Source: an uncultured Candidatus Saccharibacteria bacterium (GTDB taxonomy: Bacteria > Patescibacteriota > Minisyncoccia > Phycocordibacterales > JACOZG01). Taken from it: a stretch of DNA of 64,000 nt. The stretch is taken from positions 394,455 through 458,454 of the forward strand of contig OZ246403.1 in the NCBI GenBank assembly GCA_965230925.1, written 5' to 3'. Of the stretch, positions 1 through 64,000 are shown piece after piece. Position 1 is the first letter of the stretch. Each line of letters starts with the position of its first letter. Both the position numbers and the translations under genes were made by a program. The notes below the pieces were generated by a model, which worked only from the letters and a program-made list of their open reading frames with translations, made no database searches and was not told where the DNA came from.

Positions 1-1816
1 CCGGAACACCGAAGGTCAAAACCTTGGTGACTGTTTGCTGGGGCTCAAGGGTAAAAGTTCCCGCTTGGCTATAGAGCGTTTCCCAATTTTCGGGCAAATC
101 AAAGTCGAGAGTAAAAGTTGAATCAGCACAATTGACCGAGTCCTGATTCGTAACAGTTAAAATCACAGCGCCCACACCGGTCACCGCCACTTCTGACGAA
201 CTATTAACTTGCATCGTAGGCAAAGCACTAGTGCAAGTACCAGGGTTAAGGGTAACGTCGAAAATAATCCCCCCCTCTCCTGAGCTAATGACCGGACCGA
301 TCGTTAAACCAAGACCCTCGTCAACAAAAGGCGTCGCGCCAACGTTTAAAGTAACCTGGCGAGAATCAAAACTCCATGAGTTAGAGGTGTTTGGCGTAAG
401 ATCCAAGAGACGTGGATTGGGAATACTCAAAAATGGCTGTATGACGCGATTAATAAATAAGCCATGCTGATTTGGTTCAAAACCTGAATCATCAAGCTTG
501 GAGTCGAAACCAACTCCACGACGATATTCTAAGTAAAATGGCGGCGGCGTAACTCCTGAAGAGTTAGGGAATGAGATTTTAGCCGCACGAGAACCGCTTG
601 ATCCTTCCAAGGTCTTAAGCACATATCGACCAGACTGAGTAATGTTGAGCACCTCATTTCCAGTCAACCAGTTGAGATACGTTTTTGAGAAAGCATTGAA
701 GTGTGTGGCGAAGGCGCCAGTACCCATGGTGTCGAAAGGATTACCATATTCAATCACTTCACAGTTTCCGTATAACGTTTGATTACCACAATTCCACCCG
801 CTCGCATGGACCAAACCCAAGCCATGACCCAACTCATGGCTTAAAATGTGGTCAAAATTTGTCCAAGAAAAGGGCATCTCACTATACTGATCTGTATAAT
901 CCGCAAGATTACCAACAGCAGAAAGAGAAAAACGGTAAGTGTTTTCTCCAATAAGGATATTGTTTTTCCCGATACTAGACCAACCACCTAAAAAGCAAGG
1001 GTGTTGTACCAAAATCACAACCCGGTCATAGCGGGAAAAATCAATTCCGTCCTCAAGAAGGATGTTGTCCAACTCTCCCGGCGCCAATCCGTCATGACCC
1101 AAAGTAGGTCGGACACAACTACCGTTAACTAAACCCGGGCGTGGCAAGGTGTACCAACCTCGCACCTCACCGTCAAAACTCACCCGACCAGCAGATTGTT
1201 CTTCGAAGAAAGCAGCGGTGGTGCTGGCGAAAACTAATTGCTCAGCTGTGGCAAGATCAAAAACCGCCGGACCAGAATCAGTAAATTTAACGAGCAAAAC
1301 CAAGGTCTCCTGCTCGCCCACCGACTCAGGAAGAGGTAAAGGGTCAAGATGAACAAGCGACTGATCTTCTGGTTGACTCACCCACAAAGTATTGGCCGCG
1401 CGATAGCCACTCACTTGCACCCTAGTGCCAGAAGGCCAGGCAAGATTACCAGCTAATTCTAAGGTAACGCGAGCGCCATTATCTTGTTTCAATTCATAAT
1501 GGAAATACGATTCGGCTGTATTATCAAAATCATCAAAATGAGTAACTTCTAAAACACCCGTGAGGGTAACAGGCGTCCCAAGCACCGGGTCAACCCCTAA
1601 AGGTCGGGCAAGGGAGGCCGTGAGACCTGAGGGTTTAATCTTTACCCGAGAACTACCCCCGCCATCACTTGGTCGGGAGGGAGCTGGGGTAGCTGATTGA
1701 ACCTCTCTTTTTTCAACAGGTCGAAAGGATTCAACCGCCTCATGCCCCCAACTAAAATGAGGGATAATAAAACTAATACTTACCGCCACCAGCAAAAACA
1801 AGCTTTTGTTTTTCAT
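1..1816 (-). CDS. Secreted zinc metalloprotease, metzincin (gametolysin/M11-like), truncated at its C-terminus by the window edge
   Basis: ATG at 1816 (minus strand) followed by a signal peptide (MKNKSLFLLVAVSISFIIP). Open reading frame runs to position 1 with no stop by my manual translation. It contains HELGHGLGLVH, the HExxHxxGxxH metzincin zinc-binding motif. It was not in the ORF track because it runs off the window. Confidence 0.7.
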   Translation of the reverse strand, partial: MKNKSLFLLVAVSISFIIPHFSWGHEAVESFRPVEKREVQSATPAPSRPSDGGGSSRVKIKPSGLTASLARPLGVDPVLGTPVTLTGVLEVTHFDDFDNTAESYFHYELKQDNGARVTLELAGNLAWPSGTRVQVSGYRAANTLWVSQPEDQSLVHLDPLPLPESVGEQETLVLLVKFTDSGPAVFDLATAEQLVFASTTAAFFEEQSAGRVSFDGEVRGWYTLPRPGLVNGSCVRPTLGHDGLAPGELDNILLEDGIDFSRYDRVVILVQHPCFLGGWSSIGKNNILIGENTYRFSLSAVGNLADYTDQYSEMPFSWTNFDHILSHELGHGLGLVHASGWNCGNQTLYGNCEVIEYGNPFDTMGTGAFATHFNAFSKTYLNWLTGNEVLNITQSGRYVLKTLEGSSGSRAAKISFPNSSGVTPPPFYLEYRRGVGFDSKLDDSGFEPNQHGLFINRVIQPFLSIPNPRLLDLTPNTSNSWSFDSRQVTLNVGATPFVDEGLGLTIGPVISSGEGGIIFDVTLNPGTCTSALPTMQVNSSSEVAVTGVGAVILTVTNQDSVNCADSTFTLDFDLPENWETLYSQAGTFTLEPQQTVTKVLTFGVP

Positions 1817-1863
1817 CGCCGCCAGCATACAGGAAAACGCTATTTATGTCAAGCACAAGACGC

Positions 1864-2271
1864 CTAAAAACCCGTCTGACTACCGAAAAAACGCTTAATA
1901 TCAGCCACAATTTCCTCGAGGCGAAAATTGGCTTTGAGGTAGTATTTATCAATCTTTAACGCTCGATACTTAGCAATAGTTTCTTCATTGGTACTATTTG
2001 AGACCACGAAGGCCGGCGTAGCCTTACGCTTCTCATCGCTCCGCACCCGCTTAAGAAAATCGAGACCGGTCTTATCGCCAAGAAGGTAGTGGTCAAGCCA
2101 GACCAGATCAATCACCTCCTCCTCTTTAATCAGATACTCTTCCGCTTGATCGAAGGTTCGCGCCGTAAGCACGCTGTAGCCCTCGCGCTCGAGCTTGTCT
2201 TTAATCGCGCGCAGAAGAAGCATGTCGTCCTCGAGAAGCAAAATTGTTTTTTTGATTACAGGGTTTTCCAT
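1864..2271 (-). CDS. Response regulator, stand-alone CheY-like receiver domain
   Basis: 135 aa with the acidic pocket (LLLEDD ... VWLDHYL) and conserved Lys typical of REC domains. It sits 3 nt downstream of a histidine kinase on the same strand. Confidence 0.8.
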   Translation of the reverse strand: MENPVIKKTILLLEDDMLLLRAIKDKLEREGYSVLTARTFDQAEEYLIKEEEVIDLVWLDHYLLGDKTGLDFLKRVRSDEKRKATPAFVVSNSTNEETIAKYRALKIDKYYLKANFRLEEIVADIKRFFGSQTGF

Positions 2272-2274
2272 AAT

Positions 2275-3384
2275 TTAAGATAGTTCTTTAATCCCCTCTT
2301 TCTTCACCATACCAGTAAGTGGCAACCGGATGGTAAACGTGGTCCCCTTCCCCTCGAGCGAATCAAAGCTAATGAGACCACCGGCGCTGTCTACAATAGA
2401 CTTCACAATATATAAACCCAAGCCCGTCCCTTCCGCTTCTCTCTCTTTAACATTATCGGAGCGGAAGAGCTTCGTAAAGACACGGGCGCGATCGGAGGCC
2501 GGGATACCAAAACCGGTGTCGGTAACCCGGAGCACAATCGCCGTCGGCTCGCGCAACAGATAGAGCGTAATCGTGCCATCAACCGGGGTATACTTCACCG
2601 CGTTCGAGAGCAGATTCTGAAAAATGATGCGCACCAAACGCGGATCAGCATTAATGAGCCCGAGGTCAGGGTCATAATTTTTCTTCACCTCAATATTCTT
2701 GCTGGAAATCCCAGGAACAAGCTCAGCCACCACACTGTCGGCGATCTCGGCAAGATTGGTGGGTTCCGGTTCAATGGCAAAGCTCCCCAGATCAATGCGC
2801 GAGACGTTGAGCAGAGCATTCACCAACTCAACCATCCGGCGATTGGCCTCGTATAGACTTTCTAAATATTCTTTCTGCTTCGGATTAAGCTCACCCACTT
2901 CACCAGAGAGCAACATCTCACCATACCAACTAATCGCCGAGAGTGGAGTGCGAAGCTGATGTGAAGCGAGCGAGACGAATTCCGTCTTGGCCTGATCAAC
3001 TTCCTTTTCCTTAGTAATATCGCGCAAAAGGATAATCGCGCCGTTGACGGTTTGACCCCGCAAGAGCGGCGCAATCATCATTGAGACTGGGAGCATCTGA
3101 CCTTGGCGATTCTTGAGATAAATATTGTCGACAAAACTAATCGAGACAATATTCTTATCACGGATCGCCTTTTCGACCGGCACCTCTTCTGGTATCACCG
3201 CTTCCTTGCCTTTAAAAAACTGAAAAACAGAGTCGAGTGCTTGCCCCACCGCTTCTTGTGGCGCGAAACGCAAGAGCACGCCAGCAGCCTGGTTCATCAA
3301 AATAATTTTACGATCATTATCAACCACCACCATCCCCTCAGCCATGGAGGAAAGAATCGCATTTACCTGATCACTCGGAATCAT
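2275..3384 (-). CDS. Sensor histidine kinase (PAS-HisKA-HATPase_c), soluble
   Basis: H-box SHQLRTPL, N/G1/G2 boxes (NAVKYT, DTGFGIP, GTGLGL) and an N-terminal PAS-like region. No TM segment. A TATAAT-like box lies just upstream of the ATG at 3384. Confidence 0.85.
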   Translation of the reverse strand: MIPSDQVNAILSSMAEGMVVVDNDRKIILMNQAAGVLLRFAPQEAVGQALDSVFQFFKGKEAVIPEEVPVEKAIRDKNIVSISFVDNIYLKNRQGQMLPVSMMIAPLLRGQTVNGAIILLRDITKEKEVDQAKTEFVSLASHQLRTPLSAISWYGEMLLSGEVGELNPKQKEYLESLYEANRRMVELVNALLNVSRIDLGSFAIEPEPTNLAEIADSVVAELVPGISSKNIEVKKNYDPDLGLINADPRLVRIIFQNLLSNAVKYTPVDGTITLYLLREPTAIVLRVTDTGFGIPASDRARVFTKLFRSDNVKEREAEGTGLGLYIVKSIVDSAGGLISFDSLEGKGTTFTIRLPLTGMVKKEGIKELS

Positions 3385-3400
3385 AGACTAGAGATTATAT

Positions 3401-3433
3401 ATAAAAAGCGCCCGCCAATCCATATTGGCGGGC
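3401..3433 (-). terminator. Intrinsic terminator (GC hairpin + T-run on minus strand) after ORF 3433..3756
   Basis: Minus-strand read: GCCCGCCAAT-ATGG-ATTGGCGGGC followed by GCTTTTTATATATAA. Confidence 0.6.
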
Positions 3434-3756
3434 TACTCAACGGGAGAACCATTGGTTACCGGTTCAGGGAATTGATCCGGGGAGAGAAGGAGCAAGGGCA
3501 CACAGTACAGCTGACCCCCTTGCTGCACAATGAAAACATGCTCCTCGCTGCTTTGGTTAAACAAAAGGTACGAAGCCTCTCTAAAGGTAATTGGCTCGTG
3601 ATTTTGCTTACCCAAACAACCCATTCGAGAGATCGGGAGAGCCGTCACGTCGGCAGGAAAACGATATTGCCGAAGATGTTCTAATTGCCCAGAAATCAGC
3701 TGATTGGTGTGACGACCAAAATCGAATCTCAACCAGCGCCTCGTGGTGTCCCACAA
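3433..3756 (-). CDS. Hypothetical protein. Has its own terminator. Same frame as ORF 3784..4047, separated by a single TAA.
   Basis: ORF-track start is TTG. A downstream terminator supports expression. No recognisable motif. Confidence 0.35.
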   Translation of the reverse strand: MWDTTRRWLRFDFGRHTNQLISGQLEHLRQYRFPADVTALPISRMGCLGKQNHEPITFREASYLLFNQSSEEHVFIVQQGGQLYCVPLLLLSPDQFPEPVTNGSPVE

Positions 3757-4104
3757 GATATTGGTCTTCGTTGGTAATTGGTCTTAGGAACCAAACACCA
3801 ATGCCACCAATATGCTTCCTCCATCTATATCCACCTCGAAAACATAGTCATTGAAACGAGGGCGACGATGGAGAAAAAGCGCTTTCTGAAACTCAATCTG
3901 GCGAGGTGACTGGACATACAAGTCCACCAAAGGCACCTCCTTACGGACAACGGGAAAGTGGTAATACTTACCCCGCCGAAAATGGCTCCCACATTGATCA
4001 TTAAACTCCCTTGCCGATGATCCCAAAGACCAGTATGGTAATGGCACTTTGCATCACCTCCTTCCATCCTAGAGCCTAACAAGAATCAGCTAAAAGTAAA
4101 CCTG

Positions 4105-4187
4105 TGCGCGGGAGAGGACTTGAACCTCCATGCCCAAAGGGCGCTACCACCTCAAGGTAGTGCGTCTGCCAATTTCGCCACCCGCGC
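4105..4187 (-). tRNA. tRNA-Leu (anticodon GAG), long variable arm
   Basis: Reverse-complement cloverleaf: acceptor GCGCGGG/CCCGCGC, anticodon stem CTACC/GGTAG with loop TTGAGGT, long variable arm, T-loop GGTTCAAGTCC. Confidence 0.85.
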
Positions 4188-4202
4188 GTATTTAATTGAG
4201 AC

Positions 4203-4625
4203 TTAGGCCGCGACTTCTGCTGCTACTGGCTCGGCTTCCGCCTTCGCCTCTTCGGCCACAATCATCTTCACGGCCTGCTCGCCCATCTTGCGGCGAATCT
4301 CCTTCGCCGACTTGGTCCGGATGTAGTATAGCTTGGACCGACGAACCTTAGAAGATCGGAGGACTTCGATTTTATCAATATTAGGAGAATAGAGTGGGAA
4401 AATTTTCTCCACGCCCACGCCGCTCGCCACCTTGCGGATCGTAAAGGTTCCACCTGCCTCGCCGCCGTGTTTGCGCGCAATAAGAAGACCCTCGAAGGCC
4501 TGGAGCCGCGTCTTATCCTTCTCTTTAATCTTCTGCCAGACGCGCACAGTCTGACCCGCGCGAAGGTCTAAGCCTCGGCGAGCCTCAATATCCACGGGGG
4601 AAATAATGACTTGGCGGGTATTCAT
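4203..4625 (-). CDS. rplS: 50S ribosomal protein L19 with Ala/Glu-rich C-terminal extension
   Basis: MNTRQVI...[21 protein letters not shown] matches the L19 family. ATG at 4625; the ORF-track start at 4796 is an upstream read-through. Confidence 0.85.
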
Positions 4626-4641
4626 AAGCCCTAGCAAATTA

Positions 4642-5322
4642 TCACAAGGCCCGAAGATAATCAAGCGTGGCTTGGAAATCGGGGGGTAATTCAGCCTCAA
4701 ACTTATTCCGCCCACCACTTGGTAACGAAATCTCAAGACTTGCCGCATGCAAAGCCAAACGCCCCATCGAGGGTAAACATTCACGCTTCGGCGCATACAA
4801 ATGATCGCAAATAATCGGGTGGCCGAGCGCCTTCAAGTGCACCCGTAGCTGATGTGTCCGCCCCGTTTTGGGCCAAAGGTCGAGATAATCATAGTCTTCT
4901 TGCCCGACACCGCGGCGGGTAAAAGTCTCCAAAACTTCGTAACTCGTACTCGCCTCTCGCAAGGGCGGCTTCGCTTTCTCATCAGCCAAACGCAAAAAGG
5001 TGCGCTTGGGGTGCCGACCAATAGGCAAATTAATTTCCCCAGTTTTATCTTTCAAATTCCCATACACAATGGCGCGATAATTCTTCGCCAAAGTTCTCGC
5101 TTGGAATTGCTGCTTCATAAAATCATGCGCCGCCTCACTCTTCGCGAGCACCAGAACGCCGCTTGTCTCGCGATCAAGCCGATGTACCAAGCGACAACCG
5201 GTAAAATAATCGAGTACTGTCTTAGCAACCTGGCGGGCCTCGCCCGTCGGCTGTGTTAACAAGCCGGAGGGTTTATTAATCACCACCACATCAGCGTCTT
5301 CATAAATAATTTTGGGCTGCAT
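4642..5322 (-). CDS. RluA-family pseudouridine synthase
   Basis: [10 protein letters not shown] ... [15 protein letters not shown] catalytic Asp motif. Confidence 0.85.
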
Positions 5323-5327
5323 AAATT

Positions 5328-6011
5328 TTATTTCCCCTTTCTCCTCTCCCTCCCATTATAATCCTCCAAAATTTGGAAAAACTCATCGCGGGTGAGGGCG
5401 GGCCAGAGGGTTGGGGTAAAAGCGAGTTCGCTGTAGACAGTTTGCCATGGGAGGAAGCCAGATAAACGTTGCTCACCGCTGGTTCTAATTATTAAATCTG
5501 GGTCGGGAACACCGGCGGTCCAGAGTGCGTTTGAAAAATCTGCTTCGGTGGGATTGGTTATTTTTTGATTTATCAACTTTTTTGTCGCGGCCAAGATTTC
5601 CGCCCGGCCGCCATAGGAAAGAGCGAGAACTAAAGTGAGCCTCTTGTTGTTCTTAGTTTTTTCCTCAGCTTCAACAATAAGTTTCTGTAGTGACGGGCTA
5701 AATTTTTCTCGTTGACCAATACAGCGCACCCGCACCCCGTCGCGTAATAAAATTCCAAGCTCGTGAGTCAAAACAAATTTAAACAATTTTAAGAGATACG
5801 TCACTTCCGGTTTCGGCCGTTGCCAGTTCTCAGTCGAAAAAGCGTACACGATCACACTCGCAATACCCGCTTCTTCCGCCCAACGACACAGCTCTTTCAG
5901 TTTTTCATAACCTTTTCGATGGCCCTCAAGCAAAGGCAAATTATGCTCCCGCGCATAGCGCCGATTGCCGTCCATAATAATGCCGAGGCATTTGATCTCT
6001 TGTGTAGCCAC
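5328..6011 (-). CDS. uppS: Isoprenyl transferase (undecaprenyl-diphosphate synthase)
   Basis: IMDGNRRYA and ALSYGGR motifs of the cis-IPPS family. Confidence 0.85.
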   Translation of the reverse strand: MATQEIKCLGIIMDGNRRYAREHNLPLLEGHRKGYEKLKELCRWAEEAGIASVIVYAFSTENWQRPKPEVTYLLKLFKFVLTHELGILLRDGVRVRCIGQREKFSPSLQKLIVEAEEKTKNNKRLTLVLALSYGGRAEILAATKKLINQKITNPTEADFSNALWTAGVPDPDLIIRTSGEQRLSGFLPWQTVYSELAFTPTLWPALTRDEFFQILEDYNGRERRKGK

Positions 6012-6023
6012 AATCTTAGAACT

Positions 6024-7967
6024 TTAAGACTGCCAGTTTAGAGACACATTGTCGATAAGTAAACGATCGCTGTTTAGTCCACCTCCATTTTCCGCCGCAT
6101 AATTAGCAAAACGTAAATAAAGTTTGTCTCCAAGATTCAGGCCAAATTGAGTGAGAAGTTCATTGAGATTAATAGATCGAGATGACCAAGCAAGACTAGT
6201 AGCACTCAAGTCGGTGGCTCGATACCAAGTAATTCCGTCGAGACTAAAAGCTAAACCGTCACCCCAATTTGCAGGGTTCGTAAGTTCGAGTGTCCCAGGA
6301 CCATTTGGTAAAAGTGGGTTCGCCACGTGATCACTTTCCGGCGTTCGATAATCAAAGTTGATCAAGAGATCGCCCACATGCTCTATCTTAAACTCCAGAT
6401 CAGCAGCAGCGATACCATCACCAAAGGCGGAATTTCCCCAGCGTGAAAGTTCGATATAAGACGGGCCACCAGCGACACCTAAACTATCTTTGCTGTCAAT
6501 TCTAATCCGACCGGAATCGTTGGTTCGCATCTGCCACCACGATTGGAATTGCGACACTTCTTTGTTTTCTAAATTATCGCTAAATGAAAGTGGCGCCGTC
6601 CCAGCAATTAATAACTTACCGCGATACACCACTTCCCCCTGCGAACTCACTGCACGAACAACAAGCGGCGACACTTGCGCTGGACCTTCAGCGCTCGGAG
6701 TAAAAGTTAAAACTCCCGAACTCGAGTTAATCTGCGCACCAGCCGGAGCGTTCACTAAACTATAGTTTACCCCGCTCCCCTCACCGAGAGTTTGAAAATC
6801 AAATTGATACGCCGTGCCACGAGCAATTGGGCGCCAATCAAGTGGCACATTTGTAAAATAAGGTGGCAAATTGGTGAGACCGAGCAATGGGTGCGTAAGT
6901 GAGCGCGCCAGGTTGAGATTGCCGCAACCATCTTCATCACCACCAGCCAGATCATCGTGATCAGTAGCACCCGAGCAAAGCACGGTCTTAGCTTCCGCGA
7001 GAGTAAGATCTGGCTTCAAGCTAAACAGTGTGGCAAGAGCACCAGCGGCGAGCGGCCCAGCGGATGACGTACCACCAAACCAGCGATATAAATTATTTTG
7101 CCCATTATGCTTCCACCAAGGCACCACAATTTCACCACCCGGTGCGAGAAAATCAACTTGTTTAAAATTTGGATTAGACTCGTAATCGCTAAATGGTCGG
7201 CGCACTCCAGCCTGATCATGCGCCCCCACCGCAAAGACATTGGGGTGGCCTGCAATATCGCCAATGAGGTTATCGTCATAATCATTCCCGGTAGGAATCA
7301 CCACCGCAACACCAGCGCTCGACGCATTTTGGAGCGCGACGTAGAGCGGACTACCGGGCGAGATCGGCACGTGTTCCATATTAATAAGAATTACTTTCGC
7401 CCCCCACTCTACCGCATAGTTAACAGGTCCGACAATTTGACTGGGATTATTGGTCGTGAGGCGGCAAATAAAAAGTGGAAACTGATGAAAACCGTAACTG
7501 CCACGACTATTACCCGCAAGTGCCGTAATGAGACCGGCGCTTGCCGTACCGTGGCCATTATCATCACTCATTGGCTGAAGATCGCAAAAACTATCTGCGG
7601 TATTATAAGAAAGATTAAGCCCGGACAACTCTTCATGTGTAGCATTAATACCAGTAGAAATAATCGCCACCTTAACCGGAGAAATTTCCGGATGAGCAGC
7701 TAAATAACTACGAACCGCGGGTACTCCCAAAGATTGTTGCGCCCAGTCGTTATAAGGATCATTGGAACCATTATCTCGCGAAAATATTTGGAGAAGAGGT
7801 TGATTGATGGACGACTTGGGTATTACTTGATTGGAAGCGGCCAGATACTCTTCGAGTCCCCCCAGGTAGGCAAGCTCGCGACGCAAAGTGATGGCCAAGT
7901 AAAATGCGTGTAGCGTAACAATAACGAGAATTAATAAAAAAATCTTCTTCTGTGCGTCTTCTGACAT
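6024..7967 (-). CDS. Secreted/membrane-anchored subtilisin-like serine protease (S8) with C-terminal extension
   Basis: Catalytic triad contexts DDNGHGT (His) and GTSSAGPLAAGA (Ser); N-terminal hydrophobic segment. Likely ATG at 7967, preceded by TATAAT. Confidence 0.8.
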   Translation of the reverse strand: MSEDAQKKIFLLILVIVTLHAFYLAITLRRELAYLGGLEEYLAASNQVIPKSSINQPLLQIFSRDNGSNDPYNDWAQQSLGVPAVRSYLAAHPEISPVKVAIISTGINATHEELSGLNLSYNTADSFCDLQPMSDDNGHGTASAGLITALAGNSRGSYGFHQFPLFICRLTTNNPSQIVGPVNYAVEWGAKVILINMEHVPISPGSPLYVALQNASSAGVAVVIPTGNDYDDNLIGDIAGHPNVFAVGAHDQAGVRRPFSDYESNPNFKQVDFLAPGGEIVVPWWKHNGQNNLYRWFGGTSSAGPLAAGALATLFSLKPDLTLAEAKTVLCSGATDHDDLAGGDEDGCGNLNLARSLTHPLLGLTNLPPYFTNVPLDWRPIARGTAYQFDFQTLGEGSGVNYSLVNAPAGAQINSSSGVLTFTPSAEGPAQVSPLVVRAVSSQGEVVYRGKLLIAGTAPLSFSDNLENKEVSQFQSWWQMRTNDSGRIRIDSKDSLGVAGGPSYIELSRWGNSAFGDGIAAADLEFKIEHVGDLLINFDYRTPESDHVANPLLPNGPGTLELTNPANWGDGLAFSLDGITWYRATDLSATSLAWSSRSINLNELLTQFGLNLGDKLYLRFANYAAENGGGLNSDRLLIDNVSLNWQS

Positions 7968-8045
7968 AGGGTTTATTATAAAACAAATCTCCCCCAACCG
8001 TCGCCGGTTAGGGGAAAAGTGAACTATCTTGTTTGTTTGGATTGT

Positions 8046-8645
8046 TTAGCGTCGTCGCCTGCTGATGAGACAGCCAGCACCGACAAACATCAAGGTGAGC
8101 GTGGCTGGCTCGGGAACGATCGTGAAATCTGACGTGATGGTTCCAACGAAGTTCACCTCGACAACAAACAAATTGTCGTCAAGAAACTGAATGGTAAAAT
8201 CACTTTCGCTCAGATTCAGCTCCCCACCCGCAATCATTTTGACTTTGTTTTTGACCTCAGTGATCGATGGATCACCAACAAACTCGGAATATGACGCTTG
8301 GAATTGCAGCGGAGGATCGAGGAACAAAAATGTCCCATCACCAAGAGGTATCTCGGGAACGGTAATAGTCTGACCACCACCCGCTCCATGAGGAACCTGA
8401 TCACCCCCCAGTTCACCAAGATTAGCAAAGGTGAACTCGAAATCTCCCACGTTACCAGGAACTGGACTCTCGGCTGGCGTGACAGACAAGAAGGTGTCTG
8501 AACCTTGAGGATCAAACTCCCCCACAATCCGAGCAACTAACTCACTGTGATCACCGTCGAGAGAAATGAATATTGGGCCCGCCCAGGACAGCTGGGGCAG
8601 TGACAGCGTTGTCAGCAAAGCCGACAAAACAAAGCATCTACTCAT
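8046..8645 (-). CDS. Secreted protein with C-terminal PEP-CTERM sorting signal
   Basis: Signal peptide MSRCFVLSALLTTLSLPQLSWA; C-terminus VPEPATLTLMFVGAGCLISRRRR (PEP motif + TM helix + Arg cluster); RBS AAGGAG upstream. Confidence 0.65.
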   Translation of the reverse strand: MSRCFVLSALLTTLSLPQLSWAGPIFISLDGDHSELVARIVGEFDPQGSDTFLSVTPAESPVPGNVGDFEFTFANLGELGGDQVPHGAGGGQTITVPEIPLGDGTFLFLDPPLQFQASYSEFVGDPSITEVKNKVKMIAGGELNLSESDFTIQFLDDNLFVVEVNFVGTITSDFTIVPEPATLTLMFVGAGCLISRRRR

Positions 8646-8659
8646 GGAAAGAACTCCTT

Positions 8660-8687
8660 AAAAAGCCTGCCGATAGACTAGCAGGTT
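8660..8687 (-). terminator. Intrinsic terminator downstream of the tRNA-Val/tRNA-Arg pair
   Basis: Minus-strand read: CCTGC-uagucuaucg-GCAGG followed by CTTTTT, directly before the RBS of the PEP-CTERM gene. Confidence 0.5.
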
Positions 8688-8707
8688 TATAGAAAAATGT
8701 CAAATAG

Positions 8708-8726
8708 GTGGACGATGCAGGACTCG
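8708..8726 (-). repeat. 19-bp copy of the 3' end of tRNA-Val (tRNA fragment, direct repeat)
   Basis: GTGGACGATGCAGGACTCG at 8708-8726 is identical to 8824-8842 (the 3' acceptor/T-arm end of tRNA-Val). Confidence 0.7.
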
Positions 8727-8824
8727 GTCACAACTCGCCGCGTGCTCACGGCGGTCGCGACCCCATCTCCCTCGCCTCCGCTCGGTCCGACCTTCGAGTC
8801 CTTGAGGGTGGCAATAAATATATG

Positions 8825-8897
8825 TGGACGATGCAGGACTCGAACCTGCGACCTTCCCGGTGTAAACGGGTTGCTCTACCAACTGAGCTAATCGTCC
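8825..8897 (-). tRNA. tRNA-Val (anticodon TAC)
   Basis: Reverse complement GGACGAT-TAGCTCAGTTGGTAGAGC...GGTTCGAGTCC...ATCGTCCA with anticodon loop TTTACAC. Confidence 0.8.
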
Positions 8898-8915
8898 TTC
8901 TTTAAACTCACCTAA

Positions 8916-8987
8916 TGCCCTCGGTAGGAATCGAACCTACATATCCGGCTTAGAAGTCCGGAGTTCTATCCATTGAACTACGAGGGC
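8916..8987 (-). tRNA. tRNA-Arg (anticodon TCT)
   Basis: Reverse complement GCCCTCG-TAGTTCAATGGATAGAAC...anticodon loop CTTCTAA (as in E. coli argU)...GGTTCGATTCC...CGAGGGCA. Confidence 0.75.
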
Positions 8988-9019
8988 AAATTAAATCAGA
9001 ACAGTTACAACCTAGCAAA

Positions 9020-9349
9020 CTACCGGCTTGGGTCAATGACGGTGGGCGGCGTTTGGCGGACCGCCTCAAGCTCGGTTTCCTTAGCGGCAATCTGATCAAT
9101 TACCTGACGAATCAGGTTCTGATCAACCACCCGCACCACCTCCGCCGAAGATTCACTTGCCGCCATTTCCTCTAAACTAATGAGTTCGGCAAAAAGAAAA
9201 TATGAAGCGAGAAAAACTCCAAAAAGCAGGAGGGAAAAGAAAATCACAATCACCTGCCAATCACGCGCCGGGTGGAACTCGCGTTTGGATTTATCTTCGC
9301 CCTTAATTTTAATTTTCCCCTGGGGAGATTTTTTCTTGAAAAGATTCAT
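9020..9349 (-). CDS. Single-pass membrane protein downstream of pilMNO (possible pilus-assembly accessory protein)
   Basis: 109 aa with one TM helix; translationally coupled to the upstream gene (1-nt gap). Confidence 0.4.
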   Translation of the reverse strand: MNLFKKKSPQGKIKIKGEDKSKREFHPARDWQVIVIFFSLLLFGVFLASYFLFAELISLEEMAASESSAEVVRVVDQNLIRQVIDQIAAKETELEAVRQTPPTVIDPSR

Positions 9350-9350
9350 A

Positions 9351-9935
9351 TTATTCTTTGAAGCTCTTGAGAATTAAATTGAGGTTCGTGTGCCAAATAG
9401 TCTCGGTCGCCTTCTTGTCATCCACGGCACTCACGCTCCCCCCAAGCGCAAAAGAGGCTTCAGTAAACTCAAATCGGTAAGGTAAATTCTCGAGCAAGTG
9501 GAGAAAGCGGAAAATATTGACGAAGGTGCCGCTCGCCGCGAGAGAAAGCTGAAGCGCCGGCTGATCATTAATAGTTGTTGCTGATGTTCCATTAATCGCC
9601 GAGACCACCTTAGCCTCGCGACCCACCGCCTCCAGCTGCTTAATGAAGTCAGCGAGGGCCACAGGATTATTACCGTCTATGAAGTAGGCGGCCATCTTGG
9701 CTCGACCGGGTGCCGTTTGTTCGGAAGAACGTTTCAAAAGTTCGAAATTCTCTTTCTTTTTCTCAATCGTGATGAGCTCAGTAGACAGAGCGATAACCTC
9801 CCGGGCTTCGCGAGCGAGGAAAAATAGCGCTCCGGCGAGCAATATTAGCCCCACCGCGGCTGACCCCACCACGAGAATTAAGCTCAAGGATCCCGATCTC
9901 ATTTGTTTATTAACTTCCGGCATAGTTGAGTTCAA
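9351..9935 (-). CDS. pilO: Type IV pilus assembly protein PilO-like (bitopic)
   Basis: N-terminal TM, coiled-coil, C-terminal alpha/beta domain; gene order pilM-pilN-this gene. Confidence 0.5.
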   Translation of the reverse strand: MNSTMPEVNKQMRSGSLSLILVVGSAAVGLILLAGALFFLAREAREVIALSTELITIEKKKENFELLKRSSEQTAPGRAKMAAYFIDGNNPVALADFIKQLEAVGREAKVVSAINGTSATTINDQPALQLSLAASGTFVNIFRFLHLLENLPYRFEFTEASFALGGSVSAVDDKKATETIWHTNLNLILKSFKE

Positions 9936-10458
9936 TCGCGAGCGAGAAATTAATCGACCGTTCTTTAATGAGCGTTGATACTGGGTAACTCACCTTCTCA
10001 ATTCCGGGCGACGCTTCAAGCGCTTGGATAAAACCAAGAAATTGATCCCGGGTCCCAGCCGAGCCACCAAGAACCATGGCCCCCTTCCCTGCCTCAGTGC
10101 GTCTCACGGTAATCTGACCTAAACGAACACCGGCAGTCCTGGTGGTAACAACTTGCTCGAGAATGGCGCTGAAACGCTTGGTCTCGCCAGGCTCGACCAG
10201 AATCTTCACCTCTCGACTGGCTTCATCAAGTATAAGTTTGAGCTCGTCGAAGCGCTTGGTCTCCTCGCCTACCGAGGCCGTGGCCAAACTCTCTTCCAAA
10301 CTCTTACTCTTCGAGAGAAGGAGAATATAAAAAGAAACACTAATCGCGAGAGCAACAGCAACAACGCCGAGCAAGAGCGCACCAACCACCACCACCTGCC
10401 GCCGATGATACTCGTGGGCAAGCGCCTTTTTCTCTGCGAGTGAAAGAAGATTAATCAT
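9910..10458 (-). CDS. pilN: Type IV pilus assembly protein PilN-like
   Basis: Short cytoplasmic N-terminus, TM helix, coiled-coil; overlaps the pilM stop. Confidence 0.55.
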   Translation of the reverse strand: MINLLSLAEKKALAHEYHRRQVVVVGALLLGVVAVALAISVSFYILLLSKSKSLEESLATASVGEETKRFDELKLILDEASREVKILVEPGETKRFSAILEQVVTTRTAGVRLGQITVRRTEAGKGAMVLGGSAGTRDQFLGFIQALEASPGIEKVSYPVSTLIKERSINFSLAIELNYAGS

Positions 10459-11543
10459 GATGGTAAAACCCGCCTGAGGGCGAGCCCAATCGCCGTAGTA
10501 TAACGCAAAGACTGGTTAAGGTTGATCGGCGGGATTACGTCGTCGAAAGAAAATAAATTCACCCAAGTATTAGCAAGCACCACCGGCACCCCGAGACTAA
10601 TGTTGAGATAATCAACAAGACCCGGCAAAGTAGCCTGGCCACCACAGAGAATAATTTTCTTCACCTCCACCTTGCCAACTCCCTGCTGATGATTGAGCCA
10701 ATAATCAAGCTGCTTGGTAATCTCGTCGCGAATGGCCGACACGAGCGGCACGAGGGCAAAAAAGGCTTCTTTCTCCGTGCCACCCGGCGCGAGACCACGC
10801 TCGATCTTGAGCTTCTCGGCCGCTTCATAACTCACCGCCAGCGTTTTCTGAATTGCTTTGGTTAAATCTTCGCCGCCAATATTATTGATCGTCGCGGTGA
10901 GAATAACTTGCGTGCCGCGAACGATGAAGAAACTGATGCGAGTTTTCCCAAAGTCAACGATAAGCGAGACTTCCGTCTGCTGATGCGGCACAAGAGCTCG
11001 AGCAATAGCTTGCGCCTCGATCTCGAGGGCAAGGGTGCGGAAACCAGCCGCGGCAAAAGCCTCGCTGTACATGGAGACGATGCGCTTCGGTAGTGCGGTA
11101 ACCACAAGGCTGAAGCTCGAATCAAGCGCCGTGGGCTCACTTAAAATCTCGTAATCAAAAACGGCGTCAGTGGCTGGAATAGGAATATGTTCCTCCAACT
11201 GAAGTTCAATACTACTGCGAATCTCCCCGCGCTTCATGAGGGGCAAACGCAAAGGCACAATATAGGCCGCTTCTTCTGGAAGCGAGGCTACAATATTCTT
11301 CACCCCATCGCGCTCACGGAGCACCTTAAGCGCCCCAACAAGCGCCTCGGTGTTCTCAATCTCGCCAGAGCGCACCGCGCCAAACGGAATGTCGGTCTCG
11401 CCAAATCGGCGCAAACCGAGGTGACCATGCTTACTCTCGAGTTCGACAAACTTCACCGACTGGTCAGACACATCCACACCAGCCGCCGGCATCGCAAGAT
11501 ACTCCGGCGGTGGGAAAAATTTTAATAGCGAAAAGCGGCTCAT
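10455..11543 (-). CDS. pilM: Type IV pilus assembly protein PilM (actin-like ATPase fold)
   Basis: 362 aa with FtsA/PilM-like architecture (two actin-like subdomains); start of the pilMNO operon. Confidence 0.7.
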   Translation of the reverse strand: MSRFSLLKFFPPPEYLAMPAAGVDVSDQSVKFVELESKHGHLGLRRFGETDIPFGAVRSGEIENTEALVGALKVLRERDGVKNIVASLPEEAAYIVPLRLPLMKRGEIRSSIELQLEEHIPIPATDAVFDYEILSEPTALDSSFSLVVTALPKRIVSMYSEAFAAAGFRTLALEIEAQAIARALVPHQQTEVSLIVDFGKTRISFFIVRGTQVILTATINNIGGEDLTKAIQKTLAVSYEAAEKLKIERGLAPGGTEKEAFFALVPLVSAIRDEITKQLDYWLNHQQGVGKVEVKKIILCGGQATLPGLVDYLNISLGVPVVLANTWVNLFSFDDVIPPINLNQSLRYTTAIGLALRRVLPS

Positions 11544-11560
11544 GCCGCGTTTATTATAAC

Positions 11561-11947
11561 TTATTTTGAATTTTGGCGGTCTAGATAACTCTGGAGAATT
11601 AAAGCCGCGGCCCGCGCATCGGTCTCCTCATCCTTCTCTACCACCCGATTCGCTTCAGCGCTCGAGAAAATTTCACTCACCAACTCAACCGGCAAACCAA
11701 GCTCTTGCTCTAACTTACTTTTAAATTTCTTGGCTTCTGCCGTAATCTCATTCACCTCGCCCTTATACCCGCGCGTATCACCCATCACTATTTTCCCCAC
11801 CTTCTCTTTTTCACCCAACTCTTTTATTTTCCCTAATAAATGTCCATCATTGGCCCACACCGCATACGGAAAAGCCACCTTCCCCGTTTCATCAGACAAG
11901 GCAATCCCCACTCGCTTTGACCCATAATCGAGACCAAGAATTCGCAT
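11561..11947 (-). CDS. ruvX: Putative pre-16S rRNA nuclease / Holliday junction resolvase-like YqgF
   Basis: MRILGLDYGSKRVGIALSD matches the YqgF/RuvX N-terminal motif. Confidence 0.85.
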   Translation of the reverse strand: MRILGLDYGSKRVGIALSDETGKVAFPYAVWANDGHLLGKIKELGEKEKVGKIVMGDTRGYKGEVNEITAEAKKFKSKLEQELGLPVELVSEIFSSAEANRVVEKDEETDARAAALILQSYLDRQNSK

Positions 11948-11990
11948 CCGTTAAGCATAACAAATCATTTGCTTGTGGTATACTGGTCGG

Positions 11991-12497
11991 GTGCCTGAGC
12001 TATATAAAAGGAGACCGAACGTTATCTGTTCCATCTGCCAAAAGTCCGTTTACCGTAGACCTTCGCAGCTGAAAGAAACTGATGGGAGAGCTTTTTGTAG
12101 CACAATTTGCTATGGTATTTATTGCCGCAAAGAGAAGCCCTGTATCGTATGTGGCGCCCCCATCTTATCGAGCTTGCACCGGAAAACTTGTTCGAGAAGT
12201 TGTGCCAATACTCACCGAGCAGGAATCAAATACAAAATCGGTAGTCCGAAGGATAAAGTAAAAAATAGCCGGGCGTTAAAAATCAGGCTACTGGAAGCCA
12301 GAGGAAAAAATTGCGAACGTTGTGGTTATGACAAATCTGAGATTCTGCAAGTTCATCACAAAGACCGAAACACCGATAATAATAAACTTGGGAATCTTGA
12401 ATTAATTTGTCCCAATTGCCACTGCGAGGAACACTACTTAGAAAAAAGTTGGCAAAATAATGGAGGGTTGCGCCGAATGGTAAGGCACCAGTCTTGA
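11991..12497 (+). CDS. HNH endonuclease with N-terminal Cys-rich zinc-ribbon region
   Basis: HNH core CERCGY..LQVHHKDRN...NLELICPNCH plus several CxxC pairs. The 3' end reads through the first ~36 nt of tRNA-Ser. GTG start at 11991, after an extended -10 TGgTATACT. Confidence 0.7.
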   Translation: MPELYKRRPNVICSICQKSVYRRPSQLKETDGRAFCSTICYGIYCRKEKPCIVCGAPILSSLHRKTCSRSCANTHRAGIKYKIGSPKDKVKNSRALKIRLLEARGKNCERCGYDKSEILQVHHKDRNTDNNKLGNLELICPNCHCEEHYLEKSWQNNGGLRRMVRHQS

Positions 12498-12546
12498 AAA
12501 CTGGGGCCCCGCAAGGGGCTTAGAGGTTCGAGTCCTCTACCCTCCG
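12462..12546 (+). tRNA. tRNA-Ser (anticodon TGA), long variable arm
   Basis: Acceptor GGAGGGT/ACCCTCC, anticodon stem CCAGT/ACTGG with loop CTTGAAA, variable arm GGCCCCGCAAGGGGC, T-loop GGTTCGAGTCC. Confidence 0.8.
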
Positions 12547-12579
12547 CCGAGTTATTATTTAACAGTCAAAAATAAATTT

Positions 12580-13104
12580 ATGAGCCAAGAAGAAAAAGTA
12601 GACGTGATAGACGAAAACGAAAACTTAATTAAAGTCGTTTCTAAATCAGAGGCGCACGCCAAAGGACTTCTTCATAAAACAGTGCTGGGTCAAATCGTAA
12701 ACTCTAAAGGAGAGTGGTTGCTAGTAAAACAATCTAGTACCAGACAAGATGCCGGACAATATGTCTCCCCCGTTGGCGGTCATATAACGAGCGGAGAGAC
12801 AAACGAAGAAGCTTTAAAAAGAGAAGTGGGTGAGGAAGTCGGGTTCACTGGTGATTTCAAATATGAATTGGTTGGCAAAAAGATCTTTGATCGTCATGTA
12901 ATAGGGAGGCACGAGAACCACTTTTTTATTGCGTATAAGATATACTCTGACAAAGAACCGATAATTAATGATGAATCGGACAGCTATAAATACTTTACCG
13001 AGGATGAAATTAAGAAGGAACTGAAAGATAATCCAAACCTATTCGGTGATGCTTTCCATTTTGTGGTTAAATCATTTTTCCCGTATTTATCAATAATAAA
13101 ATAA
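12580..13104 (+). CDS. NUDIX hydrolase
   Basis: Nudix box GGHITSGETNEEALKREVGEEVG. Confidence 0.8.
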   Translation: MSQEEKVDVIDENENLIKVVSKSEAHAKGLLHKTVLGQIVNSKGEWLLVKQSSTRQDAGQYVSPVGGHITSGETNEEALKREVGEEVGFTGDFKYELVGKKIFDRHVIGRHENHFFIAYKIYSDKEPIINDESDSYKYFTEDEIKKELKDNPNLFGDAFHFVVKSFFPYLSIIK

Positions 13105-13111
13105 TAAATTT

Positions 13112-13510
13112 ATGAATCGAGTTGTGCATTTTGAAATTCAGGCGGAAGATTTGGAACGCGCGGCGAAATTTTATCGCGAAGTGTTTGGCTGGGAAATTAA
13201 GAAGTGGGAAGGCGGGAGCATGGATTATTGGATGATCATGACGGCGCCGAAGGATTCCAAAGAACCCGGCATTAACGGTGGCCTCTTGCGCCGACCCTGC
13301 CCCGCACCCAAACCAGAACAAGGCACCAATGCCTATGTGTGCACCATGCAAGTTGAGAACTATGACGCGGTGGCAGAAAAAATTCTCGCTTCTGGTGGCG
13401 TAGTCGCCATGCCCAAATTTGCGATCCCCGGCATGGCCTGGCAAGGCTACTTCCTCGACACTGAAGGTAATACATTTGGGCTTCATCAAGCGGATACGAA
13501 GGCGGCGTGA
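13112..13510 (+). CDS. Glyoxalase/bleomycin-resistance/dioxygenase (VOC) family protein
   Basis: N-terminal VVHFEIQAEDLERAAKFY...FGWE, typical VOC betaalphabetabetabeta module. Confidence 0.7.
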   Translation: MNRVVHFEIQAEDLERAAKFYREVFGWEIKKWEGGSMDYWMIMTAPKDSKEPGINGGLLRRPCPAPKPEQGTNAYVCTMQVENYDAVAEKILASGGVVAMPKFAIPGMAWQGYFLDTEGNTFGLHQADTKAA

Positions 13511-13812
13511 TAAAAACAAATTACCAATTTAAATCTAAAGTTTGGCTTTATCCTGGCATGGCGGGATGGCACTTTTTGACCTTACCAAAAAAAGAATCGG
13601 CAAAAATTAAAAAAGATTTTGCGGCAATTAAGAAGGGTTGGGGTTCGCTCCCCATCATCGCCACTATCGGCCAGACCAAGTGGCAAACCTCCATCTTCCC
13701 CGACCGCCGCGCCGAGGCCTATCTCCTCCCCCTCAAGGCCACGGTGCGCAAAAAAGAACACATCCTTGCCGACGACACCATCAAGTTTTCGATCAAAATT
13801 TTAGTAAAATAA
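13507..13812 (+). CDS. DUF1905-family small protein
   Basis: ~100 aa with W..F.LP......K and TIGQTKWQTSIFP pattern, matching my recollection of DUF1905. Confidence 0.45.
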   Translation: MIKTNYQFKSKVWLYPGMAGWHFLTLPKKESAKIKKDFAAIKKGWGSLPIIATIGQTKWQTSIFPDRRAEAYLLPLKATVRKKEHILADDTIKFSIKILVK

Positions 13813-13888
13813 TTAAACCAAAAACAATGTTGACGGCTTTAGTTTTGACTTATCTTTGTGATCACTCATCACATTCCTAAGGTTATAC

Positions 13889-13916
13889 TTGACAAAAAAA
13901 CAATAAACAGTATTGT
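13889..13916 (+). promoter_or_regulatory. Candidate sigma70-type promoter for the EamA transporter gene
   Basis: TTGACA (13889-13894), 16-nt spacer, TATTGT; RBS-like GGAGAAAGGA before the ATG at 13972. Confidence 0.3.
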
Positions 13917-13971
13917 GTATTAAGTTCTTTGTATAAAACATAAACCTTTTCCGGAGAAAGGACGGTAAGGG

Positions 13972-14832
13972 ATGCTCGTTGAAAAGAGGAAGAATGTTTT
14001 GGTTGGTATTTTAGGCGTTGTGGGCATCTGGATAACTGCGGGGATCGCGTTGCCGTTTGTGAACAAACTCAGCATGTTCACACCGGCACAACTCATGGTG
14101 TTTCGCGGATTGCTGACTGCCACCATGGCACTCATCGGACTTCGTGGACACATCGGGCGCGTGGACAAGTACACGTATCTCATCGCACTGACTTTGCCAT
14201 TTGCCACCCTCGGGTTGTTCGAGGGTATCAGGCACTGGGGCGCCGGGCCCACCATTATCATCATTACCGCGACCCCGCTAGTGAATCTCATCATCGGCAC
14301 TTTCTTGGGCCGACCGGTTTCGGGAGCTTCGATCATCGGGCTTGTTCTGGTGCTCGGTGGTGTGGTAGTGGCACGGTGGGGCGGAAACTTTCAATGGGTT
14401 GGGTTCGCGTGGACGTTGTTTGGCACAATTATGAATGGCGTTCTCTATGAGTTGTTCGCTCGCGCGAAGGCAACATCGCTCCAAAAGTGTTTCTACGCCT
14501 GTACTGGCATGGGAATACTAGGCTTCGTACTAAGCGTAAGCGCTGGCGCATCTTGGTCGGCCATCGCCGAACCGAAACTACTTCTCCTTGTTCTCGGGTT
14601 CGCGCTTGTTGGAGGGTTACTCTATTGGATTGCTAATCTGCTGGCATTCGAGAATCTCCCCACAACAGAAGCGAGTGTTCTTGCCCAAGGAGAAACTCCT
14701 GCGGTGATCATCGGCGCGAACCTTCTGCTCGGTGAAAACCTTACTCTCATTCAGTGGGTCGGAGTAGTAGTTGCGCTCGTTGGAGCTGGTTATCTCTCCT
14801 ACCGGATCGCCCAAAAGCCAAACCCAACCTGA
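13972..14832 (+). CDS. EamA/DMT-family permease (10 TM)
   Basis: Duplicated 4-5 TM halves; hydrophobic throughout. Confidence 0.65.
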   Translation: MLVEKRKNVLVGILGVVGIWITAGIALPFVNKLSMFTPAQLMVFRGLLTATMALIGLRGHIGRVDKYTYLIALTLPFATLGLFEGIRHWGAGPTIIIITATPLVNLIIGTFLGRPVSGASIIGLVLVLGGVVVARWGGNFQWVGFAWTLFGTIMNGVLYELFARAKATSLQKCFYACTGMGILGFVLSVSAGASWSAIAEPKLLLLVLGFALVGGLLYWIANLLAFENLPTTEASVLAQGETPAVIIGANLLLGENLTLIQWVGVVVALVGAGYLSYRIAQKPNPT

Positions 14833-14899
14833 AAGGAAAAACGGAACAATAACAAAATCACAGGCTCGCGAATGGAAACTTCGCGAGCTTTTCTCTTTT

Positions 14900-15484
14900 T
14901 CAAAATTCCGGGGCAAACAATTTCCTCAGCACTTCTTTCTTCTCGGGGAAAATTTTGGCTTCGAGAAGTTTGGTAACCACTTCACGTTCGGAGAATCTCG
15001 GATCGAGCGCGAGGTCAATGAGCTCATCAAGGGTGACAGGTTTTAAAGTAATTTTCTCGCCGCCGTCGAGCGACGGCTCGGCCACCTTCTTTAAACCCTT
15101 GGCGACAAAGATATAAATTACCCAATCAATTTTACTCGTCGGATGCGTTGCTTCCCAGAGTTCGAAGTGCTCGGCCTGGTAACCTGTTTCTTCGAAAAGT
15201 TCCCGCTTCGCGGCAGCAAGCGGTTCTTCTCCTTCATCAATTCTTCCGCCGACGGCAGAAATAAATAGTTCTTTCCCGGGCTGTTCTTGCTCGGCCAAAA
15301 TAATTTTCCCATCGGGTAAAACCGGAAAAACAACTGCTGTATCCGGCCGTTTTAATTTCTCAAATATTACTTTCCGCCCATTATAAAGTTCTTGCTCCCA
15401 TTGATAAACGTCAAACATCACACCCGTAAAAACCTTCTTGGCATGTGGCGGGATTGGTTGTTTAGAAATGGGGCGCTTAATCAT
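14900..15484 (-). CDS. NUDIX hydrolase (ADP-ribose pyrophosphatase-like)
   Basis: Nudix box GGRIDEGEEPLAAAKRELFEETG. Confidence 0.8.
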   Translation of the reverse strand: MIKRPISKQPIPPHAKKVFTGVMFDVYQWEQELYNGRKVIFEKLKRPDTAVVFPVLPDGKIILAEQEQPGKELFISAVGGRIDEGEEPLAAAKRELFEETGYQAEHFELWEATHPTSKIDWVIYIFVAKGLKKVAEPSLDGGEKITLKPVTLDELIDLALDPRFSEREVVTKLLEAKIFPEKKEVLRKLFAPEF

Positions 15485-16528
15485 CTAGCTACCGGCCGGT
15501 TCAACGATCGTTGCCGGTAATTCCACTGGCTCAGCGGGGCCAAAAATTTCTTCAAGGAGTTGTTCGGCGTTTACAAACGAGGTGGGCGGCGTAATATCCA
15601 CGGGTTTATTGTAATCAGAGAATGACCAATTGATTCTATAATTCCCACCAATCACGGCACCGCCGGGCACCGGTTGATTCTTCAAGTTCCCCAAAAGGCG
15701 TAAGCGGTACGGAAGATTATCTTTCTGCCCAATCCAAATTTCTCCAGTGGGCAAACTCATGGTATCGAGCATGGCGCGCACCTGATCGGCTTCACTCGCC
15801 GGCAAAGGCTGAGCGGCATCAAGGCCAGAAATCGCGGCGATCACCACTTCTTTCAAGCGGTCGCGATCTACGGCTACATTATAATGATAAGCTTTGAGAC
15901 CCTCGATCTTTTCCATTGGCAAGGTTTCGGTAACGGAGAGAAGGGAGAAAAGTTCTGCCGACGATTTCCACGGCTTCACTCCCCAGCCACTTGGATCAAT
16001 CTTCAACCAACGACCGCGGAAGGCCCGGGTATCAAAGAGCGGAATCTCCGGCACTTCATTGAGGTAAAGATAAATCTGATCATTCACGAGACGAAAATCG
16101 AGTTTGAGATTAAGGCGAGTGGGAATTACACCAGTTTCCGGGAGGCCATAAGCACTCAATTCTAAATTCTGATTCCACTTTGGAGCAGCTACATCGGCCC
16201 GATCCACTTCTCCGCTCGCCTGGAGACTAATCACCCCCGCCTCAGCCATACCACCCTCACTCTCGCGGTTGAAACTTAAACTAAAGTCAGTAGAAGTGTG
16301 ACTCGATTTAATCCCGGCACGAGTCGCGAGCATATTTGCCCACACTTTCTCTGGTGGATGGAAAATAGTTTCGAAGTAAGTGAAGTAGGCGTACGTTCCA
16401 CCAGCGCCAAGGAGAAGCAAGAGAACAAGAATAATAAACCACCAGGGACGATTTTTTGTCTCCACCACTTCTTCATGATGGCGCGGCATCGCCATCAATT
16501 GCTTCATCGGATCAAAAGGCTCGGGCAT
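15485..16528 (-). CDS. Membrane-anchored hypothetical protein
   Basis: Likely ATG at 16528 (MPEPFDPMKQLM...), one TM (WWFIILVLLLLLGAGG), large extracytoplasmic domain; no known motif. Confidence 0.45.
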   Translation of the reverse strand: MPEPFDPMKQLMAMPRHHEEVVETKNRPWWFIILVLLLLLGAGGTYAYFTYFETIFHPPEKVWANMLATRAGIKSSHTSTDFSLSFNRESEGGMAEAGVISLQASGEVDRADVAAPKWNQNLELSAYGLPETGVIPTRLNLKLDFRLVNDQIYLYLNEVPEIPLFDTRAFRGRWLKIDPSGWGVKPWKSSAELFSLLSVTETLPMEKIEGLKAYHYNVAVDRDRLKEVVIAAISGLDAAQPLPASEADQVRAMLDTMSLPTGEIWIGQKDNLPYRLRLLGNLKNQPVPGGAVIGGNYRINWSFSDYNKPVDITPPTSFVNAEQLLEEIFGPAEPVELPATIVEPAGS

Positions 16529-16565
16529 AACTATTTTATTGTATACTATGAGACAAAAGGAGCCA

Positions 16566-17030
16566 ATGGAAAATGAAACTCTAATGAGCTGGCAAGTGGT
16601 TACCCCGGAACCAAAACCCGGGAATGACTGGCGGCTCGCTATTAGTCTTGGGGGCTTGGGGTTAACCTTGCTTGCCTTGGGGTTAAAAAATTTTCTTTTT
16701 GCCTTAATTATTATTATTGGCACCGCCACCTTACTTGTAGCCCGCCGTCATCGCAATCCTCACACCACCTATAGTATAGGTAGCCGCGGCCTGGTGATTG
16801 GTCGACAGCTCTATCCTTACGACAGTCTAGAATCATTTTGGATTCACGACACCGAGCTTGGTCGACGACTCAGTATTAAGTCTGACAAGGTCTTTGTCCC
16901 CTATCTCATCTTACCGCTTCTGCCAGATCATGACTTAGAAGAAGTTCGTGATTTACTGCTTGCCTTTCTCGAGGAAGATAGGCATGATGAATCTCTGGTC
17001 GAGGCCGTCACCGAGTTTCTGGTATCGTAA
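16566..17030 (+). CDS. Small membrane protein, hypothetical
   Basis: AAGGAG RBS 4 nt before the ATG at 16566 (MENETLMSW...); two TM helices. Confidence 0.4.
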   Translation: MENETLMSWQVVTPEPKPGNDWRLAISLGGLGLTLLALGLKNFLFALIIIIGTATLLVARRHRNPHTTYSIGSRGLVIGRQLYPYDSLESFWIHDTELGRRLSIKSDKVFVPYLILPLLPDHDLEEVRDLLLAFLEEDRHDESLVEAVTEFLVS

Positions 17031-17047
17031 GTATCCGTAGCCCAAAG

Positions 17048-17119
17048 GCTCCCGTAGTTCAACGGATAGAACGCAAGATTGCGGATCTTGTAATCGAGGT
17101 TCGATTCCTCGCGGGAGCA
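17048..17119 (+). tRNA. tRNA-Arg (anticodon GCG as read; check against ACG/CCG)
   Basis: Acceptor GCTCCCG/CGGGAGC, D-arm GTTC/GAAC, anticodon stem CAAGA/TCTTG with loop TTGCGGA, T-arm CGAGG-TTCGATT-CCTCG. Confidence 0.7.
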
Positions 17120-17123
17120 CCTT

Positions 17124-18353
17124 TTGCCAAATAAAAAGTCATTGTTTCTCTGGTCCCTCTACGACTTTGCCAACTCGATCGTCTTGATGGCTTTCCTTTT
17201 CTACTTTTCCCAATGGCTCGCAGTAGATCAAGGGAAACCCGCCTGGTGGTACAACGCCGCCCTAATCATTTCTTCAGCTCTCACCGTCTTCACTGCGCCG
17301 TTTGTCAGTAAGAAGATTGATGCGACAGGAAAAAAGATCGGCGGCTTACGCTTCTGGACCGTTCTCACTTTGGTGGGCTACGTTACGGTGGCACTACTTG
17401 CCATGCTCACAGATGGCTTCGAGCTTCTTGCCACTATTTTATACACCTTGGCAACTTACGCCTATCTCGTATCGTTTCTCTACTTCACCCCAATGCTCAA
17501 CGATCTCTCGACACAAGAAAATCGTTCGTGGCGTTCCGGCATCGGTCAGGGTGCCAATGCGACTGGTCAAGTGGTTGGAATTCTTATTGCCTTACCGTTT
17601 GCAAATGGGCTCACCCTCTTCGGCGATCCTGGCCGAGCCCAAGCACTACTCCCAGCCACAATTATTTTCGGCCTACTTGCACTCCCAATGTTACTTTGGT
17701 ATCGGGATAAACCTCAAACGAAAAACCTTTCCGTCCAGTCACAAGCCAAGCTAAATATTTTCACCCTACTGAAAGAAGTCTTTTCTCACAAAACACTGGC
17801 CCTGATTTTATTATCTTATTTTTTGTTCAGCGATGCCCTCCTTACCTTTGCCAATAATTTTCCCCTTTATTTAGAAACGGTGCACCACGCCAGCGACACA
17901 ACAAAGTCTCTCCTCACCGCGAGCATCTTAATTCTTGGCGCTCTTGGCTCTTTGATCTTTGGAAAAATTGCCGACAAAAAGGGTCGTCTCCCCACCCTCA
18001 CGGCAATTCTTGGCATCTGGGTGATTCTTTTCTTCGCAATGGCATTGATCATTGAGTTTAAAATCTTGATCCCAATTTTTCTCTTTGCGGGAATTATGTT
18101 TGGCCCGGTGTGGAGCATTAGTCGCGCCCTGGTTGGCGACCTAGCACCACCACACCTTGTCGCTTCTTCCTACAGTTATTACGTCGTCGCAGAACGATTT
18201 GCCACCTTCACGGGACCACTCCTGTGGAGCTTTGCTCTCATTACTCAAGGTGAGGATGCTCGCGGTTATCAAGTCGCACTCCTCTTTATGATGGGTCTTG
18301 TAGTAATCAGTTTGTTTACTTTAAGATCCGCCGCGCAGGCACAAAAAATCTAA
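17124..18353 (+). CDS. MFS-family transporter
   Basis: ~12 predicted TM helices in two 6-TM halves. Confidence 0.6.
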   Translation: MPNKKSLFLWSLYDFANSIVLMAFLFYFSQWLAVDQGKPAWWYNAALIISSALTVFTAPFVSKKIDATGKKIGGLRFWTVLTLVGYVTVALLAMLTDGFELLATILYTLATYAYLVSFLYFTPMLNDLSTQENRSWRSGIGQGANATGQVVGILIALPFANGLTLFGDPGRAQALLPATIIFGLLALPMLLWYRDKPQTKNLSVQSQAKLNIFTLLKEVFSHKTLALILLSYFLFSDALLTFANNFPLYLETVHHASDTTKSLLTASILILGALGSLIFGKIADKKGRLPTLTAILGIWVILFFAMALIIEFKILIPIFLFAGIMFGPVWSISRALVGDLAPPHLVASSYSYYVVAERFATFTGPLLWSFALITQGEDARGYQVALLFMMGLVVISLFTLRSAAQAQKI

Positions 18354-18379
18354 ACCAGTCTTTTTGCTATACTGATAAG

Positions 18380-19927
18380 ATGAATCAACAGACAAGATCC
18401 GATCGCGTGGAAGTCGCGGCGCTTGCTCTGCTTGTTCTTTTTGGTATCTCACTGCTCGCCAATAATCATTGGGATGGAAGCGTGCCGGGAACTCAAACCG
18501 CGCGCAGTAAGCCACCGGCGTTGGTGGTTCCAGTCATAACACCTGAAGTTTCTCTTCAGCCCAGCGAAGCTCTTCCTCAAGTCCACACTTACTACGTGAG
18601 CCCCGCCGGTAATGACGCCAACAACGGTTCTCTCGCCGCGCCTTGGCGGACAATTCAAAAAGCGGCCAATGTGGTTAACCCTGGCGACACGGTATATGTG
18701 CGCGCTGGTGTTTACGGTCCTTACAATAATGGCAATGACGTCGCCGTCTTTACTCGTTCTGGAACCGCGAGCGCCCCGATTACCTTCAAGAATTATCCGG
18801 GTGAAGCTCCGGTAATTGAAACCATGGTAAACGGCGCCCGGAAAGAACGCGGCTTTTATATCAACCAAGCTGCCCACCTCATTATTAGTGGCTTCGAAAT
18901 CCGCGGGGCTAAGCGCGCCGGAATTAGAATTACCGGCGGCGACTTCGTGACGATCGAAGATAATAAGGTTCACGATATCCGCGACACCGCGAGCGTCAAC
19001 ACCGTCGTCGGTGGCATTATGGTGCTCAATGATTTTTCTCGGGCCAATATTATCCGGCGAAACGAGGTTTACGATACCAGCCGCGGTATTATTGTCCGCA
19101 ATGAAGGCGGGGTACCTATTGAGGGAGCGGTGGTAGAGAAAAATTATATCCACGACACTCATTGGTGGAATGCGAGCAATGTTTATGACGATAAAAATGC
19201 CGATGGTGTGGTCTGCAATACCACCGTTGGAATGATTGTACGGCAGAATGTAATTACTCACTCGGGTGATGACGGTATTGATTGTTACGATTCCGACGCG
19301 GCCATTATTGAGCAAAACACTGTTTTCAACTCTGGGGACATTCTCTCCGGCTCACCAGCGGGGGCAAACGGTGATGGGAATGGAATTAAAGTTTCTACCG
19401 GCGGTGGTGGTGGGCACTTAATTACTCGCAACATCGCCTTCAATAATGAACGTGCCGGCTTTGACCAAGATCATGTGGAAGCGGCAGCTCCGGGCAACAC
19501 CTATTATCACAATGTGAGTTACGGCAATGGTCGCAACGGCTTCCTCCTCGAGCGTACTTCAGCCACACCCAATGTTCTCCGCAACAATATCGCCTTCGGC
19601 AATAATCAAGATAACGGCAATTACACGGATATTAGAATTTCCAATAGCATCTCAACTGTTCAACTTGATAGCAATTTTAACCTCTGGTCAGACGGCGCGA
19701 TGCCAAGCGGGCCGGGCGGCAGTGAAGGATCAAGCTCTATCAGCGGAAATCCGCTCTTTATTAACCCCACCACCCTTGGCATCAATTTAAATATGAATAG
19801 TCCGCAATTCGGCTTCGTCCCTGGTTTCAAATTACAAAATAATTCCCCGGCGGTAGACGCTGGGGTAATTATCGAGAGTCACCATCTCGGCGGTAGTGCC
19901 GATATGGGAGCGTACGAGAGTTTCTAA
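18380..19927 (+). CDS. Secreted right-handed parallel beta-helix repeat protein (pectate-lyase-like fold)
   Basis: Signal/TM at the N-terminus; repeated ..N.I.....G/ NNIAFGN / RNNIAFGNNQ PbH1-type turns. Confidence 0.55.
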   Translation: MNQQTRSDRVEVAALALLVLFGISLLANNHWDGSVPGTQTARSKPPALVVPVITPEVSLQPSEALPQVHTYYVSPAGNDANNGSLAAPWRTIQKAANVVNPGDTVYVRAGVYGPYNNGNDVAVFTRSGTASAPITFKNYPGEAPVIETMVNGARKERGFYINQAAHLIISGFEIRGAKRAGIRITGGDFVTIEDNKVHDIRDTASVNTVVGGIMVLNDFSRANIIRRNEVYDTSRGIIVRNEGGVPIEGAVVEKNYIHDTHWWNASNVYDDKNADGVVCNTTVGMIVRQNVITHSGDDGIDCYDSDAAIIEQNTVFNSGDILSGSPAGANGDGNGIKVSTGGGGGHLITRNIAFNNERAGFDQDHVEAAAPGNTYYHNVSYGNGRNGFLLERTSATPNVLRNNIAFGNNQDNGNYTDIRISNSISTVQLDSNFNLWSDGAMPSGPGGSEGSSSISGNPLFINPTTLGINLNMNSPQFGFVPGFKLQNNSPAVDAGVIIESHHLGGSADMGAYESF

Positions 19928-20179
19928 TTACTTACTCGAAGTAGGTTTGGCGATAAGTGAGGCAAGGCGGGACTTCTTGCGGGCGGCGTTGCCGGGCTTA
20001 ATGACCCCGCGCTTGGCGGCCTTGTCGATGGCTTGGTAAGCACCAGGCAAGAGCTTGGCTGATGGCGCCTTCACGAACTCTTTGATCGCATCCTTCATTG
20101 CTCGATCGCGGCGCAGGTTAAACACACGCTTATTGGCGGCAGCGCGGAGAGCCTTCTTGGCTGATTTCGTAATTGGCAT
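19928..20179 (-). CDS. rpsT: 30S ribosomal protein S20
   Basis: MPITKSAKKALRAAANKRVFNLRRDRAMKDAIK. ATG at 20179; the ORF-track start is upstream read-through. Confidence 0.85.
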   Translation of the reverse strand: MPITKSAKKALRAAANKRVFNLRRDRAMKDAIKEFVKAPSAKLLPGAYQAIDKAAKRGVIKPGNAARKKSRLASLIAKPTSSK

Positions 20180-20239
20180 AAGTGGCGCCAGATTAACACT
20201 GGGGCTTAAAAAAGGCAAGAAAAGTGCTACACTGGCCTC

Positions 20240-20830
20240 ATGATCGGCCTCATTAAGGGTGAAGTGGTGGAGAAAACGGAACGGGCTTTGCTACTCGATA
20301 CAGCCTCGCCCCAACAGGGGGGTGGTTTGGGTTACGAGGTCAATGTGTTACCGGGCACGAGAAATACGGCTAAGCTCGGCGAGACTTTAAGCCTCTTTGC
20401 TTATCTCGCCGTGCGCGAGGATGCGCTGGAGCTCTATGGCTTCGCCGATAAAAGAGAATTAGAATTTTTTAAACTACTCATCTCGATCTCGGGCATTGGG
20501 CCAAAAGGTGCGATCGCGGTACTAGCGATCGCACCCCCAGACACGCTCGAGAAAGCCGTGCGCTCGGGCGACACCAATTACCTCACCCGCGTCTCGGGTA
20601 TTGGCAAGAAGCGCGCGGAGAAAATTGTGCTGGAGCTCAAAGATAAGCTCGGGAGCCTCGAGACCGGTGCCGCTGATCACAATCTCCAAGGCGAAGCCGA
20701 CGCCCTCGAAGCCCTGCAATCGCTCGGCTACTCCCTCCCCGAAGCCCGCGAAGCGCTCAAGAAAGTCTCCCCCGACATCACCGACACGAGTGAGAAAGTG
20801 AAGGCGGCGCTGAAGGTGTTGGGAAAATAA
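20240..20830 (+). CDS. ruvA: Holliday junction DNA helicase RuvA
   Basis: MIGLIKGEV N-terminal OB domain, HhH motifs ISGIGPKGA / VSGIGKKRAEKIV, C-terminal domain III. Confidence 0.9.
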   Translation: MIGLIKGEVVEKTERALLLDTASPQQGGGLGYEVNVLPGTRNTAKLGETLSLFAYLAVREDALELYGFADKRELEFFKLLISISGIGPKGAIAVLAIAPPDTLEKAVRSGDTNYLTRVSGIGKKRAEKIVLELKDKLGSLETGAADHNLQGEADALEALQSLGYSLPEAREALKKVSPDITDTSEKVKAALKVLGK

Positions 20831-20848
20831 ATCACACCACCCCCCAAC

Positions 20849-20869
20849 CCCCTCCTCCCCAAGGAGGGG
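20849..20869 (+). terminator. GC hairpin after ruvA, with no U-tract (weak or non-canonical terminator)
   Basis: CCCCTCC-tccccaa-GGAGGGG; not followed by a T-run. Confidence 0.25.
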
Positions 20870-21185
20870 TGCCGATAGGCGGGGTGGTAGAAACAAAAAA
20901 GAGCGGATAATCTGCCGAAGCAAATCCACCCGCCCCCACACCGTGCCTTAGCTGTTCGTCTTTTCACGATCAACCAAGGAACTAAAACATTGGCGACAAA
21001 GATCGTGGTCCTTATCGGCCCGGCGCCATCCGGGACGAGACCGTGGTCCACGAAATTCTACCCGAATCTCGCGCCCACATTCACAATACCGTTTAATTTG
21101 CTATCACCCCCTTTCCACTTAATTAGAGCACCTTTTGCAAACCAGGGCAATGCTCATCTAGATTATCTATTAATTCCAGAGTAAG

Positions 21186-22451
21186 ATGGCATTAATGCTG
21201 GAGAAAATTTTGGATCTTGGGCGGAAGATTATTCCGCGGTCGGTGTTTGCGGCGCTGCAGCCGATTTATCATTATAAGCTCGCGTTCATTGGCGCGGTGG
21301 TTTATGGCTTCCCAGCGCGGAAGATTAAGGTCGTGTTTGTAACCGGGACGAAGGGCAAAACATCGGTGTGTGAGATGGTTAATGCCGTGCTCGAAGCAAG
21401 CGGGAACAAAACCGCTTTAGCTTCCACGCTCCGCCTCAAGGTTGGCGAGGTAAGCGAGCCCAATAAATTTAAGATGACGATTCGCGGGCGGTTCTTCGTG
21501 CAACGCTTCCTCCGCCGCGCGGTAAATGCCGGCTGCGACTGGGCAATTATCGAGATGACGAGCGAAGGCGCCAAGCAATATCGCCACAAGTTTATTGCGC
21601 CCGAGGCCTTCATCTTCACCAATCTCGCGCCCGAGCATATTGAGTCTCATGGCTCGTATGAGAAGTACCGCGCGGCGAAACTCTCAATCGCGGAAAGTTT
21701 GAAGGATGTGATGATTATTAACAGCGATGACACCGAAGCGGGGAAGTTTTTGGCTTTACCGGCGAAAAGAAAATTAACTTACCGACTCAAAGATGCGCAG
21801 CCGTACCAAGCCACCGATCACGGGATTGAATTTACTTGGCGAGGGCAAAAGTTCCATTCCCCACTCGTCGGTGAGTTTAATCTCGCCAACTGGCTGGCGG
21901 CGCTCGCCTTCGGCGAGAGTCAGAATATTTCGCTGGAGAAAATTAAAGTGGCCGTGGAGAAATTAGATTTAATTAAAGGCCGCGTCGAGAGAATCAAGGC
22001 AATTTCGCCAGCTGGCGAATTCGAAGTCGTCGTAGATTACGCTCACACACCGGACTCGCTCCGCGCGATTTATGGCGCCTTCTCGGGTCGCGGCAAGGTC
22101 TGCGTCCTCGGCAATACCGGCGGCGGGCGCGATAAATGGAAGCGACCCTTGATGGGTCAAATTGCCGCCGAACATTGCCGGCAAATTATTCTTACTGACG
22201 AAGATCCCTATGATGAAGATCCAAAAACTATTCTCGATGAAATGACCCCTCCACTCCGGTCGGGGCAAGTGGCGTGGGAAATCGAACTCGACCGCCGCAC
22301 GGCGATTAGGAAAGCGATTAAAGCAGCGAAGCCTGGCGAAGTGGTAATCATCACCGGCAAAGGCACCGACCCCTACATCATGGGCCCAAATGGCAAAAAA
22401 ACCCCCTGGTCGGATGCGGAAGTGGTGCGGGAGGAACTCGGTTCTATTTAA
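21186..22451 (+). CDS. Mur ligase family protein (MurE/Mpl-like)
   Basis: ATP-binding VFVTGTKGKTSV, middle and C-terminal Mur ligase domains; 421 aa. Confidence 0.7.
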   Translation: MALMLEKILDLGRKIIPRSVFAALQPIYHYKLAFIGAVVYGFPARKIKVVFVTGTKGKTSVCEMVNAVLEASGNKTALASTLRLKVGEVSEPNKFKMTIRGRFFVQRFLRRAVNAGCDWAIIEMTSEGAKQYRHKFIAPEAFIFTNLAPEHIESHGSYEKYRAAKLSIAESLKDVMIINSDDTEAGKFLALPAKRKLTYRLKDAQPYQATDHGIEFTWRGQKFHSPLVGEFNLANWLAALAFGESQNISLEKIKVAVEKLDLIKGRVERIKAISPAGEFEVVVDYAHTPDSLRAIYGAFSGRGKVCVLGNTGGGRDKWKRPLMGQIAAEHCRQIILTDEDPYDEDPKTILDEMTPPLRSGQVAWEIELDRRTAIRKAIKAAKPGEVVIITGKGTDPYIMGPNGKKTPWSDAEVVREELGSI

Positions 22452-22773
22452 TTTCTATCCGCACCGCGTGGTAAGTCTTAGTCGAATCAAGGTTTTCTAC
22501 TGCATGCAAACCTTCTGGTTCTAGCCACTCGATGAAGGGCTTTTCTTTACTCTCCTTCCTCTCCGGATACTCCACGCCTACACCGTCCTCACCGTAATAT
22601 TTAATTCGAGTAGAAGAATCGATCATCATCACACTTGATCGTTCGTGCGTATGCATCGGCTCCTTCTGACCGGGCAGAATTATTACCTCAAGCACCCGCA
22701 CCTTGTCGTTCTCAAATAAGACTTTATGAGAATTTGGGGCAGCTATCACCGCATCTGTTTCATTGGTTTTCAT
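22444..22773 (-). CDS. Cupin-domain protein
   Basis: Cupin motif-1-like G(X)5HXH(X)3,4E in PGQKEPMHTHERSSV. Confidence 0.5.
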   Translation of the reverse strand: MKTNETDAVIAAPNSHKVLFENDKVRVLEVIILPGQKEPMHTHERSSVMMIDSSTRIKYYGEDGVGVEYPERKESKEKPFIEWLEPEGLHAVENLDSTKTYHAVRIEIK

Positions 22774-22856
22774 ATTTTACTGGTAACTATAAAACGGTGG
22801 TGATTTTTAGCAAGGCGGCTTGCAATTTTGCCCTTTAAACCCTAACGTAAACGATC

Positions 22857-23708
22857 ATGCCCGAATTGCCTGAAGTGGAGACGCTGAAGCGGGAACTTTC
22901 GCGGAAGATTATTGGCCAAGAGATTAGTCGCGTGGAAGTGCTGCATCCCAAGATTATTGCCCCCCTTTCCCCCGCCAAAATCAATCGAGAATTAAAGGGC
23001 GAAAAAATTGGGAAGATAGAACGGCGGGCCAAAATTCTGATAATTACTCTTGTTGGTAAAAAAATTATTCTCATTCACCTCAAGATGACAGGGCAACTGA
23101 TCTTCGTAGACGAGAAAAATAATTTAACCATGGGTGGTCATCCGCAAAAGGAACCTTTTACGCACACGCGCCTCATTCTTCATTTCCAAGGCGGGAGTAA
23201 GTTACTCTTCAATGACTTGCGTAAATTTGGCTGGTTCCGACTCTCTCACCCCGACCATTTGGCCGAATTAACTAAGAAAATTGGCCCCGAGCCACTCTTG
23301 AAAAATTTTACGCTTGAGTATTTTCAAACACTTTTTACACGATATCCCAAGCGCAAACTCAAACAACTTTTGCTCGATCAACATCTCATCGCGGGACTCG
23401 GGAATATCTACGTGGACGAGAGTTGCTTCGGCGCCAAGGTGCTCCCCACACGCCTCGCCGGTTCGCTCAAGCCGAGCGAAATTAAAAAACTACATCAAGA
23501 AATTATTCGCATCCTTGCTCTCTCCATTAAGCATGGCGGCACATCCGCGCGCAATTATCGCCGCTCGGATGGCTCGCGCGGCAATTTCTTCAAGCACTTA
23601 CGGGTCTATGGTCGCGGTGGCGAGCAATGTTTGCGTTGTGATGATACTATTGTGAAAATAAAACTTAATGGCCGAGGAACTCATTTCTGCAATCAATGCC
23701 AAATTTAA
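22857..23708 (+). CDS. mutM: Formamidopyrimidine-DNA glycosylase
   Basis: N-terminal MPELPEVE (catalytic Pro2/Glu3), H2TH domain, C-terminal zinc finger CLRC...CNQC. Confidence 0.9.
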   Translation: MPELPEVETLKRELSRKIIGQEISRVEVLHPKIIAPLSPAKINRELKGEKIGKIERRAKILIITLVGKKIILIHLKMTGQLIFVDEKNNLTMGGHPQKEPFTHTRLILHFQGGSKLLFNDLRKFGWFRLSHPDHLAELTKKIGPEPLLKNFTLEYFQTLFTRYPKRKLKQLLLDQHLIAGLGNIYVDESCFGAKVLPTRLAGSLKPSEIKKLHQEIIRILALSIKHGGTSARNYRRSDGSRGNFFKHLRVYGRGGEQCLRCDDTIVKIKLNGRGTHFCNQCQI

Positions 23709-24271
23709 ATCTCAATTACGAAACACGCTTCCTCATTCTCGGGGTGTTTATCCTCGTTTTAATTGGCTTGGCATCAGGACCGGCGAAGACTCTCAACCCA
23801 GTGCAAGCGATAAAAAACGCCGTCAACGAAGTCGCCCAACCCGAGAAATTCATGGGAGTAAAACACTTTCACCTCGGCGAGATCAACGAGTCCGCAGAAA
23901 TAACTTTAGCGAAAAACGAGAAAATCATCCGCTCTTCCGGCTCTTCCCCGCTCGGCGTAAACTTCCAAGTTAATAAGTGCAGCGGTTATCTCAATCAATT
24001 CTTAGCCTTCGAACCGCCACTCGCTCCGCCAGCTGGCGGATGCCCCAAACCCGATCTCACTGCCCTCAATCCCGAGTTACCGGCCAATCAAGAATGCCTT
24101 AACTTTATTAAGACAGTCCCCACCTGCTCCACGCCGCTCCAATTCCCCGCCAATTTATCTGCCAATTGCCAAAATTTTATTAAAGAAGAATTTAATTACA
24201 ATGCCTGCTTTGATGCCAATAAGAACAACATTGATTTCTTATTGCCCGAATGGCGAGTTTACGCTGATTAA
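23696..24271 (+). CDS. Membrane-anchored Cys-rich extracytoplasmic hypothetical protein
   Basis: N-terminal TM (FLILGVFILVLIGL), multiple Cys pairs in the ectodomain. Confidence 0.4.
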   Translation: MPNLNLNYETRFLILGVFILVLIGLASGPAKTLNPVQAIKNAVNEVAQPEKFMGVKHFHLGEINESAEITLAKNEKIIRSSGSSPLGVNFQVNKCSGYLNQFLAFEPPLAPPAGGCPKPDLTALNPELPANQECLNFIKTVPTCSTPLQFPANLSANCQNFIKEEFNYNACFDANKNNIDFLLPEWRVYAD

Positions 24272-24747
24272 ATTCCAAGCAACCTAAACACCGCAATCCC
24301 TGCCGCCGTGGCCACATTAAGCGATTCTTTCTGGCCGCGGAGCGGGATTTCGATAATCGCGTCGCAGAGTTTGAGCACTTTTTGATCTAAGCCATCAGCT
24401 TCATTCCCGAGCACGAGCGCAGTTGAGCCGATTAATTTGAACTTTTTATAATCTATCGAATTCTTGGCCTGCTCCAACGCCACTGTTTTTATTCCTTCAC
24501 TCTTTAATTTTTTTACTAAACTAGAAAAGCTTCTCACTTTTTGCCACTTCACGAGCTGTTCTGCCCCGAGCGCCGTCTTGGCAATTTCTTTATTCGCCTT
24601 ACCAAATTCATCCACCGGCGCCGGCGTATAACCCGTTAAAAAGATCTTTTTAATTACCGCCCCCTCGGCCGTGCGGAAAATCGCGCCCACATTATGCGCG
24701 CTTCTTAAGTTATGGAGAATCAAACTAAGTTCGGCTCTTTTCAACAA
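24268..24747 (-). CDS. SpoU/TrmH-family RNA 2'-O-methyltransferase
   Basis: LHNLRSAHNVGAIFRTAEGA and the C-terminal SPOUT knot motif (IPLRGQKESLNVATAAGIA). The ORF-track N-terminus translates tRNA-Lys; the likely start is TTG at 24747. Confidence 0.75.
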   Translation of the reverse strand: MLKRAELSLILHNLRSAHNVGAIFRTAEGAVIKKIFLTGYTPAPVDEFGKANKEIAKTALGAEQLVKWQKVRSFSSLVKKLKSEGIKTVALEQAKNSIDYKKFKLIGSTALVLGNEADGLDQKVLKLCDAIIEIPLRGQKESLNVATAAGIAVFRLLGI

Positions 24748-24749
24748 AG

Positions 24750-24822
24750 TCCGCCCGGGGGGAATCGAACCCTCGACCGTCTGCTTAAAAGGCAGCTGCT
24801 CTACCAACTGAGCTACGGGCGG
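24750..24822 (-). tRNA. tRNA-Lys (anticodon TTT)
   Basis: Acceptor CCGCCCG/CGGGCGG, D-arm GCTC-AGTTGGTA-GAGC, anticodon loop CTTTTAA, T-loop GGTTCGATTCC. Confidence 0.8.
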
Positions 24823-24843
24823 ATAATACCAATAGTTTACACA

Positions 24844-25494
24844 CTACAAGGCGAGAATCAATTTTTCGAGTCCGATCTCTAAATCTTTTTCGCCACGGCG
24901 GAAGGCGTGGAAAATTTCGACCAGGTCGCGGGATAAACTTTTTAATTCTTCCGTTTCGAAATTCTTGGCCGCAGCTTCAGCCTTACTCGCGACGAAGGGA
25001 TTCAAGGTTTTCAGATTTTCTGGCCCCGCTTTCACCAAGAGCAAATTCTTAATTTGCCATTGGAACTTCCAAAAAATTTCTTCGGCTGGGAGCCCAGTCA
25101 TCAGCGCTTTCTCATACGTCACCCAAAGCTTTTTCCGATCTCGCGCGCCGAGTGCGTCACTTAAAGCAAACACATTGAAGCTCGGTTTACTCACCGCTGG
25201 CTTCGCCTCTTTCACCGTGCCGCCAAATTTAATAACTTTTTTATTTAAAGCTGCGGCGAGTTCTTCTTCTGTCAAAACAAACTTTGTATCCGACTCAACC
25301 AGCCGCGTCAAAAGTTCTTCAATCTCAACTTCAAAATTGGCAATTAGATCTTCACCTTGTACCACAAGCTTCTCGCCGAAAAGTGAATTGCCGTCAATTA
25401 GTTCTTCAAGTTGCGCGCGTGAGAAGTTCTCGCGATTCAATCTCGCAGTATATTCCTGTGCTTTCGGTCTCGTCTTAACGTAAATTTCTAACAT
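24844..25494 (-). CDS. Hypothetical protein
   Basis: 216 aa, no TM, no recognised catalytic motif. Confidence 0.35.
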   Translation of the reverse strand: MLEIYVKTRPKAQEYTARLNRENFSRAQLEELIDGNSLFGEKLVVQGEDLIANFEVEIEELLTRLVESDTKFVLTEEELAAALNKKVIKFGGTVKEAKPAVSKPSFNVFALSDALGARDRKKLWVTYEKALMTGLPAEEIFWKFQWQIKNLLLVKAGPENLKTLNPFVASKAEAAAKNFETEELKSLSRDLVEIFHAFRRGEKDLEIGLEKLILAL

Positions 25495-26289
25495 TTAAAT
25501 ATCAAGTATCACGCCCACCGGCGCATGATCCGAGCCCATTACTTCGTCCCAGATGAAAGCCTTTTTCACCTTCTCCTTCAAATTCTCGCTGACCCAAAAC
25601 TGATCTATCCGCCAGCCCACATTGCGATCGCGCGCATGTGTTTTCTGATCCCACCAACTATATTGCACCTTCTCCGGATGCAAAAGTCGAAAACTATCAA
25701 TGAAACCGGCCGCCGCAAACTTGTCGAGCCACGCACGTTCAATCGGCATGAAGCCGGATTTCTTCTCATTCTCCTTCGGCCGCGCGAGGTCAATCGGGAA
25801 ATGCGCCGTGTTTACATCGCCGCCAAAAATTATTTTCTTCCCCTTCTTGAGCAAGGCCTTATTGTACTCTAGGAATTCATTATAAAATTTGAGCTTATAA
25901 TTGAGCCGTTCCTCACCCGAGCCGCCATTGGGAAAATAGATGTTTTGATAAATAAAATCGCCGAAGTCGAGCTCGATCATCCGCCCCTCGCGTGTGAGAA
26001 TGCTCGCGTAACCAGACACGGGATTATCGCCAAAATCTTTGGTAAATTTCTTCGGCTTCTCTTTAGTATAAACACCCACGCCGCTGTAACCCTTCTTCTC
26101 TTTCTCAAGATCCCAATAGGCCGTGTAGCCCTCGGGCTCGGTCAGCGCTTGGCTCAAACGCGTGTGATCATCAATCTTCACCTCCTGAATCCCCACCACA
26201 TCGGCTTTACTCTTCGCCAACCACTCTAAAAAACCTTTCTTCTCCGCCGCCCGGATGCCATTCACGTTCCAAGAGATAAACGTTTTCAT
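25495..26289 (-). CDS. xth: Exodeoxyribonuclease III
   Basis: MKTFISWNVNGIRA...ExoIII/APE1 EEP family motifs (QE..., SDHAPV at the C-terminus). Confidence 0.9.
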   Translation of the reverse strand: MKTFISWNVNGIRAAEKKGFLEWLAKSKADVVGIQEVKIDDHTRLSQALTEPEGYTAYWDLEKEKKGYSGVGVYTKEKPKKFTKDFGDNPVSGYASILTREGRMIELDFGDFIYQNIYFPNGGSGEERLNYKLKFYNEFLEYNKALLKKGKKIIFGGDVNTAHFPIDLARPKENEKKSGFMPIERAWLDKFAAAGFIDSFRLLHPEKVQYSWWDQKTHARDRNVGWRIDQFWVSENLKEKVKKAFIWDEVMGSDHAPVGVILDI

Positions 26290-26361
26290 CAGTCGGATTC
26301 TAGCATAAAAGAGAACGCTCCAGCTTTGTGGGCTGGAGCGAACGAGTAAAAATCCAAACTG

Positions 26362-26583
26362 TTACTGAGAAAATAAAGACCGGTCGAGATGAGGGAAGAA
26401 AATACAGACAATGACCATCCCCGCCATCTCCACCAGAATTAACACAATTGCGATTGTCCGAGAAACACGATAAGCCCGTGATTGTAGTAACATGGGAAAA
26501 AATTCTGACAAAATCACTACAACAAAAAGCCCCAACAAAGAACTGCCGAAAAACAAGTTCATCCTTTCTCCTTTCAGTACCAA
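26362..26583 (-). CDS. Small 2-TM membrane protein, hypothetical
   Basis: 73 aa, hydrophobic. Confidence 0.3.
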   Translation of the reverse strand: MVLKGERMNLFFGSSLLGLFVVVILSEFFPMLLQSRAYRVSRTIAIVLILVEMAGMVIVCIFFPHLDRSLFSQ

Positions 26584-26644
26584 ATTAACTTATTGTCCTA
26601 CTGACAAGAAACTAACACTGCTATCCCGCGTGAGTCAAATCAAT

Positions 26645-27085
26645 CTACTTAATCTTGGCTTCAAGGAACCAGAGAATGACGAAAACGAAGAGGGTGAGAA
26701 GCGTGGCCATGAGGGCGAGAATATAGAGCTCGAAGCCGCAAGCAAGGCCAATGCCCGCCGCGACCCAGAGACCGGCAGCCGTGGTGAGACCAGAGAGTTT
26801 GGTGTCTTTAAACACAATTAAGCCCGCGCCGAGGAAACCAATCCCCACCACCACCTGACTCGCAATACGCAGTGGATCAAATTGCACTTGCGAAGCCGCT
26901 GGAGCAAGCCTCGCCACCAAGTCGCCAATGGTTACAAAAAGGGCCGCGCCCAAGCTCACCAAAGCATAAGTGCGGAGACCAGCTCGCTTGCGCGCCACCG
27001 TGCGCTCAAGGCCGAGCAAACTACCGAAGAACATTGCGGCGAGTAGTCGCAAGAAGATGCCGCCATACCAAGCCCATAATTCCAT
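26645..27085 (-). CDS. mgtC: MgtC/SapB-family membrane protein
   Basis: 146 aa, 4 TM, with GLERTVARKRAGLRTYALVSLGAALF typical of MgtC. Confidence 0.75.
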   Translation of the reverse strand: MELWAWYGGIFLRLLAAMFFGSLLGLERTVARKRAGLRTYALVSLGAALFVTIGDLVARLAPAASQVQFDPLRIASQVVVGIGFLGAGLIVFKDTKLSGLTTAAGLWVAAGIGLACGFELYILALMATLLTLFVFVILWFLEAKIK

Positions 27086-27112
27086 GCCAATTATTATAGC
27101 AAAGGAAAATAA

Positions 27113-27577
27113 TTAAAACTCAATCTCCCCGCAAGCGATGGGCACTTTCTTCTCTGCTTCATCTAGCACTTCGAGCTTAATCGCGAGGGGTAAACGATCT
27201 TCGAGAGTAGCAAAAGTGAGCGGTAGGCTGGTGAGCGAAGTATTGTTCTGAACTTTGGCGAGAGGATACGCGACCTTGCCGATGAAGGCGCAAGAACCTT
27301 GGTAAATAGTGGCCTCATAAGAAGAATGTGCCGGCGTAGAAGACGCGGTGACCGGCGCATTGAGATTGAGCTCTAAAGAGAGTTCGCCGCCTAGCTCGTT
27401 GAGCACCACGCGGCCGGTGACGCCAGAGTCGCGTTCGCTATTGAGATTAATGCTCAAGGATCGCGGCACTTCGGTATTGATCAACCCAGGGAGATTGGCC
27501 TCGTCGCGATTGAACCACCAGCGAACACCAAGGCCAATGATCACGAGAGAAATGATAACGATAATCGCGCCTTTCAT
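27113..27577 (-). CDS. Secreted hypothetical protein (possible CHRD-like domain)
   Basis: N-terminal TM/signal; beta-rich; precedes mgtC on the same strand. Confidence 0.4.
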   Translation of the reverse strand: MKGAIIVIISLVIIGLGVRWWFNRDEANLPGLINTEVPRSLSINLNSERDSGVTGRVVLNELGGELSLELNLNAPVTASSTPAHSSYEATIYQGSCAFIGKVAYPLAKVQNNTSLTSLPLTFATLEDRLPLAIKLEVLDEAEKKVPIACGEIEF

Positions 27578-27641
27578 CCCGTTACAAATTTAATAAACAT
27601 AATATTGGTAATAAAATTTTGCATGGTGAATTTGTAACGGG
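27578..27641. repeat. 13-bp perfect inverted repeat (CCCGTTACAAATT / AATTTGTAACGGG) with 38-nt AT-rich spacer
   Basis: Seen directly at 27578-27590 and 27629-27641. It lies between the 3' end of the PD-(D/E)XK gene and the ATG at 27577. The 5'-proximal arm on the minus-strand mRNA (27578-27590) lies immediately upstream of that ATG and contains the Shine-Dalgarno-like GGGA, so pairing with the distal arm (27629-27641) would occlude the RBS. Confidence 0.6.
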
Positions 27642-27659
27642 ATTCATGTTATTAAAAAA

Positions 27660-28547
27660 TTAAAACAAGCCTGGTTGCGAGGCTAATTTACTTGTTGCTT
27701 TAGCGGGCGCCAACTTAGGCTTAGCTTCTGCCAATACTTCGTCCACGGCGCCACGGAAAATACAATAATCACATTCCCCGCTCGCCGCCGGCGCATCACC
27801 CATTAAACATTTTTTAATTTCACCGAGCTTGGGCTCGATCCACTTGTCATCGCCGGTGTAAGGAATTAATTTCACGTCGAACTCGAGCCGGCCGTCGAAG
27901 GCCTTGGCATCACGCTTGCCGTTCACATACACAAAATAGCCGGTGGAAGAAACTTTAAAGCCATTTTGCCGCAAGAGCCATTGATACATTTCCATCTGAT
28001 TCTTATAGCCCTGCTGCCAGTCGGCGTCTAAGTTCACCTCAGTGTCCTTACTCGTCGCTTTATAATCCACCACGTGGAGCTCACCGGCTTTATTGACCCA
28101 CACATCGTCCACGGCACCAGTGATAATAAAATTAGTTGGCGCGTGATGATATTGCACACCCACGAAGTTCTCGCGCCACTTGTCGAGATCGCGATGCTCA
28201 TACGGCACAGCATCAAGCTTATACGCTTTCATCAAGGGATGCGGTTCTTGCTTCGCCCGGTGAGTATCAAATTCTTTCTTGAGCAGCAGGTCCACTGCGG
28301 CGTTGAGGCTAAAAGGGAAGCCAGGCGGCCGACCCACGCCGAGCCGGCGATCTAAGTAGAAACACAGCGGGCACTCGAGGAAAAGCTCAATCTTCGACCG
28401 ACTCAACTTAAACGGCTCCGCACTCGCCGGCTCAAAAATCCCCCGCGTCCGCTTACCCTTATAATATTCCGACATAATTATTCGGATTGTAGCATAAAAG
28501 AAAAAGCCTCGACCGTTCGCGTATCGCGAGCTGGATCGAGGCTTCAT
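27660..28547 (-). CDS. PD-(D/E)XK nuclease, Cas4/RecB-like with Fe-S Cys cluster
   Basis: VVDYKATSKD...QMEMYQWLL (D-Y/EXK-Q..Y) core; Cys ligands CPLC (N-terminus) and C..C..C near the C-terminus. Confidence 0.65.
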   Translation of the reverse strand: MKPRSSSRYANGRGFFFYATIRIIMSEYYKGKRTRGIFEPASAEPFKLSRSKIELFLECPLCFYLDRRLGVGRPPGFPFSLNAAVDLLLKKEFDTHRAKQEPHPLMKAYKLDAVPYEHRDLDKWRENFVGVQYHHAPTNFIITGAVDDVWVNKAGELHVVDYKATSKDTEVNLDADWQQGYKNQMEMYQWLLRQNGFKVSSTGYFVYVNGKRDAKAFDGRLEFDVKLIPYTGDDKWIEPKLGEIKKCLMGDAPAASGECDYCIFRGAVDEVLAEAKPKLAPAKATSKLASQPGLF

Positions 28548-28619
28548 TTTACTGCTTCAAAACGAAAGATCTCAGTGATATGTCACAATCAACCCGACCG
28601 GGCCGATGGGAGTTTTCAC

Positions 28620-28988
28620 TCAGACAAACCCTTGAATTGGAGTGGTCACATCGACCACTTTATCGGGAAACTCTCCCTTCCAACGATCGAGGGCTGTGTC
28701 CAAACGGGCCCGGGCCTCTTCTTGAGTGTCAGTCTTTTCGCCTTGCTCAAGAGTAAGCACCAAGAGGCCGTAACCATCGTCGAAAATCTGGGAATCGGAT
28801 GTTTTCATCTCCGTGAGCATGTTTTTGACGAAATCTTCACTGATACTCCGATCCTTTTTCAACCAGGTGACAATTTCCTTGCGCACCCCGTAGAGACTCT
28901 CACCGCTATCCTCCCTCTTCTCGCAACCAGGAATGAAGCTAGTCACCAAGACCAACAACAGTCCTATCCGGCACTTTTTCATGTGCAC
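28620..28988 (-). CDS. Lipoprotein, hypothetical
   Basis: Signal plus lipobox LVTSFIPGC. Confidence 0.45.
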   Translation of the reverse strand: MHMKKCRIGLLLVLVTSFIPGCEKREDSGESLYGVRKEIVTWLKKDRSISEDFVKNMLTEMKTSDSQIFDDGYGLLVLTLEQGEKTDTQEEARARLDTALDRWKGEFPDKVVDVTTPIQGFV

Positions 28989-29063
28989 CCTACCCTTCTG
29001 CCGAAAACATCGGCTCCAATTTCTTTTTTTAAACTACCTAAAACAAACGCCGGCGTCAAACCC

Positions 29064-31424
29064 TTACTTTACTTCCCCGAGGTTTTGGCCGGTGGAGACG
29101 TGGACGGCGAGCGGAACGCCGATATTTCCAGCGTTTTCCATAGACTCTTGAACAATTTTGCTAGTTTCTTCTACTTTAGCGTCTTCCACTTCGTAAATAA
29201 GTTCATCGTGCACTTGGAGGAGGAAGTGAGCGTGATTGAGGAGATTAGCAGTGTGGAGCCTGGCGTCAATCTTGATCATCGCGAGCTTTACAAGGTCGGC
29301 CGCGGTGCCTTGGAGCGGCGCGTTCATCGCGGCTCGCTCAGCCCCAGCTTTAATCGGTGGCACGGGCGAATTAATGCCCGGGAAGTAGCGCCGGCGGCCA
29401 AAGAAGGTCGAAGTGAAACCGTTTTGCCGCGCATCGCGCTTCACTTTCTCGAAGTACTCACGGATCGAGCCAAAGGTGGTGAAGTAATTATCGTAGAAAG
29501 CCGAGGCTTCCGCACGCGTCACTCCGAGCGTGGCCTGGAGGCGCGTGACACCCATACCGTAGATGATGCCGAAGTTAATCACCTTGGCGCGGCGACGCAT
29601 TTCTTTGGTCACCTCGGTGGGTGGGACATTGAAAACGCGTGAGGCTACCCCGGTGTGCACATCTTCACCTTTCTTAAAAATTTCGAGTAGCGCCGCGTCA
29701 CCAGAGAGCGCGGCGAGCACGCGCATTTCAATTTGTGAGTAATCCGCGGCAAGGAAGGTGTGCCCGGGTCGAGCAATGAAGCCTTTCCGCACAGCAAGCC
29801 CAAGCTCACCGGAGGCCGGGATATTTTGCATATTCGGATTCTCGGAGGACATGCGGCCGGTGGCGGCACCTGTCTGGCGCAACTTGCTGTGGAGCACACG
29901 GTTCTCATCAGCGAGCTTCGGGATCGCATCAATATACGTCGAGAGTAATTTCTGGAGTTCGCGCTGGAGGAGAATCTCGGTAATGATCGGATGTGCGTCC
30001 TTGAGCTTCTCCAGTTCACTCTCGCGGGTGGAGCGGGCACCACCAGCGGTTTTCTTGAGGCCCTTCGCGGTGAGCGCGAGCTTATCGAAAATAATGTCGC
30101 CGAGTTGCTTCGGCGAATTGATATTAAATTCTTGGCCAGCCAACTCATAAATCCTGGCTTCAATCTCTTTCAACTTCTGGTGATAATCTCGCGAAAGATT
30201 TTTTAAATAATCGATATCGGCCACAATCCCCCGCTCGCGCGCCGCTTCGATAATTGGAATTAGTGGGAGTTCAATCTCACGATAAACTTTTTCCAAGCTG
30301 CGCTTCTCGAGTTCTGTCTCCAAAAACTTTTTTGCCTCATCTAAATTTTCCGTCCCTGCCTGCGCAGGCAGGCCGGCAAGTCGCGCGAGATCTTCAAAAC
30401 TCGGATCACTATTCTCTGAATCTAAGAGCCAAACGGCAATTTGGGTCTCTTGATCTAGAATTATTTCTGACTTCTCTTCGACAGGTTTTTCGCTTTCCTC
30501 ACTATCTTCATTAAAAATCTGATCTGCCCGCGCGAGCAAACTCTTAAAGCCGAGCTCACTGAAAAATTCTTTCACCGCCGGCAAAGTTGAGCCGTCGCGG
30601 AAACGACAATCGTCTAAAATAAAGTCCACCGGCGCATCGCGGCGAATGGTGGCAAGAGTCTTCGAGAACTCGGCTTCTTCTTCACCTTCTTTCAGCAAAG
30701 CAATAATTCGCGGCGAAATTTTTAACTTTTTAAATTCGCTTTCATCTTTCTTCAGTACTTTGTACATTTTCTCGAGAGTACCGAAGTGACCAATGAGCAC
30801 GCTGGCTGTTTTCTCTCCAATCCCTTTGATGCCGATAATATTATCGCTCGGGTCGCCACGCAAACCTTTATAATCCGGCAAGCTCTCGGGGTCGAAACTA
30901 AAACGCGCTTTCACCGCTTCTTCGTCATAGAGAATCGTGTCATTAATCCCTTTTTTCAAAGTATAAACTTTCACTCTTTTACCAGACACGAGTTGCAAGG
31001 TGTCCATATCACCTGAGGCAATGATCACCTCCAAAGCTTTTTCTCCCTTCGTTTTCTCTACTAGAGTGCCGATAAGATCATCGGCTTCGAAACCCGGGGC
31101 TTCGAAAATAGGAATATTAAACGCGACAAACAAATCACGAGAGCGCACAATTTGCTTAACCAAAGACTCGTCCGTCTTCGGCCGCCCGGCCTTATAATCA
31201 TCGTAAATTGCTTTGCGGAAGGTCGGCTCGGGCAGATCGTAACAAGCGGCCAAGTAATCTGGCTTGAGCTCCTTAATAATCCGCATCAGCATGGTGGCGA
31301 GACCGTAAATACCGCCGGTAGGCTCACCACTCTTCGACGTGAAGTCCGGCATCGCGTGATAGGCGCGATGCAAGATCGCGTGTACATCAAGCAAAATTAA
31401 TTTCTCTAGTGTCTCCTTCGCCAT
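29064..31424 (-). CDS. polA: DNA polymerase I (5'-3' exonuclease + polymerase; 3'-5' exonuclease domain apparently vestigial/absent)
   Basis: N-terminal FEN/5'-nuclease motifs (LLDVHAILHRAY, GIKGIGEKTA), pol motifs A (DYSQIEMR), B (RRRAKVINFGIIYG), C (VHDEL). 786 aa leaves only ~90 aa between the nuclease and pol domains. Confidence 0.9.
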   Translation of the reverse strand: MAKETLEKLILLDVHAILHRAYHAMPDFTSKSGEPTGGIYGLATMLMRIIKELKPDYLAACYDLPEPTFRKAIYDDYKAGRPKTDESLVKQIVRSRDLFVAFNIPIFEAPGFEADDLIGTLVEKTKGEKALEVIIASGDMDTLQLVSGKRVKVYTLKKGINDTILYDEEAVKARFSFDPESLPDYKGLRGDPSDNIIGIKGIGEKTASVLIGHFGTLEKMYKVLKKDESEFKKLKISPRIIALLKEGEEEAEFSKTLATIRRDAPVDFILDDCRFRDGSTLPAVKEFFSELGFKSLLARADQIFNEDSEESEKPVEEKSEIILDQETQIAVWLLDSENSDPSFEDLARLAGLPAQAGTENLDEAKKFLETELEKRSLEKVYREIELPLIPIIEAARERGIVADIDYLKNLSRDYHQKLKEIEARIYELAGQEFNINSPKQLGDIIFDKLALTAKGLKKTAGGARSTRESELEKLKDAHPIITEILLQRELQKLLSTYIDAIPKLADENRVLHSKLRQTGAATGRMSSENPNMQNIPASGELGLAVRKGFIARPGHTFLAADYSQIEMRVLAALSGDAALLEIFKKGEDVHTGVASRVFNVPPTEVTKEMRRRAKVINFGIIYGMGVTRLQATLGVTRAEASAFYDNYFTTFGSIREYFEKVKRDARQNGFTSTFFGRRRYFPGINSPVPPIKAGAERAAMNAPLQGTAADLVKLAMIKIDARLHTANLLNHAHFLLQVHDELIYEVEDAKVEETSKIVQESMENAGNIGVPLAVHVSTGQNLGEVK

Positions 31425-31860
31425 GATTAAAATAAATTTTTGTCACCTGCCTGCCGGTAGGCAGGGCGCTCTCGAAAAGTTCTGGGAACTTGTCGGCCCA
31501 TTCGACCAAAATCAGATTTTCCGGCTCGCTCGCAATTTCTGCCCAACCCAAATGCAATAATTCTTCCGGCTTCTCAAGGCGATAACAATCAATGTGAATC
31601 AGTTTTTTCCATTTACTCCTCGACTCCGCTCGGAGCAAGTAAATTTTCTCAAGCACAAAAGTCGGGCTCGTAATATTCTCCTTCACTCCAAGCGCTTCCG
31701 CCACCGCTTGGGTAAAAGTGGTCTTACCCGCACCCAAATTACCAATGAGAGCCACCACATTCCCCTGCGGACCACGTTTAAGCCACTCCCTAGCTGCCTC
31801 TTGCGTCTCCTCTTTGCTTTTCGTCACCACTTTCACCCTTACAAAGTAACAAAAAATCAT
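31387..31860 (-). CDS. tsaE: tRNA t6A biosynthesis protein TsaE (P-loop)
   Basis: ALIGNLGAGKTTFTQAVAEALG Walker A; ~150 aa. Confidence 0.75.
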   Translation of the reverse strand: MIFCYFVRVKVVTKSKEETQEAAREWLKRGPQGNVVALIGNLGAGKTTFTQAVAEALGVKENITSPTFVLEKIYLLRAESRSKWKKLIHIDCYRLEKPEELLHLGWAEIASEPENLILVEWADKFPELFESALPTGRQVTKIYFNHGEGDTREINFA

Positions 31861-31907
31861 CACGACGACCACTTTCCCACAGTTTGGACTAGCTATTTGG
31901 AAGCTGT

Positions 31908-33635
31908 GTGCTAGAACTAGAGACAAAGCACATGCTCAAGTTTCAAGAAGAGAAACAAGATCGCAAAGTTAATGAACTTCATGCCAAGGAGGCTGAATCC
32001 TTAGCTCAATTACTCGCCCAAAAACACAATCTCCCTTATCTTGATCTTTCCACCTCCCCTATCAACACCGACGCCCTGCGTATTGTCCCCGAAACGGAGG
32101 CACGCGAGGCTAAGGTCGCAGCTTTTAAAACCGTTGGCCGCACTCTGCACCTTCTAATTCTCTCGCCAGAACCCTTAGCGACCAAAAAATTGCTCGAAGA
32201 ACTTCGGAACAAGAACTATCACCTCGAAGTTTACCTTGGTTCAGAAGCAAGTCTTAACCGCGCCTGGGAACGGTATAGTGAAATTTCTGAATCCAACACC
32301 ACCACCGCTGGTGTAATTGATATTGCCGCTGAACGCATTAGCCAATTGATGGAGAAGCTAAACGATTTGCCACTCGTGAAAAAATCGCTTGAAGAAGAAA
32401 GCGTTGGTGCTCTCAAAACTGGCGGCATCTCTTCTTTCCTCGAGATTGTGCTGGCGGGCGCCATGGTGGCCAATGCCTCCGATATTCACTTCGAGCCAGG
32501 AGAAGCCACTGTGCGCTTACGTTATCGGCTTGATGGTGTTCTTAATGACATCGTTGATACTAATCTTAAGCTCTACCACCAGCTTCTCTCGCGGGTAAAA
32601 CTGGTTTCAGGTTTAAAACTTAATCTTAACCAGAGCGCACAAGATGGGCGCTTTAGTATTAAGCTCGGCGACGCAGAAATTGAGATTCGCACCTCTATCC
32701 TTCCGGGCGCTTATGGCGAATCTATTGTCCTTCGCGTTCTTAATCCAGAAGCCATCGCCGTCTCCTTCAAAGACTTGGGGATGGAAGAACGGCTTTTTGC
32801 AATTGTGTCTCATGAAATTAAAAAACCAAATGGTCTAATTCTTCTCACTGGCCCCACTGGCGCGGGTAAAACCACTACGCTCTACGCATTTTTGAAGGAA
32901 ATTAATTCTCCGGAAAGCAAAATTATCACCATTGAAGATCCGATTGAATACCACCTTAAAGGTGTAAATCAGACGCAAGTAAATCCCGAGAAGGAATACA
33001 CTTTCCTCTCAGGTCTCCGTTCAGCCCTGCGCCAAGACCCCGACATTATCATGGTGGGTGAAATCCGAGACTCGGAAACGGCCGAGATCGCCGTGAACGC
33101 CTCACTCACTGGCCACCTCGTCCTTTCTACCCTCCACACCAATAATGCCGCCGGTACAGTGCCCCGCCTCGTAGATCTCGGGGTAAACCCAAAAGTGATT
33201 GATTCGGCTCTCAATATCGCTCTTGCTCAGCGCTTGATCCGTAAACTTTGCTCGGATTGCAAAAAACCGGTTACTCTTGAACCAGCTCAGCAAAAAATGA
33301 TTGAAAATATTTTACTGGCGATTACCAAAAAGCGTTCGGGTTTCCAGGCTCCAACCGCACTCGCCTTCTTTGGTCCCACTGGTTGCCCCAAGTGCCACAA
33401 TACCGGTTACCGTGGCCGGATCGGCATCTTCGAAGCCATTATAATTGATGAGAAAGTGGCTAAACTTCTAGCAGACAGTAATCCAAATGAACGCGAGATT
33501 CGCATTGCGGCTCTTAGCCAAAATATCTTAGAAATGCGCGAGGATGGGATCCTCAAGGCCTTACAAGGAGTTACGGCCATTGAAGAACTGGCGCGTGTGG
33601 TCGACCTGGAAGAAGAAATCATCATGGCAACCTGA
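31908..33635 (+). CDS. pilB: Type II/IV secretion system ATPase (PilB/GspE family)
   Basis: Walker A LLTGPTGAGKTTTLYAF, Asp box, Walker B IIMVGEIRD, His box LSTLHTN, tetracysteine CSDC...CPKC, GYRGRIGIFE. Confidence 0.9.
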   Translation: MLELETKHMLKFQEEKQDRKVNELHAKEAESLAQLLAQKHNLPYLDLSTSPINTDALRIVPETEAREAKVAAFKTVGRTLHLLILSPEPLATKKLLEELRNKNYHLEVYLGSEASLNRAWERYSEISESNTTTAGVIDIAAERISQLMEKLNDLPLVKKSLEEESVGALKTGGISSFLEIVLAGAMVANASDIHFEPGEATVRLRYRLDGVLNDIVDTNLKLYHQLLSRVKLVSGLKLNLNQSAQDGRFSIKLGDAEIEIRTSILPGAYGESIVLRVLNPEAIAVSFKDLGMEERLFAIVSHEIKKPNGLILLTGPTGAGKTTTLYAFLKEINSPESKIITIEDPIEYHLKGVNQTQVNPEKEYTFLSGLRSALRQDPDIIMVGEIRDSETAEIAVNASLTGHLVLSTLHTNNAAGTVPRLVDLGVNPKVIDSALNIALAQRLIRKLCSDCKKPVTLEPAQQKMIENILLAITKKRSGFQAPTALAFFGPTGCPKCHNTGYRGRIGIFEAIIIDEKVAKLLADSNPNEREIRIAALSQNILEMREDGILKALQGVTAIEELARVVDLEEEIIMAT

Positions 33636-33790
33636 AAACAAAAAAATCGAACCCCTAAACCTCGCGGCAAGCCTTTCAATAGTGCTATGGAAAGTTAGGT
33701 TTCTAGCTAAGGATGGCCCCAGCAATTCGCCTTACGGCGAAAAACCAGGACGTCCTTGCCAGCAACCCGTTTAAGTCCCGAAGGACTTAG

Positions 33791-34864
33791 TTGCCGAGAG
33801 GTTTAGAGGTTCGATTAACGCTGCCAAGATGCTATCATAGATTAAATTTAATGTCAAGAAACACCACTCCCACCGATACACCTGACCAATTTCTCGACAG
33901 CGCCCTCCGACCAGCGATTTGGGACGACTACATTGGCCAACAGAACATCAAGGATAACCTCAAAATCCTCCTCGGAGCCGCCAAAGAACGAAATCACCCT
34001 CCCGAGCACCTCATTTTCTATGGCCCACCCGGACTCGGTAAGACCACTCTCGCCCATCTCATTGCTAAGGAAATAGGGGCGCAAATGAAGATTACTTCCG
34101 GCCCAGCAATCGAGAAGGTTGGCGACCTTGCTTCTATTTTAACCAACCTGGCGGCTGGTGATGTGCTGTTTATTGATGAGATCCATCGTCTCAATAAAAC
34201 GATCGAGGAAGTGCTCTACCCAGCCATGGAATCCGGCACCCTCAATATAATCATTGGTAAAGGACCAGGAGCCAGGGTGATCCAGCTCGACTTACCGCCC
34301 TTTACCCTTATTGCCGCTACAACCCGCATTGCCCTCCTTTCCGCCCCCTTGCGCTCACGCTTCTCGGGCGGCACCTTTCGCCTCGAGTTCTATACCTTGC
34401 CGGAAATCAAACAAATTGTGAAGCACTCGGCCAAAATCTTGGGTGTAACAATTAATGATCAAGCAGCAGAAATTATTGCCAAAAGAAGTCGCGCTACTCC
34501 CCGAATTGCCAACCATCTTCTAAAGCGCTGCCGAGATTTAGCTCAAATGAAGAAAAAATCAGTTGATGAAAATATCGTGACCGAAACCTTAGGCTTAATG
34601 GGTATTGACGAAGAAGGCCTTTCTCAAGCTGATCGAAAAATTTTACAAATTATCATGGAAAAATTTAACGGCGGCCCAGTAGGAATAAGCACCCTCGCGG
34701 CCGCCACCTTCGAGGAAGAGGCTACAATAGAAGATGTGCATGAGCCATATCTCTTGCAACTAGGCTTCCTTGAGCGTACTCCACGCGGGCGAATGGCCAC
34801 AAAAAAAGCTTACGATCATGTTGGCATACCCTTCCCCGCTGATCGACAAGAAAAGATGTTTTGA
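33791..34864 (+). CDS. ruvB: Holliday junction branch migration ATPase RuvB
   Basis: Walker A GPPGLGKTTLA, Walker B VLFIDEIHRL, sensor motifs; likely start at the internal M (MSRNTTP) near 33851. Confidence 0.9.
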   Translation: MPRGLEVRLTLPRCYHRLNLMSRNTTPTDTPDQFLDSALRPAIWDDYIGQQNIKDNLKILLGAAKERNHPPEHLIFYGPPGLGKTTLAHLIAKEIGAQMKITSGPAIEKVGDLASILTNLAAGDVLFIDEIHRLNKTIEEVLYPAMESGTLNIIIGKGPGARVIQLDLPPFTLIAATTRIALLSAPLRSRFSGGTFRLEFYTLPEIKQIVKHSAKILGVTINDQAAEIIAKRSRATPRIANHLLKRCRDLAQMKKKSVDENIVTETLGLMGIDEEGLSQADRKILQIIMEKFNGGPVGISTLAAATFEEEATIEDVHEPYLLQLGFLERTPRGRMATKKAYDHVGIPFPADRQEKMF

Positions 34865-34877
34865 TTAAGCTAAAGAA

Positions 34878-35411
34878 ATGGCAGGACACAATAAATGGAC
34901 TCAAATTAAACGCCAAAAGGCGGTTGAGGATGGCAAAAAAAGTAAAATTTTCTCAATCCTCGCTCGTGTCTTAACTCTTGAAGCTAAGGCCGCGAAGGGC
35001 GATCGTAATGCCCCAGGTTTAAAAAAGGCGATTGAGAAGGCGCGGGTCGCCAATGTGCCGAGCGATAATATCGAACGGGCCATTGCCCGCGGCGTTGGTG
35101 GCGAAGGTGGCGAACTAACCGTGGTGATGTATGAAGCCTATGGTCCGGGCGGCGTAGCTTTGCTCATTACTGGTATTACGGATAATAAAAATCGCACTTC
35201 GCAAGAGATTAAACATATTCTCTCCGAGCACGGTGCCAATCTTGCCCCGCAAGGATCAGTAACTTGGGCTTTTACTAAAACAAATGAGGGCTGGCAACCA
35301 AACAATCTCATCGACCTCGCTGAGGCCGAGCAAAGCACTATGAATTTATTGCGTCTCGCTTTGGAAAATCACGAGGATGTTGAACACCTTTATGATAATT
35401 GCCGGCGTTGA
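34878..35411 (+). CDS. yebC: YebC/PmpR-family protein, internally shortened (177 aa)
   Basis: MAGHNKWTQIKRQKA...ARGVGG...YE.YGPGG N-domain and the C-terminal ...LLRLALENHEDVEHLYDN tail align to YebC. About 60-70 aa of the C-domain are missing relative to the ~245-aa norm. Confidence 0.75.
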   Translation: MAGHNKWTQIKRQKAVEDGKKSKIFSILARVLTLEAKAAKGDRNAPGLKKAIEKARVANVPSDNIERAIARGVGGEGGELTVVMYEAYGPGGVALLITGITDNKNRTSQEIKHILSEHGANLAPQGSVTWAFTKTNEGWQPNNLIDLAEAEQSTMNLLRLALENHEDVEHLYDNCRR

Positions 35412-35889
35412 TCCTGGGTACGGTAAGCTCGGCGTCGCAATTGTGGAGAAACAAGGCGCAAACAAAGAAGTTTTACTCTTCTCGACCTGCCTCATTACGA
35501 GCGCCAAGCAATCACTCCCCGACCGCCTCTTCGAGATCGGTACCGGCTTTGAAAAAATTATAAAAGAATTTTCTCCCGAGCGCTTGGCAATAGAAAAATT
35601 ATTTTTTACCACCAATCAGAAAACGGCGATGGGCGTGGCTGAAGCACGAGGAGTCATTACCTATCTCGGCCGAGCCCACGGCCTCACCGTCGCTGATTAT
35701 ACGCCACTTGAGATCAAACAAACCATTACCGGATATGGTCGCGCCGAGAAAAAGCAAGTGGCTGACTTACTTCCGAAACTGATTAAAATCGACAAAAAAA
35801 TTAAGGAGGATGATGAACTGGACGCTATCGCTGTGGCCCTCACCGATCTCTTTATCCACAAGTCGCGGGCAATTGGGTTGCAAAAATAA
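35392..35889 (+). CDS. ruvC: Crossover junction endodeoxyribonuclease RuvC
   Basis: MIIAGVDPGYGKLGVAIVE, with catalytic Asp/Glu positions conserved. Confidence 0.85.
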   Translation: MIIAGVDPGYGKLGVAIVEKQGANKEVLLFSTCLITSAKQSLPDRLFEIGTGFEKIIKEFSPERLAIEKLFFTTNQKTAMGVAEARGVITYLGRAHGLTVADYTPLEIKQTITGYGRAEKKQVADLLPKLIKIDKKIKEDDELDAIAVALTDLFIHKSRAIGLQK

Positions 35890-35969
35890 AAGCGGGGTGA
35901 TAAAACTTAGCGGTGTTTTCGAAGGCAAAAGGTCGGAAACAATTTATTGGCAAAAATTTAGTTAAAAAC

Positions 35970-36089
35970 ATGGACGATCTCGAAGTCGAGGATATCAAAG
36001 ACGAGGAGGAAGAAGATGATTTAGACACTGACGATAAAGGCGTTGCTGGTGATGATGAGGAAGAAGAGGAAATGCCAGATGACGAATAA
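35970..36089 (+). CDS. Candidate 39-aa highly acidic micro-protein
   Basis: ATG..TAA ORF MDDLEVEDIKDEEEEDDLDTDDKGVAGDDEEEEEMPDDE in a 200-bp gap between ruvC and tyrS; no strong RBS. Confidence 0.25.
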   Translation: MDDLEVEDIKDEEEEDDLDTDDKGVAGDDEEEEEMPDDE

Positions 36090-37241
36090 TTAAACTTGCA
36101 ACTTTACGAATCTCTTCTTACCAATTTGGAGATCAAGATCACCGCTTACGGCGTAATCCGGGGCGGTGATTTTGTTGTTGTCTAAAGTCTTAATTGCACC
36201 AGCGTCGAGCAAGCGGCGGAAATCACTTTTCGATTCTACTAATTTTTCTCGAATTAAAATGTCTACAAGTAATTCACCGGCTGTCACTCGGGTCGCCACC
36301 AATTCTTCAGGCATCGCGCCATCACTAAACTTGGTTTGGAAGTCGCGCGCGGCGCGCTTCTCCTTCGCTTCACCGTAAATTAATTTCACCAGCTCGCTCG
36401 CTAAACGCATCTTGGCTTCCTTTGGATGACCGGCCAGAATTTCTTTAATTTCACTTTCTGACAATCGAGTTAAAAGTTCGAAACCAGCTGGCACGAGTTC
36501 ATCGCCCCAACTCATGACCTTGCCATACATGTCTTCTGGCGCATCAGTCAGCGCGGCCAAATTTCCTTCAGTCTTACCCATTTTCTTACCGGTATTGTCG
36601 GTCAAGAGCTTGGTGGTAAGCACAAACTTCTCTTTACCTGCGCGTTTGAGTAAAGTGCGACCGGCGAGCATATTGAAGGTCTGATCATTTCCTCCAATTT
36701 CCAAATCCACATCGAGGGCCACAGAATCATACCCTTGCATCAAGGGGTACATAAATTCATGAAGATGAATCGGCTCACCAGCCTTGAAGCGCTTCGAGAA
36801 CATATCCCGCTCAATCATCTGGGCCAAGGTGAACTCACTCGCAAGCTCGAGAATCTCGGCAAACTTAAGCTTACCAAGCCACTTACTATTGAAAGAAATT
36901 TTCACCTTATCGAGATCAATGATGCGCGCGAGTTGCTTTTTATAGCCTTTTAAATTCTCTTTCACCTCCGCGGCAGTCAACTGACGACGTGTCGCGCTTT
37001 TATCCGTGGGATCACCAATCATTGCGGTGAAATCACCAATCAAGATTGTGACTTCATGACCGGCTTCGGAAAAATCCCGCAACTTTAAAAGCGGCACTAA
37101 GTGACCAAGATGCAGGCTGGGGCCAGTCGGGTCAATTCCCCAATAAATTTTTAACTTCGATCCCCCGGCTAGCCTCGCTGTTAAAGTCTCAGTGGCTGGA
37201 TACACCTTCTCAACCCCACGTGTAAGAATTTGGTCTGTCAT
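36090..37241 (-). CDS. tyrS: Tyrosine--tRNA ligase
   Basis: GIDPTGPSLHLGHLV (TyrRS HIGH region), KMGKT (KMSKS), C-terminal S4-like domain. Confidence 0.85.
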   Translation of the reverse strand: MTDQILTRGVEKVYPATETLTARLAGGSKLKIYWGIDPTGPSLHLGHLVPLLKLRDFSEAGHEVTILIGDFTAMIGDPTDKSATRRQLTAAEVKENLKGYKKQLARIIDLDKVKISFNSKWLGKLKFAEILELASEFTLAQMIERDMFSKRFKAGEPIHLHEFMYPLMQGYDSVALDVDLEIGGNDQTFNMLAGRTLLKRAGKEKFVLTTKLLTDNTGKKMGKTEGNLAALTDAPEDMYGKVMSWGDELVPAGFELLTRLSESEIKEILAGHPKEAKMRLASELVKLIYGEAKEKRAARDFQTKFSDGAMPEELVATRVTAGELLVDILIREKLVESKSDFRRLLDAGAIKTLDNNKITAPDYAVSGDLDLQIGKKRFVKLQV

Positions 37242-37276
37242 TCGACTAAATTTAACATAATGTTAGGATTAGACCA

Positions 37277-39736
37277 ATGTTAAAAAAGGTTGTCTTAATA
37301 CTTCTGGTTCTCGGTTTTCTCGGGGGCGGAATTTTGGCAGTATGGATCGCCACGATTGATATCCCCGACTTCAACTCGTTCGAAGAACGGCGTATTGTGC
37401 AATCAACAAAAATCTATGACCGCACCGGAAAAGTCCTGCTCTATAACATTCACGATGATGTCCGACGCCAAATTATTTCAGGAGAAAATATTTCTCGGTT
37501 TATTAAAAATGCCACTGTAGCAATCGAGGATGATCAGTTCTATGAACACAATGGTGTTAAGCCCATGGCAATCTTACGCTCAGTCTTCGTTAATCTAGGT
37601 GCCGGCGCCCTTAAACAAGGTGGTTCAACCATTACTCAGCAATTAATTAAAAATTCAGTTCTCACTAAAGAAAAGAAATTTTCACGAAAAATCAAAGAAG
37701 CAGTGCTTGCTTTACGTCTCGAGAAAATGATGGGAAAAGAAGAAATTCTAACCCTTTATCTCAATGAAATCCCTTATGGGGGCAATCTCTACGGTGTAGA
37801 AGAGGCAGCACAGGCCTTCTATGGTAAACATGCGAACGAAGTCACCCTTGCTGAAGCCGCTTATATTGCCGCGATTCCTAAAGCTCCGACCTTCTATTCT
37901 CCTTATGGCCAAAATCGCACTCACCTTGATGAAAGAAAAAATCTCGTTTTAACCCGCATGACCGAGCTTGGTTACATTAAAAACGAAGAAGCAACGGCGG
38001 CAAAAACAGAAACTGTAGTCTTTCTTCCTCCGCAAGATCGTGGAATTAAAGCGCCTCACTTTGTGATTTGGGTTCGTGATTATCTAGAAAAAAAGTATGG
38101 TGCCGATACTGTTCGCCACGGCGGTCTCAAAGTCACCACCACTCTCAACTGGGATTGGCAGAAAAAGGCTGAAGAACTAGTAGCCAAGATCGCTCCAGGT
38201 AATCAAGAAAAGTTTAATGCCAAAAATACTGGACTCATCGCCATTGACCCAAAAACGGGTGAGCTTCTGGTGATGGTGGGCTCGCGAGATTACTTCGAAA
38301 CCGCGAATGACGGTAACTTTAATATCACTCTCACCCATCGCCAACCAGGTTCTTCATTCAAACCATTTGTCTACGCCACCGCTTTTAATGAAGGTTATAC
38401 TCCGGAAACCGTGGTTTTCGACCTAGAAACACAGTTCGACACCAACTGCGCCGATGGTGGTAATTGTTATAAACCACAAAATTACGACAATGTTTTCCGC
38501 GGCCCCATAACACTGCGCAATGCCCTCGCCCAATCAATCAACATTCCTGCAATTAAAACCCTATATTTAGCTGGGATAAAAGATTCCATTAAAACCGCCA
38601 AAGATATGGGGATTAAAAGCTTGACTGACCCGGACCGCTACGGCCTCACTCTCGTCCTTGGTGGTGGTGAAGTGTCGCTCCTAGATCTCACTAGTGCTTA
38701 CGGTGTCTTCGCCAATGATGGTATGCGCGCACCTTATGCAAGTATTCTTAAAGTCGAAGACGCAGAAGGGAAGGTGCTCGAAGAATTTACCCCCACCACC
38801 AATCGGGTGCTCCCAGAAAATACCGCTCGCCTTATCTCTAGTGTTCTCTCCGACAACACCGCTCGGACACCACTCTTTGGTGAGAACAACCTTCTTCACT
38901 TCGCTGGTCGCGATGTAGCGGCCAAAACCGGTACCACCAACGATTACCGCGACGCTTGGATCGTGGGTTACACCCCCTCAGTGGCTCTTGGTGCCTGGGC
39001 CGGCAACAACGACAATACCCCAATGGAAAAGAAAGTAGCTGGTCTAATTATCGCTCCCCTCTGGAATGCTCTAATGCAAGAATTTCTTAAAAATTTACCT
39101 ACCGACGACAAATTTCCTCGACCGGCTCCCTTAAGTAGCGAGATAAAACCCGTCCTCCGAGGGGTATGGCAAGGTGGCGAAGCATATGCGATTGATAAAA
39201 TCTCCAGAAAACTGGCCACAGAATATACTCCCGAAGAATTACGGGAAGAAAAAGTTCTCACAAATGTTCACTCTATTCTCTATTGGCTAAACAAAGATAA
39301 TCCAAACGGTCCTCAACCCTCAAATCCGCGCAGTGATCCCCAATTTGAACTCTGGGAACAACCAGTGCGCCTCTGGGCAGCCATCAACGGAATGGTAGAT
39401 CAAAACAAAAACGATATTCCAAAAGATAAAGATGATATTCATAAACCAGAATTCACTCCTGAAATAACCTTCACTAATATCGACGAAAAGGATGAATATG
39501 ACGCCGATAAACCACTAAATGTTACTGTGGAAGCAGAAGGTAAATATAAACCAACTCAGGCAGACTTCTTCTTAAACAATAATTATCTCGGCTCTAGTCA
39601 GAAAGAACCTTTCTCTCTGGTCTTTACCCCTCAAGAAATCCCCAATATTAGCGCTAGAAATGAATTAAAAGTGGTGGTTTATGACGATGTTCGTAATCGC
39701 GGCGAAGAAACTATCACCCTGAATATCGATAATTAA
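37277..39736 (+). CDS. Class A penicillin-binding protein (glycosyltransferase + transpeptidase) with C-terminal extension
   Basis: GT51 motifs EDDQFYEHNGV / GGSTITQQL; TP motifs SSFKP, SxN, KTGT. Confidence 0.9.
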   Translation: MLKKVVLILLVLGFLGGGILAVWIATIDIPDFNSFEERRIVQSTKIYDRTGKVLLYNIHDDVRRQIISGENISRFIKNATVAIEDDQFYEHNGVKPMAILRSVFVNLGAGALKQGGSTITQQLIKNSVLTKEKKFSRKIKEAVLALRLEKMMGKEEILTLYLNEIPYGGNLYGVEEAAQAFYGKHANEVTLAEAAYIAAIPKAPTFYSPYGQNRTHLDERKNLVLTRMTELGYIKNEEATAAKTETVVFLPPQDRGIKAPHFVIWVRDYLEKKYGADTVRHGGLKVTTTLNWDWQKKAEELVAKIAPGNQEKFNAKNTGLIAIDPKTGELLVMVGSRDYFETANDGNFNITLTHRQPGSSFKPFVYATAFNEGYTPETVVFDLETQFDTNCADGGNCYKPQNYDNVFRGPITLRNALAQSINIPAIKTLYLAGIKDSIKTAKDMGIKSLTDPDRYGLTLVLGGGEVSLLDLTSAYGVFANDGMRAPYASILKVEDAEGKVLEEFTPTTNRVLPENTARLISSVLSDNTARTPLFGENNLLHFAGRDVAAKTGTTNDYRDAWIVGYTPSVALGAWAGNNDNTPMEKKVAGLIIAPLWNALMQEFLKNLPTDDKFPRPAPLSSEIKPVLRGVWQGGEAYAIDKISRKLATEYTPEELREEKVLTNVHSILYWLNKDNPNGPQPSNPRSDPQFELWEQPVRLWAAINGMVDQNKNDIPKDKDDIHKPEFTPEITFTNIDEKDEYDADKPLNVTVEAEGKYKPTQADFFLNNNYLGSSQKEPFSLVFTPQEIPNISARNELKVVVYDDVRNRGEETITLNIDN

Positions 39737-39739
39737 CTT

Positions 39740-39997
39740 CTACAATATTTTCTTGGGCGCTTTCTTATCTAACAATTCTCGCAACTCAGCGAGAATTGCT
39801 TCTTTTTTCAAATATATTTCACTGCGCTCCACCGGCTTCAGATCAAGGTAGAGATCAAAATTACTGAGACGTAATTGTTTCGGCTTTAACTCAATCCCCG
39901 TTCGTTTAAACACCACCTCAATAACAACCTCTTTCACCTCCTGATCCGCCGGTTTCAGAACCTTAAATTTCCCTAAATATTTTTCGAGATTGTTCAC
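39740..39997 (-). CDS. Small conserved protein downstream of dnaN (DUF721/DciA-like?)
   Basis: 85 aa immediately 3' of dnaN; family assignment is from position and size only. Confidence 0.3.
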   Translation of the reverse strand: MNNLEKYLGKFKVLKPADQEVKEVVIEVVFKRTGIELKPKQLRLSNFDLYLDLKPVERSEIYLKKEAILAELRELLDKKAPKKIL

Positions 39998-40003
39998 AAA
40001 CTT

Positions 40004-41110
40004 TTACCGATGCATGGGCATCACGAGGTAGGCGTAGGTGGAGTCGCCAACACCTGTTAATAAAACAGGCTTATTGGCTCCGTTAAATTTAAGGGAAATT
40101 TGTTCAGTACCAAGAATCGCTAATGCTTCAAGAAGATAACGGACATTAAAACTCATTTCAACCATGTCTCCAGTGAATACACCATCAATTGTAACCACAT
40201 TTTCTCCCACATCGGCATTTTTGGCTGTAATTTCAAACAATTTCTCATTTGGCACCAACCTACAATCCACCTGATTTAATTTATTAGCGAAGATATTAGC
40301 GAGTTTTAAGGCATCTATAAGTTCTGTTCGAGAGATAACTACTTCTGTTTTATGACTCGCCGGCATAATTTGCCGATAATCTGGATAAACCCCATCAATC
40401 AAACGAGAAATGAAGTATAAATTATCATCAGTAATCGTTAATTGATTTTTATTAAAAACAAAAACAATTTCTTCGTTTGCGTTTTCAAAAAGTCTCAAGA
40501 TCTCCAAGGCATTCTTCGCAGGAATAATAAGTTCGACACTTTTTTCTGACTTCCCTAATCCAATTAATTTTCTCTCAGCAAGACGGAAAGAGTCTGTTGC
40601 CACCAAGATTAGATCATTCTCATTCTGATAGAGATACACACTATTGATCTCTGGTTTAATCGCCGAACTCGCAGCAGAAAAAAACACTGATTTTAAGCCG
40701 TTTATTAAAAACTGACTGTTTATTTTTAGTAAACCTCCATGATCTGAAACCGCCGGAAGTGACGGGAAGTCAGCTACAGGATACCCCTTCAAAAGAGTTG
40801 TATGTTTAGTAGAAGAAATTTGAATATTATCGTTTACTAAATCCAATTTAACTTTTTCCTCTCGAGTTAAGTTGTTTAAGAAAGCCACCAAAGTGCCACC
40901 ATTAACTGCCACTACCCCTTCTTGATCAACTTTTGCTGGAACTTTAATTTCCACACCAACCTCAAGATTAGTGGCACGAATAAATAAGGTTTTATCTTTT
41001 GCTTCGATTAAAACATTTGAGAGAATTGGTAAGGAAAGATTTTTTCCAGTTAAGCGCTCAGCTTGAGCCACTGCTCCCTTTAATTTTTCTTTTAAGCATT
41101 CTACTTTCAT
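40004..41110 (-). CDS. dnaN: DNA polymerase III beta sliding clamp
   Basis: MKVECLKEKL... three-domain ~368 aa clamp downstream of dnaA. Confidence 0.9.
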   Translation of the reverse strand: MKVECLKEKLKGAVAQAERLTGKNLSLPILSNVLIEAKDKTLFIRATNLEVGVEIKVPAKVDQEGVVAVNGGTLVAFLNNLTREEKVKLDLVNDNIQISSTKHTTLLKGYPVADFPSLPAVSDHGGLLKINSQFLINGLKSVFFSAASSAIKPEINSVYLYQNENDLILVATDSFRLAERKLIGLGKSEKSVELIIPAKNALEILRLFENANEEIVFVFNKNQLTITDDNLYFISRLIDGVYPDYRQIMPASHKTEVVISRTELIDALKLANIFANKLNQVDCRLVPNEKLFEITAKNADVGENVVTIDGVFTGDMVEMSFNVRYLLEALAILGTEQISLKFNGANKPVLLTGVGDSTYAYLVMPMHR

Positions 41111-41316
41111 ATTATTTTTTCTTAATTAATACAAGAAGTGATAATAGTTCTGGGGAAAAGTGGATTGTCTCTGAAATACATTGATAGTTCCACTGTTTTT
41201 ACTTGGTAGGACTTGGGGAAAAACATACCACTGTCTTTTTGTCTTTTACTCATTAATATCTTTTTATAATTTTCTTTCACAATTTATTCTCAACTTATTC
41301 CCTAGTTATTCACAGT
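41111..41316. other. Candidate oriC (dnaA-dnaN intergenic): AT-rich unwinding stretches plus DnaA-box-like repeats
   Basis: TTATTCACA (41306-41314; complement TGTGAATAA, 1 mismatch to TGTGGATAA) and three weaker TTATTC boxes at 11-bp spacing (41284, 41295, 41306, 41317). AT-rich runs at 41111-41135 and 41250-41290. Confidence 0.55.
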
Positions 41317-42708
41317 TTATTCAGTGTAAAGTCGGGCTCTAATTTGATCAATCTCTTCAACTAAACCTTGGTCGTTTTTTAAATCATGATTAATTTTATC
41401 GAAAGCGTGAATAACTGTAGTGTGGTCGCGACCTCCGAGTTTTTGGCCAATGTAAGGGTAAGAACTATTGAAGTCTTGGCGTAAGATATACATAATCACC
41501 TGCCTTGGTTTTACTACTTCTTTTTTGCGAGTTTTCTCATAGAGTGATTTTTCTTCAATATTATAGAAATCAGCCACAATTGTTGTGAGGTTTTTAATAG
41601 AAACATTCTTTTTGGGTTTGATACTACTCTTCAGGAGATTTTTTATCTCAATGAGGGTTAAATCACGTTTTTTTACATACGCTTGGCAAATAATCGCATT
41701 CAAGGCGCCCTCAAGCTCTCTAATATTATCTTGAACTGAGGAGGCTACGTATTCCAAAATATCTCCATGTAGAGAAAAACCAACCTGTTTGAGTTTTGAT
41801 TGGAGAATAGCTAAACGTGATTCATATTCTGGTTTACTGACACCAATCATCATCCCCCCTTCAAGCCGGGAACGAACACGTTCTTCAAGATTAGGGATCA
41901 ATTTAGGAGCCTTATCGGAAGAAAAGATAATTTGTTTGTTGTTTTCTTGGAAACTGTTGAATAAATGGAATAATTCCTCCTGGGTTTTATCTTTATTAGA
42001 GAGAAATTGCACATCGTCAAGGATTAAAAGGTCGTATTTTCGGTACTTTTCCTTGAAAACAAGAGCTTTGTTGTTTAAAACAGAGTTAACATAGTCATTC
42101 GAGAACCGTTCGGCGGTGATATAAAAGACTTTTTTATTCTGCCCTGCTTGTTTGAAATGATTTCCTACAGCCTGAATAAGGTGAGTTTTCCCCAACCCTG
42201 TTCCCCCGTGGATAAACAAAGGGTTATAACTCTTACCTGGGTTCTTAAGAACCGCTTGAGTGGCAGCATATGCCAACTCATTAAAGGAACCAACAATAAA
42301 AGAGTCAAAAAGGTACTTAGGATTTAAGTTATCCTCTTTATTGATATAGAGTTCGTTAAGACCCAAACCACCAGGAAGGATAGGTTTGTCGTAATATTCA
42401 GCCTTTTCTGCTCTTTTTTCCTCATTTCTCTGGATAATATACTCCAATCCCCTGATTTCTGGGGATAAATCACGAAGAGTTTTGACAATAAAACGATGAT
42501 ACTTGTTTGTTAACCAGTCTTTAACGAAAGTGTTCGGTACTCCTAGGTACACAACCCCTGAATCTTGCTTTACTACTCCAGTATTTTTGAACCAAGTGCC
42601 AAAATTTGCCTTGGAAATGTTTAACTCGATGATACCGAGAACGTCCTCCCAAAGTTTTTTGCTCTCAATCATCGGCACCAGTATATGCTTCTCGGTAAAA
42701 GTCGCCAA
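41317..42708 (-). CDS. dnaA: Chromosomal replication initiator DnaA
   Basis: AAA+ Walker A GGTGLGKTHL, Walker B LLILDDVQF, sensor/DnaA signature, C-terminal HTH. Confidence 0.95.
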   Translation of the reverse strand: MATFTEKHILVPMIESKKLWEDVLGIIELNISKANFGTWFKNTGVVKQDSGVVYLGVPNTFVKDWLTNKYHRFIVKTLRDLSPEIRGLEYIIQRNEEKRAEKAEYYDKPILPGGLGLNELYINKEDNLNPKYLFDSFIVGSFNELAYAATQAVLKNPGKSYNPLFIHGGTGLGKTHLIQAVGNHFKQAGQNKKVFYITAERFSNDYVNSVLNNKALVFKEKYRKYDLLILDDVQFLSNKDKTQEELFHLFNSFQENNKQIIFSSDKAPKLIPNLEERVRSRLEGGMMIGVSKPEYESRLAILQSKLKQVGFSLHGDILEYVASSVQDNIRELEGALNAIICQAYVKKRDLTLIEIKNLLKSSIKPKKNVSIKNLTTIVADFYNIEEKSLYEKTRKKEVVKPRQVIMYILRQDFNSSYPYIGQKLGGRDHTTVIHAFDKINHDLKNDQGLVEEIDQIRARLYTE

Positions 42709-42754
42709 GTAAATTCACTTGTTTATAAACAGTGGATAAGTTATTATCTTGGAT

Positions 42755-42889
42755 ATGTCATTTACCTATAAACCAAAGCGGAAAAAGCGCAAGACCACCC
42801 ACGGATTTTTAGTCCGAAGTAAGAGTGTGGGTGGGCGAAAGGTGTTAAAACGTCGCCGACAGAAGGGTCGGAAGAAACTCTCGGTTTAA
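42755..42889 (+). CDS. rpmH: 50S ribosomal protein L34
   Basis: Manually translated: [44 protein letters not shown]. Too short for the ORF track; a near-DnaA box (GTGGATAAG) lies upstream. Confidence 0.9.
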
Positions 42890-42894
42890 GCTAT

Positions 42895-43245
42895 ATGCTC
42901 CCGGTTAAACATCGCCTGTCCCGACTGTCTGCCGGGCAGGTTTTAAGTTCTGGCCGCTCCTTCCACTCTCCTGTTTTAGGCCTAAAGTTAGCCAAAATTT
43001 CGGAAAATAGTGAAGAAAACAAGTTTCTTTTTGTGGTTCCGGCCAAAATAGCTAAAACAGCGGTACTTCGCCATCGTCTCAAGCGGCAATTGCGCTCAAT
43101 AGTGATAAAAACCCTGCCTAATTTACATAAAAACGGCCTCGGAATAATGATTTTTATGAAAAAAGATGGTGTAATTCTTCCTTTTGCCCGCCTAGAGGAA
43201 GAATTGTTAAATTTGTTCAATCAAGCTAAGCTAATAGGTAAGTAA
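42895..43245 (+). CDS. rnpA: Ribonuclease P protein component
   Basis: Basic ~115 aa protein following rpmH; KHRLSRLS...RLKRQLR pattern. Confidence 0.8.
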   Translation: MLPVKHRLSRLSAGQVLSSGRSFHSPVLGLKLAKISENSEENKFLFVVPAKIAKTAVLRHRLKRQLRSIVIKTLPNLHKNGLGIMIFMKKDGVILPFARLEEELLNLFNQAKLIGK

Positions 43246-43250
43246 TTCTC

Positions 43251-43997
43251 ATGAAGTATTTGTTTAATCAGGTGTTTTTCTTGCCCCTTTATAATGCTCT
43301 GGTGTTTTTGAGCGGCATCATGCCCGGACACAGCCTTGGTTTGGCGATTATTGTTCTTACTCTTTTAGTTAAGATTGTTTTATTCCCTCTTTATCATAAA
43401 ACAACAACCACTCAGGCTAAACTTAAACTTCTTGAGCCAGAATTAAAGAAAATTAAAGCCGAAACAACTGATAATCGGCAATTACAAGCTCAGAAAATCA
43501 TGGAATTATACCGAGTTCATGGTGTTAGTCCTTTTGCTGGGATTGGGGTAATGCTTATCCAGCTACCTATCCTTTGGGCTCTTTATAAGGTTTTCCGCGG
43601 TAGCTTCGAGTTTGACGGTGCTTTGGTGTATTCCTTTATTAATGCCCCCTCTTCTGTAAACCATTTTCTCTTTGGTATTTTGGATTTAACAGCAACAAGC
43701 TATATTCTCGCCCTTTTAGTGGGATTATCTCAGTATATTCAAGTTCGTCTCGCTCTGCCGCCGGTAAAACCCGATTTGGTTCCCAATAATAACCCCTCCT
43801 TCTCTGATAATTTGTCGAAAAGTATGGGAATGCAGATGCGTTATATCTTACCAGTAATGATGATTGTTATTTCAGCCGGTTTACCAGCCGCCCTCCCCCT
43901 TTATTGGTTAGTAGGAAACATTTTCCAAATTGGTCACGAGGTGTTGGTGAAGAGAAAAGCTTTCACTTTACTCCAAGGTGAGCGCCCACAGGCTTGA
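43251..43997 (+). CDS. yidC: Membrane protein insertase YidC, short (monoderm-type, no large periplasmic domain)
   Basis: 248 aa, 5 TM core; rpmH-rnpA-yidC synteny. Confidence 0.85.
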   Translation: MKYLFNQVFFLPLYNALVFLSGIMPGHSLGLAIIVLTLLVKIVLFPLYHKTTTTQAKLKLLEPELKKIKAETTDNRQLQAQKIMELYRVHGVSPFAGIGVMLIQLPILWALYKVFRGSFEFDGALVYSFINAPSSVNHFLFGILDLTATSYILALLVGLSQYIQVRLALPPVKPDLVPNNNPSFSDNLSKSMGMQMRYILPVMMIVISAGLPAALPLYWLVGNIFQIGHEVLVKRKAFTLLQGERPQA

Positions 43998-45167
43998 ATC
44001 TAAGCGATTTTTAAAGAAAACCAGGGTTTCGGTGGGATTTAGCATTAATTCCACGGCGTCGAGGGTTATACCACTCTCTAGACCGTAGCTTTTTTGCCAT
44101 ACCAGTCTTGTTTCGCCTGTCTCGGCGTTTATCCACCAGAGACTGTCATCAAAAGTTTTTTCCCCTCGATACCATTCATCAGGATAATTTCCGGCCGGTA
44201 AATTAGTGGGCACGGCACAATAGAGACTCAGTTTGTTTTTAGTCCAAACACATTTCTCAGCTATGGTTTCAAGGGAAATAAGTGAATTATCCTTTGTGAT
44301 TAAGTCAAAAAGGTACAGTCTCAACCCTTTTCCTACGCTCTCACTATAGACAATCTTTTTACCATCTGGGCTTACTAGAGTATTTAGACCTAAAATACCC
44401 CCTAAAACTTTTGTCCAAGCATTACTTTCGGGGTTTAAAAAGTAGAGTGATCCAGGGAGATTAGACGCTGGTTTAGTGAGGAAGCCAAGGGTTTTTTCTT
44501 CAGGCCAAGTGACCAGCCATTCGGTTAAAGGTGAAGAAACAACTTCTTTTTCTGTGCCACCGGCCCAGTTTCTTACTGTGCCTACGGTGTTACTCCCTGT
44601 TTTTTCTAGGGTAAAGAGTTTGTTTCCACTCGGTGAGGCAACAATTTGAGTAATAGAGTCATTGAGTGGTTGATTGTTGGCAAGGAGAAGATTGTGTCTG
44701 GTGTTTTCTTCCTCATAACTTACTGCTGTAAAGGTAGTACTTGCAGTGTGACCCCAAGCGACACTCATGACGCCGGGTAAGGTGGTGTTGGTAAACCGAG
44801 TGGTTTCTTCTGTCTCTAAATCACGGAAATAAATATGACCGGTCGATTTTTCCATATAAGCAAGCACGGTGCTACTGGCTTGAGAAAAGATACTAAAACC
44901 ACTAATAGGCGAATTAACCACTTTAACCAGGCGACCACCAAAACTTTGATTAATTACCTGATCAGTCGGTGTTTCTGTGCCTACATTGCCTTCGTCTGTT
45001 GTATCAATTGGCTTTGCACCACCTTCATCTATGGGAAAAAATTCATCCACTGTTTCAGTGGGGGTTGGTGTTTCCCCATTATCTCGCTCAAAGTAGAAAA
45101 AGAGGCCTAATAAAAAGCCAAGAGCGGCTATGACGAGAATAATAATGATGAGAATTTTTTGACTCAT
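43968..45167 (-). CDS. Membrane-anchored beta-propeller protein (TolB/PD40-like repeats); last gene of the T4SS-like operon
   Basis: N-terminal TM (ILIIIILVIAALGFLLGLFFYF), acidic linker, repeated SPDGKK-type blades. Confidence 0.45.
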   Translation of the reverse strand: MSQKILIIIILVIAALGFLLGLFFYFERDNGETPTPTETVDEFFPIDEGGAKPIDTTDEGNVGTETPTDQVINQSFGGRLVKVVNSPISGFSIFSQASSTVLAYMEKSTGHIYFRDLETEETTRFTNTTLPGVMSVAWGHTASTTFTAVSYEEENTRHNLLLANNQPLNDSITQIVASPSGNKLFTLEKTGSNTVGTVRNWAGGTEKEVVSSPLTEWLVTWPEEKTLGFLTKPASNLPGSLYFLNPESNAWTKVLGGILGLNTLVSPDGKKIVYSESVGKGLRLYLFDLITKDNSLISLETIAEKCVWTKNKLSLYCAVPTNLPAGNYPDEWYRGEKTFDDSLWWINAETGETRLVWQKSYGLESGITLDAVELMLNPTETLVFFKNRLDSSLWALTLE

Positions 45168-45583
45168 TGATCTTCTTGTTGATTTACTGGTTGATTTGAT
45201 TCGAGACTAAAGTTAACTCGCACTAACTCAGGATTAATTTGGCGCAAGAGAATATAAGCAGCTAGAGCGAGAAGAAGACCCCAGAGCGCTTGAGTAATTC
45301 GCTCTTTTGAGCCACCTTTTACCCCTGGTACGCCACTGGCCGCGTATTTTACTCCTTCCCAAATAATGATGAGGATTCCCAAAAGCCCAATAAATCCAAT
45401 GGCTTTAGGAAAAAGATCGGTTAGATATTGAGCTAAATTCCCCACTTTTTCCTGCCCGGTAATTCCCGGCTCAAGTAGACATACGCCATCATTGTCTGAT
45501 TTACAGCCAGTTTGAGCATGCACAAAAGTTAAAAGAGGAATACTGAAGGCAAGAATAAGGCTAAAAATAAGGAGTTTTTTCAT
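45164..45583 (-). CDS. VirB2/TrbC-like pilin candidate (signal peptide + two hydrophobic helices)
   Basis: MKKLLIFSLILAFSIPLLTFVHA signal, then helices AIGFIGLLGILIIIW and ALWGLLLALAAYILL; 139 aa; overlaps neighbouring genes by 4 nt. Confidence 0.45.
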   Translation of the reverse strand: MKKLLIFSLILAFSIPLLTFVHAQTGCKSDNDGVCLLEPGITGQEKVGNLAQYLTDLFPKAIGFIGLLGILIIIWEGVKYAASGVPGVKGGSKERITQALWGLLLALAAYILLRQINPELVRVNFSLESNQPVNQQEDQ

Positions 45584-46357
45584 TTAGAAATTAAAATTAC
45601 TCCGGCCATATGTAATATTAAATTTATTAACCACCTTCTGCAGTATTTTGTTGGAATTCTTGGTGAGCAAACTCACTGTCACCTCCCCTGTTTCTCCAGC
45701 TGGTGCAGCAAAGGTGATGACTCTGCCACCTTCAGAACTTCCACGCGCCGGTTTATTATTCACTTGCCAGTCGAAGCTCACATTACCGCGAGTAAAGTCG
45801 CCCAGAGAGACAAAATACGGCTCAGCGAGCAGCATCACCTCCTTCTCGGTAAGCGCGAGGCTACTGCCGAGTGCGGCGCCATAATTCGCACCAGAGAGTG
45901 GTGAGAGTGGGTAAATCACTGCTTTTGGAGTAATTACGGGAATAGTGAGGCTTTTAGTGATCTCAGCGCCATTTCCATTACTTACTTTAACTGTGATTGT
46001 ATTACCTCCTACTGTGGCAGCTTGATAGGTTAAAGTATTTTTGCCGATTCCTGAGGAACCTGGGAGATTAAAATTATCTTTTTTCCAAGTATAGGTAAGG
46101 TTGTTGGGATTCATTCCGGGAAAGTCAGCAAGGGCGACCACTCTCACCTCACTCTCGGAGCTCACCTGACTGTGACCACGGTAAAAAGTTGGGGTGTATG
46201 TTCTTGCTTCAAAGAAAAGGTCAACCGAAGACGGGGTTTGAGCGGCCGCAACCGCAGAAAGCATTCCCATCAAGAGAAGTGGAAGTGCTGTCACACCAAA
46301 TTTCATAGCCTTTAGTTTATCACACCTCTCCTGGAGAGAGTTGAGGAGAACTTTCAT
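45584..46357 (-). CDS. Secreted beta-rich (Ig-like?) protein in the T4SS-like operon
   Basis: Signal peptide; Thr/Ser/Gly/Asn-rich beta-strand pattern. Confidence 0.4.
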   Translation of the reverse strand: MKVLLNSLQERCDKLKAMKFGVTALPLLLMGMLSAVAAAQTPSSVDLFFEARTYTPTFYRGHSQVSSESEVRVVALADFPGMNPNNLTYTWKKDNFNLPGSSGIGKNTLTYQAATVGGNTITVKVSNGNGAEITKSLTIPVITPKAVIYPLSPLSGANYGAALGSSLALTEKEVMLLAEPYFVSLGDFTRGNVSFDWQVNNKPARGSSEGGRVITFAAPAGETGEVTVSLLTKNSNKILQKVVNKFNITYGRSNFNF

Positions 46358-46781
46358 TGGACCGCTCTTCTCGGCGACGGTAAGGGTATGCTTTCCAATG
46401 TTTATCCCAACCCTTTCCTAACTTTTTGGTGTTTTTGGATAATTCTTTAATTTTTACCAGGAGTTTTTTGATTAAACGGTTGATCCACCAATTGGCGAGA
46501 GTGTTCCACGGGAGCATGGATATAAAGGGAACCATCCCTAGGAGAGCAGCAAAAGAAGAAATCAAAGCAATTTTAAGCTGGATAATACCTATGGAAACAC
46601 CAGATTTGGCAACGGCTTTTAAAATAGGCATATATTTGAAGATAAAAACCCCAAGCCAAATAAGCCAATAGATGGCATTAGTGACAACGTTTACGAAAGG
46701 AATTAAGTCTAAAAGGTCAAAAATAAAAGTTATTACCGCCATGGTAATTTGAAATTGTAGTGAAAGGCCGAGTGTTTGCAT
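46320..46781 (-). CDS. Polytopic small membrane protein (4 TM) with basic C-terminal tail
   Basis: Hydrophobic helices; tail KKLGKGWDKHWKAYPYRRREER. Confidence 0.4.
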   Translation of the reverse strand: MQTLGLSLQFQITMAVITFIFDLLDLIPFVNVVTNAIYWLIWLGVFIFKYMPILKAVAKSGVSIGIIQLKIALISSFAALLGMVPFISMLPWNTLANWWINRLIKKLLVKIKELSKNTKKLGKGWDKHWKAYPYRRREERSNESSPQLSPGEV

Positions 46782-46786
46782 GCTAA

Positions 46787-48592
46787 TTACCCTGTGGTCT
46801 CAAGATCTTGCTTCGCTTGTTTAATGGCGAGAATTTGGGAAGGATCTGAGGTAATAATCTGGTCTTCGGTATAGGAGGCAATGATTTTAATTGCTACGTG
46901 TTTGAGGCCAGCGAAGAAGATGCCCTCCCCCACATTGCTCTCAAGAAGCAAATACTTCTCTTCATCGGTGAGTTGAAAGGTTTTTTGGACCAGATCAATT
47001 GAGGCCGGAGATTGTTTTAGAAGTAATTGAAGTGAGGAGTTGGTGATAATCGGTAAACCATATTCCGAACGTAAGAAATCCCCTACATCTTGGGTAATTG
47101 TGGCGACGCCGAGATAATACTTACGACCGCGTTTTACGAGAGAAAACAAGAATGAAGCCGTGTCCGGCGCCTTCATCATCCACCAAGCCTCATCGATGAC
47201 GAGTAAACGTTTTTTTAGATTACGACGAATAGAATTCCAGATATTGTGCATTACGATGTACATCGCAACTGGCTTGAGCTCATCTTCCATGTCGCGGACC
47301 GAGAAAACGACAAACTTTTTATTAATATCAACGTTTGTTGGCTGATTAATGAAACCAGCCCAAGTACCTTGAGTGTATTTGAGAAGCCGTTGGGCAAGCG
47401 ATGCCCCACCTTCCATGCCGGCGAGCACTAGTTCCAGATCAGAGAGTAGTGGCGCCGGTTTACTGCTGAAATCGGAGCCCGGAGTAATATCCTTCAGGGC
47501 ATAGGTTTCCGTAATGGCGGCATCAATAATCGCATCTTCCTCGGTAGTAAGACCACCGAGCATAATTCGGAATAGGCCTACTAAGTTGATGATATTAGAG
47601 CGCAAAACATCGGCTGGTGACTCATCTTCGCGAGGGAAAGGCAGGTCGAAGGGATTAATGTGGTGTTCGGAAGTGAGAGAAATGTTGAAATAGCGCCCCC
47701 CGACTGCCTCAGCCAGGAATTCATACTCGCGCTCTGGGTCAATCACAATCACATCGGTGTCGAACATGAGAGAGCGCAAGACTTCTAGCTTGGTGGCGTA
47801 ACTTTTACCTGAACCCGACTTGGCAAAGATCACCGAATTGTAGTTCTCGAGACTAAAACGATCGAAAAGGACCAACGAAGAGTTGTGGCGGTTAATGCCA
47901 TAGAGAATCCCTTTATTTGAGGTTAAGTCGAAAGAAACAAAGGGAAACAGGCTCGAGAGTGGCGAAGAATTAAGCTTGTAATTGATATTAAGTTGATCAT
48001 TGGCGATCGGTAACACGCTTTTGAAACCCTCTTCTTGTTGGAAAAGAGCTGGTTTGAGATACACCAACTTAGCGTCGAGAATTGATTTAATTTCTCCCTC
48101 GATCTTATCGAGCTCATCCTCCGATTCGCCGTAAATGGTGATATAGAGACCAACATCGAAGATTTTTTCTCGAGCTTGTTGGAGGGCATCGCGGAGATTC
48201 TCAATATCTTCATAGGCGGTGTCGAGAATGGGGTCACGAACAATACCCCGAGCTTCTTTGAGATTAATCTGACTTTGCACCTCAGCCACCTTTTTCTCTA
48301 GTTGCCGCAGAGCGGTAGAGGTATCAATGGGGTGAACCACAATCGAGACGTCGAAGACCTTGTCGAGGTTGATCACTGGTGAGAACCAATCCCCCGCTAA
48401 GACGCGTGGGTAGGAGATCACAAAGAAGGTGCGAGCCATCTTGTCGCCCAGATTTAAGAGCCTGGGCGTAATTTTAAGCGCTGAGGGCGCAATAATGTCT
48501 TTGAGCTCGAGTACACCCAACTGATAAATATCTTTTGGGAGAATGGGGGCGAGCCCTGGCGCTTCTTTCTTATTTCGATTAAAGAATGACAT
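46787..48592 (-). CDS. VirB4/TrbE/CagE-family T4SS ATPase (ATPase domain only, 601 aa)
   Basis: Walker A FAKSGSGKSYATK, IDPEREY, Walker B RLLVIDEAWWMM, ATITQD; true ATG at 48592, 1 nt after the TAA of the upstream ORF. Confidence 0.85.
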   Translation of the reverse strand: MSFFNRNKKEAPGLAPILPKDIYQLGVLELKDIIAPSALKITPRLLNLGDKMARTFFVISYPRVLAGDWFSPVINLDKVFDVSIVVHPIDTSTALRQLEKKVAEVQSQINLKEARGIVRDPILDTAYEDIENLRDALQQAREKIFDVGLYITIYGESEDELDKIEGEIKSILDAKLVYLKPALFQQEEGFKSVLPIANDQLNINYKLNSSPLSSLFPFVSFDLTSNKGILYGINRHNSSLVLFDRFSLENYNSVIFAKSGSGKSYATKLEVLRSLMFDTDVIVIDPEREYEFLAEAVGGRYFNISLTSEHHINPFDLPFPREDESPADVLRSNIINLVGLFRIMLGGLTTEEDAIIDAAITETYALKDITPGSDFSSKPAPLLSDLELVLAGMEGGASLAQRLLKYTQGTWAGFINQPTNVDINKKFVVFSVRDMEDELKPVAMYIVMHNIWNSIRRNLKKRLLVIDEAWWMMKAPDTASFLFSLVKRGRKYYLGVATITQDVGDFLRSEYGLPIITNSSLQLLLKQSPASIDLVQKTFQLTDEEKYLLLESNVGEGIFFAGLKHVAIKIIASYTEDQIITSDPSQILAIKQAKQDLETTG

Positions 48593-48593
48593 A

Positions 48594-49235
48594 TTAGGCG
48601 GCGGTTGGGATCTCTGCTTCCCCAGGGTTAAAGATTTTGAAGAATAATTCGACCAGTTCCTCAGTCCCTAGCGGGATAGCGCGCACGCCGAAGCGGCTCA
48701 AACCTTGAATCACCACCGCGGCGCGCTGTTCAATTTGGGAGCGTCGTTCCTCGAATTTCTCGGTGGCGAGGTCGGCCGCGCTCTTGTTTGGATTTTTACC
48801 TGGCCAGAGACCAGAGAGAATCCCACCTTTCTTTAGATTTACCATGGCGGCGTCATATGGCACACAAACGAAAAAGGTTTTGGCCATCACGTCAGTAGAA
48901 TTGGTGAAATTACGGATAAATTCAATGTATTCTCGGGTTTGAACCTTAATTAATTCATTTGTCTGCTCTTTTTGTCTAGTTTCTAAGGTGGCAAGATAGG
49001 GCTTAATATCAAGCCGGCGGGACTGGATAAAGAGTTGGACGTGGAAATCGAGAGAATTAAGGAAATTTTGGTACTGGAGAATGATCGCTTCCTTCTCGTC
49101 CTCCGATTTTAGGGCGAAGTTGAGCGAAGAAACAATGAGAACTAGTCGGAGACCGCCATTTTTGAGCACCACGACCCCGTCGCGGATCTCTTTAATGGGA
49201 ACGAACTCTTGCGTTGCTTGCGAGGTTTCAGCCAT
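48594..49235 (-). CDS. Cytoplasmic protein, inferred to be the separately encoded N-terminal domain of VirB4
   Basis: 213 aa with no TM. Stop TAA-t-ATG coupling to the VirB4 ATPase ORF; 213+601 aa approximates a full-length VirB4 (~800 aa). Confidence 0.4.
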   Translation of the reverse strand: MAETSQATQEFVPIKEIRDGVVVLKNGGLRLVLIVSSLNFALKSEDEKEAIILQYQNFLNSLDFHVQLFIQSRRLDIKPYLATLETRQKEQTNELIKVQTREYIEFIRNFTNSTDVMAKTFFVCVPYDAAMVNLKKGGILSGLWPGKNPNKSAADLATEKFEERRSQIEQRAAVVIQGLSRFGVRAIPLGTEELVELFFKIFNPGEAEIPTAA

Positions 49236-49253
49236 CGGCCTTTATTATAACGG

Positions 49254-49664
49254 CTATTGAATTTTCTCCCTAATATCCAGGCTCCAGGATAATTCTTTCA
49301 GCTTACTCTTTGATAATTTGGGAATGGCTATACCTGGGGTTTGTTCACTACCAATTTTAATAGTGTCCCCTTGGTCGATTTTTTTCTCTTTTTTCTTCCA
49401 CACATAGAGTTTATGCGACCAGAAGTATCGCAGAGCGGACTCGGTCATGTTGATAAAAGGTCGGTTGTTGATCTTATAGAAGGCCAAGAGAAGGCCAAAA
49501 ATCACAAGCCCGGCCATGATTGGCCAAGCGAGGAACTTGGGGAGATAAGTATAAGCAACGAAGGCGCCACCAAGCGAGCCAGCCACGTAAACGAATTGCT
49601 TGAAGGTTAAGGGGCCAAAAATCTTGTCTTCAATCTCGATAAATTGAGGAACTTGGAAATTCAC
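49254..49664 (-). CDS. VirB3/PrgI-like 2-TM protein
   Basis: 136 aa, TM hairpin (YVAGSLGGAFVAYTYL / WPIMAGLVIFGLLLAFY), immediately upstream of VirB4. Confidence 0.45.
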   Translation of the reverse strand: MNFQVPQFIEIEDKIFGPLTFKQFVYVAGSLGGAFVAYTYLPKFLAWPIMAGLVIFGLLLAFYKINNRPFINMTESALRYFWSHKLYVWKKKEKKIDQGDTIKIGSEQTPGIAIPKLSKSKLKELSWSLDIREKIQ

Positions 49665-49679
49665 CCTTCTATTGTAGCG

Positions 49680-50186
49680 CTATTTAGAAATTTCGCGATA
49701 GGGATCGGGGGTGGAAGAGGGAGGATTAGAAGGAGTTTGTTGCGGTTGATCAAATTGCTTCTCGAGATCCACCTCTTCTCGCGGCACGCGGAACAATTTC
49801 GCCATTTTTTCCTCGAAAATGCTGCGACTGTCAGGGCTTGCACTCACTGCTGGACTTACTGCCGGCCTTTCCCCCGCATGAATTTTCTTCAGTGATTCTT
49901 GGATTTTTAGAAAGATTCCTTGGTTGACATCATTAGTGATAGCGTTAAGTTGGTCTGGTTGCAACGGTAATTCTTTGGCCAGGTTTTTTGTGAAGTCAGA
50001 TAATGGATTGATTCCGATTAGAACCAAAGCCGTTTGATCAGCTAGTACCCCTATTTCATCTAGGTGAAGATCGTACTTTAGGCCGATATCACCAATTGTC
50101 CCGTCAAGATCAAGGTCCCAGATGGCTGCCTGAATATCTTCGGGCAACTTAAGAAATTTTTCTAGTAATTGTTCGTTGTTGTTCAT
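49680..50186 (-). CDS. Acidic cytoplasmic hypothetical protein (T4SS-like operon)
   Basis: 168 aa, no TM, Pro/Ser-rich C-terminus. Confidence 0.35.
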   Translation of the reverse strand: MNNNEQLLEKFLKLPEDIQAAIWDLDLDGTIGDIGLKYDLHLDEIGVLADQTALVLIGINPLSDFTKNLAKELPLQPDQLNAITNDVNQGIFLKIQESLKKIHAGERPAVSPAVSASPDSRSIFEEKMAKLFRVPREEVDLEKQFDQPQQTPSNPPSSTPDPYREISK

Positions 50187-50191
50187 ATATT

Positions 50192-52504
50192 TTATTCCCC
50201 TTCGGGTTTCTTTTTTTCTTTTTCCCCTCCTTTATCTTCCCCCTCCTTTTTCTTTCCCTGTTCATCTATTTTTGCTTCCAAGGACTCAGTCTTGTCTAAT
50301 TGCTCCGCGGCTAAAATTAGGGCTTCTAAACGATCAGCTTCTAATTGGTTCCCAGCCCTTTCCGCGTCTTCTTTTTGTTTAGTCCAGGTTTTAATTTCAT
50401 TTTTTCTCTTATCTTTTTTCTCTTGAGTTTCTCTTGCCTCCCTAAGTTTCTTTTTCATCGGCTCTGGCATTTCCTCTTGTATACCTTCTACTACCTTACT
50501 TAATTTTTGATACTTCTTACCGGCTTTTTGCTGTCGAGCTTGAATTTCTTCAGGGGTGCCTGGGGCTTTTTCTATCTGCTTATCAAAGTTCCTTATTTGC
50601 CGTTTTATACCACGAACTTTTTGGACTTTTGCTATATTTTCTGGGAGCGCCTGAGCCACCGAGCTCATGCTTGGATAAGTGACGTCGTACCAATTCAAAT
50701 CCTCTCTATTTTTAGAAATAAAGTCTTCTTTTTCCTGTTCGATTTTTTCCTTTGATTTAACGTCCTTAGCTTTTTCTTCATAAGATTTTTTAAGTCCAGA
50801 CTCTAGTTTTAGTTTGTCTTCCACCTTCATTTTCTCATAAGCTCTCTGCTGAGCAATCTTACCACCAAAGATATTTCTCTTTCGGCCAAGAGCGGCTAGA
50901 TATTTGGCAACCAACTCAGGATCATCTTTGATCTCATCAGGAATTTTGGCGAGTTCATCAATCTTCTTGTCAAAACTCTTTTCTCCACCAAACTTTTCTT
51001 TAGAAATTGTGGAAGCAAATTTAGTTAGAGAGCCACCAATGATGGTCCGGTTGGCAATCTGATTCTTAGCCCAATCAGAAGTGGCAATTCTGCGACCTAA
51101 CCGCCCGACGGTGTTCGCACCAATAGTTCCCACTGCGCGTTGTCGCCATTTCTTACCGAGATCACTAGCATATTTCGCCCCATGAATACCAAATTGTACA
51201 GCAGCAATGAGGGAACCAACCATCAGGCCAATCACAATAATAAAGTTGATAAGCATGGCGCCTATTCCTGCAATACCAGCGGCTTGAGAATCAGCGGCGA
51301 TGCTCTGAATCGCACCTTGAGACATCACTTTAGTAGAAAGGAAGACGAAGAGGAGATAAATTGGAGCGAAGAATGAATATTTAATAAGCAAATTCCACCA
51401 CTTCGAGAAGTGGCCACTGAGCTTCGGCGTGGTGTAGGCGAGGAATGCCAAGGGCGAGAGAATAACCATAAAGATGAGAACAATCATGCGGATGAGGAGG
51501 AGTAAGCCCGCGGCGAGGAAGACGAAGGCCGTCACGAGCATCAGACTCACTGCACCAATGGCTTGAGCCAGTGTTTTACCCACGCCAGTGGCGGTGCCAG
51601 AGGGAGTGTCGAAGGCCCGTTGGAGATTGAGATGATTCATGAAGAGGCCGGTTACTCCCCCAATTTTGCCATCAGCACCACCAACAAGGGCTGAGTCATA
51701 GGTTTGCCCACTGCGATTCACTGACTGGAAGAATTGATACGATGCGATATTAGAGACATCGATAATGGCTCGGGCGAAGAAGGCGCTAAAGTTGATGAGA
51801 AAAGCGATAACAATGACATTCGCGATTAGTTTGTTTTTATTCCCAATTTCAAGATCAAGAATGAAGCCGATTGCCACATAGAGCAAAATGAAAATGAAGA
51901 AAATATTTGCGAAGTCGCGGAGAGCGCCCCAGGCGGCAGTAATTCCTGGTGAATCAAGGAGGGAGGCGAAGTTGTTAACGGTATAGTTGAGCGAATATTC
52001 GAAAACGGCAGCAGATAAATAGACTAAGAATCCAGCAATGTAGATAAGGAAGTTCCCTGCTCCCCCAACCATCTTTTCTGCGAAATAATTGATGTTCTTC
52101 CACGTTGCGCTCCATGATTCCTTGAGGAGACAACCTAAAGAGAGAGACGATAAAACTCCGTCACAGCCATCTTCGGGTTCATTGCCGCCACCTTTTCCTT
52201 GTAAGTCTTTAACTTGCTCACGAAGGGCGTTCATCTCATTCGTTAGCCTTATATATTCAGGAGAGCCTGGAGCGTGGTTGCTTCGTTGTCGACCCAACTC
52301 CCTTGTTTGCTCAGCTAATTGCCCAGCTTGGGTGTTAGCGGCATTGTTAGGGACAGTGTTGTCCTCAGGATACAGGGGTGGGGTTTCGTCCGGCCACCAG
52401 GTACTGAGTAAGTCATCAATGTATCCTGCATTGGTGTGGTGAACAGGCGCGACCAAAAAAGTTATGACAGACAGTAAGGTAAGAATGAAGAAAAACTTTT
52501 TCAT
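50192..52504 (-). CDS. VirB6/TrbL-like polytopic membrane protein with long K/E-rich coiled-coil C-terminal tail
   Basis: Signal peptide, ~120-aa ectodomain, at least 6 TM helices, then ~300 aa of highly charged KE-rich sequence. Confidence 0.55.
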   Translation of the reverse strand: MKKFFFILTLLSVITFLVAPVHHTNAGYIDDLLSTWWPDETPPLYPEDNTVPNNAANTQAGQLAEQTRELGRQRSNHAPGSPEYIRLTNEMNALREQVKDLQGKGGGNEPEDGCDGVLSSLSLGCLLKESWSATWKNINYFAEKMVGGAGNFLIYIAGFLVYLSAAVFEYSLNYTVNNFASLLDSPGITAAWGALRDFANIFFIFILLYVAIGFILDLEIGNKNKLIANVIVIAFLINFSAFFARAIIDVSNIASYQFFQSVNRSGQTYDSALVGGADGKIGGVTGLFMNHLNLQRAFDTPSGTATGVGKTLAQAIGAVSLMLVTAFVFLAAGLLLLIRMIVLIFMVILSPLAFLAYTTPKLSGHFSKWWNLLIKYSFFAPIYLLFVFLSTKVMSQGAIQSIAADSQAAGIAGIGAMLINFIIVIGLMVGSLIAAVQFGIHGAKYASDLGKKWRQRAVGTIGANTVGRLGRRIATSDWAKNQIANRTIIGGSLTKFASTISKEKFGGEKSFDKKIDELAKIPDEIKDDPELVAKYLAALGRKRNIFGGKIAQQRAYEKMKVEDKLKLESGLKKSYEEKAKDVKSKEKIEQEKEDFISKNREDLNWYDVTYPSMSSVAQALPENIAKVQKVRGIKRQIRNFDKQIEKAPGTPEEIQARQQKAGKKYQKLSKVVEGIQEEMPEPMKKKLREARETQEKKDKRKNEIKTWTKQKEDAERAGNQLEADRLEALILAAEQLDKTESLEAKIDEQGKKKEGEDKGGEKEKKKPEGE

Positions 52505-55500
52505 TAATTTCTTGTGATCGTCACTTCTTTGATCGTTTCTTGATCATTATCGCCGGTGCACTTGAGGATATAGGTCAGCTTGGGAGTGATCGAGAGGTAG
52601 ATAGCTCCCTCGCTTGTCCCGTAGGTGAAGGTGTAGCGCTTGAGCATTTGGGCGAGCGGTCCGGTGCCATTTTTTTCTAATTCGATCTTATTTTTTAAGA
52701 GTTCAATCACCTCGACCGGAGTTCTGTTGGTCGCAGACATCACCTCCAGAGTAATGTTTTGGCCAATTGTTAGGCGATAGATATCGAGAGCGAGCGCTCC
52801 TTGAGTTGGCTTGTATTCCACGCGATCGGCGAGGCGATTAGGAGTGAGGGTGTCAGATAATGTTTCTGTCGTGGCCACTCCAGCGCGAGTTCTGGTTAGT
52901 TCTGCCCGCATTTCTACCGGGTGAGAGATGGTGCGGAAGCCGTCATTATTTAACTTCTCGCCCGCTTTGGCCACGGTGGTGTCGGCTGTGCTTGAGATCC
53001 AATCATTGCCTGCCTCACATCGGTCGGCATTGGTGGTGTCCCAGATAATCCGGCTATCATCCTTTTGGCCGCCATTTACTTGGGCTAATGAGGGTGTTTC
53101 TGCTCTCATGTTTACGAAGACTGGGAGAATATCACCAAGGCCAATGCTGGTACCGAGCGAGCTTGTTCTCGTGCTGGGATCCTCATAATTATTTCTCCTG
53201 AGAAAGCCGCTATCCTTGTTTGGCCAACCAGCGTTCGGGCAAGGACCAGGACCAGGACAGGGGTCGGAACCATTATAAATACTGGGAGCCTTCTCAGCTT
53301 CAAAATAACCAGGAGCATCATCCAATCTGTCGGCGACATGCTCGAGTTCTCCTTTGGCTACGTCAAGCTTTGGATTCTGAACTGACACATCGACGGGAGT
53401 AAAAAAGATTTTCTTAGTTGCCTCCTCCGCTATGCCCGGCGCGAGCGTGGTGTCGTATCCACGACAAAGCCAGGTAGTTTTGTCTTCAAGCTCAACCTCG
53501 ACCCTGTTTTCTTGAGGGCATTCGTAACGGCCGAGAATGCCATTTCCGGCAGCAAGGTCAGCTTCTGCCCGCGCCAGGGCCTGTGCTCGGAGACTATTAA
53601 CTGCGTCTCTTGTTTTGAAGTAAACAGTAATAGGATTGATGAGAATAAGTTTCATCCACGATGTCCACCCACCACCCTCTTCAAAGCCGCCCGGGGAAGT
53701 AAATTGATCATATTGAGTTTTTGGTAAACCATCAGAAGCGATTTCCCCGGCAACAGTTTGCATTTCCTCAATCTCCAATTTTTCTCGAATATCTGGAACT
53801 AAGTGGTAAGTTTCTGGATCATCTTCTGCTAGAGTTTTTAGATCTTGCATGGATACTTTGAACTTTTCCTGGTCTCTTTGCTGAACAAATTGGTCAGGGT
53901 TTCTTGGCATGATAGATTGTCCATTTCCCTCACCCTCTACACCGAGCATTCCCGGAGACATACCAACGCCGGTATTAAGATCCTTTTTGATTTTTTCTAA
54001 GAAGGCGTGGAGACCACCGAGAGTATTTTTCTCAGCATTTGGTGTTGTGATTAATCTATTTTCCTCGTCCATTAATTGGATTCGCCTCATGGTCTTGAGG
54101 AAAGTACACGTTTGTATCTGAAGAATAGTCAGACGCTCGTTCAAGTCACGAGATTGTTCCTCGGTATTCAAAATTTTGTTTGTAGTCTTCGCATTTCCTT
54201 TGGATGTTGCTGCTATGCTAAAGATGCTACCTAATTCCGGTCCTACCTCAGCCACCGGGAACGCTGCGGCGCCACCACCCACGGTGCCGAAGCCGATGGC
54301 GGCCATTCCTTCCGCCACGAGTTGCTCCACAATTGGTGCCAAGATTGGACCAGCGAGTGGAATACCCTCTACCAATGATCCCGCGCCTGCGGCGACGCTG
54401 GCACCAATATTATTTTTCAGCCCCTGCATAATCTTGGATGCTTCAAGATTGTTGCTAGTGAGTTGTCCCGGACCCACTTGTTTTTCCACGGCCCCATTAG
54501 CGGCTCGTTCAACTCCTCCGTTTTGCAAATCCTGTTGGGCTCCAGTGCCTACTTCGCTCATGGCGCTTTCCATTGGTGCGCCGTCAGGGAAGGATGCTTG
54601 ATAATCCTCAAGACTCATTGAACCTTGACCAGGAATGGTGTTTTGGTCAGCGGTTAAGCGCATGCCATTGGCTTGAGCGATATCGTAATCAGAGGCTCGC
54701 ATCTGATTTGGCTGTAGTTGGCCCGCGGCGTCCAACTGATCGTACTGGGCATTTTCCAGTACCTCTAGTGTGGGCGGTGGTGGGTACACCGCGCTCCAGA
54801 GTCCATTGCCAAGGTTGCTAATACCGTCTGCCGCCACGCCACCAATCTCAAATGCTGTTCCGGTGATTCCATGCGCTAAGGGGTAGAAGGTGGCACCGAG
54901 CGTGGCATCAATAGTGTCGGCCAGAGTATTACCCAAGGTATCAATGGTGCTGCTAATCGGGTAAGCAATTGTAGCTACAGCAATATTGAGTTGTTGGTCG
55001 ATGGCATCGGTGATTGGATCAAGAAGAGCTTCATCGAAGGTGTCGATGGCATTCTCAAGCGCTTCAGTAGGAACAGCAATAGAATCAATAACTTTGTCGA
55101 TAGAGTTTTCGATCGAGTTATTGATCGGCTTCTCGATGGCACCCATCATGGCATCGGTCAGGCGGTTGATGTGTTTCGGATCAGTCATTGATTGCTCGAG
55201 CTCGAAGGAGAGACCGTCGATCATGTCCTCAAGAAGTTGGTCGGGGTCAAGATTCGCAAGCCAAAGGAGGAATTCCTTAGAGGCATCAAGTTGGGCAACG
55301 AGATTCTCAATAATTCTCTCGACATCTTTAAGGGTTGAAGGTACGGAAATGGCTCCAAAGAAAATTCCTAATAGGTCACCAAGAGGACCTAAACCCGCAA
55401 CAGGAGAAAAAGATTTTTTCAAGTTTTCTATGGCGGCCATAATGGCTATTTTTGTTCCTTCAATAGTGCCGCGCACATCCTCCACTTGATCCCGGACCAT

Positions 55501-56274
55501 CTCAGGGATTTGTTGAATCATGGTGTTGAGCTGGGCGCGGTAATAGGTCTCGATGGTTGGCCGAGCGGTTTTTCCAATCTCTAACTTAAAGGTGTCTTGG
55601 AGGGTGCGACGCAAGCCACCACTAATACCGCGAGAGGTGGCATTGCCTACGAAATCATCATTCAAAACATTTGGTAAAGTTTCCCGAACTGATGAGTCAA
55701 TTAACTTTTTAAATTGCCCCTCATTTTGTCGGTAGTATTCAGCGGTGAAGCCAGCGCGTCGATCAGCCTCCAGATTCTTGGCCAGAGTTTTAGGAAATTC
55801 TTCTCCCCAGCGGGTTTTGAAGCCCTCTTGGAATTCGTATTTAAGGTTTTCTTGGATATTAGTAGATGCCACACCCGCTGAGTCCCCGAGGGTATTAATA
55901 GTGTTGGGTAAGACTTCCAGGCCAAGCTTCTCGTTGACCCGGTTTTTGATCGGCTTGGTAATACCATCGGCGATGGCTCGGCCAGCGGATTTGTTTTTAC
56001 TCTTTTTTGATTCCGAAACACATTCCTCATAGTCACTCTTGCGAATTTTAGCTAAGCGATCGGCGCTTTGTTGGCTGGTGGCTTGTCCGGGTGGGGTGAG
56101 GCCAGAATACTTAGCATTGTTTGCGGCTGGGTTTGAGCCAGGAGGAGGCAGGGCTACGCTTGGCCCTCCGGCTGGAGCGGGAGTATTTTGGGCGCTTACC
56201 ATTGGCGTGACAATAATTCCCCAAATAATGAGGAAAATAATGACGCGCTTGGTGAAGTTTAATAATGTTTTCAT
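52504..56274 (-). CDS. Giant (1256 aa) secreted/surface protein of the T4SS-like operon
   Basis: Signal peptide (IIFLIIWGIIVTPMVSA), Pro/Ala/Gly linker, D/E-rich alpha-helical repeats, Gly/Ala-rich segment, Cys-containing C-terminal domain (CPGPGPCPNAGW). ATGA overlaps with both flanking genes. Confidence 0.5.
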   Translation of the reverse strand: MKTLLNFTKRVIIFLIIWGIIVTPMVSAQNTPAPAGGPSVALPPPGSNPAANNAKYSGLTPPGQATSQQSADRLAKIRKSDYEECVSESKKSKNKSAGRAIADGITKPIKNRVNEKLGLEVLPNTINTLGDSAGVASTNIQENLKYEFQEGFKTRWGEEFPKTLAKNLEADRRAGFTAEYYRQNEGQFKKLIDSSVRETLPNVLNDDFVGNATSRGISGGLRRTLQDTFKLEIGKTARPTIETYYRAQLNTMIQQIPEMVRDQVEDVRGTIEGTKIAIMAAIENLKKSFSPVAGLGPLGDLLGIFFGAISVPSTLKDVERIIENLVAQLDASKEFLLWLANLDPDQLLEDMIDGLSFELEQSMTDPKHINRLTDAMMGAIEKPINNSIENSIDKVIDSIAVPTEALENAIDTFDEALLDPITDAIDQQLNIAVATIAYPISSTIDTLGNTLADTIDATLGATFYPLAHGITGTAFEIGGVAADGISNLGNGLWSAVYPPPPTLEVLENAQYDQLDAAGQLQPNQMRASDYDIAQANGMRLTADQNTIPGQGSMSLEDYQASFPDGAPMESAMSEVGTGAQQDLQNGGVERAANGAVEKQVGPGQLTSNNLEASKIMQGLKNNIGASVAAGAGSLVEGIPLAGPILAPIVEQLVAEGMAAIGFGTVGGGAAAFPVAEVGPELGSIFSIAATSKGNAKTTNKILNTEEQSRDLNERLTILQIQTCTFLKTMRRIQLMDEENRLITTPNAEKNTLGGLHAFLEKIKKDLNTGVGMSPGMLGVEGEGNGQSIMPRNPDQFVQQRDQEKFKVSMQDLKTLAEDDPETYHLVPDIREKLEIEEMQTVAGEIASDGLPKTQYDQFTSPGGFEEGGGWTSWMKLILINPITVYFKTRDAVNSLRAQALARAEADLAAGNGILGRYECPQENRVEVELEDKTTWLCRGYDTTLAPGIAEEATKKIFFTPVDVSVQNPKLDVAKGELEHVADRLDDAPGYFEAEKAPSIYNGSDPCPGPGPCPNAGWPNKDSGFLRRNNYEDPSTRTSSLGTSIGLGDILPVFVNMRAETPSLAQVNGGQKDDSRIIWDTTNADRCEAGNDWISSTADTTVAKAGEKLNNDGFRTISHPVEMRAELTRTRAGVATTETLSDTLTPNRLADRVEYKPTQGALALDIYRLTIGQNITLEVMSATNRTPVEVIELLKNKIELEKNGTGPLAQMLKRYTFTYGTSEGAIYLSITPKLTYILKCTGDNDQETIKEVTITRN

Positions 56275-57119
56275 ACCCCTAAAGTAATTTTTACCTTATC
56301 ACCCTCGGCAAAGGTCAGATTATGTCCCGCGAAAAAGAAATTTAGCGTTCCTAGGGCGGTGATAAGTTGTCGGAGATGACTCGATTGCATATTGGCGGCA
56401 CCCATAGCGAGAGTGGGCTCAGTTTCAAGCTCGGCCATGAGGGTGCTGTCGGACAGGAGGCGGCTTAAGCTGTTTACCAGGTTTAATTGAATCGCCCCGG
56501 CTGTTTCTGGGGTGGGTAAAGCGCGGAGTTGGTTAATGGCTGTCTGATAGCGCGTAATAGCCGGGTTAATTTCTTCTACTAAGTCGGTATTTCCTGTTTC
56601 TACCGCTTCTAGGGTAAGTGCGGCTTCATAGCCAATCCCTGGTTCAATGAAGGCCGACATAATCTTAGCCATGTTTTTGCCATATTCCATTAGGAAAGCT
56701 TCGCTGTTTTCCCCTACCAAGTTAAGATCCTCCAGGCTGTATCTTCTGGCTATCCCCGAGGTTAAGTCATCAATAGGCAGAAGCGGTGTATCCTTCTTGG
56801 TAGCCGCGTTTACCACAATGCGTAAGGCGTGATCTTCCGGATTAATCACCGGCTCTTGATTATCTGGTAACCGATCGCCATCAGAGTCGGCGTTTAGAGG
56901 GTCAGTCCCCTTTAGGGTTTCTTGCCAATCGGGAATTTTGTCTCCGTCTTGGTCGAGCACCTTCTTCTTGGTAGGCAGAGAGGTTGCGATATTGCTAACT
57001 GCGGCGCGAAGGCCAACTTCTTCTCCGGGCGCCGGTAGCGTCCGTCCGCCCAAGTACCACAGTCCACCCAAACTGCCACCAACCAGAATTACTAAGACAA
57101 TCAATAATTTTTTAAACAC
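56271..57119 (-). CDS. Secreted protein with thrombospondin-type-3-like Ca-binding repeats; first gene of the operon
   Basis: Signal/TM LLIVLVILVGGSLGGLWYL; DQDGDKIPDWQE and DSDGDRLPDNQE DxDxDG-type motifs. Confidence 0.45.
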   Translation of the reverse strand: MFKKLLIVLVILVGGSLGGLWYLGGRTLPAPGEEVGLRAAVSNIATSLPTKKKVLDQDGDKIPDWQETLKGTDPLNADSDGDRLPDNQEPVINPEDHALRIVVNAATKKDTPLLPIDDLTSGIARRYSLEDLNLVGENSEAFLMEYGKNMAKIMSAFIEPGIGYEAALTLEAVETGNTDLVEEINPAITRYQTAINQLRALPTPETAGAIQLNLVNSLSRLLSDSTLMAELETEPTLAMGAANMQSSHLRQLITALGTLNFFFAGHNLTFAEGDKVKITLGV

Positions 57120-57276
57120 AGAAGTAGCTAAATTATATTACATTTGTCGAGGCCAAGACAGGCAAAACTGTTGAATACTTGGCGAAATCAGCTCAAACTT
57201 GACAAATATAACCAATAATGCTAAGTTATTGGCAGTTTACGAATTCAGACAGACCTCTTTTTAAGGGAGAAACGAT

Positions 57277-57615
57277 ATGAAACTTGTTCAGGTTCTTTTC
57301 ATTTCGGTGATGGTGGCAACTACGGCTGGTTGTAATTCAGCCAAGTTCAAGCGAACAGAAACCCAGATGTTGGCAGATGGTGGTAAGATCGAGACTGTCT
57401 CTGAGGGGTGGGCAGATTCAAAAGACATTCTGTCCTCGCGCCAAGAAAGTTTGGATGTAACTCCAAACGGGGTAAAGTGGAGAAAGAGTTCCACCGCGGC
57501 CCAATCACCGAGCCTTGTTCTTTGCCTTCGTTCTGGTTGCGGGCTGCCTCAGTGGTCCCACTCAAGAAGCAAATGGGAAAGACACCAGAGTCACGTGTAC
57601 AGGTACGGTTATTGA
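57277..57615 (+). CDS. Candidate small lipoprotein
   Basis: MKLVQVLFISVMVATTAGCNS lipobox; candidate TTGACA-17-TAAGTT promoter at 57199-57227. It overlaps an alternative-frame ORF (57515..57835) that also has a lipobox-like start. Confidence 0.35.
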   Translation: MKLVQVLFISVMVATTAGCNSAKFKRTETQMLADGGKIETVSEGWADSKDILSSRQESLDVTPNGVKWRKSSTAAQSPSLVLCLRSGCGLPQWSHSRSKWERHQSHVYRYGY

Positions 57616-57686
57616 AGGTTTCTTGTGTCGCGGCAACAAGTGGGTCGTTCTGATTAAGTTCAGAGCGGCCCTTTCCTTTTCTAAAT

Positions 57687-58103
57687 TTAAAATTTTGCCT
57701 TGGCAGTTTCTCCTACTTTCAAATTATTTTTGTCCGAGAAACCGGCGTTTACTTCGAGGACATATTTTATTGGCGAGGGTGGATAGAAAAGTTTTGGATA
57801 ACTTTCTGGGGCGAGATTTTTTTCGATCCCAATAATTTTCCAGTTTTCGTCGAGCCAGATAATGTCGATTGAGAAACGCATGTCTTTCATCCAGAAGCCG
57901 GGCGTGGTGGGCGATGGGAAAATAAACAAGAGACCGGTGTCTTGTGGCAATGAAGCGCGATCAGAAAGTCCCTGTGTTCGTTCGGTGTTGGTGTCAGCGA
58001 TTTCTATTTGAATAATTTTCCCGCCGATTTCTAGTTGTGGTGTGTGAGAAACAGGGGCAATGAGACCGAGCGCAATAAGAATACTTAAAAAGAATTGCTT
58101 CAT
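57687..58103 (-). CDS. DUF192 (COG1430) secreted protein
   Basis: Signal peptide; ...GLLFIF.......FWMKDM.F.IDIIWLD motif typical of DUF192. Confidence 0.6.
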   Translation of the reverse strand: MKQFFLSILIALGLIAPVSHTPQLEIGGKIIQIEIADTNTERTQGLSDRASLPQDTGLLFIFPSPTTPGFWMKDMRFSIDIIWLDENWKIIGIEKNLAPESYPKLFYPPSPIKYVLEVNAGFSDKNNLKVGETAKAKF

Positions 58104-58870
58104 AATTTTTTAAATAAACTTAACCAATCTTCTAATTTTAAATCTTCAGCGCGCGCTTTGGGGTTTTCTAATTTCATTCCCAAATTGTTTTGCAAAAGTT
58201 TACGTTTGTGGGCAAAACCTTTTTTCAAGAAAGCGAAAAATTTTTCCTCATCAATTTCTTCAAGTTTTTCTCGACTAATATTTTCGATCAAAAGAATTGC
58301 CGAGTCCACGGCTGGTGCGGGTGAGAAACTCCCCGCTTTGACTGTGCCCATCCGCCGGTTGGCGGATGGCTCGCCAAAAACTTTCACACTGAGCGAGAGT
58401 AAGCTTTCCTTTCCATTACGTGCCACGATTCGTTCCACAACTTCTTTTTGGAGCAAGAGAACCATCAAACTTGGTTGAGGAACGCGACCGAGCCAGAGGC
58501 GCAAGAATTCGCCGGTGAGGTAATACGGCAGGTTCGCAATCACTTTGTACTCATGATTTTTTAGTCCCAACACTTCCGGTGAAACGGTGAGAATGTCACC
58601 CGTCACAATTTTTAATTTTCCATTTTCAATTTCTGTTTTAAATTTTTCTGTGAGCAGTGACGCGAGTGTTTCATCTTTCTCCACCGCAATCACTTTTCCT
58701 GCTTGGGCGAGCAAGAGCTCGGTTAAGTTGCCGGTGCCCGGACCAACTTCGAGCGCGGTGTCTGTTGCCGAAAGTTTGCCCGCCGCGGCAATTTTCTCGA
58801 GCGCCCCGCGATTGGTGAGCCAGTGTTGACCTAAAGATTTTTTTGCGCGGATCATCTTGTGAAACATCAA
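58100..58870 (-). CDS. rsmA: 16S rRNA (adenine1518/1519-N6)-dimethyltransferase
   Basis: KKSLGQHWL, SAM motif VLEVGPGTGNLT, ANLPYY. Confidence 0.9.
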   Translation of the reverse strand: MMFHKMIRAKKSLGQHWLTNRGALEKIAAAGKLSATDTALEVGPGTGNLTELLLAQAGKVIAVEKDETLASLLTEKFKTEIENGKLKIVTGDILTVSPEVLGLKNHEYKVIANLPYYLTGEFLRLWLGRVPQPSLMVLLLQKEVVERIVARNGKESLLSLSVKVFGEPSANRRMGTVKAGSFSPAPAVDSAILLIENISREKLEEIDEEKFFAFLKKGFAHKRKLLQNNLGMKLENPKARAEDLKLEDWLSLFKKL

Positions 58871-60807
58871 AACATAATCACACTGTCGCGCAGTGGTGTG
58901 GGAACGGCGGCAGAGAGGAGTTCTGGCTCAATATCGAAGATAAATTCTGACGGTAAATTGACTTGCCGCCCGCCGAAGATCATTCGAGTTTCGGCATAAG
59001 ATAAATATAATTTTTCCTTCGCGCGGGTCACAGCCACGTAGAAGAGTCGTCGCTCTTCTTCCTCGTCGCGCGTTTCATCACTCGCGCCCATGAAGACATG
59101 CGGGAAAAGATTTTGCTCGAGACCGGTGATAAACACATGAGCAAATTCGAGACCTTTCGCGGCGTGCACCGTCATTAATTTCACTCCCGGTTTTTTCTCA
59201 TTGAGCGTATCTTGGTCGGAGACAAGCGCCGCCTCATCGAGCAGGGCTTGCACGCCAGCCGTGCCAACTAAGTCATCATACTTTCGCGCAAGCGTCACCA
59301 GTTCGCGCAAATTTTCCAACCGCTCTTTGTCGTCATCGGCGCCTTCTTGCAGTAACTTTTGCCAACCACTTTGCTCAAGCACAAATTTTACTGTTTCACT
59401 GACGCGCGTAGTCTCGGCCACTTGTTTAATATTGTCGAGCAAGGTGAGAAAGGTTTGCCACTTTACTTTTGTTCCTGCGGGCAAACTCTCAGCTTGGCCA
59501 GAAAAAATTTTGGCGAGCGTTACTTTGCCAATCCCGCGCGGTGGAATATTGATCACGCGCTTGAGGCTGAAGTGATCATCGCGATTGAGCGCAGCCTTGA
59601 GAAAAGCAATGGCATCTTTAATTTCTTCTCGCTCGAAGAAGCGCGTGCCGAGAACTTGGTAAGGCACACCTGCGCGCAATAAACCTTCTTCCAAGGCGCG
59701 CGACTGGAAGTTAGCGCGGTAGAGAATCGCGATATCATCGGGTTGCACTTTTCTCGCGAGTAAGTCAGAAATTTTTCCGGCGACTTGGCCAGCCTCGTCA
59801 TTCTCGTCGAAGCCGGCGAGGAGATCAATTTTCTCCCCCGCCCCATTTTTGGTAAAGAGATTTTTTTCCTTACGTTTTACATTTTTCTGAATAATCGCAT
59901 TTGCCGCGGCCAAGATATTTTGCGTTGAGCGATAATTTTCTTCGAGCGTCACCACCCGCGCGTCCGGATAATCTTCTTCGAAGCGCAATAAATTTTCGAA
60001 GTCCGCTCCGCGCCAGCTGTAGATTGATTGGTCCACGTCACCCACCACGCAAACATTGCGATGGGCGGCGGCCAAGAGTCTCGCGAGGTCGTATTGAATG
60101 GTGTTGGTGTCCTGATATTCATCGATATGAATATAGCGAAAGCGTTTCTGGTAAGCGCTTAGAATTTCTGGTCGATCACGGAAAAGGCGCACTGTTTCGG
60201 CGAGGAGATCGTCGAAGTCGAGGGCGCCTGCTTCCCGCAAACCCTCGCTATATTTTTGCCACACTTGCCCAACCGTTTTTTGGAAAAAGGAGTTATTGGT
60301 TGAGCTTTCGAGGAAGCTAGAGCGGTTCTGTCCGGCACTTTTAGCCCGGGAAATAATATTTAAGACTTTTCTCGGCTCTACGGTTTTAGGGTCAAGACCA
60401 AGACTTTTGAGCGCTTCTTTAATCGTTTTAATCGAATCGTCGCGGTCAAAGATAGAGAAATTTTTCTTCAAACCAATCTTTTCGGCTTCATTGCGCAAGA
60501 TCATCACGCCGAAGGAGTGGAAGGTGCTGGCGAAGGGTAAGGTGTTTGAGCGTCCACCGAAGTCGTCAGGATAGTTATTAGCCAACAGTTTTTGTAAGCG
60601 CTCACGTAGTTCCCCCGCCGCCTTATTGGTAAAGGTAATAGCCAGAATCGAGCTTGGCTCGGCGCCTTGGCGGATAAGATGGAGAATGCGATGAGTAATT
60701 GTTTTTGTTTTCCCCGCTCCGGCTCCAGCCACAATGAGGAGCGGTCCTTCCTTATGGAGCACCGCCTCACGTTGCGCTTGGTTTAATTCATTCAAATATG
60801 CGGTCAC
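58867..60807 (-). CDS. uvrD: UvrD/PcrA-family SF1 DNA helicase (compact, 646 aa)
   Basis: LNELNQAQREAV, Walker A AGAGAGKTKTITHRI, motifs II (DEYQDTN), III, IV (YRSTQNI), V/VI (TVHAAKGLEF, VAVTRAK). Confidence 0.85.
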   Translation of the reverse strand: MTAYLNELNQAQREAVLHKEGPLLIVAGAGAGKTKTITHRILHLIRQGAEPSSILAITFTNKAAGELRERLQKLLANNYPDDFGGRSNTLPFASTFHSFGVMILRNEAEKIGLKKNFSIFDRDDSIKTIKEALKSLGLDPKTVEPRKVLNIISRAKSAGQNRSSFLESSTNNSFFQKTVGQVWQKYSEGLREAGALDFDDLLAETVRLFRDRPEILSAYQKRFRYIHIDEYQDTNTIQYDLARLLAAAHRNVCVVGDVDQSIYSWRGADFENLLRFEEDYPDARVVTLEENYRSTQNILAAANAIIQKNVKRKEKNLFTKNGAGEKIDLLAGFDENDEAGQVAGKISDLLARKVQPDDIAILYRANFQSRALEEGLLRAGVPYQVLGTRFFEREEIKDAIAFLKAALNRDDHFSLKRVINIPPRGIGKVTLAKIFSGQAESLPAGTKVKWQTFLTLLDNIKQVAETTRVSETVKFVLEQSGWQKLLQEGADDDKERLENLRELVTLARKYDDLVGTAGVQALLDEAALVSDQDTLNEKKPGVKLMTVHAAKGLEFAHVFITGLEQNLFPHVFMGASDETRDEEEERRLFYVAVTRAKEKLYLSYAETRMIFGGRQVNLPSEFIFDIEPELLSAAVPTPLRDSVIMF

Positions 60808-60888
60808 GAGCTCATTATAGTGCCTTCGGGGTTATCCACAACCGGGGATATTTAGGTTTGACCGCCCACCTCACCCACCCTATAATTA

Positions 60889-61956
60889 ATGTCATCCTGC
60901 TTGACGGAACTACCGAGGTATTCCCGAACCATCAGAATTTCAAGAAACAGGCTTATTTTATCTTTTCTAAAATCTAAACGGCGGGTTTTTTTTCTCGCTC
61001 TCATCCTCTCTTTTGGTCTGGTGGCTCCCGCCCAGGCTGGTTTTTTCTCGTTTTTTAAGGGAGTTTTTACAGAAAGCCAGGACTATTTAGCCGTAGTTAG
61101 AGGAGAAAATTCTCAAACGATTGATCTTCTTCAGGCCCCTTTGAGCTTCAATACCATTCCCGCGCGCGGTGGCGGCGACACTACTATTGTTGAAGAAAGT
61201 GCTTTATTGCCGGAATCAGGCCCACTTGTGGGAAGCGATCGCGATCTACCTTTGGGCGGTGATCATATTAGTACCTATATTGTTCGTGAGGGCGATTCCC
61301 TCTCGGCTATTGCTGATATGTTTGGCGTTTCGGTCAACACTATTCGCTGGGCTAATGATCTTGGGGGCAAAGGCCCAATTAAAAAAGATCAAATTCTTGT
61401 GATTTTACCCGTTTCTGGAGTAAAACATGTGGTGAAAAAGGGTGACACGGTGGCGAGTATCGCTAAGAAATACAAGGCCGACGAAGCAGAAATCATTGAT
61501 TTTAATGGACTTGATGATGATCATCCGTTGATTTTGGGTGAAGAGGTGATTGTTCCCGATGGAGAGATTGTAGAGATGACGCCCTCAAAGACGGCTACAA
61601 ATGCTGTTGGTGCTGGTTATTACGTTCGACCAATCAAAGGAGGTAAGAAAACCCAAGGTTTACACGGCTACAATGGCGTTGACTTGGCTACTTATGTCGG
61701 TGCGCCGGTGTATGCCTCGGCGGCTGGCGAAGTGGTAGTAAGCAAATCAAGTGGCTGGAACGGTGGCTACGGCAACTATGTTGTTATTAAGCATCCCAAT
61801 AAGACCCAAACGCTCTATGCTCACTTGAGCAAAAACTTAGTAAAAGTTGGCGCTAAAGTAACTCAAGGTCAAGTCATTGGCGAAAATGGTTCTACAGGTA
61901 AGTCTACCGGTCCCCATCTCCACTTCGAAGTTCGTGGCGCCAAGAATCCTTTCTAA
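60889..61956 (+). CDS. LysM + M23 peptidase (peptidoglycan DD-endopeptidase)
   Basis: N-terminal TM, two LysM repeats (YIVREGDSLSAIA, HVVKKGDTVASIA), M23 motifs HxxxD (HGYNGVD) and HLHFEVR. Confidence 0.85.
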   Translation: MSSCLTELPRYSRTIRISRNRLILSFLKSKRRVFFLALILSFGLVAPAQAGFFSFFKGVFTESQDYLAVVRGENSQTIDLLQAPLSFNTIPARGGGDTTIVEESALLPESGPLVGSDRDLPLGGDHISTYIVREGDSLSAIADMFGVSVNTIRWANDLGGKGPIKKDQILVILPVSGVKHVVKKGDTVASIAKKYKADEAEIIDFNGLDDDHPLILGEEVIVPDGEIVEMTPSKTATNAVGAGYYVRPIKGGKKTQGLHGYNGVDLATYVGAPVYASAAGEVVVSKSSGWNGGYGNYVVIKHPNKTQTLYAHLSKNLVKVGAKVTQGQVIGENGSTGKSTGPHLHFEVRGAKNPF

Positions 61957-63515
61957 ATAACACTTTTCGGGCGATATTGAATCGCTTCTAGTAAGTGCGA
62001 ATCTCTAATTTCATCTTCGTCAGCGAGATCGGCGATGGTACGGGCAATTTTTATCAAGCGATGGTAGACGCGCGCGGAGAGGCCAAGGCGGGTGGCGGCA
62101 TCATTGAGTATTTTCGTTTCTTTTTCGCCTAAAGGGGCGTATTTTTTTAAATCTTTGGCCGACATTTCATTGTTTGTTTTAATTTTCGTTTCACTATCGG
62201 CAAAGCGGGCCAATTGACGCTCTCGGGCTCGAGTTACACGCTCGCGAATGCGAGGTGATTCTGCTGTTGTCCCAGTATGAGCCGATAGTTTGGTGGGATC
62301 CACGGGAGCGGCGGTGAGCCAGAGGTCGATTCGATCCACGATTGGCCCCGAGAGTTTGCGTTCATAGCGGGCAATGCTGCTCGGATTGCAAACACACTCC
62401 TTCCCTCTCGTACCTTTGTTTCCGCATGGACAGGGATTCATAGCAGCCACAAGAATAAAATTTGCCGGAAAGGTCGAGGTCCCCTTCGCTCGAGCTACCC
62501 GAATGATGCGATCCTCAAGCGGTTGGCGCAGGGCTTCGATCACCCGTTTATCAAATTCCGGAAATTCGTCGAGGAAGAGGACGCCGCGATGGGCCAAGGT
62601 AATTTCACCCGGTTTTGGTTGACCGCCACCACCCACGAGCGATACATATGAGGCGGTGTGGTGAGGCGAGCGGAAGGGTGGAGTGGTCATTAAGTCAGTG
62701 GCCAGTTCCCCTGCCGCTGAGTGAATGCCGGTAATTTCAAGAATTTCGTCGAAGTCGAGTCGGGGTAAAATGCTTGCAAAAGCTTTGGCAAGCATGGTTT
62801 TTCCCGTCCCGGGCGGGCCAGAGAGGGCGATGTTGTGGCGACCAGCGGCGGCAATTTCGAGCCCGCGCTTGGCTGTTTCTTGACCTTTCACATCAGCAAA
62901 GTCGAGGAAAAAGGCTGATTCTTCATATTCAATTGGTGTGGGTGGTGCCGCGGGAATTTTCGCGATCACTGATTCCCCCTCCTCCCCTTCTCCTAATCGT
63001 TTTGGACTCAAATGATTAGCAATTTCACGCAAATTCTGGGCACCATAGACGGTAATCCCCTCAATAAGCGTGGCTTCTTTGGCGTTGCCAAGAGGTAAAT
63101 AAATTTCTTCGAAGCCAGCAACTTTCAACTTGCGTGTTAGTAAGAGTGCCCCACGAATTGGTCTCAAATCTCCATTAAGCGCCAGTTCTCCCAAGAAAGC
63201 CTTTTTTTCTGGTTTAAAAACGAGATCTTTAGTGGCGGCGAGATGGGCTAAAGCGATGGCCAGGTCAAAAACCGGCCCCTCTTTCTTGAGGTCGGCCGGT
63301 GCGAGCGAAACAATCACTTTCCGATTTCCTTTCTGGGGCGAAGGGAAACCAGAATTTTTAATCGCGGCGCTAATGCGCTCTTTTGCCTCTTCCACCGCCT
63401 TATCAGGCAAGCCCACAATGACAAATGAATGTAAACCTTTCGCCACGTCCACTTCGACCTCAATGATTTCTGGTTTTAGGCCGGAAAGCTGAGCCGAATA
63501 GACTTTGGCAAGCAT
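61953..63515 (-). CDS. comM: YifB/ComM-family Mg-chelatase-like AAA+ ATPase
   Basis: N-terminal Lon-protease-like domain; Walker A LSGPPGTGKTMLA; C-terminal ChlI-like domain. Confidence 0.85.
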   Translation of the reverse strand: MLAKVYSAQLSGLKPEIIEVEVDVAKGLHSFVIVGLPDKAVEEAKERISAAIKNSGFPSPQKGNRKVIVSLAPADLKKEGPVFDLAIALAHLAATKDLVFKPEKKAFLGELALNGDLRPIRGALLLTRKLKVAGFEEIYLPLGNAKEATLIEGITVYGAQNLREIANHLSPKRLGEGEEGESVIAKIPAAPPTPIEYEESAFFLDFADVKGQETAKRGLEIAAAGRHNIALSGPPGTGKTMLAKAFASILPRLDFDEILEITGIHSAAGELATDLMTTPPFRSPHHTASYVSLVGGGGQPKPGEITLAHRGVLFLDEFPEFDKRVIEALRQPLEDRIIRVARAKGTSTFPANFILVAAMNPCPCGNKGTRGKECVCNPSSIARYERKLSGPIVDRIDLWLTAAPVDPTKLSAHTGTTAESPRIRERVTRARERQLARFADSETKIKTNNEMSAKDLKKYAPLGEKETKILNDAATRLGLSARVYHRLIKIARTIADLADEDEIRDSHLLEAIQYRPKSVI

Positions 63516-63841
63516 TATTCTAAGTGTTCTTTACAGGTTTTGGCCGCAGGATTGGCTTCTAAGCGATCAGTCTCGATTTCTTTTCCGCAGATAGCGCAGG
63601 TTCCAAATTTTCCTTCTTCCAAGCGCCCGAGGGCGGCGGTTACTTCATTTAAACGGGTTTTTAAGGTTAAGGTTTCGGCGGCGCGATCTTCCTGGTCTTC
63701 CAGACGATCAGCGGTTTCATCACGGAACTCAGATTCACCGCCTTCCCCTTCCGGGTGAGGCGCTAATTCTTTGAGTTCGTTCAGTAAATCTTGTTTTTCT
63801 TTTTCAAGCGCTTGGTGTAACTGTTCAAAACGTTGTTCCAT
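63515..63841 (-). CDS. DksA/TraR-family C4-type zinc-finger protein
   Basis: Coiled-coil N-terminus and C-terminal CAICGKEI...CKEH zinc finger. Confidence 0.7.
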   Translation of the reverse strand: MEQRFEQLHQALEKEKQDLLNELKELAPHPEGEGGESEFRDETADRLEDQEDRAAETLTLKTRLNEVTAALGRLEEGKFGTCAICGKEIETDRLEANPAAKTCKEHLE

Positions 63842-64000
63842 GACCCTATTCTAGGCCTTCAGGTTTCTTTATGCAAATTACTAACGGGAGATATTCCGGA
63901 AGCGGGTAATGATTTCTCCTAGCGTGGCCTCGCTGTTGGTTATTGCAATTAATTCACGGTCAAGAAGGAAGGCGTACATTATCTTTTCAGTGCTACTAGC

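Follow-up and report, generated by a model that had tools for sequence, protein, structure and literature searches.

The 64 kb window (the whole stretch of DNA analyzed here) harbors a gene cluster that is a monoderm-type T4SS, very probably the T4SS already known from Patescibacteria and not a mobile element. The cluster is a minus-strand run of eleven densely packed, intact ORFs from 57119 to 43968 (all operon coordinates below refer to this strand), at the positions and with the coupled junctions described in an earlier note made from the sequence, and encodes VirB4, a separate TrsD-like VirB4 N-domain protein, PrgI/VirB3, a VirB6-like polytopic protein, a VirB2-like pilin, and six unannotated proteins. 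Two of the junctions are ATGA overlaps of 4 nt and one is a TAATG overlap of 1 nt; one reads TAAtATG, one has a gap of 0 nt, and four are spaced by 5, 5, 15, and 18 nt. The junction between g153 and g257 is a 38-nt overlap if g257 starts at its first ATG, or a 13-nt gap if it starts at the second Met (46306), which is the probable true start and lies where the signal peptide of g257 orthologues begins. The upstream intergenic region (57120..57686, no strand assigned) includes the presumed operon promoter, with a TATAAT-like hexamer that lies 14 nt ahead of the GTG start codon; a consensus promoter scan returned fewer sites than in shuffles. The region also contains a small divergent ORF (57277-57615, plus strand) and, as a boundary between the operon and DUF192-ksgA-uvrD, a strong terminator-like hairpin with a 12-bp stem (57642-57671).

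All main points of this system have already been published (Wang 2023, Cell; Quiñonero-Coronel 2025, Microb Genom), including the placement of a Patescibacteria T4SS clade within MPF-FATA, the pairing of TrsD with VirB4, the pilins, the lack of a relaxase, and the proximity to dnaA. This clade harbors TrsD, PrgI, VirB6, and VirB2-like pilins and no relaxase, and in Paceibacteria the cluster is found close to dnaA/dnaN/rnpA/rpmH/ksgA (PMC12102498). A 2025 survey places the chromosomal T4SS cluster in about 80% of candidate phyla radiation (CPR) genomes, adjoining the replication origin in many CPR classes. Since the system was described in 2023-2025, the present copy is an ordinary member, with clade membership judged from nearest neighbors. 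We compared it with loci from the best 80 of 563 relatives confirmed in GTDB species genomes of Patescibacteria, those 80 all being Patescibacteria/Paceibacteria-type MAGs; locus counts given below refer to this set. The order of the eleven slots is found again in MAGs of Paceibacteria (Parcubacteria) and, because these loci belong to other species, the operon is not a chance arrangement.

VirB4 (601 aa; 46787..48592), of the monoderm MPF-FATA type, matches NCBIfam NF045971 (conju_CD1110) over profile positions 185-733 of 752 with 367.7 bits (E=1.2e-109), above the curated cutoff of 325 bits, and this search against VirB4 models, which the earlier note had proposed, upholds its assignment of a VirB4/TrbE-type ATPase. 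The protein also matches Pfam P-loop_TraG and AAA_10, and has GSGKSY (residue 260) as its Walker A motif and LLVIDEAW (residues 463-470) as its Walker B motif; its closest PDB relative is the VirB4-like protein 4AG5 (1.9e-40), with TrwK at only 2e-8. The adjacent TrsD-like protein (213 aa; 48594..49235) is a free-standing homolog of the VirB4 N-terminal domain, matching NF045975 VirB4_plasma at positions 100-233 (E=5.9e-10), NF045971 at positions 2-102 (E=8e-7), and NF041427 TrsD (E=1e-4), with a median identity of 57% across related loci. TrsD is the most frequent T4SS component in Patescibacteria (PMC12102498), and TrsD and VirB4 are distinct ORFs in 75/75 related loci; what had been read as a split VirB4 matching no canonical layout is instead the known TrsD plus VirB4 arrangement. 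The VirB3-like hairpin protein is a PrgI family member (136 aa; 49254..49664), the VirB3 equivalent of monoderm T4SSs, and exceeds the gathering score of PF12666 (42.1 bits versus 27, E=1.3e-10); its identity thus stands, but its gene lies upstream of the TrsD-like gene and not directly upstream of VirB4. PrgI orthologs are found in 75/80 loci, with a median identity of 50%.

The membrane components are assigned in part through their orthologs. The 770-aa protein (50192..52504) has a signal-like N terminus, seven further TM or hydrophobic segments, and a K/E-rich cytoplasmic tail of 300 aa (43% K/E/R/D), and matches Pfam TrbL below the gathering score (E=5e-4, 20.3 bits versus 25.9). TrbL is the sole recurrent family among orthologs in this slot, matched by 7/35 at E≤0.01 (best 6e-5), and orthologs are present in 65 loci; we therefore regard the protein as probably VirB6-like, an assignment that falls below the curated threshold in this genome. 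The 139-aa protein (45164..45583), with a signal peptide and two hydrophobic helices, likewise matches Pfam T4SS_pilin below the gathering score (E=9.4e-4, 19.7 bits versus 26.6) and the NCBIfam Mbov_0395 pilin-like family (E=1.4e-3). Orthologs in the pilin slot exceed the T4SS_pilin gathering score, one with 39.8 bits (L013) and another with 31.9 bits plus a TrbC match (L063), and the family is seen in 72 loci, which argues for a VirB2-like pilin, again below the curated threshold in this genome itself; no second pilin copy was found in the window. Both assignments agree with those made earlier from protein architecture. Finally, g153 (153 aa; 46320..46781) is a small membrane protein with three TM segments, the first of which contains an invariant Asp; its C-terminal tail is basic. 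Homologs of g153 in related loci are undetectable by tblastn or phmmer; the slot is occupied in most loci by an ORF of 100-300 aa with 2-4 TM, and an alignment of the slot reveals a conserved FD / LP.WT pattern.

The remaining five proteins include those with surface features. The first operon gene encodes g282 (282 aa; 56271..57119), which is anchored in the membrane by its N terminus (residues 5-23), carries a TSP3-type motif for Ca binding, and ends in a conserved C-terminal four-helix-bundle domain (residues ~96-282); the motif noted earlier is thus present, with the repeat assignment below the curated threshold in this genome and drawn partly from orthologs. The giant secreted protein g1256 (1256 aa; 52504..56274; signal peptide at residues 11-29) occupies a variable slot immediately upstream of the VirB6-like gene, filled in relatives by signal-peptide proteins of 320-1350 aa, and has no match in Pfam or NCBIfam. 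Its core (residues 701-1010; 53245..54174), common to at least 38 loci, contains invariant Cys residues and the signature GGW..W / NNP.G / G.G.L..REC / TP; this conserved core of a fast-evolving secreted protein returned no sequence or fold match. The soluble g168 (168 aa; 49680..50186) lacks TM segments and combines a conserved N-terminal helical region with a disordered-looking tail; it has no family match in Pfam or NCBIfam, and homologs lie at the same position in 69 related loci. Secreted g257 (257 aa; 45584..46357) contains two Ig-like (PKD/Big-like) domains, with weak PKD_6/Big_9 matches and a profile that retrieves only Ig-like decoration proteins from the PDB (Hoc, E=2.8e-4); orthologs occur in 76/80 loci, most relatives having three Ig domains and the present clade two. 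The last gene product, g399 (399 aa; 43968..45167), comprises an N-terminal TM anchor, a low-complexity linker, and a β-propeller domain with two conserved Cys. The anchored propeller described earlier is borne out by its ortholog profile, which matches designed β-propellers (E=4e-5) and the TolB propeller (E=0.003) in the PDB; NCBIfam gives weak TolB matches, and orthologs are present in at least 65 loci.

The cluster sits between ksgA-uvrD and yidC-rnpA-rpmH/dnaA-dnaN. The genes dnaN (40004-41110, minus strand), dnaA (41317-42708, minus), rpmH (42755-42889, plus), rnpA (42895-43245, plus), and yidC (43251-43997, plus), all identified with Pfam (rpmH also from its translation) and lying outside the machine, are the classical origin-region gene set. 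The cumulative GC skew reaches its minimum at the cluster (44429), and, among the 18 DnaA boxes with one mismatch in the window, 6 fall within 41.3-44.2 kb. The operon shares 30 bp with the 3′ end of yidC, which is convergent with it, and ends 1260 bp from the dnaA start, in keeping with the chromosomal placement reported earlier. The synteny comparison suggested in that report yields a shared order of uvrD-ksgA-...-VirB6-g168-PrgI-TrsD-VirB4-...-pilin-g399-yidC-rnpA-dnaA-dnaN across the best 80 of 563 relatives, with dnaA less than 9 kb from virB4 in all 55 of the 55 loci reaching far enough. VirB4 is 73-89% identical to the query in these 80 genomes, absolute values that are biased upward because the loci are the best matches; the within-genome comparison is free of this bias and gives a median identity of 78% for VirB4 versus 57% for DnaA. 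Conservation falls steeply from this cytoplasmic motor to the surface proteins (24-37% or unalignable), and VirB4, judged from these identities, is under very strong constraint. These features bear on whether the cluster is an ICE, or the decaying remnant of one, whose relaxase, T4CP, and oriT lie beyond the window. The system descends from conjugative ancestors (PMC12102498), and the top curated family of VirB4, NF045971, is a conjugal-transfer ATPase family of clostridial ICEs; against this, even relatives with DnaA only 50-67% identical have the cluster at the identical chromosomal position and in the identical gene order, the flanks are origin-region housekeeping genes, no integrase, att-like or other repeat, or tRNA flanks the cluster (the closest tRNA lies at a distance of 19 kb), none of the eleven ORFs is disrupted and VirB4 is apparently so strongly constrained, and relaxases occur in just 103/3,035 Patescibacteria genomes (PMC12102498). 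A conjugative element is thus highly improbable, and the earlier reading of a conserved core apparatus holds.

No relaxase, T4CP, VirB11, or integrase is encoded in any sizeable ORF of the window, as first noted, and no VirB7-10 homologs (Pfam, NCBIfam) or VirB8-like or VirB1-like component was detected in the operon. A PF00437 ATPase at 31908-33635 was rejected as VirB11, being a PilB/GspE-type protein of 575 aa that carries an MshEN domain. Monoderm MPF-FATA systems are not known to encode VirB11, so that this absence is expected and uninformative. The absence of a coupling protein holds for the 64 kb window, and the ~716 kb genome may contain a gene for one at another site; no T4CP-like P-loop ORF lies near virB4 in the 80 best relatives, and most Patescibacteria genomes have VirD4-like matches distant from virB4 (PMC12102498). 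Such distant genes would suit a translocator that injects or releases protein effectors into the host cell, with substrates recruited by a coupling protein whose gene lies at another locus or secreted in two Sec-dependent steps, as in Bordetella Ptl. T4CP-less effector systems are known (Ptl, Brucella VirB; PMC12857230), Wang 2023, pointing to the lack of DNA-transfer proteins, favors protein export or some other role (PMC10633639), and the variable Sec-signal protein g1256 could be a substrate. We nevertheless consider both this function and either route unlikely, since no effector or T4CP was identified in the window, the t4cp homolog of S. epibionticum is nonessential whereas its T4SS genes are essential (PMC12102498), and the fixed structural slot and conserved core of g1256 would be more usual for part of the machine than for its cargo.

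The missing VirD4, VirB11, and relaxase had also been taken as a hallmark shared by ComB-type systems and CPR T4SS-like clusters, of which the latter comparison stands. A competence-type import machine like Helicobacter pylori ComB or archaeal Ced, drawing host nucleic acids into a cell unable to make nucleotides, would be consistent with a cluster devoid of coupling protein and relaxase, with comM/yifB 5 kb away, with the weak, partial similarity of VirB4 to CedB (NF041017, E=6e-9), and with host-RNA uptake in a cultivated relative in which tubular structures, possibly T4SS pili, penetrate the host (bioRxiv 10.64898/2026.06.21.733656, 2026 preprint). The defining features of ComB and Ced are, however, not seen here: the CedB match reaches 35 bits where the cutoff is 700, and the ComB analogy is loose because ComB belongs to the diderm MPF-T systems and includes VirB7-10 homologs, none detectable here, whereas the present VirB4 is MPF-FATA-like. 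Competence in Saccharibacteria requires type IV pili, genes for which are also in the window, and ComEC; comEC deletion is viable and the T4SS essential (PMC10633639, summarized in PMC12857230), and therefore DNA uptake by the ComEC route cannot explain essentiality. Import of DNA or other nucleic acids is accordingly an unlikely function for this machine.

The best overall explanation, which we hold with high confidence, is the known T4SS, an apparatus that probably serves an episymbiotic lifestyle. Epibiotic growth of Saccharibacteria requires the T4SS with its pilins, and coupling and relaxase proteins are absent there (PMC10633639), and a pilus conduit has been proposed (PMC12857230). In the corresponding mechanism, a TrsD/VirB4 ATPase assembly would dock via PrgI on a membrane platform formed by the VirB6-like protein and the small three-TM protein, pull the VirB2-like pilin out of the membrane, and polymerize a pilus or tube across the cell envelope, with the Ig-domain protein g257, the anchored β-propeller g399, the Ca-binding four-helix bundle g282, and the variable secreted giant g1256 as putative extracellular and host-contacting parts. 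Such an organelle would act in episymbiosis through host contact and the exchange or uptake of host macromolecules, and not in conjugation; this pilus-based host interaction is in our judgment slightly favored. The accessory protein families, above all the fast-evolving secreted protein, are the part of the system still undescribed, and the system as a whole is probably vital to the parasitic lifestyle of ultra-small CPR bacteria.

The operon occupies 43968-57119 on the minus strand, where ORF calls returned the eleven ORFs, at the same lengths and coordinates, that the earlier note had read by eye. In order of transcription, these encode g282 and g1256 (unannotated proteins are named here by their length in residues), a VirB6-like protein (770 aa), g168, PrgI (136 aa), a TrsD-like protein (213 aa), VirB4 (601 aa), g153, g257, a pilin (139 aa), and g399. 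Reading each gene boundary bears out the tight packing previously described, with ATGA overlaps at g282/g1256 and pilin/g399, a one-base TAATG overlap at g1256/VirB6-like, a TAAtATG junction at TrsD/VirB4, and remaining gaps of zero (one junction), 5, 5, 15, and 18 nt. The sole loose junction is g153/g257, where a 38-nt overlap is counted from the first ATG; a g257 start at the second Met, where the signal peptides of orthologues begin, leaves a 13-nt gap. A consensus scan for promoters and terminators found 12 promoter-like sites, fewer than the 18.5 in shuffled sequence, and we claim no promoter. No paralogues of the operon families were found elsewhere in the window. Between the operon and a DUF192 gene lies a small divergent ORF (57277-57615) encoding 112 residues with a lipoprotein-like N terminus and no family match; it is annotated as a gene in just one of three identical public contigs and is followed by a strong hairpin with a 12-bp stem at 57642-57671.

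The 3' end of the operon reaches 30 bp into the 3' end of the convergent yidC gene and lies 1260 bp from the start of dnaA. Pfam assignments place dnaN, dnaA, rpmH, rnpA, and yidC in the classical origin arrangement, and the cumulative G-C curve has its minimum at 44429, where the 2-kb GC skew switches sign. The placement of the operon beside oriC is thus well supported by the origin gene set and the G-C minimum, the origin itself being predicted. DnaA boxes with one mismatch are not significantly enriched across the window (18 versus 11.8 expected); six of the 18 fall within 41.3-44.2 kb, a local cluster near dnaA that is suggestive. With an origin at about 42.7-44.4 kb, the operon and the DUF192-ksgA-uvrD genes (43968-60807) would be transcribed toward the origin and meet the replication fork head-on. 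The operon has the same orientation relative to dnaA in all related loci, and this arrangement is hard to square with the published proposal that nearness to the origin gives high expression through gene dosage.

The identity of the machine is carried by three proteins. VirB4 matches the NCBIfam model NF045971 (CD1110-family VirB4-like conjugal transfer ATPase) with 367.7 bits (curated cutoff, 325) over profile positions 185-733 of 752, as well as Pfam P-loop_TraG and AAA_10, so that the HMM check on which the earlier note had made its T4SS assignment depend comes out in its favor. The protein harbors a Walker A motif (GSGKSY) at residue 260 and a Walker B motif (LLVIDEAW) at residues 463-470, and its closest solved structure is the VirB4-like protein 4AG5 (1.9e-40), as compared with 2e-8 for TrwK from the diderm R388 system. 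The MPF-T-type model TIGR00929 (VirB4_CagE) gives 118.9 bits versus a cutoff of 643. These profile matches identify the 601-aa protein as a VirB4 ATPase belonging to the monoderm MPF-FATA group. With 42.1 bits to PF12666 (gathering score, 27), the 136-aa protein is assigned to PrgI, the monoderm VirB3. Finally, the 213-aa protein matches the NCBIfam TrsD model and, in two VirB4 models, the N-terminal portion; what had been described as a split VirB4 of noncanonical layout is therefore a TrsD plus VirB4 arrangement. A frameshifted pseudogene was considered and rejected because all 75 of the related loci compared keep TrsD and VirB4 as distinct ORFs.

The two remaining recognizable components are more divergent. 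The pilin combines a signal peptide with two hydrophobic helices and scores 19.7 bits against the T4SS_pilin family, under the gathering score of 26.6, which orthologues in the same slot of the gene order exceed (39.8 and 31.9 bits); by orthologues and topology, we assign it as a predicted VirB2-like pilin near virB4. A paralogue search within the window found this one pilin gene and no array. At 139 aa the pilin is minimal, since in many relatives the ORF in this slot has 200-575 aa, made up of a VirB2-like domain and a long extension (e.g., L013:13882-15303 and L063:3479-5203, L numbers denoting the virB4 loci of related genomes), although starts were set mechanically and some of these lengths may be overestimated. 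Some relatives carry an NlpC/P60 hydrolase domain there, as in the L063 extension. The VirB6-like protein begins with a signal-like N terminus, continues through seven more hydrophobic segments, and ends in a tail of 300 aa, 43% of them charged. Its match to TrbL/VirB6 is weak (20.3 bits, under the gathering score of 25.9), and its profile retrieved no relative from the PDB, just coiled-coil or Ca-repeat noise; TrbL is nonetheless the sole recurrent family among its orthologues (7/35 at E<=0.01), and architecture and position fit VirB6.

To place the locus among its relatives, we searched VirB4 over one genome per GTDB species, which gave 563 confirmed relatives. The best 80 of these share 73-89% identity and are all MAGs labeled Patescibacteria, Paceibacterota, Parcubacteria, or a named parcubacterial candidate phylum, with some bearing an automatic "Saccharibacteria" label; these nearest neighbors strongly suggest that VirB4 lies inside the Patescibacteria clade. 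Among the best 80 of the 563 loci, the gene order is the same throughout: uvrD, ksgA, (DUF192), the g282 and g1256 slots, VirB6-like, the g168 slot, PrgI, TrsD, VirB4, a small TM protein, an Ig protein, the pilin, a propeller protein, the convergent yidC, rnpA, dnaA, and dnaN. In all 55 loci that reach far enough, dnaA lies no more than 9 kb from virB4, and ksgA was found in 46 of the 55. Some close relatives carry a small extra gene between the g168 slot and PrgI (L002:8507-8869, L005:8466-8843, L006:8464-8832), which we take to resemble the "four-helix-bundle/23S rRNA intervening-sequence" protein family, and L006 has another after VirB4 (L006:11833-12306) with an apparent resemblance to NYN-domain proteins, so the operon can accommodate small insertions.

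This fixed position bears directly on mobility. We scanned every sizeable ORF of the 64-kb window against Pfam and found no relaxase, VirD4/TraG-type coupling protein (T4CP), VirB11-sized ATPase, or integrase among them, confirming the absences reported from the sequence, and no T4CP-like P-loop ORF occurs near virB4 in the 80 related loci; the absence of DNA-processing genes thus covers the window and the virB4 neighborhoods of relatives. Around the operon, a search for direct and inverted repeats that could mark att sites gave short, imperfect, chance-like matches only, and the nearest tRNA gene (24749-24822) is 19 kb away. The borders of an integrative and conjugative element were accordingly rejected, in the absence of an integrase, att sites, or a flanking tRNA and with the position fixed in 55/55 relatives. 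Conjugation, the function of the closest Firmicutes systems, is essentially excluded for this locus by the same observations. None of the eleven operon proteins matches the VirB8, VirB9, or VirB10 families, and no VirB1-like hydrolase was found by family match in the operon. The nearest hydrolase is a LysM plus peptidase M23 protein at 60889-61956 (+), just past uvrD and 3.8 kb from the operon start, which could stand in for the VirB1-type enzyme; VirB1-like proteins with M23 and LysM domains are noted by Quiñonero-Coronel et al. (PMC12102498).

The rest of the window encodes housekeeping functions, including polA, ruvABC, a murein ligase, PBP1A, tyrS, tsaE, NUDIX proteins, a sensor kinase, and a subtilase, among others. 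It also contains type IV pilus genes. Behind PilM (10455-11543) come two small ORFs (9910-10458 and 9351-9935) that lack annotation and may be PilN/O, and a 575-aa PilB/GspE-type ATPase with an MshEN domain (31908-33635) adjoins ruvB. At 34878-35889, a YebC/TACO1-family ORF of 177 aa looks truncated: its match to the second Pfam domain is limited to the first third, and a complete ruvC overlaps it. The 657-aa subtilase adjoins a 199-aa protein with a PEP-CTERM sorting motif (6024-8645, minus strand), unusual for a monoderm CPR genome. At 61953-63841 (minus strand), a ComM/YifB-type Mg-chelatase-like ATPase of 520 aa precedes a 108-aa C4 zinc-finger protein of the DksA/TraR type, and a 414-aa ORF at 15485-16729 (minus strand) has no Pfam match.

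The locus corresponds closely to a system that is already known. In a survey of 3,035 Patescibacteria genomes, VirB4 was found in 2,417, nearly all of it in one monophyletic clade nested in MPF-FATA, with TrsD as the most abundant associated component, PrgI/VirB3, VirB6, and VirB2-like pilins near virB4, relaxases almost absent, and T4CP homologues far from virB4 (Quiñonero-Coronel et al. 2025, Microb Genom, PMC12102498). The commonest virB4 neighbors in Paceibacteria and Microgenomatia are dnaA, dnaN, rnpA, rpmH, and ksgA (PMC12102498). The window shares with this Paceibacteria layout the MPF-FATA VirB4, the separate TrsD, PrgI, a putative VirB6-like protein, the VirB2-like pilin, the lack of a nearby relaxase or T4CP, and the chromosomal position by those same genes; it differs in having one pilin gene rather than an array and no VirB1-like hydrolase in the operon. 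Nothing essential differs, and the other neighboring genes were left unannotated in that paper. In Southlakia epibionticum ML1, the T4SS genes SEML1_0006-0019, pilins included, are essential for epibiotic growth by Tn-seq, and the system is without recognizable coupling or relaxase proteins (Wang et al. 2023, Cell, PMC10633639). That system is likewise Gram-positive-like and pilin-bearing, and its low locus tags suggest that it lies early in the genome record; unlike the window, it belongs to the class Saccharimonadia, has an array of six divergent pilins, and has essential peptidase and lysozyme genes adjoining virB4. Host-penetrating tubular structures, possibly T4SS pili, and uptake of host RNA are described for a cultivated member of the phylum (2026 preprint, 10.64898/2026.06.21.733656). 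Every headline element is therefore already known, being covered by these three sources and a 2025 review (PMC12857230), and the overall interpretation of the earlier note is essentially correct for what is an ordinary Paceibacteria copy.

More distant machines were compared as well. The MPF-FATA conjugation systems of Firmicutes (pCF10 Prg/Pcf, CTn2 CD1110-type, and pGO1 Trs) share the NF045971 VirB4 family, PrgI, a TrsD-like protein, a putative VirB6-like platform, and the lack of an outer-membrane core complex. In addition, they encode a T4CP and relaxase, a VirB1-like hydrolase, VirB8-like proteins, and surface adhesins, none of which was found here, and they lack a VirB2 pilin and reside on plasmids or ICEs, whereas the window has a pilin at a fixed chromosomal locus. 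The VirB1-like hydrolase and VirB8-like (NTF2) protein that mark the canonical apparatus of pCF10, pIP501, and CTn2 gave no family match in the operon. Helicobacter pylori ComB is a diderm MPF-T system with ComB7-10 (VirB7-10). The analogy to ComB drawn in the earlier note holds insofar as both are T4SS-derived machines without VirD4, VirB11, or relaxase, but fails on the defining components, since no VirB7-10 homologues are detectable here and VirB4 is far nearer the monoderm type. Archaeal Ced is an import system of single-membrane cells in which type IV pili assist a VirB4/HerA-like ATPase; the CedB model (NF041017), with its cutoff of 700, reaches 35 bits and CedD 12.9 bits, and no CedA-like proteins were identified. 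Membership in ComB or Ced was thus rejected, which bears on the identification as a ComB rather than on import as a function; dedicated import of nucleic acid is in our estimation improbable.

Identities to the window proteins across the related loci reveal a steep gradient. Median identity is 78% for VirB4, an absolute value biased upward because the loci were selected by VirB4 similarity, followed by TrsD and DnaA (57% each), PrgI (50%), KsgA (47%), DnaN (42%), YidC (40%), the pilin (37%), g168 (32%), g399 (30%), g257 (29%), the VirB6-like protein (28%), and g282 (24%). In this same-genome comparison, VirB4 is clearly under stronger constraint than DnaA. The operon's surface proteins are at 24-37% identity or unalignable over L001-L080, and the predicted extracellular parts are those that evolve fastest. 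Such pairing of a conserved motor with fast-diverging surface parts is what would be expected of an essential machine whose host-facing side evolves rapidly.

The accessory proteins were characterized largely through their orthologues. The g399 protein is a membrane-anchored β-propeller, as a profile of 36 orthologues matches designed propellers (4e-5) and a TolB propeller (0.003) in the PDB, and g257 is secreted with two Ig-like domains (three in most relatives). A three-TM protein, g153 is undetectable by BLAST; its slot in most relatives holds a small ORF with two to four TM segments, and the alignment conserves an invariant Asp in the first helix. Soluble g168 is kept in 69 loci and has no family match in Pfam or NCBIfam, and an NCBIfam scan of the small family members found nothing. 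Structure models were built on few sequences, nine for g282 and 15 for the g1256 core; the conserved domain of g282 was modeled with good confidence as a generic four-helix bundle. The VirB8 fold is NTF2-like. A role for g282 as the missing VirB8 or VirB5 analogue is unsupported by the predicted bundle. The largest protein, g1256, has a signal peptide and no match in Pfam or NCBIfam. The family in its slot, directly upstream of the VirB6-like gene, consists of a Sec signal and a conserved Cys-containing core carrying 0-900 aa of lineage-specific decoration. An alignment query with this core returned 8000 candidates, none significant, and homologues were then sought by exhaustive single-sequence search; no sequence or fold relative of the core was found, and the g1256 and g282 profiles retrieved only Ca-repeat or coiled-coil noise from the PDB.

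The data show which parts are there, that their layout is fixed, that no DNA-processing genes lie nearby, and that conservation is graded; from the established roles of VirB4, VirB3, VirB6, and VirB2 in other T4SSs, a mechanism can be proposed. TrsD/VirB4 hexamers would dock via PrgI on the VirB6-like platform, perhaps with g153, dislocate the pilin from the membrane, and assemble it into a tube. Candidates for the envelope-spanning and host-contacting parts are the Ig and propeller proteins, g282 with its Ca-binding motif and four-helix bundle, and the variable g1256, and the system as a whole would support attachment to and exchange with a host cell. That the machine instead serves to export protein effectors seems unlikely to us. 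The six unannotated, positionally fixed families (g282, g1256, g168, g153, g257, and g399) may be new T4SS components of a complete eleven-part Paceibacteria organelle, a proposal we put forward tentatively and consider less likely than not, with the g1256-slot protein as the main candidate. The latter could sit at the tip of a monoderm VirB2 pilus or serve it in host recognition, functionally analogous to VirB5; if so, its rapid divergence would track host range.

The published picture is unchanged by this window, which adds a clean Paceibacteria example with an eleven-gene layout fixed in related species. What novelty remains, as a lead, is in the unannotated accessory families, chiefly the g1256-slot protein; several of these families, and the g1256 core in particular, have no known relatives and are clear choices for structural and genetic study. 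The Patescibacteria T4SS has been presented as the first T4SS shown to be essential to its own carrier bacterium (PMC12857230) and is a leading candidate for how reduced-genome episymbionts tap their hosts.

What the first reader, a model, noticed from the sequence alone, without database searches (positions are those of the whole stretch)
46787..49235. VirB4 ATPase split into two coupled ORFs (N-domain and ATPase domain encoded separately)
The 213-aa ORF (48594..49235) ends with TAA at 48594-48596. The ATPase ORF begins with a genuine ATG at 48592 in a different frame, giving the junction TAA-T-ATG. Together, 213 + 601 aa is the length of a canonical one-piece VirB4 (~800 aa), and the 601-aa part contains only the C-terminal RecA-like ATPase domain. 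The junction is clean in both frames, with a real stop, a real ATG and no frameshift needed, so a genuinely split VirB4 is more plausible than a sequencing error. A split VirB4 would be unusual; the N-domain normally anchors VirB4 to VirB3 and the membrane.
Basis: inference. Interest (0 to 1): 0.55.

Follow-up and report, generated by a model that had tools for sequence, protein, structure and literature searches.

The report
TrsD-like protein plus short VirB4
The secretion-system motor protein VirB4 really is encoded here as two adjacent genes, but this two-gene layout is the normal, already published arrangement in Patescibacteria and in some Gram-positive plasmids, so it is ordinary.

Summary
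The junction is exactly as described: minus strand, ...GCC GCC TAA-T-ATG, with a 213-aa ORF (48594..49235) followed by a 601-aa ORF (46787..48592).

The split is genuine and old, not an error. In 78 related loci from other species genomes the two ORFs are separate. Spacers run from a 4-nt overlap to 42 nt, all three relative frames occur, and about 7 loci carry a whole inserted gene.

The 213-aa protein matches the first ~200 residues of one-piece VirB4 in sequence and predicted fold. It aligns to Myxococcus pYRE VirB4 residues 16-213, and its top 14 Foldseek hits are all R388 TrwK. The 601-aa protein continues colinearly from there.

The 601-aa protein keeps about 225 residues of the N-terminal domain, and its ATPase domain starts near residue 225.

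The split is not unusual. The 213-aa protein is the TrsD-like / Pfam PF26593 "TraC-like" protein. A 2025 paper reports it as the most abundant type IV secretion component in Patescibacteria, usually next to virB4, with remote homology to the VirB4 N-terminus. Staphylococcal pSK41 (TrsD plus a 672-aa VirB4) breaks at the same point.

Verdict: real, explained, already known. Low interest.

The parts
48594..49235 (-). ORF-A, 213 aa. TrsD-like / Pfam PF26593 'TraC-like' protein, equivalent to the first ~200 residues of a one-piece VirB4 N-terminal domain. A soluble alpha/beta protein in the model.
   Evidence: NCBIfam matches to VirB4 N-termini (NF045975 positions 100-233/894, E 6e-10; NF045971 positions 2-102/752, E 8e-7) and to TrsD/TraD NF041427 (E 1e-4). 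PF26593 TraC-like is precomputed for it. BLASTP to residues 16-213 of the 858-aa Myxococcus pYRE VirB4, E 9e-13. AF2 pLDDT 90.8. The top 14 Foldseek PDB hits are all TrwK/VirB4.
48590..48596 (-). Gene junction TAA-T-ATG: stop of ORF-A, one spacer base, start of ORF-B.
   Evidence: In relatives the spacer varies from -4 to +42 nt, in all three relative frames.
46787..48592 (-). ORF-B, 601 aa. Short VirB4 ATPase lacking the first ~200 residues of the canonical protein.
   Evidence: NF045971 CD1110-family VirB4, 367.7 bits against a cutoff of 325, profile positions 185-733/752. TIGR00929 positions 255-725/792. Pfam P-loop_TraG, AAA_10 and DUF87. TrwK 300-735 aligns to residues 124-548.
47921..48592 (-). 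ORF-B residues 1-224: the retained second half of the VirB4 N-terminal domain.
   Evidence: Weak Pfam CagE_TrbE_VirB match (residues 124-195 to profile 122-196/204) and TraC_F_IV match (98-196 to 279-373/375). NF045971 alignment starts at residue 28. The ATPase domain only starts near residue 225.
46787..47920 (-). ORF-B residues 225-601: RecA-like C-terminal ATPase domain.
   Evidence: phmmer match to the 4AG5 VirB4 C-terminal domain, residues 225-582 to 7-389, E 1.9e-40.
47801..47824 (-). Walker A motif AKSGSGKS (ORF-B residues 257-264).
   Evidence: Read from the translation. G260, G262, K263 and S264 are invariant in alignment A4.
47189..47194 (-). Walker B acidic pair D467-E468, within LLVIDEAWW.
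   Evidence: Read from the translation. D467 and E468 are invariant in A4.
49254..49664 (-). PrgI/VirB3-like small membrane protein, immediately upstream of ORF-A.
   Evidence: Pfam PF12666 PrgI, E 1.3e-10, 42.1 bits against a cutoff of 27. Same gene order in L084 and L085 and in pSK41.
49680..50186 (-). 168-aa protein of the operon with no family match.
   Evidence: No hit in Pfam or NCBIfam. Same neighbour in L084.
50192..52504 (-). 770-aa polytopic protein, VirB6/TrbL-like, with a long charged C-terminal tail.
   Evidence: Pfam TrbL E 5e-4, below the gathering score. The Pontibacillus locus has a 779-aa protein in the same position.
46320..46781 (-). 153-aa hydrophobic protein directly downstream of ORF-B.
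   Evidence: ORF list. No family match. A 163-aa gene sits in the same position in L085.
45164..45583 (-). 139-aa candidate VirB2-like T4SS pilin.
   Evidence: Weak matches only: Pfam T4SS_pilin E 9e-4 and NCBIfam Mbov_0395 pilin-like E 1.4e-3. Both are below their cutoffs.

Best explanation
[quoted passage not shown] Gene A is a TrsD-like protein (Pfam 'TraC-like') that corresponds to the first ~200 residues of a one-piece VirB4 N-terminal domain. Gene B is a short VirB4 that starts where A ends. It carries the rest of the N-terminal domain (~225 aa) and then the RecA-like ATPase domain, with intact Walker A and Walker B motifs.

Shown here: homology, colinearity, and conservation of the split across many species, at the same breakpoint as the TrsD-TrsE pair of pSK41.

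Inferred: the two polypeptides associate non-covalently to rebuild a complete VirB4 subunit. A would supply the membrane-proximal surface that, in the R388 structure, contacts VirB3 (here PrgI, encoded immediately upstream). The tight TAA-T-ATG junction would keep the two products in roughly equal amounts within one operon.
For: Junction and ORFs:
- Coordinates and junction are confirmed.

Colinearity with one-piece VirB4:
- A matches CD1110 profile positions 2-102 and B matches 185-733. A matches VirB4_plasma 100-233 and B matches 293-893.
- A aligns to residues 16-213, and B residues 96-527 to residues 309-750, of the 858-aa Myxococcus pYRE VirB4.
- A 797-aa fused Patescibacteria protein, P0156, has A at 5-212 and B at 226-796. 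It matches TIGR00929 VirB4_CagE in one stretch, 17-750 to 18-725/792.

Fold:
- The AF2 model of A has pLDDT 90.8.
- All 14 best PDB Foldseek hits are TrwK/VirB4 (E 4e-4 to 6e-3). The next hit has E 0.26.

Conservation of the split:
- 78 of 79 species-level loci have separate ORFs, with spacers from -4 to +42 nt, all three frames (38/28/12), and about 7 loci with an inserted gene.
- All of the top 120 homologues of A are 208-231 aa, and all of the top 120 of B are 589-625 aa.
- 149 of the 150 best 50%-identity cluster representatives of A are stand-alone.

Same architecture and breakpoint elsewhere:
- Pontibacillus (274 + 621 aa), Halobacillus (TrsD 345 + 622 aa) and pSK41 (TrsD 227 + 672 aa). 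B residue 49 aligns with pSK41 TraE residue 53.

Literature:
- PMC12102498 reports 2,272 TrsD homologues in Patescibacteria, 1,664 of them next to VirB4. It notes remote homology to the VirB4 N-terminus and says the homologue is essential in Ca. Southlakia epibionticum.
- PMC12857230 states that VirB4 N-terminal domains contact VirB3 and VirB8 and anchor the ATPase in the membrane.
Against: - No tool here could test physical association of A with B or with PrgI. Complex formation is inferred from colinearity only.
- A evolves faster than B (median tblastn identity 59% against 77%).
- Many A homologues carry long low-complexity C-terminal tails, and whole genes can sit between A and B. A could therefore have some functional independence.
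- The published survey says TrsD homologues of Gracilibacteria are not next to virB4.
- Neither A alone nor the A profile finds any PDB chain by sequence. The match to NF041427 TrsD is far below its curated cutoff (22 against 200 bits).
- Foldseek output gives no target coordinates. Placement of A on the N-terminal part of TrwK rests on profile coordinates, not on the structural alignment.
Confidence: 0.85

Rival explanations
1. The split is a sequencing or assembly indel, or a recent pseudogenising frameshift, in an originally one-piece ~800-aa virB4 of this genome.
For: A one-base spacer between a stop and a start in different frames is what a 1-nt indel could produce. One fused 797-aa relative exists (P0156).
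Against: 78 of 79 related species genomes have two ORFs, with different spacers and all three frame relationships. Each has a proper stop and nearly all have an ATG. Some have a whole gene between A and B. Identical A and B proteins are called on several independent contigs. The same breakpoint occurs in complete Bacillota plasmids.
Confidence: 0.01
2. A is an independent accessory or regulatory protein that only descends from a VirB4 N-terminus. B is a self-sufficient truncated VirB4, and A acts separately, for example as an adaptor to the membrane, to substrates or to pilins.
For: - A diverges faster than B.
- A homologues have variable C-terminal tails of up to ~230 extra residues.
- Genes are inserted between A and B in about 7 loci.
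Against: - A and B cover non-overlapping, contiguous parts of one-piece VirB4 profiles. B therefore lacks what A has rather than duplicating it.
- A and B were adjacent in 79 of the 80 loci examined; the one exception, L076, has only ~70 bp of contig left downstream of A.
- A natural fusion retains both parts in order.
- The A homologue is reported as essential, like virB4, in Southlakia.
Confidence: 0.12
3. A and B are joined at the translation level by programmed frameshifting or stop-codon bypass at TAA-T-ATG to give a one-piece VirB4.
For: Only the compact junction itself.
Against: No conserved junction sequence exists. Spacers, stop codons (TAA, TAG, TGA) and frame offsets all vary among relatives, and inserts of 420-540 bp occur. 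B has its own conserved ATG and N-terminal residues.
Confidence: 0.01

Closest known systems
TrsD homologue plus VirB4 of the Patescibacteria (CPR) chromosomal T4SS, as surveyed by Quinonero-Coronel et al. 2025 (PMC12102498)
   Same: - Same lineage: the nearest homologues are Paceibacterota, Vogelbacteria and Zambryskibacteria MAGs.
- Same gene order, PrgI/VirB3 - TrsD-like - VirB4, with VirB6-like and pilin-like genes nearby.
- Same position next to dnaA.
- Same noted remote homology of TrsD to the VirB4 N-terminus.
   Different: Nothing substantive; this locus is an instance of that system. The paper treats TrsD as a separate component of unknown function. Beyond the passages I read, the analysis here adds three things: contiguous colinearity, the breakpoint shared with pSK41, and the fold match.
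TrsD/TraD plus TrsE/TraE of staphylococcal plasmids pGO1/pSK41 (MPF_FATA subclass; NCBIfam NF041427)
   Same: - Gene order is small VirB3-like protein, then TrsD (227 aa), then short VirB4 (672 aa).
- B aligns with pSK41 TraE from residue 49 to residue 53 onward, E 7e-34, so the breakpoint is the same.
- The A profile aligns over the whole length of TrsD (14-203 to 40-216).
   Different: - The A-TrsD similarity is very weak: hhalign E 5e-4 with probability 31%, and 22 bits against the NF041427 cutoff of 200.
- pSK41 is a conjugative plasmid with relaxase and coupling protein. This cluster is chromosomal and sits next to dnaA.
One-piece VirB4/TraC/TrwK ATPases (TIGR00929; R388 TrwK structures 7O41 and 8RTD; CD1110 family NF045971)
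   Same: - B passes the curated CD1110-family threshold and has Walker A and B motifs.
- A has the fold of part of TrwK.
- A+B together cover the profiles end to end.
   Different: The protein is encoded as two polypeptides, broken inside the N-terminal domain at about profile position 190-215.
VirB3-VirB4 fusion proteins of some Gram-negative systems (recalled from general knowledge, not tested here)
   Same: They show that gene boundaries around the VirB3 / VirB4 N-terminus module are evolutionarily plastic.
   Different: They are the opposite event, a fusion rather than a fission. Here PrgI/VirB3 remains a separate gene.

Membership tests
VirB4/TraC/CagE T4SS ATPase (ORF-B) | Score above a curated family threshold | tested here: met
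   NF045971 conju_CD1110 gives 367.7 bits against a cutoff of 325, E 1.2e-109. It scores below the cutoffs of TIGR00929, TraC-F-type and VirB4_plasma, as expected for a distant and shortened member.
VirB4/TraC/CagE T4SS ATPase (ORF-B) | Walker A and Walker B NTP-binding motifs in a RecA-like C-terminal domain | tested here: met
   AKSGSGKS at residues 257-264 and LLVIDEAWW with D467-E468. These residues are invariant in alignment A4. The C-terminal domain matches 4AG5 at E 1.9e-40.
VirB4/TraC/CagE T4SS ATPase (ORF-B) | Complete N-terminal domain (~400 aa) on the same polypeptide | tested here: not met
   B starts at about profile position 185 of 752 (NF045971) and position 255 of 792 (TIGR00929). 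The missing part is encoded by ORF-A.
TrsD/TraD family / Pfam PF26593 'TraC-like' (ORF-A) | Match to the family model | tested here: inconclusive
   PF26593 TraC-like is recorded for this exact protein and its homologues in the precomputed tables. The local Pfam copy returned no such hit. NF041427 TrsD gives only 22.2 bits against a cutoff of 200, E 1e-4. hhalign against pSK41 TrsD gives E 5e-4, probability 31%.
TrsD/TraD family / Pfam PF26593 'TraC-like' (ORF-A) | Stand-alone ~200-aa protein encoded between a VirB3-like gene and a short virB4 | tested here: met
   Window gene order. The same order occurs in 78 loci, L084, pSK41, and Pontibacillus and Halobacillus.
TrsD/TraD family / Pfam PF26593 'TraC-like' (ORF-A) | Homology to the N-terminal portion of VirB4 | tested here: met
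   NCBIfam N-terminal matches. BLASTP to residues 16-213 of a one-piece VirB4, E 9e-13. Foldseek top 14 hits are all TrwK. Fused P0156 matches TIGR00929 from position 18.
Patescibacteria MPF_FATA-related chromosomal T4SS | VirB3/PrgI, VirB6 and VirB2-like pilin genes near virB4 | tested here: inconclusive
   PrgI is clearly met (42 bits against 27). TrbL/VirB6 (E 5e-4) and T4SS_pilin (E 9e-4) fall below their gathering scores.
Patescibacteria MPF_FATA-related chromosomal T4SS | Chromosomal location near dnaA / the origin of replication | tested here: met
   dnaA lies at 41317..42708 (-) and dnaN at 40004..41110 (-), about 1.3 kb from the end of the cluster. This matches PMC12102498.
Patescibacteria MPF_FATA-related chromosomal T4SS | No relaxase associated with the cluster | not tested
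   I did not scan the whole window for relaxase or coupling-protein genes.
Patescibacteria MPF_FATA-related chromosomal T4SS | Physical A-B(-PrgI) complex and requirement for secretion or epibiotic growth | not testable with these tools
   Only a literature statement is available: the TrsD homologue is listed as essential in Ca. Southlakia epibionticum.

The most novel reading that the evidence does not exclude
Separating the first ~200 residues of VirB4 from the motor may be adaptive rather than neutral. The freed TrsD-like module evolves faster than the motor and often carries long disordered tails. It could act as an exchangeable adaptor that tunes how a highly conserved ATPase core docks onto fast-evolving membrane and pilin partners, or that gates its assembly, in an essential non-conjugative T4SS. 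The evidence here does not exclude this, but it does not specifically support it either.
Probability: 0.12. Interest if true: 0.4.

Novelty: already known. Interest (0 to 1): 0.15.

Why it matters
The practical value is for annotation. ~210-aa "hypothetical proteins" upstream of ~600-aa "DUF87 / TraC" genes in Patescibacteria and some Bacillota plasmids should be read as the N-terminal piece of VirB4. The short VirB4 should not be called truncated or a pseudogene.

Biologically, the shared breakpoint with pSK41-type plasmids supports the published view that the Patescibacteria T4SS derives from monoderm (MPF_FATA) conjugation machinery. The layout also offers a natural "split protein" for dissecting what the first VirB4 N-terminal subdomain does. 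None of this is a new discovery.

Tried and rejected
1. Internal duplication. A short motif is shared by A (MAKTFFV) and the N-terminus of B (MARTFFV), and in a sub-significant BLAST segment (E 0.037) B residues 45-66 hit the A-like region of the fused Myxococcus protein. This suggested that the VirB4 N-terminal domain might be a tandem repeat split between its copies. Profile-profile comparison of A (alignment A1) with the B N-terminus (A2) found nothing (E 0.83). Rejected.

2. Structure of B. The AF2 model built on a shallow alignment (80% identity or more) gave pLDDT 48.9 and pTM 0.38. It is unusable, so no fold search was run on it.

3. Model of the fused protein P0156. I tried a mixed alignment of A and B homologues (A3). 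MAFFT stretched the partial sequences across the whole length, so the alignment was abandoned and no job was submitted.

4. Sequence searches of the PDB with A and with the A profile found nothing relevant. Only the fold search worked.

6. The local Pfam scan finds no family for A or its homologues, although PF26593 is precomputed for them.

7. Shine-Dalgarno analysis to test translational coupling was uninformative. Strong SD motifs are almost absent upstream of both A (0 of 48) and B (3 of 78) in this lineage.

8. The literature phrase "split VirB4" returned no paper.

9. The main text of Guglielmini et al. 2014 does not mention TrsD by name. The statement about remote homology is therefore cited from the 2025 paper.

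10. The pELF plasmid paper concerns an unrelated TraD.
Full report
**Observation.** On the minus strand the sequence reads ...GCC GCC TAA T ATG TCA TTC.... ORF-A (48594..49235, 213 aa) stops with TAA at 48596-48594. One base follows, then ORF-B (46787..48592, 601 aa) starts with ATG at 48592-48590 in another frame.

**What the two proteins are.** ORF-B is a VirB4-family ATPase.
- It exceeds the curated threshold of NCBIfam NF045971, the "VirB4-like conjugal transfer ATPase, CD1110 family" (367.7 bits against 325, profile positions 185-733 of 752).
- It also matches TIGR00929 VirB4_CagE at positions 255-725 of 792.
- Pfam gives P-loop_TraG, AAA_10 and DUF87.
- Against solved structures, residues 225-582 match the VirB4 C-terminal domain 4AG5 (E 1.9e-40), and residues 124-548 match TrwK residues 300-735.
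- Walker A (AKSGSGKS, 257-264) and Walker B (D467-E468) are present and invariant among homologues.

ORF-B is therefore not "only the RecA-like domain". About 225 residues precede that domain. They match the distal part of the VirB4 N-terminal domain, with weak Pfam hits to CagE_TrbE_VirB (profile 122-196/204) and TraC_F_IV (279-373/375).

ORF-A has no hit in the local Pfam copy. In NCBIfam it matches the N-terminal regions of one-piece VirB4 models: NF045975 positions 100-233 of 894 (E 6e-10) and NF045971 positions 2-102 of 752 (E 8e-7). It also matches the stand-alone TrsD/TraD family NF041427 (E 1e-4). The precomputed annotation for this exact protein and its relatives is Pfam PF26593 "TraC-like".

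**Colinearity with one-piece VirB4.** The matches of A and B to every one-piece model are contiguous and do not overlap.
- Against a real one-piece protein, the 858-aa "ATP-binding protein" of Myxococcus stipitatus plasmid pYRE, A aligns over its full length to residues 16-213 (E 9e-13). B residues 96-527 align to residues 309-750.
- Among the 150 best 50%-identity cluster representatives of A, one (P0156, 797 aa, from a Patescibacteria MAG) is a natural fusion. A lies at 5-212 (46% identity) and B at 226-796 (58% identity).
- P0156 matches the canonical VirB4_CagE model in a single stretch, 17-750 to 18-725/792.
- A therefore corresponds to roughly the first 200 positions of canonical VirB4.

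**Fold.** An AlphaFold2 model of A, built on a 76-sequence alignment, is confident (mean pLDDT 90.8, pTM 0.80). In a Foldseek search of the PDB the 14 best hits are all TrwK/VirB4 chains of the R388 T4SS (E 4e-4 to 6e-3, probability 1.0, query TM 0.46-0.59). The next hit drops to E 0.26.

**Is the split real?** I fetched 80 loci from different species-level genomes and located both genes in each.
- In 78 of the 79 loci where B could be detected, A and B are separate intact ORFs.
- The spacer ranges from a 4-nt ATGA overlap to 42 nt.
- Stop codons are TAA, TAG or TGA.
- The relative frame offset is 1, 2 or 0 in 38, 28 and 12 loci.
- In about 7 loci a 420-540 bp insertion between A and B carries a TIGR02436 "four helix bundle protein" gene.

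A single indel or a conserved recoding signal cannot produce this pattern. All 120 best homologues of A are 208-231 aa, and all 120 best homologues of B are 589-625 aa. The split is ancient and maintained.

**Beyond Patescibacteria.** tblastn of A against plasmids finds 54 records, mostly Bacillota megaplasmids.
- Pontibacillus has pilin-like, VirB6-sized and small genes, then a 274-aa hypothetical protein, then a 621-aa "VirB4-like, CD1110 family" protein.
- Halobacillus has "TrsD" (345 aa) plus a DUF87 protein of 622 aa.
- Staphylococcal pSK41 has a VirB3-like gene, trsD (227 aa) and a 672-aa VirB4.
- B aligns with the pSK41 VirB4 starting at residue 49 against residue 53 (E 7e-34).
- The N-termini of the Pontibacillus and Halobacillus short VirB4s align with the start of B.
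- The A profile aligns weakly but over the full length with pSK41 TrsD.

The breakpoint is therefore the same in all of them. This points to one old event shared by the Patescibacteria clade and a subset of MPF_FATA systems. The reverse is also possible: an ancestral two-gene state with later fusions.

**Literature.** Quinonero-Coronel et al. 2025 (PMC12102498) describe the T4SS of Patescibacteria.
- TrsD was "the most abundant T4SS component", with 2,272 homologues, 1,664 of them associated with VirB4.
- It occurs otherwise only in the pGO1 subclass of MPF_FATA and has no assigned function.
- Its homologue is listed as essential in Ca. Southlakia epibionticum.
- They also note the location of the cluster near dnaA. 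Here dnaA lies at 41317..42708 and dnaN at 40004..41110, just beyond the cluster.

JGI already labels several A homologues "type IV secretory pathway VirB4 component". The finding is therefore an instance of a published, widespread arrangement.

**Mechanism.**
- Shown: A plus B equals a full VirB4 in sequence terms, and A has the fold of part of VirB4.
- From established knowledge (review PMC12857230): VirB4 N-terminal domains link protomers, embed in or at the membrane, and contact VirB3 and VirB8.
- Inferred: A binds B non-covalently to complete the N-terminal domain, and it provides the surface for PrgI/VirB3, whose gene lies immediately upstream. The compact junction within a tightly packed operon favours co-expression.

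I could not test complex formation. Shine-Dalgarno analysis was uninformative because the lineage hardly uses SD motifs.

**Points that leave room for some independence of A.**
- A diverges faster than B (median identity 59% against 77%).
- Variable low-complexity C-terminal tails occur in many homologues.
- Genes are inserted between A and B in some loci.
- TrsD is unlinked to virB4 in Gracilibacteria, according to the paper.

**Dead ends.**
- A suspected internal duplication between A and the N-terminus of B was not supported.
- The AF2 model of B was too poor to use.
- A mixed alignment for modelling the fused protein was misaligned and dropped.
- PDB sequence searches with A found nothing.

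**Verdict.** The split is genuine and A is VirB4-N-terminal-like. The arrangement is already known, and interest is low.

Noticed in passing
L013:4637-5087, L015:4637-5061, L037:811-1321, L063:1495-1979, L065:2972-3429, L069:4312-4757 (degraded copy in L017:4640-5139): In about 7 of 80 related genomes a 420-540 bp insertion sits exactly between the trsD-like gene and virB4. It encodes a 114-133 aa TIGR02436 'four helix bundle protein', the family known from 23S rRNA intervening sequences and related to DGR Avd. The inserted proteins differ strongly from one another, which suggests repeated independent insertions at this junction. The flanks look repeat-like but were not analysed.
   Followed up: partly
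window 40004-42708 (-): dnaN (40004..41110) and dnaA (41317..42708) lie just beyond the end of the T4SS cluster. This matches the published observation that Patescibacteria T4SS genes sit near the replication origin. The fused-VirB4 locus L085 also has dnaA/dnaN and rnpA/yidC nearby.
   Followed up: partly
L085:544-2937 (protein P0156, GCA_964615945.1 contig CAZTUR010000004.1): This is the only one-piece (797 aa) VirB4 seen inside the Patescibacteria clade. The A tail and B head are replaced by a ~20-aa shorter linker (…NPATIEKRGEVIGRQGMGGVASIEDVVAP…). It could be a real secondary fusion or an assembly artefact. It is a single MAG contig.
   Followed up: partly
P0147, P0175, P0236 and about 35 others of the 150 representatives: Many TrsD-like homologues carry 80-230 extra C-terminal residues of low-complexity Pro/Ala/Thr/Gln-rich sequence. 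The C-terminus of the module is therefore free and tolerates long disordered tails.
   Followed up: no
window 46787-49235 compared with loci L001-L080: The short VirB4 is unusually conserved (80-91% identity among the top 120 database hits; median 77% across loci). The TrsD-like partner is much less so (58-73%; median 59%).
   Followed up: partly
L075:4622-5163 and downstream: In this MAG the virB4 gene is broken. The first ~167 residues sit in one frame and the rest in another, which indicates a frameshift, a pseudogene or an assembly error.
   Followed up: no
window 52504-57119 (-): Two large ORFs at the head of the operon, 1256 aa (52504..56274) and 282 aa (56271..57119), have no Pfam match at E<=0.01. 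The 168-aa ORF (49680..50186) between the VirB6-like and PrgI genes has no match either. Their roles in the T4SS are unknown.
   Followed up: no
window 45164-57119 (-) and the A and B starts in L001-L080: Strong Shine-Dalgarno motifs are essentially absent upstream of genes in this operon and of the A and B genes in relatives (0 of 48 and 3 of 78). Genes are packed with overlaps or spacers of 1-20 nt.
   Followed up: partly
window 50192-52504 (-), C-terminal ~300 residues: The VirB6/TrbL-like protein has a long, highly charged Lys/Glu-rich C-terminal extension that looks like a coiled coil. The Pontibacillus plasmid has a protein of similar size (779 aa) in the same position.
   Followed up: no
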